From: a bacterium
GTDB taxonomy: Bacteria; Patescibacteriota; Minisyncoccia; RBG-13-40-8-A
Reading direction: 5' to 3'
DNA length: 36,280 bases
NCBI GenBank assembly: GCA_030692145.1
Contig: JAUYCU010000018.1
Coordinates: 1 to 36,280 of the forward strand
In this document: piece after piece, positions 1 through 36,280 of the stretch
Position numbering within the stretch: position 1 is the first letter of the stretch
Layout: every line of letters begins with the position of its first letter
Notes under the pieces: generated by a model
The model's database searches: none
What the model was told of the DNA's origin: nothing
What the model saw: only the letters and a program-made list of their open reading frames with translations
Program-made: the position numbers and the translations under genes

Positions 1-719
1 CTGTGGTTAAAATACTCGAAAAAACTTCTGATAACTTCTGTTTTCTCTGTTTTTTTATCCCAAAAAGGATATTTTATCAGGGCAGTTGCGCCGTCGGAAG
101 GAAAGCGGATATAGTCCAAATTTATCTCGTCAAAACCAACCTTTATTACCTCTTTGGCAATGGCGATTGTGTAATTCCAAACTTCCTTGGATGCGGGGTC
201 AAGCCAAGCCAATCCTTTATTATCGTGCCATATGCTCCCGTCCGAATTCTTTAAAGCCAATTCCGGTTTCTCCCGAGGAAGATAATCGTCTTCAAAAACC
301 GCAATTCTGGCAATAGTATAAATTCCTTCTTTGTGCAGATTTTCGATTAATCCTTTTATATCTTTAATAAATATTTTTTCCGAGCCGGTTTCGTGAATCA
401 AATCACTTTCGGTTTGAAAAGGAATTCTTCCGGTATAGTCTTTAATATCGATAACCACACTATTCAATTCGGTTCTTTTTATCAAATCGATAATCTCTTC
501 CATGCGATAATTGGAGGCAGTGCGATAAGTGACATAGATGCCCTTGGCGCGAATCGGTTCTTTCACTATACCATTATCTTTCACGGCATTGTTGTTTTGC
601 AGGTGCCCGGTTATAAATTGACCCCGTTGTTCAAAAAAATAACGGGGCACATCCAAGGCAAAAGCAATAAAAATAACCAAAATTAAGATTAAAAAAAGAA
701 AGATTTTATCTTTACTCAT
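1..719 (-). CDS. Membrane-anchored TIM-barrel putative glycoside hydrolase (DUF4015-like); C-terminus cut by left window edge
   Basis: Missing from the ORF track because it runs off the edge. Reverse-strand ATG at 719-717 stays open to position 1. Translation: MSKDKIFLFLILILVIFIAFALDV...KGIYVTYRTAS...NSVVIDIKDYTGRIPF...IARIAVFEDD...GLAWLDPASKEVWNYTIAIAKEVIKVGFDEINLDYIRFPSDG. An N-terminal TM helix plus this motif series matches my memory of the DUF4015 putative glycosyl hydrolase family. Confidence 0.6.
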   Translation of the reverse strand, partial: MSKDKIFLFLILILVIFIAFALDVPRYFFEQRGQFITGHLQNNNAVKDNGIVKEPIRAKGIYVTYRTASNYRMEEIIDLIKRTELNSVVIDIKDYTGRIPFQTESDLIHETGSEKIFIKDIKGLIENLHKEGIYTIARIAVFEDDYLPREKPELALKNSDGSIWHDNKGLAWLDPASKEVWNYTIAIAKEVIKVGFDEINLDYIRFPSDGATALIKYPFWDKKTEKTEVIRSFFEYFNH

Positions 720-727
720 ATTACTAA

Positions 728-799
728 TGCCCCCAGTAGGAATCGGACCTACATTCCCTGCTTAGAAGGCAAGTGCTCTGTCCATTGAGCTATGGGGGC
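728..799 (-). tRNA. tRNA-Arg (anticodon UCU)
   Basis: Reverse strand folds as a 72-nt cloverleaf: GCCCCCA-TA-GCTC-AATGGACA-GAGC-A-CTTGC-CTTCTAA-GCAGG-GAAT-GTAGG-TCCGATT-CCTAC-TGGGGGC-A. Anticodon loop is CU-UCU-AA. No encoded CCA. Confidence 0.9.
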
Positions 800-809
800 G
801 CAAATATTG

Positions 810-840
810 CCAGCCCGGGGCTGGTCCGTTTCGAGCGGAA
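810..840. repeat. GC-rich twin-hairpin element (CCAGCC-N3-GGCTGG + TCCG..CGGA), intergenic copy
   Basis: ccagcccggggctggtccgtttcgagcggaa matches 25/31 nt with 35953-35983. Differences fall mainly in the hairpin loops. Confidence 0.6.
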
Positions 841-841
841 A

Positions 842-2068
842 CTATGGGGACGGACATTGTCTTGCGGTAAAATTTCTTTCAGCGCAAAGACATTGAGCAT
901 TGTCTATGCTTACATGAACATGGTTTACTTCGTAATTAACCCATGCGCCCGAATTACAACTTCTGGCTGCAGTGGCAATCGCCTGACACATTGTTATATT
1001 TGCAGCTGCGGGTGGAGATGGAAGATGAAAATCCACAGCATGAGAAAATCCCTTACAGGCTGGATTTGCACCGCCAAAATGACAAGAATCAGCTCCATGA
1101 CCACAATTAGACGTAGAAGTGTCGCAGTTAGAATTAGTGCAAAGGCTATTATGCGAAATAGAATTTATTGATAGACCAGAAATTCCCCTTGCGAACATAC
1201 AATTCAGAAAGAATACCAAATCCTGAGATGCGTCTCCTCTTTGTCTTGGGTCTGCTCCGCCAGGCGGAGGATTTAAAACCCATGTATAAGAACTAGCGGG
1301 GGCACTTCTGGTGCACCAACCCGTGTCAGTCCATGAACCACACGGATTTTCCTGGGTGCCATGACTACGATCCAAGCAACACCATCCTACTGTCTCACAA
1401 TTAATCCCAGGCCCCACGCAACGCGATGAACAACTCTCATAACACTCCGAGGCACCACTATACTCATATACCATTCTATCATTAGCAGCTCCCGTATACT
1501 GAATATGACAAAACTTATTATTACTTCCAATGATTGGTTCTTCTAGTTCTTCTACTGCCTCTTGTTCTTGTATTGCCCCGCCCGCACATCTCACCTCGTT
1601 CCATGGCCAGGGAAACCCTGCTTCTTCGCCTACTCCACCAGGAGTCTTTGCTAAGGTAATAAAAACAATATTTAGAATCGTCCAGGATAAAAATGCGATT
1701 GCCAAACCAACTACGGTTCCGGTAATAATTCTCTTTCCTGCTTCTAATTGGTCCGGTTTTGCTCCGGCGATTAAAATCATTATTCCTCCGGCAATAATGA
1801 ATAAGGGAGCAATAATCAATAAAAACCACCAGATGTAATTCATAATCATCTGCAACATCCTAAAAATATCACACAGAGTACAGGGCTGAGCCTCCTCATA
1901 AGAAACACCATCGCATTGCGTATCACAGGCAGTTCTGTCCGCGTTCCATGTCTGACAACACCTACCACAAGGAACTAAAGCAGCAGAGGCCAGAATCGGC
2001 AGAATAAACCCAAGAATGATTAAAATTATAAAAATTGGTTTGCGCATATTTTTATTTAAACGGATCAA
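842..2068 (-). CDS. Secreted/membrane Cys-rich protein: T4SS-pilin-like (TrbC/VirB2-like) N-terminal module fused to a Cys-rich C-terminal LAS/M15-like zinc peptidase-like domain
   Basis: 408-aa ORF. The N-terminus has a signal/TM segment, then LVPCGRCC...CTLCDIF and two hydrophobic helices (WWFLLIIAPLFIIAGGIMILIAG, ITGTVVGLAIAFLSWTILNIVFI), as in CPR T4SS-pilin-like proteins. The C-terminal half holds about 30 Cys and the motifs SCHFGG...AVDF...NHVHVSID (compare S-x-H-x-x-G-x-A-x-D and vHvD of M15 peptidases). An alternative start is M8 at 2047. Confidence 0.6.
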   Translation of the reverse strand: MIRLNKNMRKPIFIILIILGFILPILASAALVPCGRCCQTWNADRTACDTQCDGVSYEEAQPCTLCDIFRMLQMIMNYIWWFLLIIAPLFIIAGGIMILIAGAKPDQLEAGKRIITGTVVGLAIAFLSWTILNIVFITLAKTPGGVGEEAGFPWPWNEVRCAGGAIQEQEAVEELEEPIIGSNNKFCHIQYTGAANDRMVYEYSGASECYESCSSRCVGPGINCETVGWCCLDRSHGTQENPCGSWTDTGWCTRSAPASSYTWVLNPPPGGADPRQRGDASQDLVFFLNCMFARGISGLSINSISHNSLCTNSNCDTSTSNCGHGADSCHFGGANPACKGFSHAVDFHLPSPPAAANITMCQAIATAARSCNSGAWVNYEVNHVHVSIDNAQCLCAERNFTARQCPSP

Positions 2069-2324
2069 GATAATTCTTAGTATTGATTTGATTGATTTTT
2101 TCTCCCCTGTTCAAAAGCTTGTCCATTATGCTCTGGTATGCGGCCTTTTTTATTTCCAGTTTAAACGGAGACACTTCTCTTTGTTCGTAAAGCGACTTAT
2201 AAACGTATTTATAAAAGATAAAGCCGATATAGACCAATATAGCCAAAAACGCGAAAATTGTCCATTTTTTCCAATGTTTTATGAATAAATTCCTGATTGA
2301 TTTCGCTGTTTTTTTAAAATCCAT
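2052..2324 (-). CDS. Small single-pass membrane protein, unknown function (pilus-operon member)
   Basis: 90-aa ORF with one TM helix (WTIFAFLAILVYIGFIF). It is tightly packed between the pilO-like gene and the pilin-like fusion, 1-nt gap upstream and a short overlap downstream. Confidence 0.5.
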   Translation of the reverse strand: MDFKKTAKSIRNLFIKHWKKWTIFAFLAILVYIGFIFYKYVYKSLYEQREVSPFKLEIKKAAYQSIMDKLLNRGEKINQINTKNYLDPFK

Positions 2325-2325
2325 T

Positions 2326-2850
2326 TTATTCGTTGGTATAAGCCCTTATTTTTAGAGTTGATTTTATTGTTCCCGCCGAGATAGTTTCCGGGCTATCTTC
2401 TCCGTTTGTTCTTGTGATATTTACCGAATTCACGTCAATAAAATAATCCCCGTTTTCCAACCAACCCAGAAATTTCATGAAATTGGGGAATGTTCCGAAA
2501 AGACCCAAGGTTAAAGACGGAAACTCCGAAGCGCTAATTTCGATTTCGTTATTGGTGGAAGAGGCGACGGATTCCAGTGCTTCGAAGAATTTTACTGCCT
2601 CGTTTTTATCGATAAGTTGTTTTTTTATCTCAATAATTTTGTCATTGATGTCTTTATAATCTGCTTCTACCTCTTCCACGTATTTCTTGTCCATTCCTTC
2701 CAGAGACATCAACCTCTCACGGCTTTCCAAAACAGATGCCGCTGTTTTTTTTATTTCCAGAAACAACGGCTTGATTACGAACAAAGTCAAAACAATAAAA
2801 ATAGTGACAATGACCGCAAAAATGAGATAAATTTTTTGCTTAATACTCAT
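2326..2850 (-). CDS. pilO: PilO-like type IV pilus assembly protein
   Basis: 174 aa. N-terminal TM helix, then a coiled-coil region. It sits directly after the pilM and pilN genes with a 4-nt overlap. Confidence 0.55.
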   Translation of the reverse strand: MSIKQKIYLIFAVIVTIFIVLTLFVIKPLFLEIKKTAASVLESRERLMSLEGMDKKYVEEVEADYKDINDKIIEIKKQLIDKNEAVKFFEALESVASSTNNEIEISASEFPSLTLGLFGTFPNFMKFLGWLENGDYFIDVNSVNITRTNGEDSPETISAGTIKSTLKIRAYTNE

Positions 2851-3389
2851 GGAGTGTAAGTAAAACTGAATCTAAAATTAATGTCTCTTGGATTAGCTAA
2901 ATTAGAAAAAGGAAAATCCACCTCTTTATAGTGAGGGTTATTTTTAAGTATATTTCTTATGGCCACCAGATTTCCCCGAAGAAGTGAATTTCCAGTAACA
3001 CTTATCAGTTTCGACTCTTTGTCGATTTCTAGAGTATAAATCTTTACTCCGCCAAAAAGTTCTTCATTTACTTTATCCAGAATGCCGTAGAGGTCGGATT
3101 TCGTGTCCTGAATTTTTTTGATTAATGACAAATCATCGTTCAACTCTTTAACTCTTTTTTGTATGGTTTTAATGCTCTCCGTCTGGACAACTTTCGCCTG
3201 TTCTTCGTTGATGCTTTTTTCAAAAATGAAATACTTGAAATTCAGAAGCGTCAAAAACGAAGCCAAAACAACAATCAACGACAAAAACATCAGAAAGAGA
3301 ATCAATACGGAGGAAATCGCATTCTGATAAAGAACCATCATTTTGATTCTTTTTATTTGCCCCGGCGGCAGTAAGTTTATCTTTATCAT
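2847..3389 (-). CDS. pilN: PilN-like type IV pilus assembly protein
   Basis: 180 aa. Begins MIKINLLPP (the conserved PilN INLLP motif), followed by a TM helix. It follows pilM. Confidence 0.7.
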   Translation of the reverse strand: MIKINLLPPGQIKRIKMMVLYQNAISSVLILFLMFLSLIVVLASFLTLLNFKYFIFEKSINEEQAKVVQTESIKTIQKRVKELNDDLSLIKKIQDTKSDLYGILDKVNEELFGGVKIYTLEIDKESKLISVTGNSLLRGNLVAIRNILKNNPHYKEVDFPFSNLANPRDINFRFSFTYTP

Positions 3390-3407
3390 ATTATTGTTGG
3401 TGTTTTT

Positions 3408-4526
3408 TTAATTGACGGAATTCGCTCCGCGAAGAGCCAGTCCCAAAACAGTGGCATAGGCCAAAGACTCTTCATACGGAATGGCTGGTATTTTCTTCAA
3501 ATCCATTTTGCCTTTTTTGTCCGGCAGAATATTTACCCACGGATTGCCCAATGAAACGGGAATTTTTATGCGCGTGGAGAGATGCTCCGCAAGCCCTTTC
3601 AAGTTGGCTCCTCCTCCACAAAGAATTATTTCGCTAATATCGGGAAAACCGCTGTCTTTTTCTCCATATTCCTTATGGAAGCTTATACATTCCTTAATTT
3701 TTTCCGACAATTTTGTAAGAGACGGCAAAAGCGCATTAAAAATTTCCCTGTCTTTATCGTTTGTATCCAAACCAATCTTAAATTTCAAAGACTGGGCTTT
3801 TTTAAAATCGATATTCAATTTTTGGGCAATATCCTCAAGCATCTGCTTATTGGAAACCGCGGAAGTGCTATTGGTGAAACAAATTCCGTTTTCGGAAAAA
3901 ATCACGAAACTTGTTCGATTGAAACCCAAATCGATAATTAAAACCGGTTTTACAACAAGGCCTTCCTTAAGCAGACTTCTGATTATCGCCGTTGACTCGA
4001 TTTCAAAAACAATTGGCTCGATTCCCGCGGCTCTTAACACCTCCAAATACTTATCAACCAGTTTCCTGGGAACCGCATTTATTAAAACGTCGGTGTGATC
4101 GCTTCTTTCCTGAGAAGAAATAATCTGCCAGCTGAAATAAACTTCATCCAGAGAAAACGGAATATTGGCTTCCGCTTCCCATTTAATCGCTTCTTTTATT
4201 TCGTTAATTCCCATTTTGGGAAATTTAATTACCTTAACAAAGGCATGTTGTTCGGGTAAAGAACAAACCGCATATTGAGTCCTGATTTTTTCTCCCTTTG
4301 CTTCAATTATTGCTTTTTTCAACATTTCAATCAATTTTTTGTCGTTTTTTATCTCTCCCTCTTCGATTATTCCCTCGGGAAGAGCAAAGCGGTTGGAACT
4401 TTTCAACTCGAATCCTTTCTTTTTTTTCTTCAGTTGCGCGATTTTTATGGAAAAATCGGAAATATCCAGTCCAAAAGACGGAAGATTTTCGTAAATGTTG
4501 GAAAAAACAATATCTCTAAAATTCAT
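3408..4526 (-). CDS. pilM: Type IV pilus assembly ATPase-like protein PilM (actin/HSP70 fold)
   Basis: 372 aa. FGLDISDFSIKIAQL near the N-terminus, IIDLGFNRTSF and ILCGGGANLKGL, typical of PilM/FtsA-like actin-fold proteins. Confidence 0.85.
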   Translation of the reverse strand: MNFRDIVFSNIYENLPSFGLDISDFSIKIAQLKKKKKGFELKSSNRFALPEGIIEEGEIKNDKKLIEMLKKAIIEAKGEKIRTQYAVCSLPEQHAFVKVIKFPKMGINEIKEAIKWEAEANIPFSLDEVYFSWQIISSQERSDHTDVLINAVPRKLVDKYLEVLRAAGIEPIVFEIESTAIIRSLLKEGLVVKPVLIIDLGFNRTSFVIFSENGICFTNSTSAVSNKQMLEDIAQKLNIDFKKAQSLKFKIGLDTNDKDREIFNALLPSLTKLSEKIKECISFHKEYGEKDSGFPDISEIILCGGGANLKGLAEHLSTRIKIPVSLGNPWVNILPDKKGKMDLKKIPAIPYEESLAYATVLGLALRGANSVN

Positions 4527-4565
4527 ATTGATACGATAATTTTATTCTACCACAAATCGGGGATT

Positions 4566-6014
4566 TTATTGAATTTCCTCCCAGGAAACGAATTGCAAAT
4601 CTCCCGAGGTGGGGAAAAACGGCGGAGGGTCATAAATCAAGGCCGGTTCATAATAAGATTCCGTATTCTGATAGCCAGAAATAACCTGTCCGCTGCTATT
4701 AACCCAGCTCCAGGTCCAAACCTGATTAGTGATAATCGAACCACGAACCATTATTCTGTTTCGCGTATGATATGGGTTATACGAACTTGAGTAATAATAC
4801 CTCTGCACCGCGCCTTTTTGCGCCACCATCACTGCCTGGATCTCCAAAACATTCGGCGAATATAACGGAACCAAAATATTTTTCTGGGCAATTAAAGCTA
4901 TCATTGTTGCTTTAGGATCGGCTCTGGTAATATTACCGTTAATAATGATACTGGCATTAGTGGCCGGATTGTCCGGAAACCTTGCCGCTACAATCGTTGC
5001 TTTTTCGTCGGTTGCCCCATCAACCCAAACCTTGGTATCCTCGACAAAAACAAGATTTTGAACTCCGCACTGACCTTCGGCCAAAGCATAATTAGCAATA
5101 AAGCTTTCTCTGTCAAAGTCGTTTGACTCATTGCGTAAAACGCCCTGAGTATCACGACCATTCACGTTTGCCCTTAATCTTGTAACCCTATACAAATCGA
5201 ATGTTCCATCATTTTTTAATTTAATATGATAGCCGAAACTTCCCGACGGCCCAAAATAATATCCGCCGTTCTGCGCCCTGGTTTTTAGTTGAGCCAAATC
5301 GGTAGTAATAGCGTTAAAATCAACGGACGGAACAGGAAATTCCCACAAGCCCTCGGCATTGCCGTTTCCCGTGCCCCAAATTCCGGGCTTGGTTTGCGCC
5401 GGACTGCATCCGTGCATGGGTTGGCAAGTATATGTTTCTTTTGCCGAAGTGCTTAATGCGTTCTGCGTTCCATCCATTCTGATTCCGCCATTGGAATGAA
5501 ACGGTCCCTGTAATTCCTCATTTTCTCCGAACCAGACATCGGAATTCGTCAAAAAGGAATATTGTGCCAGAGAAGGACGACCATATCGTACCAAAATCGT
5601 TCTTTTCGCATTGGGACGATTACTCGCCCAGCCAACGGATTTGATTTCAATCATGGTCGAACATTCTCCGGGCTGGGTAATTTCCAAAGAATATTGACCG
5701 ATTAATCCGCCCTCCGGGTCTCTATAATCGTAAACTCCGGAGAATCCGAAGTCATTCGGAGCATGAGCCAAGTGCCAACGGGCGTAATTTGCTCCTGCTT
5801 CGGCCATGGCCAATGCTTCGTTAATGGCAACTTTTTGTATAATCTGGCGATATTGCGTAGTAACGAAACCCGCCATTCCACTGAAAAGAAAGACAAAAAT
5901 TGCTCCAAAAACCAAAACCATGGTAATGATGGCTCCTCTGTCGCAATTTTTAATCTTGAATTTTGCTTGCCCGCCATAGCCTTGGCGAAGGCGGGGATTT
6001 TGAATTCTCATCAT
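4566..6014 (-). CDS. PilX-N-type minor pilin-like protein (large)
   Basis: 482 aa. DRGAIITMVLVFGAIFVFLFSGMAGF resembles the PilX N-terminal segment. Located in the minor-pilin gene row, with a 4-nt ATGA overlap with the upstream gene. Confidence 0.6.
   Translation of the reverse strand: MMRIQNPRLRQGYGGQAKFKIKNCDRGAIITMVLVFGAIFVFLFSGMAGFVTTQYRQIIQKVAINEALAMAEAGANYARWHLAHAPNDFGFSGVYDYRDPEGGLIGQYSLEITQPGECSTMIEIKSVGWASNRPNAKRTILVRYGRPSLAQYSFLTNSDVWFGENEELQGPFHSNGGIRMDGTQNALSTSAKETYTCQPMHGCSPAQTKPGIWGTGNGNAEGLWEFPVPSVDFNAITTDLAQLKTRAQNGGYYFGPSGSFGYHIKLKNDGTFDLYRVTRLRANVNGRDTQGVLRNESNDFDRESFIANYALAEGQCGVQNLVFVEDTKVWVDGATDEKATIVAARFPDNPATNASIIINGNITRADPKATMIALIAQKNILVPLYSPNVLEIQAVMVAQKGAVQRYYYSSSYNPYHTRNRIMVRGSIITNQVWTWSWVNSSGQVISGYQNTESYYEPALIYDPPPFFPTSGDLQFVSWEEIQ
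5966..5996. repeat. GC-rich palindromic element, in-frame copy in the PilX-like N-terminus
   Basis: cttgcccgccatagccttggcgaaggcgggg matches 24/31 nt with 25727-25757. It shares the 10-mer cttgcccgcc with 26249-26258. It encodes PRLRQGYGGQAK. Confidence 0.6.
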
Positions 6015-6625
6015 AGATTTGTTTTCAGGTTTCTTATTTGTACATCGCTTTCCAATTCAAAATTGTCCGGTGGGCGATTTGGATCAACGTTAATTTTTAA
6101 ATAAACGTGCATTAATTTTGTTTCGGTTAACCGCGTAAGCGTGGGCAAGGGATTATTAACAACATCAATTGGCCAATCTCCGTTATAGTAAATAAAAATT
6201 GGCGTTGCGCCGTTTCTGACATAAGCAGAAAGAGTATCGACAACTTCACCGCTTAAAATATATTGAGGTGGGTCTCCGCTGGGCTCGACAACTCCTTTTT
6301 TAAAATTTATTCCGTCCAAAAAGTAACGCACTCTTTCAATACTGGCATCTTTGTCGATGTCGCTGTAAAAAATAAGTTGGAGATTTCCCGCTTCTTTTAG
6401 AGGATAAGAGCCGTCTTCGCCGTATCGAGCTTCTCGAATTTCTTTTACCATTGTTTCAATTCCCTTTCTTGCCTCGTTAATGGCCGCAATTTGCTCGAAA
6501 TTATAACCGTATGCCCGATAAACGTAAATAACAAAAGAAATCAAAAGCGCCATTGCCAATGCAAAAATGGCAATCATGAAAATTCCCTCAATCAAAGAAA
6601 ATCCATTTCCGTCACGAAAGTTCAT
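6011..6625 (-). CDS. Prepilin-type N-terminal cleavage/methylation domain protein (minor pilin)
   Basis: 204 aa. MNFRDGNG/FSLIEGIFMIAIFALAMALLI matches the class III signal G|F-x-L-I-E plus hydrophobic helix. Confidence 0.75.
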   Translation of the reverse strand: MNFRDGNGFSLIEGIFMIAIFALAMALLISFVIYVYRAYGYNFEQIAAINEARKGIETMVKEIREARYGEDGSYPLKEAGNLQLIFYSDIDKDASIERVRYFLDGINFKKGVVEPSGDPPQYILSGEVVDTLSAYVRNGATPIFIYYNGDWPIDVVNNPLPTLTRLTETKLMHVYLKINVDPNRPPDNFELESDVQIRNLKTNL

Positions 6626-6629
6626 AAAT

Positions 6630-8417
6630 TTATGGCGTGGTCATTAAAATTATCTGCTCGCTCTGCCCAGAAACAGTAACCTCGCTTAACCAATCCTGAT
6701 ATCCGGCTATTTTAATTTCCAAATTATAGACTGCCTGACTTAAGGGGCTAAAAAATACTTGACCAGACTCCGAAACCAGCTTATTTTTGTCGTAACCAAT
6801 CCTATAGAGCCGGACACCGGCCCCAATCAAGGGCTGTCCGGCCGAGTTTTTGACCGTAACCAGAAGAGTGTTGGTTTGATGATTGGCAAGTTTTATAATC
6901 ACGGTTTGGTCGGAATCAGGATTTAAATTTATTGGTTGCGAAGGAAAAGAATTGGCAATATCATATCCGGTCGCGGGACTGATAATAATTCTATAACTAT
7001 CCCATTCCAAATTAAGAATATTCGCGGTTCCTTCGGAATTCGTTGTCAGATTCTGGACATATTTATATATTGGTTGATTATTTATATCGAGTCCGAGCGT
7101 TTTCGCTCCTTGCATGAAAAAAGAAAGATTGGGAACACTTATTAAAGTATCCGAAGAAAACCAGGTGATCTGCCAGTCAAATAAAGAAGGAGTTTGATTC
7201 GGATCACTGGTCGAAAAATTGGCTTTCAGCTTCACCGACTTATACCTATAGGAATCCAGTTGTGACAAATCTAAAGGAGAATCGGGAAAGCCTTCGGAAT
7301 TCAGAACTCCGCTAACCGTCAAATCGCTGTCCGGAATCAAAACCCAATCAACTCCGTTGAAATACAAAATCTGGTATTTAATTTCGGTAGGCACAAAATT
7401 CTCGTCGTTCCAATTCATTCTCCCCCATTCAACCAAGGCAGTGGGGGTAATAATGTTCGATATGATATATCCCGACAATTGATATTGACTATCTATATTT
7501 TCAAGTTTAATTGCCGAATTAACGGAATCAAGAGTTGTTTGTAATTTTTCACTTATTTTACTTTCGTCTTCAAATGAATCGTTCCAATTTTTCTCTTCGA
7601 TATATCTAATGGTGTTGACCGTCTTTGTGGAAAGACGGTCAATGGAAAAACTAATTTCGCTGAGCTGACCTTCGATTACAGAAAGAAATGGTTTTATGGG
7701 AAAGGCCAAGGCAACGCTCCGTACCATTTCATTAATTTCGTAGGTTCTTTCCGAGCTGTAATCGAATTTACTGGCAGTGATTTTATAACAATCGTTACAT
7801 TCCGGAGCGCCGGGAATAAAAATGCGTCCCTGATTGTCGGTTTGGTAACTGGCATCAATAGGAGGAAAAATATCGTTGTTTTCCACCCTGATATCCGCTT
7901 GCGGCACCGGCTGGCCATTGGCGTCGAAAACCAAAACCGAAATAATTCCTCCTTCCCCGGTTGTTTCAATCCCCTTGGGAGCTATATCTGTTTGCAAGGT
8001 GACCTGACCGCCGAAAAATTCCGACCAAGAAACCTTAACCCTGATTCTTTTATAATCCCAGGCTAACGGATCGGCGGGAAAAACACCGTCAAAGGAGTCA
8101 TCAACATAAATCACCGTTGTCTTAACGGTGTAAGCAATTTTGTTGCGCTCGATATTTTCCGTTTCGAGAATTACTCCCGAGGGAATGCCTCCTGCCGTAC
8201 CAACTTGATTATAAGTAAGGTTTCGCGCCAATTCTATTTTTTGATTAGCTAAGGCGGTGGCAACGGCCTTAGCTTTAGACTGAGCAACTATTTTTATGTT
8301 CAATCTAATCAATCCAAAAATGCCGATGAACACAATCAACAAAAGCGTAATTCCCACCAAGCTTTCGACAAGCGTAAACCCGGATTTTTTATTTTTTCCG
8401 ATTAAAGAAGCAAACAT
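6630..8417 (-). CDS. Large prepilin-type protein with carboxypeptidase-regulatory-like (prealbumin-fold) repeats
   Basis: 595 aa. KKSG/FTLVESLVGITLLLIVFIGIFGL is a prepilin signal. Internal and C-terminal segments (QADIRVENN...DNQGRIFIPG...YKITASKFDY; GAGVRLYRIG...SGQVFFSPL...YNLEIKIAGY) resemble CarboxypepD_reg-type beta-sandwiches. Confidence 0.7.
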   Translation of the reverse strand: MFASLIGKNKKSGFTLVESLVGITLLLIVFIGIFGLIRLNIKIVAQSKAKAVATALANQKIELARNLTYNQVGTAGGIPSGVILETENIERNKIAYTVKTTVIYVDDSFDGVFPADPLAWDYKRIRVKVSWSEFFGGQVTLQTDIAPKGIETTGEGGIISVLVFDANGQPVPQADIRVENNDIFPPIDASYQTDNQGRIFIPGAPECNDCYKITASKFDYSSERTYEINEMVRSVALAFPIKPFLSVIEGQLSEISFSIDRLSTKTVNTIRYIEEKNWNDSFEDESKISEKLQTTLDSVNSAIKLENIDSQYQLSGYIISNIITPTALVEWGRMNWNDENFVPTEIKYQILYFNGVDWVLIPDSDLTVSGVLNSEGFPDSPLDLSQLDSYRYKSVKLKANFSTSDPNQTPSLFDWQITWFSSDTLISVPNLSFFMQGAKTLGLDINNQPIYKYVQNLTTNSEGTANILNLEWDSYRIIISPATGYDIANSFPSQPINLNPDSDQTVIIKLANHQTNTLLVTVKNSAGQPLIGAGVRLYRIGYDKNKLVSESGQVFFSPLSQAVYNLEIKIAGYQDWLSEVTVSGQSEQIILMTTP

Positions 8418-8418
8418 C

Positions 8419-9648
8419 TTATAAAGTACCCATCATTGAATACATTGGCTGTATCATCGAAACGGCAAAAAATCCTACAGCCGCACCAATAATAATCATT
8501 AAAACCGGCTCGATGATGGAGGCAAGGTTTTCGGTAATATTAGATACTTCTTCTTCGTAAAAATCCGCCAAACGTCCCATTATTCCGCCAAGTTCTCCGG
8601 TTTGTTCTCCTACGCCGGTCATTTGCACTACCAAAATAGGGTAAAGATTTTTATATTTATTGAGCGACTCTTGAAGATTTTTACCCTTTTTAACATCAAC
8701 CGATACATCAATCAGAGACTGGGAATAGAAAAAATTTCCGACTGTCTGTGAAGTAATAGTCAGAGACTCAATAATCGGTACACCGCTTTCAATCAAAGAA
8801 GAAAAGCTTCTTGCAAATCTGGCACAATTCATTTTTTGGATAATTTTTTTGATTACCGGAAGTTTCAGAGAAAACCAACTCAATGCACGCTTTCCTTTTT
8901 GGGTTTTGAGAAATTTAATTGCGACAAAAACCAAAATCACCAAAATAATTCCCGCCACTATGAAATACCTGCTCATGATTTTGGTGACGAATATCAGAAT
9001 TTTAGTGGTAATGGGAAGCTTAACATTTAATTCTTCAAACATTCCGGTTATCTTCGGCACTACCGTCACCATCATTAAAGTACCTATGCCGATCATTGCC
9101 ACCACAATTACCGCAGGATAGGTTAATGCTCCCCTGACTTTCGATATAAAAACGTGTTCTTTTTTCAGATATTGGGCCAGATTTTTCAACACTTCTTCAA
9201 GATTTCCGCCCTTTTCCCCAACCCTGACCATACTCACAAAAAAGTTATTGAAAACCCTGGGATATTTTGCCATACTTTCGGCTAGTGTTTCTCCTTTTTT
9301 AATTCGTACCACTATGTCGTTGATGATTTTTTTGAAAACCTTATTTTCCGTTTGTTGCGCCAAAACCTCCAAACCCTTGTGTAAAGAAAACCCCGCGCCA
9401 ATCATTACCGCCAAATGACGGGTAAACATCAACCTCTCAACTATCGAAACTCTGCCAAAAATACTCTTAGTAACTGCGGAAACGGAAAATTTCTTTTTAG
9501 CAGGTTCCGTTTCCATGTTTTTAACCGAAGTTAAAATAAAACCCTCCTGCCGAAGCATTTGGGCCAAACTACTTTCATCTTTGGTTTCTAATGTGCCAGT
9601 TTTTGTTTCTCCGGCTTGATTTTTTGCGCTGTAATAAAAAATAGGCAT
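8419..9648 (-). CDS. pilC: Type IV pilus platform protein PilC (GspF/T2SS-F family)
   Basis: 409 aa with two T2SSF-like repeats and three TM regions. Ends ...IIGAAVGFFAVSMIQPMYSMMGTL, typical of PilC/GspF. Confidence 0.9.
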   Translation of the reverse strand: MPIFYYSAKNQAGETKTGTLETKDESSLAQMLRQEGFILTSVKNMETEPAKKKFSVSAVTKSIFGRVSIVERLMFTRHLAVMIGAGFSLHKGLEVLAQQTENKVFKKIINDIVVRIKKGETLAESMAKYPRVFNNFFVSMVRVGEKGGNLEEVLKNLAQYLKKEHVFISKVRGALTYPAVIVVAMIGIGTLMMVTVVPKITGMFEELNVKLPITTKILIFVTKIMSRYFIVAGIILVILVFVAIKFLKTQKGKRALSWFSLKLPVIKKIIQKMNCARFARSFSSLIESGVPIIESLTITSQTVGNFFYSQSLIDVSVDVKKGKNLQESLNKYKNLYPILVVQMTGVGEQTGELGGIMGRLADFYEEEVSNITENLASIIEPVLMIIIGAAVGFFAVSMIQPMYSMMGTL

Positions 9649-9652
9649 AATT

Positions 9653-11416
9653 TTATTCTCCAGTTACCCGTAAAACTTCTTCCAGAGAAGTTTCTCCCTG
9701 GATTGCCTTCACAAACCCGTCTTCAAGCATCGTCAACATGCCTTCTTTCCTTGCCTGTTTTTCTATTTGATCGCTGGTGGCTCTTTTAATAATCATTTCT
9801 TTAACCGTATCGCTCACCTCTAATACCTCTCTTAATCCAATCCTGCTTTTATATCCATCCAGACAACCCTTTGATGGTTTCGGTTTGTAAAAACTGATAT
9901 CTTCCCATTTGGTATTTGCCTGAATTATTTTTTCTTTTTTTAAAATTTCCGACAACTCTTCCATATTTATGTCTTTGCCCATTTCAGCAATTTCCGCCTT
10001 AGTTAAACGATATTCCTCTCTGCTTTCGGGACAAAGTTTTCTTGCCAACCTTTGAGCTAAAATAATATTTATTGTGGAAGCAATCAAAAACGGTTCGATT
10101 CCCATATCCATCAATCGCGGCATTGCTCCAGCCGCAGTATTCGTGTGTAGAGTAGAAAGAACCAAATGGCCGGTCAAAGCGGCATTAACCGCCAAGCTTG
10201 CGGTTTCACTGTCACGAATTTCTCCAACCATAATGATATTCGGGTCCTGTCTGACCAGAGCCCTTAAACCCGACGCGAAAGTAAAACCTATCTTGGGACT
10301 GACTTGAGTTTGATTAACGCGCGGAATCTGATATTCAATTGGATCTTCAATGGTGCAAATATTAACGCCCGGCTGATTTAATATTTCCATTATCGTGTAA
10401 AGTGTCGTTGTTTTCCCGCACCCTGTCGGCCCGGTAGCCAGTATCATTCCGTAGGGTTTTTTAATCGCACGATGAATTCTTTCCAGATTTTCGCCCCAAA
10501 ATCCTAAATTTTCCAAGGTGAATCTTTTTGCTCCTTCGATTAAAAGACGCATCACTATTTTTTCCCCGAAAAATGTCGGCAAAATAGAAACACGAAAAGA
10601 AATTTTCTGGGTTTCCGATTCGATTTTGAATCTTCCGTCCTGAGGAAGTCGGTGTTCATCAAGCCTGAGATTCGACAAAACTTTTATTCTGGCGGTGATT
10701 CCCGAATGGACTTGCTTCGGTAAAATCATTGCGTCGTGCAGAATACCGTCGATACGATAACGCACAATCACTTCTTTTTCCGAGGGCTCAACATGGATAT
10801 CGGACGCTCTTTGTAAAATGGCGTGTTTTATCAAGGTGTCGACAATTTTTATAATCGGCAATTCTTCCGCGGCTTTTTTCAAATCAACGCCCTCACCATC
10901 CCTTTTACCCTCTATTAATTTCATTTCCGGTAAAATTGTTTTTTGCGATTCTCTTTTGATGATTTCTCCAAATTCCGCTTCCAGGCTCTTTTGATACTTT
11001 TTCAGAACCTCCCTAATGCCTTCACGAGAAGTAAATCTAGGCCTTATTTTCAAATTTGTTTTTTTCTTTATAAAATCAATAGTCTGTAAGTTTGAAGGGT
11101 CGAGCATTGCCACCTCCAATTCATCTCTTGTTTTTTTAAAGGCCACTATGTTATTTTTCCTCGCGATCGGTTCAGGAATTATTCTTAAGGTTTCCGGTTC
11201 AATGTCTATTTGTTTGAGATCAATAAAAGGAATGCCCAGGATATAGGCCTTGAGTTTAATTAATTCTTTTTCGGGAATAAATCGTTCTTTGATTAAAATA
11301 TCTTCCAAGTCTTCCTTGCTTTTATCGGCTGTTTTTTCTGCTTTAACCAAATCATCCCTACTGACCAATTTCTTGTCCAGTAAAAATGCTTTTAGTTGTT
11401 GAGAAGATACCTGCAT
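9653..11416 (-). CDS. pilB: Type IV pilus assembly ATPase PilB (GspE family)
   Basis: 587 aa. Walker A GPTGCGKTT, Asp box, Walker B IIMVGEIRD, His box TGHLVLSTLHTN, plus an N-terminal T2SSE_N-like domain. Confidence 0.92.
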   Translation of the reverse strand: MQVSSQQLKAFLLDKKLVSRDDLVKAEKTADKSKEDLEDILIKERFIPEKELIKLKAYILGIPFIDLKQIDIEPETLRIIPEPIARKNNIVAFKKTRDELEVAMLDPSNLQTIDFIKKKTNLKIRPRFTSREGIREVLKKYQKSLEAEFGEIIKRESQKTILPEMKLIEGKRDGEGVDLKKAAEELPIIKIVDTLIKHAILQRASDIHVEPSEKEVIVRYRIDGILHDAMILPKQVHSGITARIKVLSNLRLDEHRLPQDGRFKIESETQKISFRVSILPTFFGEKIVMRLLIEGAKRFTLENLGFWGENLERIHRAIKKPYGMILATGPTGCGKTTTLYTIMEILNQPGVNICTIEDPIEYQIPRVNQTQVSPKIGFTFASGLRALVRQDPNIIMVGEIRDSETASLAVNAALTGHLVLSTLHTNTAAGAMPRLMDMGIEPFLIASTINIILAQRLARKLCPESREEYRLTKAEIAEMGKDINMEELSEILKKEKIIQANTKWEDISFYKPKPSKGCLDGYKSRIGLREVLEVSDTVKEMIIKRATSDQIEKQARKEGMLTMLEDGFVKAIQGETSLEEVLRVTGE

Positions 11417-11450
11417 TTAATTCAGGTTAATTTTTTAATCGAAAAAAGAA

Positions 11451-11816
11451 TTAATTTAAAAACTCTTTTACCTTATTTACCACGTCCTCCAGTTTATAAT
11501 TGGCCTTAACCAAATAGGTGGTCGCTCCCAACTCGAGTGCTTTTTCCACGTCGCCTATGCCTTCAAGATTGGTAAGGACAATCACCGGGATATTCTTCGT
11601 TTTTTCGTCCGCTTTCAGTTCTTTCAGTACTTCAAATCCATCCTTTTTCGGAAGAATCAAATCCAAGAGAATCAAGTTTGGTTCTTCTTTCTTCGCCATC
11701 GCCAACCCCTCTTCACCGTCAAAAGCAGAAAAAATCTTGAATTTTTCCTGCTCCAATATTTCTTTCAGTTCTTTCTGAAAGATTGGCTCATCCTCCATGA
11801 AAAGAATTTTCACCAT
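11451..11816 (-). CDS. Single-domain response regulator (CheY-like receiver)
   Basis: 121 aa. Acidic pocket MEDEP, phospho-acceptor LILLDLILP, conserved T (VIVLTN) and K (LVKA). Confidence 0.88.
   Translation of the reverse strand: MVKILFMEDEPIFQKELKEILEQEKFKIFSAFDGEEGLAMAKKEEPNLILLDLILPKKDGFEVLKELKADEKTKNIPVIVLTNLEGIGDVEKALELGATTYLVKANYKLEDVVNKVKEFLN
11496..11721. repeat. Near-identical 226-nt block shared by the two receiver genes (copy 1)
   Basis: Hand alignment with 11874-12099. Only a handful of mismatches, clustered at the 5' end of the block, while the gene termini are diverged. Confidence 0.85.
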
Positions 11817-11825
11817 ATTTTTGTT

Positions 11826-12194
11826 TTATTCTTTTATTTGGGATTTTACGGTTTTTAAAACATCCTCCAGATCATAATTGGCCTTAACCAAATAGGTAGT
11901 CGCTCCCAGGGTCAGTGCTTTTTCCACGTCGCCTATGCCTTCAAGATTGGTAAGGACAATCACCGGGATATTCTTCGTTTTTTCGTCCGCTTTCAGTTCT
12001 TTCAATACTTCGAATCCATCCTTTTTCGGAAGAATCAAATCCAAGAGAATCAAGTTTGGTTCTTCTTTCTTCGCCATCGCCAACCCCTCTTCACCGTCAG
12101 CCGCACCAAAAACCTTATATCCCTCCTGAACAAGTACTTCACTTATCATTTTTTGAAGATTTGGTTCGTCTTCGACAAATAAAATTTTACTCAT
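11826..12194 (-). CDS. Single-domain response regulator (CheY-like receiver), tandem paralogue
   Basis: 122 aa with the same receiver motifs. The central 226 nt are nearly identical to the neighbouring gene. Confidence 0.88.
   Translation of the reverse strand: MSKILFVEDEPNLQKMISEVLVQEGYKVFGAADGEEGLAMAKKEEPNLILLDLILPKKDGFEVLKELKADEKTKNIPVIVLTNLEGIGDVEKALTLGATTYLVKANYDLEDVLKTVKSQIKE
11874..12099. repeat. Near-identical 226-nt block shared by the two receiver genes (copy 2)
   Basis: See copy 1 (11496-11721). Confidence 0.85.
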
Positions 12195-12316
12195 ATTTTT
12201 ATCAACGAATTAAGAATTTTATTGCGGGCCTACGAATGAATATTCGTAAATTCGCAACAGATTAAATATCCGTTGATTATTTAATTATTTATTGTTTATT
12301 ATTTTAATTATTTTGA

Positions 12317-13297
12317 TTATTTTGATTTTGGTTTATTTTTTTTATCGGAAACCGGCAACGTAAACCAGAAATCGCTTCCCACGCCTTCGGTCGAGTCAAA
12401 ACCCATATCGCCTTCGGATAACTTAATAATTCCCTTGGCGATAAAAAGGCCTAGCCCGGTTCCTTCGACTTTTTGCTTGATTAAATTATCCCCACGGAAA
12501 AACTTGCCAAAAACCTGCTTTTGGACCAATGCCGATATACCCACGCCGTTATCTTTCACATTTACTTTAATCATTTTATCTTTGCCTTTCTCTGCGCCGA
12601 TTGTAATTTCCACTTTCCCGCCCTCTTTTTTCGAGTATTTTATCGCGTTATCGATTAAATTCTGTACCACCATTCTGATTTTATCTTGATCCGCGTACAC
12701 TTCATAATCTTTATGGTTTTTAAAAATTATTTCGACATGCTGAGACTCCGCCATCAGTTTTATTTCTCGAACCACGCCATCAATCAATTCACTCAGAGAA
12801 AAAAGCTTTGCCTGGATTACGAATCTTCCCTCCTCTATTCTGTTTACACTAAGTAGGTCGTTTACCAATCTGATCATTTTGACGCCACTTTCATTGACAA
12901 TATCGAGGTATTCTTTTTGTTTTGTGTTAATCTCTCCCAATCTTTTTCCTCTTAGCAGGTCCAAAGACCACTTCAGCGCCGAAAGCGGCGTTCTCAATTG
13001 ATGAGATACAATGCTTACGAATTCACTTTTCATTCTATTCGCTTCCACAACCCTAGCAAAGCTATTTACCAAAGAATGACCAATAACCAAAAGAACGACA
13101 GTCACAATGCTAACCATCACAATTACTATTTCCGGTTCAACAAGGTGAATGCCGATAAAATAGGTGAGAGTCATCGCCAAAACAATGATAAAGCCCATTA
13201 CCAAAAATAGGGAATTGGGACATTGCCAAAAACCCAATCCATATTTTCTGCATTCGGCCATAAAATCGAATTTTTTAACGATTGTTTTCAAATTCAT
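12317..13297 (-). CDS. Sensor histidine kinase (HisKA + HATPase_c), two TM helices, no obvious extracytoplasmic sensor domain
   Basis: 326 aa. H-box FVSIVSHQLRTPLSAL, N-box QNLIDNAIKYS, G-boxes DNGVGI and GTGLGLFIAK. Confidence 0.88.
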   Translation of the reverse strand: MNLKTIVKKFDFMAECRKYGLGFWQCPNSLFLVMGFIIVLAMTLTYFIGIHLVEPEIVIVMVSIVTVVLLVIGHSLVNSFARVVEANRMKSEFVSIVSHQLRTPLSALKWSLDLLRGKRLGEINTKQKEYLDIVNESGVKMIRLVNDLLSVNRIEEGRFVIQAKLFSLSELIDGVVREIKLMAESQHVEIIFKNHKDYEVYADQDKIRMVVQNLIDNAIKYSKKEGGKVEITIGAEKGKDKMIKVNVKDNGVGISALVQKQVFGKFFRGDNLIKQKVEGTGLGLFIAKGIIKLSEGDMGFDSTEGVGSDFWFTLPVSDKKNKPKSK

Positions 13298-13305
13298 ATA
13301 TTTTA

Positions 13306-13314
13306 ATTATACCA
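13306..13314 (-). promoter_or_regulatory. Extended -10 promoter (TGGTATAAT) for the kinase gene, only 8 nt upstream of its ATG
   Basis: Reverse strand reads TGGTATAAT-TAAAATAT-ATG. No Shine-Dalgarno can fit, which suggests a leaderless mRNA. Confidence 0.4.
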
Positions 13315-13346
13315 CAATATAAAAAATAAAATAATCTTTGGAAATA

Positions 13347-13375
13347 TTGACCACGCAAGACAAAAAAGATATACT
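13347..13375 (+). promoter_or_regulatory. Sigma70-type promoter for tRNA-Pro(UGG)
   Basis: TTGACC, a 17-nt spacer, then TATACT. The -10 ends 12 nt before the first tRNA nucleotide. Confidence 0.55.
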
Positions 13376-13387
13376 TAAAAGCTGGGA

Positions 13388-13461
13388 CGGGGTGTAGTAT
13401 AACGGTAGTACGCATGCTTTGGGAGTATGTGGCCTGGGTTCAATTCCCAGCACCCCGACCA
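13388..13461 (+). tRNA. tRNA-Pro (anticodon UGG), CCA encoded
   Basis: Cloverleaf: CGGGGTG-TA-GTAT-AACGGTA-GTAC-G-CATGC-TTTGGGA-GTATG-TGGC-CTGGG-TTCAATT-CCCAG-CACCCCG-A-CCA. It has the C1:G72 pair typical of bacterial tRNA-Pro. Confidence 0.9.
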
Positions 13462-13569
13462 TTTCAGACTTTTTTGAAATTCAGAATTCGGATTTTCGTC
13501 GAAGAAAGTTTGAGTTTCGTTCGGTAATTACGATTTATTAAGAAATTAATTTCTAAAAACCATTAAAAT

Positions 13570-15291
13570 ATGATGGAAAAATTAAAACATAGACCGGCAA
13601 GGCAAAAAAAGACAAGACAACAATCCATTCTAAGAATTATTCCCTTGGGAGGCATGGAAGAAGTCGGCCGAAATATGACTGTTTTTGAATATGGCGATGA
13701 TATTGTTATTTTGGATATGGGCATTCAGTTTCCGGAAGAAGATATGCCTGGCATTGATTTCATTATCCCCAATGTTAGTTATTTGCGCGGCAAGGAAAAA
13801 AATATTCGCGGAGTAATTTTTAGCCACGGACACCTTGATCATATTGGCGCTGCTCCATTACTCTTGAAAAAACTTGGTTATCCAACAATTATTGGCAGAG
13901 ATTTGACCATTGCCCTGATTGAAAAAAGAATGGAAGAATACGCCAAAGAATCAGTTAAGCACCTAAGGATTATTAAGGTTAAATCAATTAATGATCGGTT
14001 TAATTTGGGCAAATTCAGAATCGGCTTTTTCAATGTGGAGCATTCAATTATGGATGCGATCGGCGTTATTATCAATACGCCGAATGGAACAGTTATTCAT
14101 CCGGGTGACTGGACAATGGGAAAAAATCCAATTAATCAACAGGCAATTACCTATAATCATTTGTCTTCTTTGCCAACGCCAAAAATTTTAATGCTTGAAA
14201 GTTTGGGTTCGCTTGATACTACTCAAGAACCGGTATCGGAAAAAGATATGTATACTAATCTGGAAAAGCTTATCAGAGAGGCAACGGGCAAAGTAATCAT
14301 CGGCACTTTTTCTTCCCAAATAACAAGGATCGGTCATATTATCGAATACGCCAAAAAAATCGGCAAAAAAGTTGCCCCGGATGGCTATGGCATGAAAATG
14401 AATATTGAAATAGCCCAAAAACTAAAATATATAAAAACCGATAAAGAAGTGCTTATTCCCGTCGAGGATATTCACAAATATCCGGAAAATAAAATTATAA
14501 TTATTTGTACCGGAGCACAAGGCGAAGGCAATGCGGTTTTATCACGAATAATTACAGGTAATCACAAATTCATCCGTATCAAAAAAAACGATACCATTAT
14601 TTTTTCGTCGTCCGTTATCCCCGGAAACGAAAGAACGATTCAGCGATTGAAAGACGGTCTTTATCGCAAATGTGATAATGTCATCCATAACGATATAATG
14701 GATGTTCATATTAGCGGTCATTCCAATGCCGCCAGTATTAAAGAGATAATAAAGCAAATCCGGCCGGATTTTTTTCTGCCGGTTTATGCTAACCATTATT
14801 TTTTGAAAGAAGCGGCAAAACTGGCCATACAGACCGGAATTTCCAAAGATAAAATATTTGTTCTTGATAATGGTTCAATTATTGAATTTCAAAACAGAAC
14901 AGCCAGGGTCTTGAATAAAAAAGTTGATACTAGCTATGTTTTTGTCGACGGGCTGGGTATTGGGGATATCGGCCATATTGTTTTACGCGATCGTCAGACA
15001 ATGGCTGAAGACGGAATGTTTGTAATTATAACTACAATAGACCGACGAACCGGAAAAGTTAAAAATAATCCGGATATTATTTCTCGCGGATTTATTTACA
15101 TGAAAGAATCAAGAGAACTTTTAACAGAAGCGCGTAAAAAAGTAAAAGAAATTGTTGGGCATACAACTACTGCCGGCGCACCGATTGATTGGGCATATGT
15201 TAAAGATAATTTACGGGATAAAATGGGCCAATTTTTATACAGCAAAACCCGAAGAAGACCGATGATTTTACCGGTGATAATTGAAGTGTAA
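13570..15291 (+). CDS. rnj: Ribonuclease J (metallo-beta-lactamase / beta-CASP)
   Basis: 573 aa. RIIPLGGMEEVGRNMTVFEY, the HxHxDH motif FSHGHLDHIG, a beta-CASP region and an RNase J C-terminal domain. Confidence 0.92.
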   Translation: MMEKLKHRPARQKKTRQQSILRIIPLGGMEEVGRNMTVFEYGDDIVILDMGIQFPEEDMPGIDFIIPNVSYLRGKEKNIRGVIFSHGHLDHIGAAPLLLKKLGYPTIIGRDLTIALIEKRMEEYAKESVKHLRIIKVKSINDRFNLGKFRIGFFNVEHSIMDAIGVIINTPNGTVIHPGDWTMGKNPINQQAITYNHLSSLPTPKILMLESLGSLDTTQEPVSEKDMYTNLEKLIREATGKVIIGTFSSQITRIGHIIEYAKKIGKKVAPDGYGMKMNIEIAQKLKYIKTDKEVLIPVEDIHKYPENKIIIICTGAQGEGNAVLSRIITGNHKFIRIKKNDTIIFSSSVIPGNERTIQRLKDGLYRKCDNVIHNDIMDVHISGHSNAASIKEIIKQIRPDFFLPVYANHYFLKEAAKLAIQTGISKDKIFVLDNGSIIEFQNRTARVLNKKVDTSYVFVDGLGIGDIGHIVLRDRQTMAEDGMFVIITTIDRRTGKVKNNPDIISRGFIYMKESRELLTEARKKVKEIVGHTTTAGAPIDWAYVKDNLRDKMGQFLYSKTRRRPMILPVIIEV

Positions 15292-15318
15292 AACATTAGG
15301 ATTCAGAAATTTTATTAT

Positions 15319-15390
15319 GCGGGTATCGTATAACGGCTATTACTCCAGTTTTCCAAACTGGTGACAGGGGTTCGACTCCCCTTACCCGCT
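15319..15390 (+). tRNA. tRNA-Gly (anticodon UCC)
   Basis: GCGGGTA...CCAGT-TTTCCAA-ACTGG-TGAC-AGGGG-TTCGACT-CCCCT-TACCCGC-T. A 72-nt cloverleaf with no encoded CCA, starting 27 nt after the rnj stop. Confidence 0.9.
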
Positions 15391-15420
15391 TCGACTCAGC
15401 GAGGCGAGCCCGCTCCCATA

Positions 15421-15458
15421 AAAAATAGCCCCGACACAAAGTCGGGGGCTATTTTTTA
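15421..15458. terminator. Bidirectional intrinsic terminator between tRNA-Gly and rny
   Basis: AAAAATAGCCCCGAC-ACAAA-GTCGGGGCTATTTTTT. An 11-12 bp stem flanked by an A-run and a T-run, between convergent units. Confidence 0.7.
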
Positions 15459-15558
15459 TTTAAACCTTATTCGCTTAATGTTTCCTTTTCGGAAACCCTC
15501 CCTCAAGCAATAAGGGTAACCACAAAATTGGAAATTAGATATTGGATATTAGAAATTT

Positions 15559-17088
15559 TTATCTGGCATATTCGATAACACGAGTTTCACGGATTACGCT
15601 AACCTTTATCTCTCCCGGATATTTCAACTCTTTTTCTATTTCTTGGGCGATTTCTTTGGCGATTTTATAAGCACCCAGATCATCGGTCTTTGTCGGATTG
15701 ACGAAAACCCTGATTTCTCTTCCTGCCTGAATTGCGTACGCTTTTTCTACGCCTTCGAACCCGGTTGCGATTTTTTCCAACTCTTCCAATCTCTTCAAAT
15801 AGTTTTCGAGATTTTCTTTTCTTGCACCCGGTCGTGCGGCGGACGTTGCTTCCGCGGCCCGAACAATCGACGCCTCTATGGTCTCGAATGGATAATCTTC
15901 GTGGTGCGACTTCATGGCATCGATTACTTTTTTATCCACTCCGAATTTCTGTAAAATTTTCATTCCGATTTCCACGTGCGAACCCTGAATTTCGTGATCA
16001 ACAGCTTTCCCGATATCGTGAAACAATGCAGCTTTTTTCGCCACAATAACATCCGCATTAAGTTCCGCAGCCAACATGCCTGCCAAATGAGCACTTTCAA
16101 TCGAATGTAAAAGAACGTTTTGCCCAAAACTGGTTCGAAATGTCAAACGACCCAAAAGATTAATCAATCTCGGATCCAAACCGACTATACCTACGTCGTA
16201 CACCGCAGCTTCGCCCGCTTCTTTCATTTTGGCGCCTATCTCATCCTTGGTTTTTTCCACGATTTCTTCGATTCGTGCCGGCTGGATCCTGCCGTCGGAA
16301 ATCAATTTTTCCAAAGACATCTTGGCTATTTGTCTGCGAATCGGATCAAAACCGGATATAATCAGCGTTTCCGGAGTGTCATCAATAATGATTTCTACCC
16401 CGGTAAGTCTTTCCAGTGTTCTGATATTTCTTCCCTCTCTGCCAATTATTTTACCCTTAATTTCGTCGCTGGGTAAACTAACAGTGGTGGTGGTAACTTC
16501 CGCGGCCTGCGAAGAAGAATACCTTTGCAAGGCGGAAACCATGATATCTTGGGCTTTTTTTTCGAGTTCTTCCTTGCCTTGTCGTTCCATTTTCTGAATT
16601 CTGGCGAAAACCTCTTCTTTGTTTTTCTCTTCCACTAATCTCAGTATTTCTTTTTTCGCTTGCTCCTGAGAAAGATTGCTTATTTCTTCCAATTTGACGA
16701 TTTCTCCTTCTTTCAGTTTTTCCAATTCTGATTTTATTTCTCGAACCCTTTCGACTTTTCCCCTTAAATCTTTTTCCTGGTTTTCCAGAGAAACAGATTT
16801 CGAATCTAGTACCTCTTCTTTTCTTTCCAGTCTCTGATTGGTTTTTCTGAACTCTTCTTCTCTGCGCGTTGTTTCTCTTTTGATTTCATCCAGGGCTTTC
16901 ACCGCCTTGTCTTTTGCTTTCAAGATTATCTCTTGCGCCTGTGTTTTTGCCTCAGTAATTAATTTATCGATTTTGGCTTCAGCCGTATCGGCTTGCCTTT
17001 TGGCGATAGATTGACGGGCAAGATATCCCAAAACGGATCCCCCAATCAAAGAACCTATTGCCACAAGAAGTGGAATTAATGCTATCAT
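15559..17088 (-). CDS. rny: Ribonuclease Y (TM anchor, coiled coil, KH, HD)
   Basis: KH motif GKIIGREGRNIRTLERLTG and HD domain LLHSIESAHLAG...ALFHDIGK. The ORF-track start at 17097 is a TTG. The first ATG (17088) gives MIALIPLLVAIGSL, which I prefer. Confidence 0.9.
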   Translation of the reverse strand: MIALIPLLVAIGSLIGGSVLGYLARQSIAKRQADTAEAKIDKLITEAKTQAQEIILKAKDKAVKALDEIKRETTRREEEFRKTNQRLERKEEVLDSKSVSLENQEKDLRGKVERVREIKSELEKLKEGEIVKLEEISNLSQEQAKKEILRLVEEKNKEEVFARIQKMERQGKEELEKKAQDIMVSALQRYSSSQAAEVTTTTVSLPSDEIKGKIIGREGRNIRTLERLTGVEIIIDDTPETLIISGFDPIRRQIAKMSLEKLISDGRIQPARIEEIVEKTKDEIGAKMKEAGEAAVYDVGIVGLDPRLINLLGRLTFRTSFGQNVLLHSIESAHLAGMLAAELNADVIVAKKAALFHDIGKAVDHEIQGSHVEIGMKILQKFGVDKKVIDAMKSHHEDYPFETIEASIVRAAEATSAARPGARKENLENYLKRLEELEKIATGFEGVEKAYAIQAGREIRVFVNPTKTDDLGAYKIAKEIAQEIEKELKYPGEIKVSVIRETRVIEYAR

Positions 17089-17200
17089 AAATTTCAAATT
17101 TGACTAAAAAACACATATTTAGGTTGAATAATAATAAATAATGATTTTTAGTGCAAAATATTACTTATTTACTAATCCAGTTTATCAAAATCGATTTGCT

Positions 17201-17228
17201 TTGTCAAACATTACGATTATGTTAAAAT
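17201..17228 (+). promoter_or_regulatory. Promoter for gpmI (TTGTCA, 16-nt spacer, TGT-TAAAAT); the -10 ends 7 nt before the ATG
   Basis: TTGTCA at 17201-17206 and TAAAAT at 17223-17228, preceded by TGT. ATG at 17236 with no SD, so the mRNA is probably leaderless. Confidence 0.4.
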
Positions 17229-17235
17229 CAATAAT

Positions 17236-18807
17236 ATGAAACCGATAGTTTTAACCATTATTGACGGCATGGGGATTGGCTCCTATAGCCAAATAAATCC
17301 TCTTCGAGTGGCAAATATTCCCAATTTCAAAAATATAGAAAAAAACTATCCCGGTTGTTCGCTTCAGGCATCGGGAATGGCAATCGGCATGCCCTGGAAC
17401 GAAGCGGGAAATTCCGAAGTCGGACACATGGTTATCGGCTCCGGCCGCATTATCTATCAATATTTACCGAGAATTTCCATGGAAATCAAAAACGGATTAT
17501 TTTTCAAAAACCCCGCATTTTTGAATGTAATAAATCACGTCAAAAAAAACAAGTCCGTACTTCATTTGGTTGGTTTGGCGTCGAGTGGAAATGTCCATTC
17601 TTATCTCGAACATATTTACGCCCTTTTGGAACTTAGCCGACAAAAAGAAATCGAAAAATTAAGACTACATCTTTTTACCGACGGAAAAGATGCTCCACTA
17701 AAGGAAGGCGTAAAAATAATCGGCGCAATAGAAGAAAAACTGTCTTCAAGTTCGAACCGGAAAATAGCAAGCATTGTCGGCAGATTTTTCGCCATGGACA
17801 GAAATCAAAATTGGGACCGAACCGAAAAAACCTATAATTTACTTACTCAAGGAGTCGGGGAAAAAGTTAAAAATCCCATCGAAAGAATAGAAGAATTTTA
17901 CCATCAGGACGTAAACGATACCTATGTCGAACCATTGACGATTGTCGATGACCGTCAGGAGCCCATCGGCACCATTAAAGACAATGATGCAATAATCTTT
18001 TTCGATTTCAGGGCAGACAGTATGCGCCAACTAACCATGTCGTTTATCGCGGAAAAATTCGGAAAATTTACGCGTCGAGACATAAAAAATATTTACGTCT
18101 GCACAATGACGCAATACGACAAAAGATTCGAAATTGATGTCGCCTACCCGCCAATCGAAATAAAAAACAATTTGGTCGAAACGCTGAGTAAAAGAAGAAA
18201 AAGGGTCCTCAAAATAGCGGAAACCGAAAAATACGCGCATGTTACCTATTTTTTTAACAGCAACAGAGAGGAACTTTTCCCCTACGAAGACAGAATATTG
18301 ATTCAATCAAAAATTATTTCCCACTACGACGAAAATCCGGAAATGCAGTCCGAAAAAGTTACCGATGCCGTAATTAAAGGAATAAGAGACAAATACGATT
18401 TAATCGTCGTCAATTACGCAAGTACCGACATGGTTGCGCATACGGGAAATATCGAAGCGGGAATCAAATCCTTGGAAGCGGTGGATAAAAATATCAAAAG
18501 ATTGGTCGGAATGGCGGAATACGGGGAATGTATACTGATTATCACATCCGACCATGGGCATATCGAACAAATGATTAGCCCTCAAACAGGAGAGACAATG
18601 ACTGAACACAGCGTTAATCCCGTTCCGTTCTTTATTATCGGAGAAGAACTCAAGGTCAAAAATTCCAGAACCGAAGAAGATACGGAAAAAATGTATCAAC
18701 CGCCAAAAGGAATTATTTGCGATATTGCACCAACAATTCTCGAACTGATGGATGTCCCCAAACCTCCGGAAATGACCGGGCAAAGCCTATTGAGAATATT
18801 GAAGTAA
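17236..18807 (+). CDS. gpmI: 2,3-bisphosphoglycerate-independent phosphoglycerate mutase
   Basis: 523 aa. LTIIDGMGIG, the catalytic-Ser region GNSEVGHMVIGSGR, and C-terminal metal ligands TSDHGH. Confidence 0.92.
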   Translation: MKPIVLTIIDGMGIGSYSQINPLRVANIPNFKNIEKNYPGCSLQASGMAIGMPWNEAGNSEVGHMVIGSGRIIYQYLPRISMEIKNGLFFKNPAFLNVINHVKKNKSVLHLVGLASSGNVHSYLEHIYALLELSRQKEIEKLRLHLFTDGKDAPLKEGVKIIGAIEEKLSSSSNRKIASIVGRFFAMDRNQNWDRTEKTYNLLTQGVGEKVKNPIERIEEFYHQDVNDTYVEPLTIVDDRQEPIGTIKDNDAIIFFDFRADSMRQLTMSFIAEKFGKFTRRDIKNIYVCTMTQYDKRFEIDVAYPPIEIKNNLVETLSKRRKRVLKIAETEKYAHVTYFFNSNREELFPYEDRILIQSKIISHYDENPEMQSEKVTDAVIKGIRDKYDLIVVNYASTDMVAHTGNIEAGIKSLEAVDKNIKRLVGMAEYGECILIITSDHGHIEQMISPQTGETMTEHSVNPVPFFIIGEELKVKNSRTEEDTEKMYQPPKGIICDIAPTILELMDVPKPPEMTGQSLLRILK

Positions 18808-18810
18808 ATA

Positions 18811-18845
18811 AAAAACGCTCCGCAATCGCGGGGCGATTTTTTTAT
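18811..18845. terminator. Bidirectional intrinsic terminator between gpmI and clpP
   Basis: AAAAAA-CGCTCCGC-AATC-GCGGGGCG-ATTTTTTT. An 8-bp stem with one G-U pair. Confidence 0.7.
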
Positions 18846-18857
18846 TTTTACGAATAC

Positions 18858-19439
18858 TTATCTTTTATCCAAAATCTTATCGATCAAACCATAATCTTTC
18901 GCCTCTTCCGAAGACATATAATAATCTCTGTCGCTGTCTTTTTCGATTTTAGTCACGTTCTGGCCGGTATTTTTGGCCAGAATTTTATTCAATCTCTGTT
19001 TGATTTTCAAAATATGCTTGGCAGAAATTTCGATATCCGATGCCTGACCTCCTGCTTCACCCATTACCTGATGAATCATCACCTCGGAATTGGGAAGGGC
19101 AAATCTTTTTCCTTTTGCTCCGGCCGCCAAAATTACCGCGGCTCCCGATGCGGCCATTCCCACACACCAAGTGGAAATATCCGATTTTACGAACTGCATC
19201 GTATCGTAAATCGCCATTGTGCTTGTAACGCCTCCACCCGGACTGTTGATATAAATCGTGATATCTTTTTTAGGATCGCTGTTTTCCAAAAACAAAAGCT
19301 GGGCAATGACGCTGTTAGCCACGTTATCGTCAATCACTCCGCCCAAAAAAATAATCCTTTCTTTAAGTAAGCGGGAATAAATATCGTAAGCCCGCTCGCC
19401 GTACTGCGATTTTTCGATTACTGTTGGTATTAAATTCAT
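18858..19439 (-). CDS. clpP: ATP-dependent Clp protease proteolytic subunit
   Basis: 193 aa. [17 protein letters not shown], active-site Ser context [16 protein letters not shown], and His in MIHQ. Confidence 0.95.
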
Positions 19440-20416
19440 ATTATTTTTGCTTCTTTTTCCAATAACCCCAACACTTTTTCGTTCCTAAGCACTTCTTTAG
19501 TATAATCTTTAAATCTTTCCGGGTCAATGTTTTTTCTCGCTTCTTCAATGTCGGGATAATTTTTAAGCTCTTCTTTAATTTTATTTTCCGCTTCTTCGTC
19601 ACTGACCTCTATTTTTTCTTTTTCCGCAATCGCTTTCAAACATATTGCCACGCGCACTCTTTTTTCGGCTTGTTTTTTCCATTCCTTCTTCAGCTCGTCA
19701 ACGGTTTTATTGATTTCCTGTAAGTATTTTTCGAAATCCAGCCCGAACCCAGTGATGCTAAACTTAAATTCATTTATCATTCTTTCCAATTCTTCCTCAA
19801 TTAAATTGTCCGGGACTTCGATTTTCGAATCTTTGGCTACTTTTTCAATCAGTTCTATTCTGATTCTTTGTTTCTCTTTTGTTTCTTTTTCTTCCAATAG
19901 TCCATCGGATGTATTTTTTCTCAAAGCTTCAAGCGATTCGAACCTTCCCAATGATTTGGCAAATTCATCGTTCAATTCCGGAATTTGTCTTTCCTGAACC
20001 AGATTCATCCTCACTCTAAAGTCAAGATTTTTATCCGCTATTCTTTTGTCCGGCCAATCTGTCGGAACTTTTATGGAAAAATCTTTTTCCTCGCCTGCCG
20101 ACATTTCTTCCAATTCTTTTTCGAACCCCGGTAAAAATCTTCCCTCTCCCAAAATTAACGGATGATTCTTGCTGGTTCCGTTTTCTATTTTTACCCCTCC
20201 GTGACGAACCTCGAAATCGACTTCCACGCGATTTCCTTTCTCTGCCGGTTTATTTACGGTAATGGTTTTCGCTCGGGATTTTTTCAAATAGTCCAACGAG
20301 TTTTCCACTTCTTTTTTTTCTATCTTCGCTTCGTTCTTTTTTACTTTTATACCTTTGTATCCCGCCAATTCAACCGGAATTTCCGATATGATATTTTGTT
20401 TTTGGTTATTTTCCAT
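19436..20416 (-). CDS. tig: Trigger factor, apparently lacking the N-terminal ribosome-binding domain
   Basis: 326 aa. FKBP-type PPIase segment ([10 protein letters not shown]...[19 protein letters not shown]) and a C-terminal arm domain. I find no GFRxGxxP-type N-domain. Confidence 0.75.
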
Positions 20417-20831
20417 TAATTTCCAGTTTTTCCAATAATTTTTTGGTTTTTGGCCAGGTCAATTTCTTGATTGCCGTTTCTCTGTCCACCCATTCGTATT
20501 TATCGTGCTCGACGATTTCTTGTTTTAATGATATTTTTTGACTCATATCGGCCCGAACCAAAAACGTATCTACGATAGAATAATTGATACCCCTAAAAGT
20601 CCATTTTTCTTCTTTGTCTAAGCTTTTAATAATTTCGAAATTTTTTAATTTCGTTTCTTCTTTAATCCCTCTTTTTAATGCTTCAAACGACGTTTCTTTT
20701 TTTTCGAGTGTTTCTTTAAGCATTTCCCATCCCTTCCAGCGTAATATTCTGCGCAGGATTAAAAAATAGAATTCTCCGTTTTTAATATCGTAGATAATCG
20801 CTCTAACTTTTTTTATCGTCCTCTTTTTCAT
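20406..20831 (-). CDS. Nudix-fold protein with a degenerate Nudix box
   Basis: I start it at MKKRTIKKVRAIIYD (ATG at 20831). ETSFEALKRGIKEETKL approximates E-x7-R-E-U-x-E-E-x-G-U, with G replacing the second E. The 60 Lys/Arg-rich codons upstream in the ORF track are a frame shadow of the nusA tail. Confidence 0.55.
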   Translation of the reverse strand: MKKRTIKKVRAIIYDIKNGEFYFLILRRILRWKGWEMLKETLEKKETSFEALKRGIKEETKLKNFEIIKSLDKEEKWTFRGINYSIVDTFLVRADMSQKISLKQEIVEHDKYEWVDRETAIKKLTWPKTKKLLEKLEINGK

Positions 20832-22128
20832 CTGATTTTTTCCCGCCTTCGGGCGGGATCCCGCTAGCGGGCGGGACTTCTTTTTTTTTCGTTTTAGTCT
20901 TTTTTGCTTTTTTTTCCTTTTTTTCTTCCTTCTCTCCTGTAACCTCTTTTTCTTCTTTTTCTTTTTTTTCTTCCTTCTTGGCTTTCTTTTCGTTTTTTCT
21001 CTCTTCTTCAATCATTTTATCGCTCTTAATGTCGATTTTCCAACCGGTTAATTTTGCCGCCAATCTTACATTCTGACCTCTTTGCCCGATTGCCAAAGAC
21101 AACTGGTCTTCGGGAACAATCGCTGCGGCATTTCTTTTATTTTCATCGATTTCAACATCCAGTACCTTAGCCGGGGACAAAGCATTAGCAATATATTTAC
21201 TCATATTTTCATTCCATTGAATAATATCTATTTTTTCTCCCCCCAGTTCATTAATTACCGTTTGAACCCTGCTGCCTTTTTGTCCGACGCAAGAACCAAC
21301 CGGATCAACTCCTTCTTCTTCGGTATAAACCGCTATTTTTGTTCTTGAGCCCGGTTCTCTGGCAATCGATTTTATCTGTACAACTCCGGTGGAAATTTCC
21401 GGCACCTCAATCGCAAAAAGACGACTCACCAATTTCGGGTATGCCCGAGAAAGAACAATATTTGCTCCTTTCGGAGTTTTTTCTACTTTCAGGATATAAA
21501 CCCTCAGCCTTTGACCGAAGAAAAATCTTTCTCCGGGAATTTGTTCTTCGGGAAAAAGAATTCCGCTCACCTTTCCGATATCCATAAAAATATTTTTCCC
21601 CTCTATTCTTTGCACGATTGCACTGACAACCTCTCCTTCTTTGCCGCTATATTCATTGAAAATCACATCTCGCTCAGCTTCACGCAAACGCTGAACAATC
21701 ACTTGTTTTGCGGTTTGGGCCGCGATTCTTCCGTAATCGGTGTGTGTTTCGAGCTTAACCTGTACTTCTTCTTCCGGCTTGACTCCTTTTTTGATTTTCT
21801 GTGCCTCCTCAACCATCATGTGTTTATAGGGATTAAATCTTATTTTTTTGTCTTCATCCGGTTCTTCGTTTTCTTCAATTGTTTCTTCACCTATTATTTC
21901 TTCTTCTGGTCTTAGCATGTCCTTATTAACAACCAAAAAAACCTGGTAAACTTCGATTTGTCCGGTTTTCGGATCAAAGTGAACTTTAATGTTTTGACCC
22001 CTTTTACCGTAATCTTTTTTGTAAGCGGCAGCAATCGCCATTTCCAGTGTTTCGATAATCTGTTCTTGTGAAATTCCTTTTTCTTCGGCAATTTGATTCA
22101 TTGCCAGTAAAAATTGTTTTTGATCCAT
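20803..22128 (-). CDS. nusA: Transcription termination/antitermination factor NusA with a Lys/Glu-rich C-terminal tail
   Basis: 441 aa with NusA N-domain, S1 and two KH domains (GQRGQNVRLAAKLTGWKIDIKS), followed by about 70 aa of low-complexity K/E sequence. Confidence 0.92.
   Translation of the reverse strand: MDQKQFLLAMNQIAEEKGISQEQIIETLEMAIAAAYKKDYGKRGQNIKVHFDPKTGQIEVYQVFLVVNKDMLRPEEEIIGEETIEENEEPDEDKKIRFNPYKHMMVEEAQKIKKGVKPEEEVQVKLETHTDYGRIAAQTAKQVIVQRLREAERDVIFNEYSGKEGEVVSAIVQRIEGKNIFMDIGKVSGILFPEEQIPGERFFFGQRLRVYILKVEKTPKGANIVLSRAYPKLVSRLFAIEVPEISTGVVQIKSIAREPGSRTKIAVYTEEEGVDPVGSCVGQKGSRVQTVINELGGEKIDIIQWNENMSKYIANALSPAKVLDVEIDENKRNAAAIVPEDQLSLAIGQRGQNVRLAAKLTGWKIDIKSDKMIEEERKNEKKAKKEEKKEKEEKEVTGEKEEKKEKKAKKTKTKKKEVPPASGIPPEGGKKSDEKEDDKKS
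20842..20875. repeat. GC-rich double palindrome inside the nusA tail and Nudix-gene start region
   Basis: cccgcc-ttcg-ggcggg-atc-ccgc-tag-cggg-cggg sits in otherwise purine-rich low-complexity DNA. It encodes VPPASGIPPEGG in nusA. The architecture resembles 30082-30108. Confidence 0.55.
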
Positions 22129-22265
22129 ATTATTTTAATAAGAGGCCCGCACAGAGCGGACCATTAATCATTAAATTTAATCGTATTATTTTAAAATTCA
22201 CTTGTCAAATTTTAATTGAACTTAGCTCTTATTTAGAGATTAGAAATTAGGATTTAGAGATTAGC

Positions 22266-25058
22266 TTACCACGGCCTAATTTCTTTCCATTTACTCGGCA
22301 GCGGCAAACTGACAATCACTTGCCTGGTAATTGAACATTGCGAACCGAATGAATCGGTGACTTGTAGGATGACGTCTTTGGTGCCGCTTGTCGTAAATTG
22401 AGTAATTAAATTTTGTTGTGTTGATGTTGCCGGGTTTCCATCGGTGAATGTCCAATTCCAGTTGGTGCAGGGGGTTGAATTTCCGCTAATATCATAGCAG
22501 TTTGATGAATCCGTGAAGATGGTGCTTTCTCCGGGGTTGGGACTTATTGGTGACCAGGTAAAGTTACAGGCAGGTGAACGGTGGGTGGGAGCATTGAAGG
22601 CAGTGCCGTTTACCCAACCGGAATCAAGGCCATTAATATCATACACTCTTACTCTCCAATTATATATTCGGTTATACGAAAGATAATCGGCTTGAGGGTT
22701 GAGCAATACTATTGCTGCCTGATTGTTGGTTGTGGGACTGGGATTAGACAGGCCGGAATATGTTCTGTTTATTTCAGGTGATGGGAATGTGGCTCCGCTG
22801 TCATCAACCTGAATATTGAATTCCCTTTCCGTATCTCCGTCTGTATCCGAATATATCCAGGAGAAGAAATATGCCGGGGAAGTGGAGCAGAAGTCAGGAA
22901 TGCTTATATTTAAATTAGTTACTGTAGGTTTAAAATTAAAAGGAACAACAACCATTCCATCGGTGGAATAATCAGACCAATTTCCCGCATTGTCTTTTGC
23001 TCTGTATCGAAATTGATATTCGTAACCTCTTACGCCAAGATATATAAAATCATCAATTGTCGAACCGTTGTTGGGTAAATCCGTATCAACCCAAGCTCCC
23101 CAGGTTGGACTATCAATTAATCTCCAGCCAACATCAACATCTCCTTCGGCAATGCCGCTCCGATCATCGTCCTCGCTAAGACCCACTGTAATATTTGTAT
23201 CGCCGGAATTTCCGTTCTCTTGATCGATTACCACTATGGGCAAAACCGTGTCCTTGGTGAATGACCAGTATTCGGACCATGAGCTGGTTGCTCCAGGGCT
23301 ATCTTCGGCATAGGCGCGCCAGATATATGTGTCGTCAAGAATTCCTGCTATTGGTCCCCAGGAACTGGTTCCGGAAGTAGTGACATAGCCTCCGTTTCCG
23401 GTTCCGAATCCGGTAACTTCGAAGTTTGCCCTGATTGTTTGTCCGATATCGCTATCGGTGACGGTGGCCGAGAACGTAGGATCGGGAGCTGCTGCATTAA
23501 CATACGAACCATTGGCAGGACTAATCAAAGTAGGAACATCAGGAGCATGATTGACGTTTGCCGTCACTGTATCTGAATATTCACTGACAGTGAAATTTAT
23601 TAACGGACCCTGCTCGTAGGCCGTTGTTTTGAATCTCGTATCATATACCCTGTATCTTAATTCTAAGGTGTAGCTTCCCACGGCAAGATTAGGTGTAAAA
23701 AAATCAATTTGATAAATATTCACGCAAACACCCTCAACACAACCATCGGCACAGAAACCGGAAGTTTGTGTCCATTGGCTCCCCTGTGTCAGATTGGTCC
23801 AAACTCCTCCGTTAATACGATATGATATACCGTCACCAACTGTATTATAGATTCTGAAAGCGTAGTTTTGTTCGAGAAGACTACATTCTCCTATTTCCGT
23901 TTCATAAGTACCTGTGTAATAATAAGCAGTACTACATTTGAGTGTAAAATTTGTACTTCCGGTAAGAGCTGCTATGTTCCTATTCCCAGAAAGAGGTACC
24001 GAATCAGCATCAATCCATGAACCATTATCTGGATCTGCGTAAGAAGAGCAAGAATCAACGCCGCTTGTAAACCATTGCAATTCTACGTCAGTTCCGGGAT
24101 TAATCGTAATCGGCCCGTTGGAAAATGGATTAGTGGTACCTCCTTGCCGAATCAAAATATCAACCGGATTATTGGAAATCTGCAAAGTAAAAGTTGTTGC
24201 GCGCGTGGTTAAACCTGTTGTTCCGGAAACAGTAATCGTGTACGTACCATCTGACGAACCATTGGGATTAATCGTCATTGTCGTAGTGCAGGTGCTAATA
24301 CTTGGCGTACATGATGATGGAGAAAAAGTAGCTGTTGGGCCAGAGGGTGATGATACTGCGGAAAAACTCACTGCCGATGCCGTGCCTACGGTTTTCGTAA
24401 CCGTGATTGTCGAATTTATTGAAGCACCCATGCGCGATATTCCGGAATTCGGACTTGGAGAAAGCGTAAAATCAAACCCAGCAGAAGGAATACTGTATTC
24501 AAACCCCTCGTAACCATTCTGATCAATATCAAAATATTGCCTTAAATAAAGTACATGCGTACCAGGATTTAACTGCGTTCCCGTAAGCGGAATCCGGGTA
24601 AGCCCAGTATCGAACATATAAGCAGCAGGCGTAATCCTTGTGCTTTCGACCGAGCATATTGGTGAAGCCGGACTTGCAGGTGACAATTGAAACCACTGAC
24701 CTGGTGGAATAAATGTGTTCCCATATTCCAAATTAATCCATCCCGTATAGCTGGTATTATCGATTTGGTATTGAAGATACCCAAGCGGGTCTGCAACCCC
24801 CCATATGCCATTGGGAATTTCTACGGTTCCGCAATGCTGCGTACATGTTCCATTTTCTAGTGTTCCTGCAATAATAAGTTCGTTCCCGGAAACAGAGATT
24901 GAAAGCATATCAACATCGAACAACATCCAATCAGGGCCGCAAAGTATAGCTTGAGCAGTTTTTGGTAAAATAAAAAACAACGCGCCAAAAACAAAACAAA
25001 GCAAAATTAATTTACGCATGTTCCAATAATTATCCTTTTTGAAATAAGGGTTGAACAT
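22266..25058 (-). CDS. Large secreted surface protein with Ig/FN3-like repeats and a C-terminal PKD domain
   Basis: 930 aa. Signal peptide MRKLILLCFVFGALFFILPKTAQA (alternative start at 25019). C-terminal PKD-like segment: CNFTWSPISPNPGESTIFTDSS...WNWTFTDGNPATS...GTKDVILQVTDSFGSQCSITRQVIV. Confidence 0.75.
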   Translation of the reverse strand: MFNPYFKKDNYWNMRKLILLCFVFGALFFILPKTAQAILCGPDWMLFDVDMLSISVSGNELIIAGTLENGTCTQHCGTVEIPNGIWGVADPLGYLQYQIDNTSYTGWINLEYGNTFIPPGQWFQLSPASPASPICSVESTRITPAAYMFDTGLTRIPLTGTQLNPGTHVLYLRQYFDIDQNGYEGFEYSIPSAGFDFTLSPSPNSGISRMGASINSTITVTKTVGTASAVSFSAVSSPSGPTATFSPSSCTPSISTCTTTMTINPNGSSDGTYTITVSGTTGLTTRATTFTLQISNNPVDILIRQGGTTNPFSNGPITINPGTDVELQWFTSGVDSCSSYADPDNGSWIDADSVPLSGNRNIAALTGSTNFTLKCSTAYYYTGTYETEIGECSLLEQNYAFRIYNTVGDGISYRINGGVWTNLTQGSQWTQTSGFCADGCVEGVCVNIYQIDFFTPNLAVGSYTLELRYRVYDTRFKTTAYEQGPLINFTVSEYSDTVTANVNHAPDVPTLISPANGSYVNAAAPDPTFSATVTDSDIGQTIRANFEVTGFGTGNGGYVTTSGTSSWGPIAGILDDTYIWRAYAEDSPGATSSWSEYWSFTKDTVLPIVVIDQENGNSGDTNITVGLSEDDDRSGIAEGDVDVGWRLIDSPTWGAWVDTDLPNNGSTIDDFIYLGVRGYEYQFRYRAKDNAGNWSDYSTDGMVVVPFNFKPTVTNLNISIPDFCSTSPAYFFSWIYSDTDGDTEREFNIQVDDSGATFPSPEINRTYSGLSNPSPTTNNQAAIVLLNPQADYLSYNRIYNWRVRVYDINGLDSGWVNGTAFNAPTHRSPACNFTWSPISPNPGESTIFTDSSNCYDISGNSTPCTNWNWTFTDGNPATSTQQNLITQFTTSGTKDVILQVTDSFGSQCSITRQVIVSLPLPSKWKEIRPW

Positions 25059-25101
25059 ATGTTTGTGTTTTATTTCTTTATCAACGTTGTCTATATTTTA
25101 A

Positions 25102-25110
25102 TTATAACAA
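25102..25110 (-). promoter_or_regulatory. Extended -10 (TGTTATAAT) upstream of the 930-aa gene
   Basis: Reverse strand reads TTTTGTTATAAT, about 44 nt upstream of the ATG at 25058. Confidence 0.35.
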
Positions 25111-25121
25111 AATTTCAGAAT

Positions 25122-25155
25122 AAAAAAAGAGGAGTCTCTGTTGAGAGCTCCTCTG
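25122..25155 (-). terminator. Intrinsic terminator after the lipoprotein gene
   Basis: Reverse strand AGAGGAGCTCTC-AACA-GAGACTCCTCT followed by TTTTTTTAT. An 11-bp stem with one bulge. Confidence 0.6.
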
Positions 25156-25161
25156 TGTCCG

Positions 25162-25698
25162 TTATCGATTGGAACTTTGTGCATTGGAAATGATTGTTCC
25201 TTCTGCGGTTAGCTGGAGAAAAGCTGCTTTTGCCTTTGGTCCGGGATTAGGATTGGTTGGTAGATTATATGGCCGGATATCTTTAAGCTCTGCTGTGAAC
25301 CCTGTTTCTTTTACGGTGACAATAAAAATGTCACCCACCATGCTCGAGCTTACATCCGAGCCGTCATATCTGCCCCCATCATAACATTGAAAATAATAAT
25401 CGGCACGAACCTTAACACCGGCAAGCTCACCATTAAAATGAAATGGTGGATCGTCAATTTTATTCAAGGGAATGCTCGAACGACTTCCCGACAAATCAAA
25501 CAAGGAAAGGAAGGGTGTCAATGTGCTTGTCTCCGGATTGAGAAACGTTCTGATGTACTGAACTTGCAAGGTGTAAGTTTTTTCCGGCGGCGGTGGTGGT
25601 GGCGGTGGATCGGGACCGGTAATGGTACCGCAGACGGAAACCAACAAAGAAACGACCAAAAGCGCGAAAACAATCAAAACGGTCTTTAAGCTTTTCAT
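25162..25698 (-). CDS. Putative lipoprotein with a poly-proline linker
   Basis: 178 aa. Signal peptide ends in LLVSVC (lipobox-like), followed by GPDPPPPPPPPEK. Strong RBS: AAGGAGG, 5-nt spacer, ATG. Confidence 0.65.
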   Translation of the reverse strand: MKSLKTVLIVFALLVVSLLVSVCGTITGPDPPPPPPPPEKTYTLQVQYIRTFLNPETSTLTPFLSLFDLSGSRSSIPLNKIDDPPFHFNGELAGVKVRADYYFQCYDGGRYDGSDVSSSMVGDIFIVTVKETGFTAELKDIRPYNLPTNPNPGPKAKAAFLQLTAEGTIISNAQSSNR

Positions 25699-25707
25699 TC
25701 TATCCTC

Positions 25708-25783
25708 CTTCGTCCGCCGTAGCTTTCTTGTCCGCCGAAGCCTCGGCGAAGGTGGAATGCGTAGGCGGGCTTAGCCTTCGGAT
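25708..25783. repeat. Cluster of GC-rich palindromic elements in the lipoprotein 5' leader
   Basis: cttcgtccgccgtagc, then cttgtccgccgaagcctcggcgaaggtgg, then gcgtaggcgggcttagccttcgg. Same family as 5966-5996 and 26249-26295. Confidence 0.6.
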
Positions 25784-25945
25784 TTTACAGGATAAACCTG
25801 CGTATATTGATAAGCGCAAAGCGCAATAAAAAGAACTGAATCTAATCGAATCTATATTTAAAGTGCCATAAAGAACAACTTATTTCTATCAATTTCGTTC
25901 CGACCTTGCGTCGGAATTAATTTCCATCTATTTCTATATATCTTT

Positions 25946-25974
25946 GTTATACTCTTATTTCTATAATTTGTCAA
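25946..25974 (-). promoter_or_regulatory. Sigma70-type promoter (TTGACA, 17-nt spacer, TATAAC) about 250 nt upstream of the lipoprotein ATG
   Basis: Reverse strand TTGACA (25974-25969), 17-nt spacer, TATAAC (25951-25946). This implies a long structured leader. Confidence 0.45.
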
Positions 25975-26011
25975 ATTTTTCAGCGCTACCTATGTATCTC
26001 GACTTATTCAA

Positions 26012-26458
26012 TTACCACATATTTCCAATAGCATTTTCTGTATGTCGAATATCATAACTTCCATCGCGATAAACCTCGATTGCCAAAATATCGATTTGCC
26101 AAGAAACATCGTTAATCTTATTTTTACTTAAATAAATTTCAGCCAGTTTAATCAATTTTTTCTGCTTGTCTCGAGTTATATTGTCTTCGGGTAAAAAATC
26201 CGACAGTCCGACCATTTTTCTGGTTTTTACCTCAAAAAAAACGACATTCTTGCCCGCCGACTCGACCTTCGTAGCCGAAGCTACTTCGGCGAAGGAGGCA
26301 GCTTTAGCGGAGGAAGGATTGTCTTTAGAAGCAATAATGTCCAATTCCCCGAAATTACTGTAGCGGAAATTCTTATCCAGGATTTTATATCCTTTGTCTT
26401 TTAAAAACTTTTCCGCAATTTTTTCTCCCAAATCCCCTAAATCTTTTTTCTCCCTCAT
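26012..26458 (-). CDS. yraN: YraN-family (UPF0102) endonuclease-like protein with an in-frame insertion
   Basis: From MREKKDLGDLGEKIAEKFLKDKGYKILDKNFRYSNFGELDIIA ... VVFFEVKTRK. An insert of about 22 aa (PSSAKAASFAEVASATKVESAGK) is encoded by a GC-rich hairpin element. The longer track ORF, which reaches 26530, has no support. Confidence 0.75.
   Translation of the reverse strand: MREKKDLGDLGEKIAEKFLKDKGYKILDKNFRYSNFGELDIIASKDNPSSAKAASFAEVASATKVESAGKNVVFFEVKTRKMVGLSDFLPEDNITRDKQKKLIKLAEIYLSKNKINDVSWQIDILAIEVYRDGSYDIRHTENAIGNMW
26249..26295. repeat. GC-rich palindromic element inserted in frame in yraN
   Basis: cttgcccgcc...ccttcg-ta-gccgaag-cta-cttcggc-gaagg forms a 7+5 bp interrupted hairpin. 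Its termini match the 5966-5996 and 25727-25757 copies. Confidence 0.65.
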
Positions 26459-26641
26459 AAATAAATTAATAAAAACCAACAAATTTTCGGAAACCATATC
26501 GCAGCCCCGAATCTCAACGATAAAAATCAACCAATAAACAGTGTTTTCGGGGCGAGATATAGAAGCGGCGACATCAATTGTTATTTTATCAATGTAGCCG
26601 ACTTCGTGGTTGTAGAAAATTTCGTTGGTTTTTAAATTTTA

Positions 26642-27490
26642 TTATTCTTTCTCATTTAAATTATCAACGATATTTTCCGCGATTTTCATTCCTTCTTCGC
26701 TACCAATGTCTGTCCATAATCCTCGATGTACATATCCTAATAATTGGCTGTTTTTCGCCAATTCGGGAAAAACAATTTTTTCAACAGGAAAAGCAGTTCC
26801 CTTTTTCTGAGATTTAAAGGCCTTTGTTTCGAAGACTTGCGGAGAAAGAATATAAAACCCCGCATTCACGTAGCCCGAATACTGATAGTCGGATTTTTCC
26901 TCAAATTCGACAACCCGATCGTTTTTAACTTTGACTAAACCATATTCCGAAGAATCTTGAGTGTAAAATACGGTCATCGCCCCCAAAATATCTTCGTAAG
27001 AAACTCTCTTTCTTAAAGGCGAAATTTCCAGAGGGAGAATGTGCGGGGTATGGGTCTTCAAAAATTGAGACGATGGAAAAAATCTCGGCTCGGAAATATT
27101 CTTTTTGTAAAATTTAACGAATTCGGAAATATTGAAATTCGATAAAGTATCACCATTAATTACAAGAAAATCCTTTTTGATTCCGTGAGCGGCATTCCTG
27201 ATTGCTCCGCCGGTGCCCAATGCCTTGGAATCAATAACATACTCGATTCCGGCGATTTTACCCTTTTTACCCGAAATACTTCCTTTGGGATCTTTTTTCT
27301 TCAAGTACTTCAAAATCTCGTCCGCTTTATAGAATAAAGTCAGACAAATATCGTCAAAACCGTATTTTTTCAATAAATCCAGCTGGTATTCCAAAAGTGG
27401 CCTCCCTTTTATTTCAATTAAGGACTTGGGGATATTTTCCAATTTTCCCGGCAGATTGGTTTTACCGCCGGCCAAGATGATAACTTTCAT
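26642..27490 (-). CDS. Sugar-1-phosphate nucleotidylyltransferase (NTP_transferase family)
   Basis: 282 aa. MKVIILAGGKTNLPGKL..IPKSLIEIKGRPLLEYQLDLL, GTGGAIRNA and VNAGFYIL. Confidence 0.8.
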   Translation of the reverse strand: MKVIILAGGKTNLPGKLENIPKSLIEIKGRPLLEYQLDLLKKYGFDDICLTLFYKADEILKYLKKKDPKGSISGKKGKIAGIEYVIDSKALGTGGAIRNAAHGIKKDFLVINGDTLSNFNISEFVKFYKKNISEPRFFPSSQFLKTHTPHILPLEISPLRKRVSYEDILGAMTVFYTQDSSEYGLVKVKNDRVVEFEEKSDYQYSGYVNAGFYILSPQVFETKAFKSQKKGTAFPVEKIVFPELAKNSQLLGYVHRGLWTDIGSEEGMKIAENIVDNLNEKE

Positions 27491-27532
27491 CTACTTGATT
27501 TAAGTTTAGAGTTAATTTTAGCACCTCAAAAT

Positions 27533-27582
27533 AAAAAATCAAGCTTGCCCCGAACGTTATTGGGCGGGTCAAGCGCTTGATT
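27533..27582 (-). terminator. Long hairpin plus T-run after the DUF167 gene
   Basis: Reverse strand AATCAAGC-(30 nt with inner CCCG/CGGG pairing)-GCTTGATT followed by TTTTATTTT. Confidence 0.5.
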
Positions 27583-27601
27583 GTTTAAAGGGGGGTAATC
27601 T

Positions 27602-27820
27602 CTACTCGATTTCTATAATTTTGCGTTTCGAATTATGGCCAGAGACAATTTTTACATTCATGGGCGCAACATTAAAATATTCGGCTAAAATTCCGGTTAT
27701 TGACTCATTTGCCTTGCCCTCGACCGGCAATTCCTTTGTATAAACCACAAAATTATAATCGTCGATTTTTTCGATTTTTTCTTCTTTCGAGCGCAGTTTT
27801 ACTTTTACGCTGATTTTCAT
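27602..27820 (-). CDS. DUF167 (YggU/UPF0235) family protein
   Basis: 72 aa. VKVKLRSKEEKIEKIDD..FVVYTKELPVEGKANESITGILAEYFNVAPMNVKIVSGHNSKRKIIEI fits the DUF167 pattern. Confidence 0.8.
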   Translation of the reverse strand: MKISVKVKLRSKEEKIEKIDDYNFVVYTKELPVEGKANESITGILAEYFNVAPMNVKIVSGHNSKRKIIEIE

Positions 27821-27826
27821 GTCGAA

Positions 27827-28522
27827 TTAATCGCTTTCGAAATACTTATTCAATAATTTTACCAGATATTCTTTAAATTTCAACTGCTCTTCTATGCTGT
27901 TGTAAGTTTCGATTGCGATAATTTCTCCAAAAACATATTTCGGCAACGTAGTCAGATAATCGAAGTCTTTCAAGTCGGTAACGTTATGCTTGTCTTCATT
28001 GTTTACGGAATCATAACCATTAAGATGATTGCAAGCAATCTTCATTTTTCCTTTTCTCGATAAAATATAATTCGCTTCTTTGCTCCCTCTGGCAATAGCG
28101 GTCTTTAAATGTGAAAAATCGATACAAAAACCGGCAATTTTTTCTACATCGACATCTTTGGGAATTTCATTGTTGTAATTCATTTCCAGATAAATTTTAT
28201 CCCAATGTCCATTCCATTTATCCAAAAATTCGAAAAATCCCTCATGGATATTAAAACATTTTGTTTCGAAATTTTTTACGAAAAATTCGACATCTTCGCT
28301 GTCGGAATCGTCTCTCAGATGAACCAGAGGGACCTTTTTAATCGACGACTTCAGAAGAAATTTATAAAGATGGTCGCGTTCTTTTTTGTCGAATAAACTT
28401 AAAAATACCGCAATTTCCGTAATTTTGGAATCTTCGATTTCCCGAAGCTTACTCTGCCAATCTGAATTTGTTGCTCCAGTCAGGCTCGGATAAATTTTTT
28501 TCGAAAAATCTATTTTTATCAT
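27827..28522 (-). CDS. Hypothetical protein (possibly TIM-barrel fold)
   Basis: 231-aa ORF with compact spacing to the DUF167 gene. I recognise no confident family. Confidence 0.55.
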   Translation of the reverse strand: MIKIDFSKKIYPSLTGATNSDWQSKLREIEDSKITEIAVFLSLFDKKERDHLYKFLLKSSIKKVPLVHLRDDSDSEDVEFFVKNFETKCFNIHEGFFEFLDKWNGHWDKIYLEMNYNNEIPKDVDVEKIAGFCIDFSHLKTAIARGSKEANYILSRKGKMKIACNHLNGYDSVNNEDKHNVTDLKDFDYLTTLPKYVFGEIIAIETYNSIEEQLKFKEYLVKLLNKYFESD

Positions 28523-28560
28523 AAAACAATAATATCAAAATTTAATCAAAATAGCGATTC

Positions 28561-28590
28561 AAAAAGGAGATATCAGATATCTCCTTTTTT
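28561..28590. terminator. Palindromic intrinsic terminator (bidirectional)
   Basis: AAAAA-GGAGATAT-CAG-ATATCTCC-TTTTTT. It overlaps the TAA stop of the 116-aa gene. Confidence 0.6.
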
Positions 28591-28939
28591 ACATCTGGCT
28601 TTCTGCTCGGAATTTTTTCTCGACCGTCCTCAAAACCACCAAATCATGATAATTCTTGCTTTTTTCGATTTTCTCCAATCCCTGTAATGTCTTTGTCTGT
28701 AATTCTCTTCCGAGTTTCCGAGCCTTTAAAAGAGCGCAAAGAGCTAAAAACCTGATTGAAACCCTCGAATCACCGAGACAATTGCACAGAACCTCTTCGG
28801 CATTCCCATTGTTACCGACCAAAAAAGCATTGGCAAACTGCTCAACCGCATTACATGCCGTTTCGTCTTCCTCAAAGGAATGACTTGACTGATCACTGTG
28901 CTCTTTTAAAAAAACTTTCAAAAACTCTAATTTTTCCAT
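28589..28939 (-). CDS. Hypothetical protein (helical, HEAT-like segment)
   Basis: 116-aa ORF. Strong RBS (AAGGAGGGAAAA then ATG) and a terminator at its stop. Confidence 0.55.
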   Translation of the reverse strand: MEKLEFLKVFLKEHSDQSSHSFEEDETACNAVEQFANAFLVGNNGNAEEVLCNCLGDSRVSIRFLALCALLKARKLGRELQTKTLQGLEKIEKSKNYHDLVVLRTVEKKFRAESQM

Positions 28940-29052
28940 TTTTCCCTCCTTGATTCTATTCTACCAAAAAAGAAATCAATTCTGAAATAAAAAGCGTGTA
29001 TTAGATAAGTATTAAGTGTTATATCTTAGATTTGAAATTAAACATAAAAACC

Positions 29053-29081
29053 TTGACAGAATTTAGGTTTTGGTGTATGCT
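29053..29081 (+). promoter_or_regulatory. Promoter of the high-GC cassette (TTGACA, 17-nt spacer, TATGCT)
   Basis: TTGACA at 29053-29058 and TATGCT at 29076-29081. AAGGAG at 29139-29144 lies 8 nt before the ATG. Confidence 0.5.
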
Positions 29082-29152
29082 TATGGTGTACCTTTAAAAA
29101 GGTATGCAATTCCGTAAGGAATCTGCACTTTACAAAAAAAGGAGCAACCACA

Positions 29153-29812
29153 ATGAGTGGAACAGCCTTTCCGGGATGGTATGTGGAGTTTCAAGCCGGC
29201 GTGCTACGGCAACTGCCTCGGCCCGATGAGCTTGGACAAGAAGTCGGTGAGAAATGGACTAATGGCCAGGGAGCTTTGAAAAAAGCGTTGGCCACGGCCC
29301 TACTCCCGAAAGGATCGGAGAAGTTCGGTCTGTTCAAGGACCTCGGCATCACCACGGTGCCGGACGACTACGTCCACAGCACCCGGCTGGCCTCGTTCGA
29401 AAAAGAGAACCGTAAAAAGTTCTACTACTGGAACGACGCCACCACCGACAAGAACTTCGCCAAGGCCACGACGAAACTCGTGCCCGGCCGAAAACTCCAT
29501 GTGAAGGTTTTCAAGCAGATCGTTTCCGGCACGACCACGTCCGAGGAGTGTCTGGCGTTTCTCAAGAGCCAGAACGCAGTTCTGACCGGAGCCCAGGGCG
29601 CCTCGCTCGTCTTCGAACAGAAGCGAGAAGATCTACCAAAAGGCTACTGGTATCTTTCCTTCGACGAGAAGGAAGCTCTCTGGAAAGATGCCGTCGGCTA
29701 CCACAGGGTGCCGTACGTGGATCGGTACTCGGACGGAGACTGGTACTTCGACCTCGGATACTTCGAGTACGTCTGGCGCGACCACTATTGCCTGCTCTGC
29801 TTCTGCGACTAA
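29153..29812 (+). CDS. Hypothetical protein in a compositionally foreign (high-GC) cassette
   Basis: 219-aa ORF. Hand counts of 60-nt lines give 47-60% G+C, against 32% at 28201-28260. Codons are GC3-rich. It has its own promoter, SD and terminator, and I recognise no family. Confidence 0.7.
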   Translation: MSGTAFPGWYVEFQAGVLRQLPRPDELGQEVGEKWTNGQGALKKALATALLPKGSEKFGLFKDLGITTVPDDYVHSTRLASFEKENRKKFYYWNDATTDKNFAKATTKLVPGRKLHVKVFKQIVSGTTTSEECLAFLKSQNAVLTGAQGASLVFEQKREDLPKGYWYLSFDEKEALWKDAVGYHRVPYVDRYSDGDWYFDLGYFEYVWRDHYCLLCFCD

Positions 29813-29869
29813 TTTAGCGCTTAGGTACTTAGTCGCTCATCTCCAGTTCTTTGGTTCTTTGAACATCGG

Positions 29870-29901
29870 GGAGCCCTTGCCTTGCAAGGGCTCCATTTTT
29901 T
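29870..29901 (+). terminator. Intrinsic terminator of the high-GC cassette
   Basis: GGAGCCCTTGC-CTT-GCAAGGGCTCC followed by ATTTTTTAT. An 11-bp stem. Confidence 0.75.
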
Positions 29902-30081
29902 ATACTTAGACATACCGACTACAAAATTATGCAAAATATATAGCTGTGTAAAAACAAAAACAGCGACCGAAAAAGTCGTTGTTTTTTTTGTTTACGATTT
30001 TATGCACTTGGGTCGCTACTCATTCGCGATTACTCGTGTCTGCACGATAAAAAATTGTCAATGCGGACATGGACAGAACCT

Positions 30082-30108
30082 CCGCCCGAGGCGGATCCGC
30101 CCGTGCCC
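30082..30108. repeat. GC-rich palindromic element just downstream of the mini-UDG-like gene
   Basis: ccgcc-cgag-gcgg-atcc-gcccg. GGCGGATCCGCC is a perfect 12-nt palindrome. The architecture resembles 20842-20875. Confidence 0.5.
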
Positions 30109-30109
30109 A

Positions 30110-30466
30110 TTATTTTACTTTATATTTCCTTAGTCCGTTTCGCAACTGCAACAAATTTTTTTTATCTCTGCTTGCGGGATGAGGCAAATATTCGCATATT
30201 AAACTATTTTTTATAAGGACCTCTTCTATGTATCTACCTAATGCTACTAACCTATAATCACTTGTGATTAATTTTTTTAGCATTGATATTGTCTTATCGG
30301 AAAGAACCCTTGCATCCTCTTCTTCTTTATTTTTCCATAAATCAAAGAATTCCGGTTTAATATTTAAATCATCTGTAATTTTATGTAAAACTCTCCCAGA
30401 TCTTGTTTTTATATGAAATGGTTCTTTAAAGCCTTTTGGATACCCTCCGATTAAAACTATTTTCAT
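30110..30466 (-). CDS. Small uracil-DNA-glycosylase-superfamily-like protein (tentative)
   Basis: I start it at MKIVLIGGYPKG (ATG at 30466), because the longer track ORF overlaps the tRNA. LIGGYPKGFKEPFHIKTRSGRVL, LVALGRY and YLPHPASR loosely mirror UDG motifs (GExPG..PF.G.sG..L, LG, HPS). At 118 aa it is much shorter than canonical UDGs. Confidence 0.5.
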   Translation of the reverse strand: MKIVLIGGYPKGFKEPFHIKTRSGRVLHKITDDLNIKPEFFDLWKNKEEEDARVLSDKTISMLKKLITSDYRLVALGRYIEEVLIKNSLICEYLPHPASRDKKNLLQLRNGLRKYKVK

Positions 30467-30467
30467 A

Positions 30468-30538
30468 TGGACCTGGGCAGAATCGAACTGCCGTCCCGGC
30501 AATGCGAATGCCGTGTTCTACCACTATACCACAGGCCC
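30468..30538 (-). tRNA. tRNA-Ala (anticodon CGC)
   Basis: Reverse strand GGGCCTG...CGGCA-TTCGCAT-TGCCG-GGAC-GGCAG-TTCGATT-CTGCC-CAGGTCC-A, 71 nt. It has the G3:U70 alanine identity pair. The D-stem carries one A-A mismatch. No encoded CCA. Confidence 0.88.
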
Positions 30539-30539
30539 G

Positions 30540-30890
30540 TTATTCGTGTCTCAATGCTTCAATCGGGTTTAATCGGGAAGCTTTTCTGGCAGGATAGATG
30601 CCGAAAACCAAACCGATAATCGTTGCCACGCCAAAAGCCAAAACAACCGCGCCAAAAGGAATGCTGAATGCCCAGTTTATGCTTAATACTTTACTTAAAA
30701 TAACGGAAGTTGCCAAAGAAAAAGAAATTCCGCCAATAAATCCGATAATTCCTCCGAAAAGAGTCAGGGTCACGGATTCAATCAAAAATTGATTCATAAT
30801 ATCTTTGTTTCTCGCACCAACTGCTTTTCTTAAACCGATTTCCCGCGTTCTTTCCGTAACCGAAACCAGCATAATATTCATAATGATTAC
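30540..30890 (-). pseudogene. 5'-truncated FtsX/MacB-type ABC permease (C-terminal ~115 codons only)
   Basis: [24 protein letters not shown]...TM helices...[20 protein letters not shown] is the conserved C-terminal third of ~400-aa MacB-like permeases. An in-frame stop lies 6 codons upstream of the internal Met, and no N-terminal part is nearby. Confidence 0.75.
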
Positions 30891-30925
30891 GAAAGATTAC
30901 AAATATTATAGCATTATATTAAAAT

Positions 30926-30957
30926 GTAAGAAAAGAGCCCGCTTTGCTTGGGCTCTT
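30926..30957 (-). terminator. Intrinsic terminator after the 84-aa gene
   Basis: Reverse strand AAGAGCCC-(9 nt)-GGGCTCTT followed by TTCTTACATTTT. Confidence 0.5.
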
Positions 30958-30966
30958 CTTTCGAAT

Positions 30967-31221
30967 TTAAAGATATCTAAGGAAAAGTACGATTTTTTCC
31001 GGATTGTCGCATTCTTTTGATGGTTTATGCGTTCCTATTTTGTGTAGAAAATCATCAATATCTCTGATGAGTTGCAGACTTGCGGGGTCGGGTTCTTTAT
31101 CTTCACTAATGCGCGCCGAAATGGTTAATTTGTCGATTTCAATCCGCAATAAGACAGGCGCGAAATCTCCGTATTTTTCCGTTTTCAAAAACAGTTTTTC
31201 TTCGAATTTTTCTTCCGGCAT
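30967..31221 (-). CDS. Hypothetical acidic 84-aa protein
   Basis: ORF with RBS (AAGGAGAGGAAA then ATG). Transcribed divergently from the SET gene, with a terminator downstream. Confidence 0.5.
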   Translation of the reverse strand: MPEEKFEEKLFLKTEKYGDFAPVLLRIEIDKLTISARISEDKEPDPASLQLIRDIDDFLHKIGTHKPSKECDNPEKIVLFLRYL

Positions 31222-31290
31222 TTTCCTCTCCTTTTTATTGTTTCAAGGTGCAGAAAAAACATAGCAGTAAATGAGGGAATTGTCAATAAA

Positions 31291-31803
31291 ATGATTGACA
31301 AAATAATGATTAAGCGCCATATTGTTATCAGTCCTTTCGAGGAGGTGGAGTTGAATAAAAAACAAATACTGGACCAAAAGAAACAATTACTGAGACAGAT
31401 GAGAAAACACGTTTATTGCGGGTTAATGCCTTCAAAAATTTCCGGAGTTGGCGTATTTACAATCAGAGACATTCCGGCTGGAATTGATCCTTTTCAAGAA
31501 CCCGAAGACATAAAATGGATTCCATTCAGCAAAAAGGAGTTAACAAAGATTCATCCAAACGTATTGCAGATGATTAGAGAACTGTATGTATTTAGTGATG
31601 GAGCTTACTGGATTCCAGTACAATGCATACAGACCTTTTGTATTGTTCAGTTTTTAAACCATTCCAAAAACCCCAACCTTACGATTGACAAAGACGGCGA
31701 GATAATCGTGACGAAAAGAAAAATTAAGGAAGGAGAAGAACTCACAGTCAATTATCGATCATACGACGACGAAGCAGAAGAAAAGATAAAACAAAAGAAC
31801 TGA
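31291..31803 (+). CDS. SET-domain protein (putative protein lysine methyltransferase)
   Basis: 170 aa. GVGVFTIRDIPAGI (N-SET GxG), FLNHSKNPNL (NHxCxPN-like) and IKEGEELTVNY (ELxxxY). Confidence 0.75.
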   Translation: MIDKIMIKRHIVISPFEEVELNKKQILDQKKQLLRQMRKHVYCGLMPSKISGVGVFTIRDIPAGIDPFQEPEDIKWIPFSKKELTKIHPNVLQMIRELYVFSDGAYWIPVQCIQTFCIVQFLNHSKNPNLTIDKDGEIIVTKRKIKEGEELTVNYRSYDDEAEEKIKQKN

Positions 31804-31827
31804 CAGAAACCCTGTCAGCTCTTTTTT
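31800..31827. terminator. Hairpin terminator overlapping the SET stop codon
   Basis: CTGACAG-AAACC-CTGTCAG followed by CTCTTTTTT. The TGA stop lies inside the left arm. A T-rich run on the opposite strand also suits the RmlD-like gene. Confidence 0.6.
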
Positions 31828-31847
31828 AATCGGGCTGCCCGGACTTG
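31812..31847. repeat. 36-nt direct repeat, orphan copy (tRNA-Pro 3' fragment + flank; attR-like)
   Basis: CTGTCAGCTCTTTTTTAATCGGGCTGCCCGGACTTG, identical to 34414-34449. Confidence 0.85.
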
Positions 31848-31884
31848 TCCCTCAAACGGGATCCCGAGGTGATTTTCTTTATGG

Positions 31885-32700
31885 CTATTTTATAATTTTT
31901 GAGAATAGATCCGTATTAAGTGAGGTGTCTGGTGCAATATTTAAATTTTTACCAGCCAAAGAATCTGGCTTGATAAGATTTGTATCCATCCCCATTTCTT
32001 TAATAAGTTCTCTGCTGAATTCGTAAATATTTCTCCTTTTACCGGCTACGTGAATTATTCCATTAAAATCTTTTTCAATCAGCCGCCAAATTGCCCCAGC
32101 TAAGTCAGCTACCTGAATTGGCGAACGATACATATCTCCAAATCGTTGAACCGTCTCGCTCTGTTTAATCTGATTTAATAACTTAGTTGTTCTTTTGTCC
32201 CAGTCGGCGGCGCTTTTACCGTATATATAACTTGTTCGAATGATAATAAAATTCTTTAAATTTTCCCTAATTACGGTTTCGGCAACCAATTTTGCCCTGC
32301 CGTAATCCGTTATTGGATTGGCTTCATCCTCCTCCTTGTAGTTTCCTTTTGTTCCATCAAATACCGCATCCGAAGAAATATAGATCAATTTTGCACCTAT
32401 TAGTTTAATTGATTCAACTAATTGTTCCATGGCTTCTTTCGCTCTTTTCGGATTTTCATCATCTGGATCAATTCGGGCTACATGGATTATAGTGTTGGGC
32501 TTTATTTTATTCAAATTTTTTTCTAGAGACTTGTAATCTAAGAGGTTGATTTTTATCGGCTTAAAACCACCAGCTTCAATTGGCTTATCCCTATAAGCTA
32601 ACCAAAGCTCGATTTTTTCTGGAACAAGCTCAACTAGAACAGAGCCCAAAAAGCCTGTGCTGCCCAATATTAATACTCTACGGTTATTTATTGTGTTCAT
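31885..32700 (-). CDS. RmlD-like NAD(P)-dependent reductase/epimerase (dTDP-4-dehydrorhamnose reductase family)
   Basis: 271 aa. Rossmann motif VLILGSTGFLGS, then IYISSDAVFDGTKGNYKEEDEANPITDYGRAKLVAE with the catalytic YxxxK. Confidence 0.8.
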   Translation of the reverse strand: MNTINNRRVLILGSTGFLGSVLVELVPEKIELWLAYRDKPIEAGGFKPIKINLLDYKSLEKNLNKIKPNTIIHVARIDPDDENPKRAKEAMEQLVESIKLIGAKLIYISSDAVFDGTKGNYKEEDEANPITDYGRAKLVAETVIRENLKNFIIIRTSYIYGKSAADWDKRTTKLLNQIKQSETVQRFGDMYRSPIQVADLAGAIWRLIEKDFNGIIHVAGKRRNIYEFSRELIKEMGMDTNLIKPDSLAGKNLNIAPDTSLNTDLFSKIIK

Positions 32701-32732
32701 AAGCTTAATCTTATTATATCAGAAAAAGAGGT

Positions 32733-32766
32733 ATAAAAAGAGGGGGATCCGGTGAATGGACCCCCC
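32733..32766 (-). terminator. Intrinsic terminator after the radical SAM gene
   Basis: Reverse strand GGGGGGTCC-ATTCACC-GGATCCCCC followed by TCTTTTTAT. Confidence 0.55.
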
Positions 32767-32770
32767 ATAA

Positions 32771-34126
32771 CTATGTTTTGAGACGAATGTCAGCATGAAC
32801 AGCTTCATGCTTTTTATTGTATTCTTCAACAAACTGTGAAGCTTCATGCATTAGGCTCAAGAATCTCGCCTGATTCATGTCTTTTACGAACGCCCGGTCC
32901 ATTGATTGGTTGGCGGCCCAACTCCAGTCGGTGGTATTTTCGTCTAGTAAACCGCATTCCACAACTTCCTTGTACATGGGCGTTCCAGGTAACGGAGAGA
33001 ACCGCGCTAAAGTCACAAAAGGAGGTTCTATTTCCCGAATCAAGGCTAGGGTCTCTTGGATGCTCTCCTCTGTCTCAACGGGTACGCCGAGCATAAAGTA
33101 GGCTGACCAGACAATACCGTTACGATGCAGCATTTCGGCCGACTCGCGGATTTGAGTTAGCGTGATGTTCTTATTCATATAGTGTAGGATTCTTGGACTA
33201 CCCGATTCTATTCCGATACGGATCCGATCACATCCCGCTGCTTTCATCAATTCAAGCAATGCGTCATTGAAATGACCCACGCGCGTAAGACATTCCCACT
33301 TTACCCGAAGCTGTCTTTCGATTAATAGCTGGCAAATGCCTGCAACTCGCCTTTGATTCAATGTGAAGGTGCCGTTGCGAAAAGAGAAATATTCCGTTCC
33401 GTAGCGATCTTTGCGAAGGACGATTTCCTGTATAACTCGACTGACCGAATGATACCTAACCCTACATCCCCAAACTACGGAAAGAGCGCAGAATCCGCAA
33501 TTAAACGGACAACCTCTTGCTGAAATCAGTAAACCCATGTCAGTGGGACGATAGGAGTCGGCGTGCAAGCAATCTAGTGCTGGCAACGGTATAGTGTCCA
33601 ACGCCTCGATTAGTTGGCTTTTAATAACCGCTGGTGCCTGTTTTCCTTCGCTAATCTGTTGTACTAGGGTAGAAATGCTCTGTTCGCCCTCGCCGCAAAC
33701 CACATAGTCAACATTTTTGCCTAAAGCATCCTGAGGTCTGACGGTAACATGTTCTCCGCCAGCGACGACAATAATGTCACTACGATGTTGTTTGGTGAGT
33801 TGTGCTAGCTTGAGCGCAGAACCAACCTTAGGTGTCAGAAAGGAGATACCAACGATGTCCGGCATAAACTTCTCTAGAATATTAAGATATTCCTGCCAGA
33901 TGTAGTGAGCGTTATTCTGCAAAGCTTCAAGATAGTGACGATGAGAAAACGCAGTTGCCTTCATGGAAAGACTGTAACATTTTGGGTCGTGTTCTGCGTC
34001 GTAGATCAGAACCTCATGTCCCGCCTGCCTGAGAACGGCTGCCAGATAGGTCAGTCCCAGAGGAAAATAGAATCGATAATATCCCATAAACCTCTGGAAC
34101 GGCGGATCAATTAGAAGGATTTTCAT
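32771..34126 (-). CDS. B12-binding-domain radical SAM enzyme
   Basis: 451 aa. N-terminal cobalamin-binding-like Rossmann part (MKILLIDPP...DIVGISFLTP...IIVVAGGEHVT), then the CxxxCxxC cluster motif ARGCPFNCGFCA and the rSAM core (RIRIGIESGS). Confidence 0.85.
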   Translation of the reverse strand: MKILLIDPPFQRFMGYYRFYFPLGLTYLAAVLRQAGHEVLIYDAEHDPKCYSLSMKATAFSHRHYLEALQNNAHYIWQEYLNILEKFMPDIVGISFLTPKVGSALKLAQLTKQHRSDIIVVAGGEHVTVRPQDALGKNVDYVVCGEGEQSISTLVQQISEGKQAPAVIKSQLIEALDTIPLPALDCLHADSYRPTDMGLLISARGCPFNCGFCALSVVWGCRVRYHSVSRVIQEIVLRKDRYGTEYFSFRNGTFTLNQRRVAGICQLLIERQLRVKWECLTRVGHFNDALLELMKAAGCDRIRIGIESGSPRILHYMNKNITLTQIRESAEMLHRNGIVWSAYFMLGVPVETEESIQETLALIREIEPPFVTLARFSPLPGTPMYKEVVECGLLDENTTDWSWAANQSMDRAFVKDMNQARFLSLMHEASQFVEEYNKKHEAVHADIRLKT

Positions 34127-34130
34127 GATT

Positions 34131-34241
34131 CTATTTACCTCCTGTAGTCAATTTGTATAGTAATCCCATACTACTATAGGTGAACCCGGCCGAGGTTATT
34201 TTAAACAAACCCGGCCCATCAATCATGCAGATGTTGCTCAT
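34131..34241 (-). CDS. Unannotated 36-codon ORF upstream of, and coupled to, the radical SAM gene (candidate precursor peptide)
   Basis: MSNICMIDGPGLFKITSAGFTYSSMGLLYKLTTGGK. GAAGGAG (34254-34248) sits 6 nt upstream of the ATG, which is the first start after an in-frame stop. The TAG lies 4 nt before the rSAM ATG, and the rSAM GGAGG lies within the last codons. Confidence 0.45.
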   Translation of the reverse strand: MSNICMIDGPGLFKITSAGFTYSSMGLLYKLTTGGK

Positions 34242-34309
34242 TTTTGACTCCTTCTCTAGGGTTTTTCTCGTTTTAAAAGATCAAATTTAACATACTATCC
34301 TAACAATAT

Positions 34310-34338
34310 ACCTTACAACTTAATAAAGATAAAGTCAA
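34310..34338 (-). promoter_or_regulatory. Possible promoter of the peptide/rSAM unit (TTGACT, 17-nt spacer, TAAGGT)
   Basis: Reverse strand TTGACT (34338-34333) and TAAGGT (34315-34310). A TGTGT..ACACA inverted repeat lies just upstream at 34357-34370. Confidence 0.3.
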
Positions 34339-34413
34339 GTGCAGTATTTTTATGTATGTGTTTATACACAAACCGTGGACAAATAAAAACAGCTAAAATA
34401 GCTAACAGGGTTT

Positions 34414-34449
34414 CTGTCAGCTCTTTTTTAATCGGGCTGCCCGGACTTG
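34414..34449. repeat. 36-nt direct repeat, copy overlapping the 3' end of tRNA-Pro(CGG) (attL-like)
   Basis: Identical to 31812-31847. Positions 34432-34449 are the last 18 nt of the tRNA. Confidence 0.85.
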
Positions 34450-34502
34450 AACCGGGGCTAAATCCTCCCGAAGGACTCGTGCTACCACTACACTACAGCC
34501 CG
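34432..34502 (-). tRNA. tRNA-Pro (anticodon CGG)
   Basis: Reverse strand CGGGCTG-TA-GTGT-AGTGGTA-GCAC-G-AGTCC-TTCGGGA-GGATT-TAGC-CCCGG-TTCAAGT-CCGGG-CAGCCCG-A, 71 nt. C1:G72 pair, no encoded CCA. Confidence 0.9.
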
Positions 34503-34506
34503 TTAA

Positions 34507-35010
34507 TCAGTTTTTAATACAAACCAATGTGTTTTTATCACAATTCTTTAAAATTTCCAGCAAATCCTTTTTATTGAACGCAACACAACCCGCGGTTGGA
34601 GAATAATTCTTTCTCGCTATATGCATGAATATCGCACTGCCCTTTCCCGAAATAACTGGATTATCATTATATCCCAACACGACAACAATATCATAAATTT
34701 CGTCATCGCGCCACAGTTTTTCATGGCTCGCGCCATACGGCAATTTTATTTGCTGGTTGTAATTTTTGTCATTGACATCATCACACCATGCGTCATTTTC
34801 CTGAATTTCTTCAACCAATAAATCTGTTTGCGGTTTTTCAATTTTGTCTTTACGATAAAGAACTTTTCTCATTTCAAAACACCCTGCTGGCGTTTTTCCA
34901 TCTCCTTCTTTTTTATTATTCGTAATTCCGTTTTTCCCGATTGCGCATTGAAATTCCTTTCCTCGAAAAACCGCCTTTCCGGAAGAATAAATATCAATCG
35001 CGTTTTTCAT
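34507..35010 (-). CDS. L,D-transpeptidase catalytic-domain protein (YkuD-like, COG3786 type)
   Basis: 167 aa. KKEGDGKTPAGCF and the active-site region GSAIFMHIARKNYSPTAGCVAF (H...GC). Confidence 0.75.
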   Translation of the reverse strand: MKNAIDIYSSGKAVFRGKEFQCAIGKNGITNNKKEGDGKTPAGCFEMRKVLYRKDKIEKPQTDLLVEEIQENDAWCDDVNDKNYNQQIKLPYGASHEKLWRDDEIYDIVVVLGYNDNPVISGKGSAIFMHIARKNYSPTAGCVAFNKKDLLEILKNCDKNTLVCIKN

Positions 35011-35031
35011 TTTTCATTTTTAGTTTTTAAT

Positions 35032-36280
35032 TTACTTTATCCAATGCTTTTCGCGGATTTTTAAATCTTCTTCTTCTTTTTTTTCTTCGATTTTCCCTTT
35101 GGCTAGTTCGCGCAGGTTTTCCAAATCTTCTTTATCCAGTTCCTTAACCCGTTTTTCCAGTTTTTTCTTATCGTTCTTTTTCGGTTCTTCGATAATTTCC
35201 GATAGCAACACGTCCAAAATAGCGCCGACTTTCGGACCTGGTTCGATTTTTAAAAGTTTCATGATTTCTGTGCCGTTGATTTTCAGCATTTTTGCCGAAA
35301 TCGGATCTTTGGAAACTTTTTCAATCATATATTCGATAGTACGCAATCTGTACGGCTTTTCTTTTGGCCTGCCCATACCCAACCTGTCGGCAACTCTCAA
35401 ATTAATCAAATCGGGAATATTTTCCTTGCCTACCCTGGCAATCAATCTTCTTGCGCCTGCTTCGGTCAACCTTTCCGGGTCGGATACAAACATATGGTTT
35501 CTCACCAATAAAACCACTTTGTCGATAAATTTATTGGGAAATTTCAGTCTTTGCAAAATCCGCGCGGTAAATTTCGCGCCCACGTAATCGTGATTGTAAA
35601 AAGTGGAATCAGGGCCTTCGCCTTGTTTGGTTTCCGGCTTTCCGATGTCGTGAAATAATGCGGCAAACCTGATTTCCAAAGCGAAATCTTTTTCCGCAGT
35701 AACTTTCAGAGAACGCAGGGAATGCTCGTAAATATCGTAAATGTGATGCTTGTTCTGGCTCACTCCAACTCCTTTTTCCAATTCCGGCAAAATATATTTC
35801 AATAAATTGGTTTTTTGCAGTAAATCAATGCCTTCGGCTGCTTGCGTGGATTCGATAATTTTAATCATTTCGTCTCTGATTCTTTCTTTGGAAATCGCCT
35901 GAATCCATCCCGCGTTTTTTTGAATTGCCTTAAATGTTTTTGCCTCAATTTCCCAGCCCAAGGCTGGTCCGCCTTGGGCGGAAAGAGTAGTAGCAAAACG
36001 CGCTGCTCTTAGCATTCTTAAAGCGTCTTCATCAAATCTTTCTTCGGCTTTGCCCACGGTTTTGATAATTTTATTTTTTAAATCTCTCTGGCCGTCGAAT
36101 GGGTCGATAATTTTCGCAATCCCTTCGACTTCGCTCAGGGCAAGGGCATTCACCGTAAAGTCTCTGCGCGCCAAATCTTCCTCGATATTTTTCGCGTATT
36201 TGATTTCGTCGGGATGGCGTTTGTCGGAATATTTTCCGTCTTTACGATAAGTGGTAATTTCGATTTCTTTCAAAGTTTCG
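35032..36280 (-). CDS. cca: CCA-adding tRNA nucleotidyltransferase / poly(A) polymerase family with HD domain; N-terminus outside the window
   Basis: The frame is open to the right edge, and the track start is only an in-frame TTG. EITTYRKDGKYSDKRHPDEIKY, RDFTVNALA and HD motif ALFHDIGKP. Confidence 0.85.
   Translation of the reverse strand, partial: ETLKEIEITTYRKDGKYSDKRHPDEIKYAKNIEEDLARRDFTVNALALSEVEGIAKIIDPFDGQRDLKNKIIKTVGKAEERFDEDALRMLRAARFATTLSAQGGPALGWEIEAKTFKAIQKNAGWIQAISKERIRDEMIKIIESTQAAEGIDLLQKTNLLKYILPELEKGVGVSQNKHHIYDIYEHSLRSLKVTAEKDFALEIRFAALFHDIGKPETKQGEGPDSTFYNHDYVGAKFTARILQRLKFPNKFIDKVVLLVRNHMFVSDPERLTEAGARRLIARVGKENIPDLINLRVADRLGMGRPKEKPYRLRTIEYMIEKVSKDPISAKMLKINGTEIMKLLKIEPGPKVGAILDVLLSEIIEEPKKNDKKKLEKRVKELDKEDLENLRELAKGKIEEKKEEEDLKIREKHWIK
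35953..35983. repeat. GC-rich twin-hairpin element, in-frame copy inside cca
   Basis: ccagcccaaggctggtccgccttgggcggaa matches 25/31 nt with 810-840. It encodes SAQGGPALGWE. Confidence 0.6.

Follow-up and report, generated by a model that had tools for sequence, protein, structure and literature searches.

The 36,280-nt stretch of DNA analysed here (the window) probably carries a small genomic islet that arose by site-specific recombination at the T-loop and 3′ end of tRNA-Pro(CGG), lacks an integrase and now persists as a fixed remnant. The integration reading as a whole is largely supported by an exact direct repeat, an intact tRNA and relatives with an empty site, which together bear out the earlier description of this locus, made from the sequence alone, as an att-like scar of insertion into the tRNA 3′ end. 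The scar is of an ordinary kind, but it is unusually small, and a second tRNA shows such a scar around the same cargo.

A direct repeat at the tRNA-Pro 3′ end

The 36-nt sequence CTGTCAGCTCTTTTTTAATCGGGCTGCCCGGACTTG occurs exactly twice in the window, both times on the + strand with 2,566 nt between the copies (31848-34413), as the sequence-only reading had reported; no further copies were found at up to three mismatches, and shuffled sequences are expected to yield none (Table 1). The right copy comprises positions C56 to A73 of tRNA-Pro(CGG) (18 nt) and 18 nt of downstream DNA, and tRNA placement by ARAGORN and Rfam agrees with that earlier assignment. The left copy is, as proposed, an orphan. 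A 5′ half of the tRNA next to 31847, which would have been the sign of a decayed tandem tRNA duplication, was not found, the local alignment score of 12 being equalled by 28-38% of controls. Leftward, the repeat extends by 19 nt into a 55-nt repeat (31793-31847 and 34395-34449; 47 of 55 positions identical), with identity falling sharply from 36/36 in the core to 11/19 in the extension. This longer repeat spans an entire palindromic terminator, whose 5-nt loop is reverse-complemented between the copies (AAACC versus GGTTT) and whose outer arm differs at three positions. The insertion thus amounts to 31848-34394 plus a 55-nt duplication, only 36 nt of which are identical.

Table 1 Features of the islet and its flanks (window coordinates)
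Feature	Position	Strand	Evidence or remark
SET-domain gene, left flank (host DNA)	31291-31803	+	Pfam SET, E 1.8e-10
Native palindromic two-way terminator	31793-31825	.	Terminator-like on both strands
Left 36-nt identity block, attR-like	31812-31847	+	Exact repeat; L005 synteny stops exactly at 31847
Displaced tRNA-Pro 3′ fragment (C56-A73)	31830-31847	-	Within left 36-nt block
Inserted DNA, cargo operon and upstream region, 2,547 nt	31848-34394	-	Missing from closest relatives
RmlD-like short-chain reductase, 271 aa, cargo gene 2	31885-32700	-	Pfam RmlD_sub_bind, E 1.5e-40
Strong terminator-like hairpin between radical SAM and reductase genes	32742-32766	-	9-pair stem, 7 G-C, then T run
B12-binding-domain radical SAM enzyme, 451 aa, cargo gene 1	32771-34126	-	Pfam B12-binding and Radical_SAM
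36-codon remnant of UDP-glucose/GDP-mannose dehydrogenase-family gene (ugd)	34131-34241	-	Matches to L002 ugd
Former ugd upstream (promoter/RBS) region	34242-34327	-	Homologous to L002
Hybrid hairpin after tRNA-Pro	34395-34427	-	Terminator-like on - strand only
Right 36-nt identity block, attL-like	34414-34449	+	Exact repeat; overlaps intact tRNA 3′ end
Intact tRNA-Pro(CGG), integration target	34432-34502	-	ARAGORN; Rfam tRNA 62.1 bits versus threshold 29
YkuD (L,D-transpeptidase-fold) gene, right flank (host DNA)	34507-35010	-	Pfam YkuD, E 2.7e-13

Relatives preserve the empty site

The source bacterium is one of the ultra-small Patescibacteria from groundwater. In its closest relatives, three independent assemblies of a different species (L005, L006 and L008; dS 0.5-1.8), the SET gene, a single palindromic two-way terminator and tRNA-Pro are adjacent, which is the empty site sought and the ancestral layout that had been predicted, with tRNA-Pro converging on the SET-gene terminator. 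These relatives encode a CCA enzyme that is 93-94% identical in amino acid sequence (tblastn and global alignment) and a YkuD protein that is 83-88% identical (83% in L005); the SET gene is orthologous to L005 10001-10432, with 72% amino acid identity across 143 aligned residues. That these relatives are a different species counts against the integration reading. By blastn, synteny between the window and L005 ends exactly at 31847 and restarts at 34395, and nothing matches between. Synteny from the CCA enzyme to tRNA-Pro(CGG) is kept in most of 80 Patescibacteria loci, none of which has the cargo genes near CCA/tRNA-Pro. All eight differences that separate the window lineage from the orthologous L005 sequence are present in both repeat copies, so the duplication is younger than the split from L005. 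Deletion between direct repeats would yield exactly the empty site seen, and other deletions are known in this lineage (ugd and a macB operon); however, an ancestral filled arrangement emptied in the relatives is very improbable in the face of the shared substitutions and the 80 cargo-free loci, and integration would still be required to create the repeats.

The two hairpins carry a further record of the event. The left hairpin, orthologous to that of L005 with compensatory changes, has folding energies of -14.4 kcal/mol on the + strand and -19.7 on the - strand (z -6.2 to -6.7); it serves the SET gene on the + strand and originally also served tRNA-Pro on the - strand, and the cargo operon now ends there. 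The hairpin after tRNA-Pro is a hybrid: its inner arm, inside the 36-mer, is host-type, and its loop and outer arm are L005-type with the loop flipped. It matches the reverse-complemented L005 hairpin at 31/33 positions and is complementary to the left hairpin at 30/33. With folding energies of -13.4 kcal/mol on the - strand (one G.U) and -8.3 on the + strand, it is predicted to be a terminator in the tRNA direction only. Its outer arm is identical to that of the relatives at 14 of 14 positions, which together with the abrupt end of repeat identity argues for a foreign attP half over self-duplication and suggests that the donor of the islet was probably a close relative. The flipped loop counts against this reading, as simple integration gives no explanation for it.

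Under the favoured reading, a circular donor DNA would have carried an attP identical to the host over 36 nt, a stretch that begins at C56 of the tRNA and reaches to the inner arm of the terminator beyond it. A crossover inside this block would place the cargo between tRNA and terminator and rebuild the tRNA, with half of the tRNA-proximal hairpin derived from the element, and would shift the native 3′ fragment and native terminator 2.6 kb away, next to SET.

A decayed operon as cargo

The cargo is a decayed, sugar-nucleotide-type operon of ugd, B12-domain radical SAM and RmlD-like reductase genes. The sequence-only reading had described a peptide/radical SAM unit together with an RmlD-like reductase; the Pfam match confirms the reductase, and the peptide part falls. 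The 36-aa open reading frame has no match in Pfam or NCBIfam and consists of the first 6 and last ~30 ugd codons joined in frame. Window positions 34327-34220 match L002 224-330, a stretch that runs from upstream of ugd into its first codons (109 nt at 74% identity by blastn), and positions 34230-34177 match L002 1520-1582, the ugd 3′ end. In translation the remnant (MSNICM, then IDGPGLF..KITSAGFTY) aligns to L002 Ugd (MNNICM...IFDGPGLFEPAKITAAGFTY). The frame is thus no RiPP precursor peptide, and the radical SAM enzyme belongs to the sugar-nucleotide-type operon. The junction sits in a CTGCAT microhomology: ugd, formerly the first gene of the operon, has since been removed by an in-frame internal microhomology deletion, making decay visible within the cargo. 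Just beyond the ugd upstream stretch lies TTGACT (34338-34333), only promoter-like and unlisted by the scan.

The other two genes remain intact, and purifying selection has acted on both. Every NCBIfam match of the radical SAM enzyme is under cut-off (NF033070, 96 bits versus a cut-off of 500), and among solved structures AprD4 (6fd2, E 4e-23) comes nearest to it; compared with its homologue on contig L001 it is 91% identical in amino acid sequence, with dN/dS 0.09 and dS 0.51. The reductase likewise scores under the cut-off for TIGR01214 (138 versus 224 bits), has 2ggs as its nearest solved structure, and is 83% identical to its L001 homologue (dN/dS 0.19). GC content of the radical SAM gene is 44-47% in all hosts, and its GC3 of 0.47 is slightly over the host range of 0.33-0.46. 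Base composition therefore leaves no foreign mark on the cargo, which counts against the integration reading.

Integrase-less islets recur at tRNA genes

The sequence-only reading held that no recombinase lies between the repeats or elsewhere in the window, and our searches agree: a Pfam scan of 56 open reading frames (among them almost all those of at least 90 aa, the exceptions lying inside scanned genes) and tblastn of the window with two tyrosine recombinases were both negative. Only 86 nt and 37 nt at the two ends of the cargo are unassigned, which leaves no remains of an integrase that might have been lost. The missing integrase counts against an integrase-mediated event. Most likely the recombinase was of tyrosine-integrase type, and its gene either has been lost or was never situated between the repeats, leaving the islet as the fixed remnant now seen.

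The radical SAM and reductase pair occurs in at least six genomic contexts. In the Shapirobacteria-like contigs L108-L110, an architecture assembled independently in three samples, the pair lies between tRNA-Val(GAC) and a displaced 22-nt 3′ fragment of that tRNA. The same site is empty in related contigs L112-L114 and holds a different two-gene cargo in L115 and L116; neither the L108 islet (2,432 nt) nor the L115 islet (2,474 nt) contains an integrase gene or fragment. In L108 it is the orphan fragment that retains the native T-loop base, and the intact tRNA has a variant there, consistent with a copy on the tRNA side that came from the element. Across 303 tRNAs, an unbiased scan with 14-mers recovered five 3′-terminal orphan blocks, three of which start at C56 (the window, L075 and L088), and displaced blocks starting in the T-loop do so at C56 three times and at G53 once. 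L075 and L088 carry non-coding mini-inserts bounded by tRNA tails (tandem 151-nt units and 312 nt, respectively). On L001, near-identical cargo adjoins two tyrosine recombinase genes.

Because the islet at tRNA-Val is independent, has the same cargo and also lacks an integrase, mobilization in trans is worth considering. A minimal cassette that is still active and bounded by att sites, moved by a recombinase with T-loop specificity whose gene lies elsewhere in the genome or on another element in the cell, would be comparable to CIMEs or to elements that borrow a recombinase from their host. Such a cassette would account for three small islets without a recombinase (window, L108 and L115), independent integration of one two-gene cargo at two different tRNAs, a tRNA-Val site seen empty and with either of two cargos, the mini-inserts starting at C56, a perfect 36/36 repeat, the L001 recombinases, and an inner unitig depth of 37.2 against 32.4 and 33.9 in the flanks. 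We nevertheless consider it unlikely. The depth excess is small and may come from GC content; neither an excision product nor an empty-site read nor a recombinase came to light; near the L001 cargo the contig shows neither a tRNA nor a repeat; the cargo is oriented oppositely relative to the tRNA in the window and in L108, which speaks against a fixed cassette-plus-att unit; and recent spread is hard to square with the dS of 0.5 that separates it from the closest copy of the cargo. Absence of integrases is itself biased, because ±10 kb was fetched around each tRNA and islands big enough to hold an integrase escape detection.

Those depths also bear on assembly. The k=31 contig graph breaks at both repeats, where a 2.6-kb piece from a separate circle or another genome, threaded in through the repeat, would be indistinguishable from a true insertion (A-R-B-R-C versus A-R-C plus a B-R circle). 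Such an artefact has only the slimmest likelihood: the three pieces are near-equal in depth in the single run containing them, ordinary reads span 36 nt, the piece lacks a replication gene, and L108-L110 show the same architecture.

RecA-type Campbell insertion of a circularized fragment from a related cell, already carrying a tRNA-Pro/terminator piece beside the operon and using the 36-55 nt of homology, which such insertion duplicates, would need no integrase, in line with its absence, and would fit both the relatives'-type hairpin arm, which points to donor DNA from a related genome, and the type IV pilus cluster in the window, a kind used for DNA uptake. It is improbable all the same. The tRNA tail beside the cargo would need an earlier event, again an integration; the homology is 22 nt (L108) and 36 nt, at or under the length that efficient RecA recombination usually needs; and clustering of block starts in the T-loop is unexpected for random fragment ends.

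Comparison with known systems

Site-specific integration, the preferred reading, places the islet among tRNA/tmRNA genomic islands (PMC4383910, PMC1762012), in which a regenerated tDNA with a displaced fragment is the island signature (the Islander principle, PMC4383910) and the T-loop is a known sublocation for integrases (bioRxiv 10.1101/2020.11.02.365908; PMC1762012). Shared features are an intact regenerated tRNA and a displaced 3′ fragment in direct orientation at the two ends, an identity block running from the T-loop past the 3′ end, an empty site in relatives, and different cargos at one tRNA (tRNA-Val) among related genomes. Unlike tyrosine-integrase islands, the window islet has no integrase gene and is just 2.5 kb, with two intact genes, and its block runs 18 nt past the tRNA into half a terminator hairpin. 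Characterized T-loop integrases such as that of mycobacteriophage Ms6 ('class II' sites) share the whole T-arm (PMC1762012), whereas the block here, from C56, covers just 5/7 T-loop bases and no 5′ T-stem, which counts against a T-loop integrase.

CIMEs (cis-mobilizable elements), remnants of decayed ICEs or IMEs in which attL and attR survive and the integration and transfer genes are gone (PMC5704250), resemble the islet in their intact att-like repeats, missing recombination and transfer genes, and internal decay. The islet has no tandem partner element, and the likeness is one of structure, with no descent from an ICE or IME implied. To our knowledge, Patescibacteria are not established hosts of ICE/IME-type conjugative elements. 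A report on Dehalococcoides (PMC3146451) describes a horizontally acquired island, with site-specific mobilization, at the single-copy ssrA (tmRNA) gene. By target type alone the picture is similar: in this streamlined environmental bacterium, too, the 3′ end of one small-RNA gene serves repeatedly as a hot spot for insertion, and tandem islands are bounded by direct repeats of the gene tail.

If AprD4/AprD3 is a guide, the radical SAM enzyme and reductase may deoxygenate or otherwise remodel a sugar. In that system a radical SAM diol dehydratase (AprD4) and an NAD(P)H reductase (AprD3) together deoxygenate an aminoglycoside sugar. The similarity is distant and lies in the constant pairing, in at least six contexts, of a radical SAM enzyme whose N terminus has a B12-like domain with a short-chain reductase, here RmlD-like; unlike in AprD4/AprD3, the presence of ugd in the operon suggests a nucleotide sugar as substrate.

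An exact repeat at tRNA-Pro(CGG)

The 36-nt sequence reported in the sequence-only reading occurs exactly twice in the window, in direct orientation, with no further copy at up to three mismatches and none expected by chance. As that reading proposed, the right copy is the tail of tRNA-Pro(CGG), from C56 to A73, followed by 18 nt of downstream sequence, and the left copy is an orphan that lacks a 5′ half. On the 5′ side of the orphan the best local alignment to the remaining tRNA covers 6 nt, with a score equalled in 28-38% of shuffled or genomic controls, and we rejected a decayed tandem tRNA because no remnant of the 5′ half is present. Rfam found no RNA family besides the tRNA across 31200-35100. 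The statement that no recombinase lies in the window also holds: none was found by Pfam scans of all cargo ORFs and of 56 window ORFs (almost all of those of at least 90 aa, the few unscanned lying inside scanned genes), and a six-frame tblastn with two tyrosine recombinases returned no match below E 0.5. The repeats are further neighboured by genes for a YkuD-fold protein and the CCA-adding enzyme, and the window, a piece of a groundwater bacterium's chromosome, encodes a type IV pilus cluster, RNase J and RNase Y, ClpP, trigger factor and NusA. Its best-named genome relatives are Candidatus Portnoybacteria/Paceibacteria MAGs, with CCA-adding enzymes at most 80-89% identical.

Positions of the repeat copies and genes at the islet
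Feature	Position	Strand	Remark
SET-domain gene	31291-31803	+	flanks repeat
36-mer, left copy	31812-31847		orphan
RmlD-like reductase gene	31885-32700	-	between repeats
B12-binding-domain radical SAM (rSAM) enzyme gene	32771-34126	-	between repeats
36-codon ORF	34131-34241	-	between repeats
36-mer, right copy	34414-34449		tRNA tail and flank
tRNA-Pro(CGG)	34432-34502	-	Rfam full-length tRNA match, 62 bits

Relatives retain the empty site

By protein search, the SET gene product has its closest relatives, at 71-73% identity, on three independent assemblies, L005 and L006 (ENA) and L008 (JGI), which are syntenic with the window from ClpP through the CCA enzyme (CCA enzyme 93-94%, YkuD 83-88% and NusA 90% identical) and represent another species (dS 0.5-1.8). 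In all three, a perfect palindrome with 14-bp arms, AAAATAGCTAACAG-AAACC-CTGTTAGCTATTTT, follows the SET stop codon, and the 3′ end of tRNA-Pro(CGG) lies four bases past it, which is the ancestral arrangement that had been predicted, with the tRNA converging on the SET-gene terminator. By blastn, window 31295-31847 corresponds to L005 9945-10476 and window 34395-34502 to L005 10422-10529, and 31848-34394 has no counterpart in L005, placing the synteny breakpoints at 31847 and 34395.

The CCA-adding enzyme, which matures tRNA 3′ ends, and tRNA-Pro(CGG) form a strikingly conserved pair: the tRNA follows the enzyme gene immediately in most of 80 species-representative Patescibacteria loci. None of these 80 loci carries the cargo genes within 10 kb, and with the retained pairing this makes the filled state the derived one; an ancestral filled arrangement that was lost in the relatives is less likely. 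Both copies of the 36-mer carry all eight lineage substitutions relative to L005, indicating that the duplication is younger than the split from the L005-type relatives.

Several other differences accompany this synteny. Between tRNA-Pro and YkuD, 4 nt apart in the window, the relatives L005 (10544-10966), L006 and L008 carry a divergent second SET-domain gene that the window lacks. Window 28570-30112 (1.5 kb) stands where L005 has 455 nt and includes a 219-aa ORF lacking a Pfam match (29153-29812, plus strand) with 56% GC and a GC3 of 0.72 versus 0.33-0.46 in its neighbours; it looks like another, compositionally foreign insertion. At 30540-30885 a MacB/FtsX permease is reduced to its last 113 codons, and relative to L005 about 3.3 kb is deleted, comprising most of macB, an ABC ATPase and a membrane-fusion protein; the two alignments share 5 nt (30881-30885), which suggests a microhomology junction. 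L005 also has no counterpart of the 3.8 kb between NusA and a UPF0102 gene (22209-26008), which code for a 930-aa PKD-domain protein and contain a 178-aa ORF.

Some of the conserved tRNA-Pro loci hold fragments of their own. In two Portnoybacteria MAGs (L017 1229-1267 and L019 2455-2489), the 3′ half (35-39 nt) of another tRNA-Pro-like gene, from anticodon to 3′ end and with an acceptor strand that mismatches the neighbouring tRNA, lies about 20 nt downstream of intact tRNA-Pro(CGG), and may be an older scar at the same target. In L064 (827-2787), the named-genome MAG with the most similar CCA enzyme (88-89%), tRNA-Pro(CGG) is followed by RNase J and then by two tRNA-Pro 3′-half-like pieces (2695-2715 and 2770-2787, 54 nt apart) that ARAGORN does not call. 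Weak orphan matches in L064 and two further loci, L021 and L072, were not accepted as scars.

The junctions fit a crossover between att sites

The direct repeat extends beyond the 36-mer to 55 nt (31793-31847 and 34395-34449; 47/55 identical), longer than the sequence-only reading saw. The added 19 nt span the palindromic terminator's outer arm and its loop; the 5-nt loop is reverse-complemented (AAACC versus GGTTT), and the arm has three differences. On the orphan side (left), the hairpin is orthologous to the L005 terminator and both its arms carry compensatory changes; its RNA folds well in both directions (-14.4 and -19.7 kcal/mol). On the tRNA side (right), the hairpin combines a host-type inner arm, which lies within the 36-mer, with a loop and outer arm identical to L005-type sequence in flipped orientation. 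This hybrid has 31/33 matches to the reverse complement of the L005 hairpin and 30/33 complementarity to the left hairpin. In the tRNA direction its RNA forms a 9-bp stem with one G.U pair (-13.4 kcal/mol) followed by a U-rich stretch; the opposite direction folds poorly (-8.3 kcal/mol).

Repeat identity is 36/36 and then abruptly 11/19, which is not the pattern of self-duplication followed by drift. The junctions fit recombination of a host attB with an attP that had taken its outer half from a related genome and, because this hairpin type is confined to this locus and this small clade among the window and fetched loci, a close relative was the probable donor. Flip-flop of the hairpin may have turned the loop, or the donor site may already have had it in this form. 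Integration sublocations within tRNA genes have been described (bioRxiv 10.1101/2020.11.02.365908), including the T-loop used by phage Ms6 (PMC1762012), and the identity block here starts at such a characteristic position, T-loop base C56, with the caveat that only 5 of the 7 loop bases are common to both copies.

We read the segment as a scar of site-specific integration in a tRNA gene because a regenerated tRNA is paired with a displaced fragment, relatives retain the empty site, alternative cargos occupy a single tRNA gene elsewhere and the blocks start in the T-loop. This bears out the essentials of the integration idea first raised from the sequence, including its ancestral site. General recombination through short homology is a less likely origin. 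So is misassembly of the segment; in the only public run with the sequence, k=31 contigs break at the 36-mer, with depths of 32.4 to the left, 37.2 inside and 33.9 to the right.

Other kinds of element were considered and rejected. A transposon or casposon was set aside because the only inverted repeats at the cargo ends are the terminator hairpins and no transposase or Cas1 gene is present, and an integron cassette because the only palindrome is the terminator and there is no IntI, attC structure being judged by eye. The relatives have the palindromic terminator once per site, and it is absent from the rest of the window and loci, which excludes a dispersed repeat. Reverse-transcriptase priming on the tRNA tail was considered only; the fragment has the same sense as the tRNA and starts at C56 rather than after A58, and there is no reverse transcriptase.

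The cargo is an enzyme pair beside a gene remnant

The sequence-only reading described the cargo as a peptide/rSAM unit, and its peptide did not survive comparison with homologous loci. Two parts of ugd, a 441-aa UDP-glucose/GDP-mannose dehydrogenase-family gene on contig L002, align with the window: the upstream region with the first codons at 34327-34220, and the 3′ end at 34230-34177. This two-piece match identifies the 36-aa product (MSNICM-IDGPGLF-KITSAGFTY...) as six residues from the start of Ugd and ~30 from its end, fused in frame at a CTGCAT microhomology, so that the ORF is what a deletion left of ugd and no precursor peptide. In relatives its position is taken by full ugd, by another gene or by nothing. 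A RiPP cluster was rejected accordingly, there being no genuine conserved short precursor gene, as was a RiPP maturase: the rSAM protein scores 153 bits against 750 for ApyD and 80 against 282 for rSAM_ocin_1, and has no SPASM domain.

The two enzyme genes are intact, and dN/dS values of 0.09 (rSAM) and 0.19 (reductase) relative to contig L001, at a dS of ~0.5, indicate that they have evolved under purifying selection. The closest rSAM homologues are 91%, 86% and ~60% identical. On the contigs of these homologues the same reductase always comes next, and the gene upstream of the pair differs: ugd in L002 and L003/L004, two tyrosine recombinase genes and a 52-aa ORF in L001, a SPASM radical SAM gene and a methyltransferase in L090-L092, a GT39/PMT_2 glycosyltransferase in L108-L110 and unrelated genes in L111. 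DNA homology of the window to L001 and L090 is limited to the two genes (34143 to 31873). This adjacency is kept in relatives despite a strong terminator-like hairpin in the window between the rSAM stop and the reductase start (32742-32766, minus strand; 9 pairs, 7 of them G-C, then a T run).

Among solved structures, the rSAM enzyme comes closest to AprD4 and its partner to RmlD-type reductases. These similarities, the constant pairing of the two genes and the sugar genes around them suggest that the pair acts on a nucleotide sugar, as a radical dehydratase with a reductase or as a methylase with a reductase, a role we infer only, because every curated family score for the cargo enzymes falls below its cut-off; the reductase reaches 137.9 bits against 224 for the RmlD equivalog TIGR01214 and is RmlD-like in fold only. 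Base composition was rejected as proof of foreignness: the rSAM gene has 44-47% GC and is richer in GC than its neighbours in every host, which makes high GC a property of the gene itself.

In L001 the two tandem tyrosine-recombinase genes (133-2480), the first encoding 467 aa with a long C-terminal extension past the integrase domain, lie directly upstream of a cargo pair 87.5% identical in DNA to that of the window. We rejected them as the missing integrase, as the 7-kb contig has no tRNA and no flanking repeat and shares only the two cargo genes. Among viral contigs, considered as a vehicle, the best rSAM relative is 32% identical, and an exact DNA scan for the repeat gave 0 matches.

Comparable inserts at other tRNA genes

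An unbiased scan for 14-mers of tRNA genes (303 genes, 1.4 Mb of fetched loci) that recur outside such genes returned five displaced 3′-terminal blocks: in the window, L075, L088, L060 and L027 (tRNA-Ser). The block starts at C56 of the T-loop in the window, L075 and L088, and at G53 in L108. L075, L088 and L060 contain non-coding mini-inserts with a tRNA tail at each boundary. In L075 (20380-20900), tRNA-Arg(TCG) is followed by tandem 151-nt units that each open with its tail from C56 to the 3′ end, two of them full and one more cut off by the end of the stretch read; in L088 (8651-9036) a 19-nt tRNA-Lys tail recurs 312 nt downstream, and in L060 (7824-7995) a 33-nt tRNA-Phe tail recurs 99 nt downstream.

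A stronger parallel to the window comes from L108-L110, Shapirobacteria-like contigs from three samples, in which only the rSAM and reductase pair lies between tRNA-Val(GAC) (9257-9331, minus strand) and a displaced copy of its last 22 nt (6803-6824; 21/22 identical). In relatives L112-L114, whose neighbouring glycosyltransferase is 81% identical, this site is empty and the stop codon of the gene abuts the tRNA 3′ end. In the 75% relatives L115/L116 the same site holds another two-gene cargo (7428-9901), an AAA_15/AAA_21 ATPase and a RloB-domain protein, which we take to resemble an AbiL-type anti-phage system, with only a degenerate tRNA fragment at the far end. The two insertions measure 2,432 and 2,474 nt, and tblastn revealed no recombinase in any of the three locus types. 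In L108 the orphan has the T-loop base of the empty-site relatives and the intact tRNA has a variant, as expected if the element supplied the tRNA-side copy. Relative to the tRNA, the cargo is antisense in L108 but sense in the window, indicating that the two events were independent.

Possible loss of the integrase or action in trans

The integrases known to target tRNA genes are of the tyrosine family only (PMC4383910). An islet lacking one may be a decayed remnant whose integrase was lost, and the decay of ugd and other deletions in the lineage speak for such a loss, as does a sampling that could detect only islets shorter than ~10 kb. It may instead belong to a cassette system mobilised by an integrase in trans, to which we give a modest chance: the three islets are very similar in size, none has an integrase, two share their cargo, and the repeat in the window is perfect. 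No integrase remnants were found by tblastn in the window or at the tRNA-Val locus types, no related integrase-bearing element at a tRNA was recovered from the fetched loci, and neither the tRNA 3′ half nor the element-side junction had an exact DNA match in metagenome contigs (0 for each).

A bolder and, in our judgement, improbable extension is that Patescibacteria maintain a class of integrase-less, ~2.5-kb two-gene cassettes, exchanged at tRNA T-loops by an in-trans recombinase that cuts next to C56. Its members would be the window islet, the L108 islet, the AbiL-like cargo of L115 and the non-coding mini-inserts of L075 and L088, and tRNA genes would work somewhat like integron platforms in tiny genomes. 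If true, trans mobilisation of integrase-less islets would give minimal genomes a new way to swap small cargos.

Comparison with known elements

The mobile elements and gene-flow routes of Patescibacteria are poorly described in the literature, and the islet documents, to the base, a gain of genes at a tRNA locus by a Candidate Phyla Radiation (Patescibacteria) bacterium. Its rSAM/reductase module moves between very different Patescibacteria and adjoins glycosylation genes, making it a candidate for surface-sugar variation. The ugd remnant corrects a tempting misannotation: a short ORF beside a radical SAM gene need not be a RiPP precursor.

Among known systems, the islet shares with Islander-type tRNA islands an intact tRNA and a displaced fragment of the same gene that bound the element in direct orientation, and an empty site in related genomes, where SET, terminator and tRNA-Pro are adjacent; it differs in having no tyrosine integrase inside the element. 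It agrees with a CIME, an element that still has attL and attR but no genes for integration or transfer: the repeats of the islet are perfect, and no recombinase or transfer genes were found in the cargo. The islet adds a very small case to a well-known class of elements that has been little described in this phylum.
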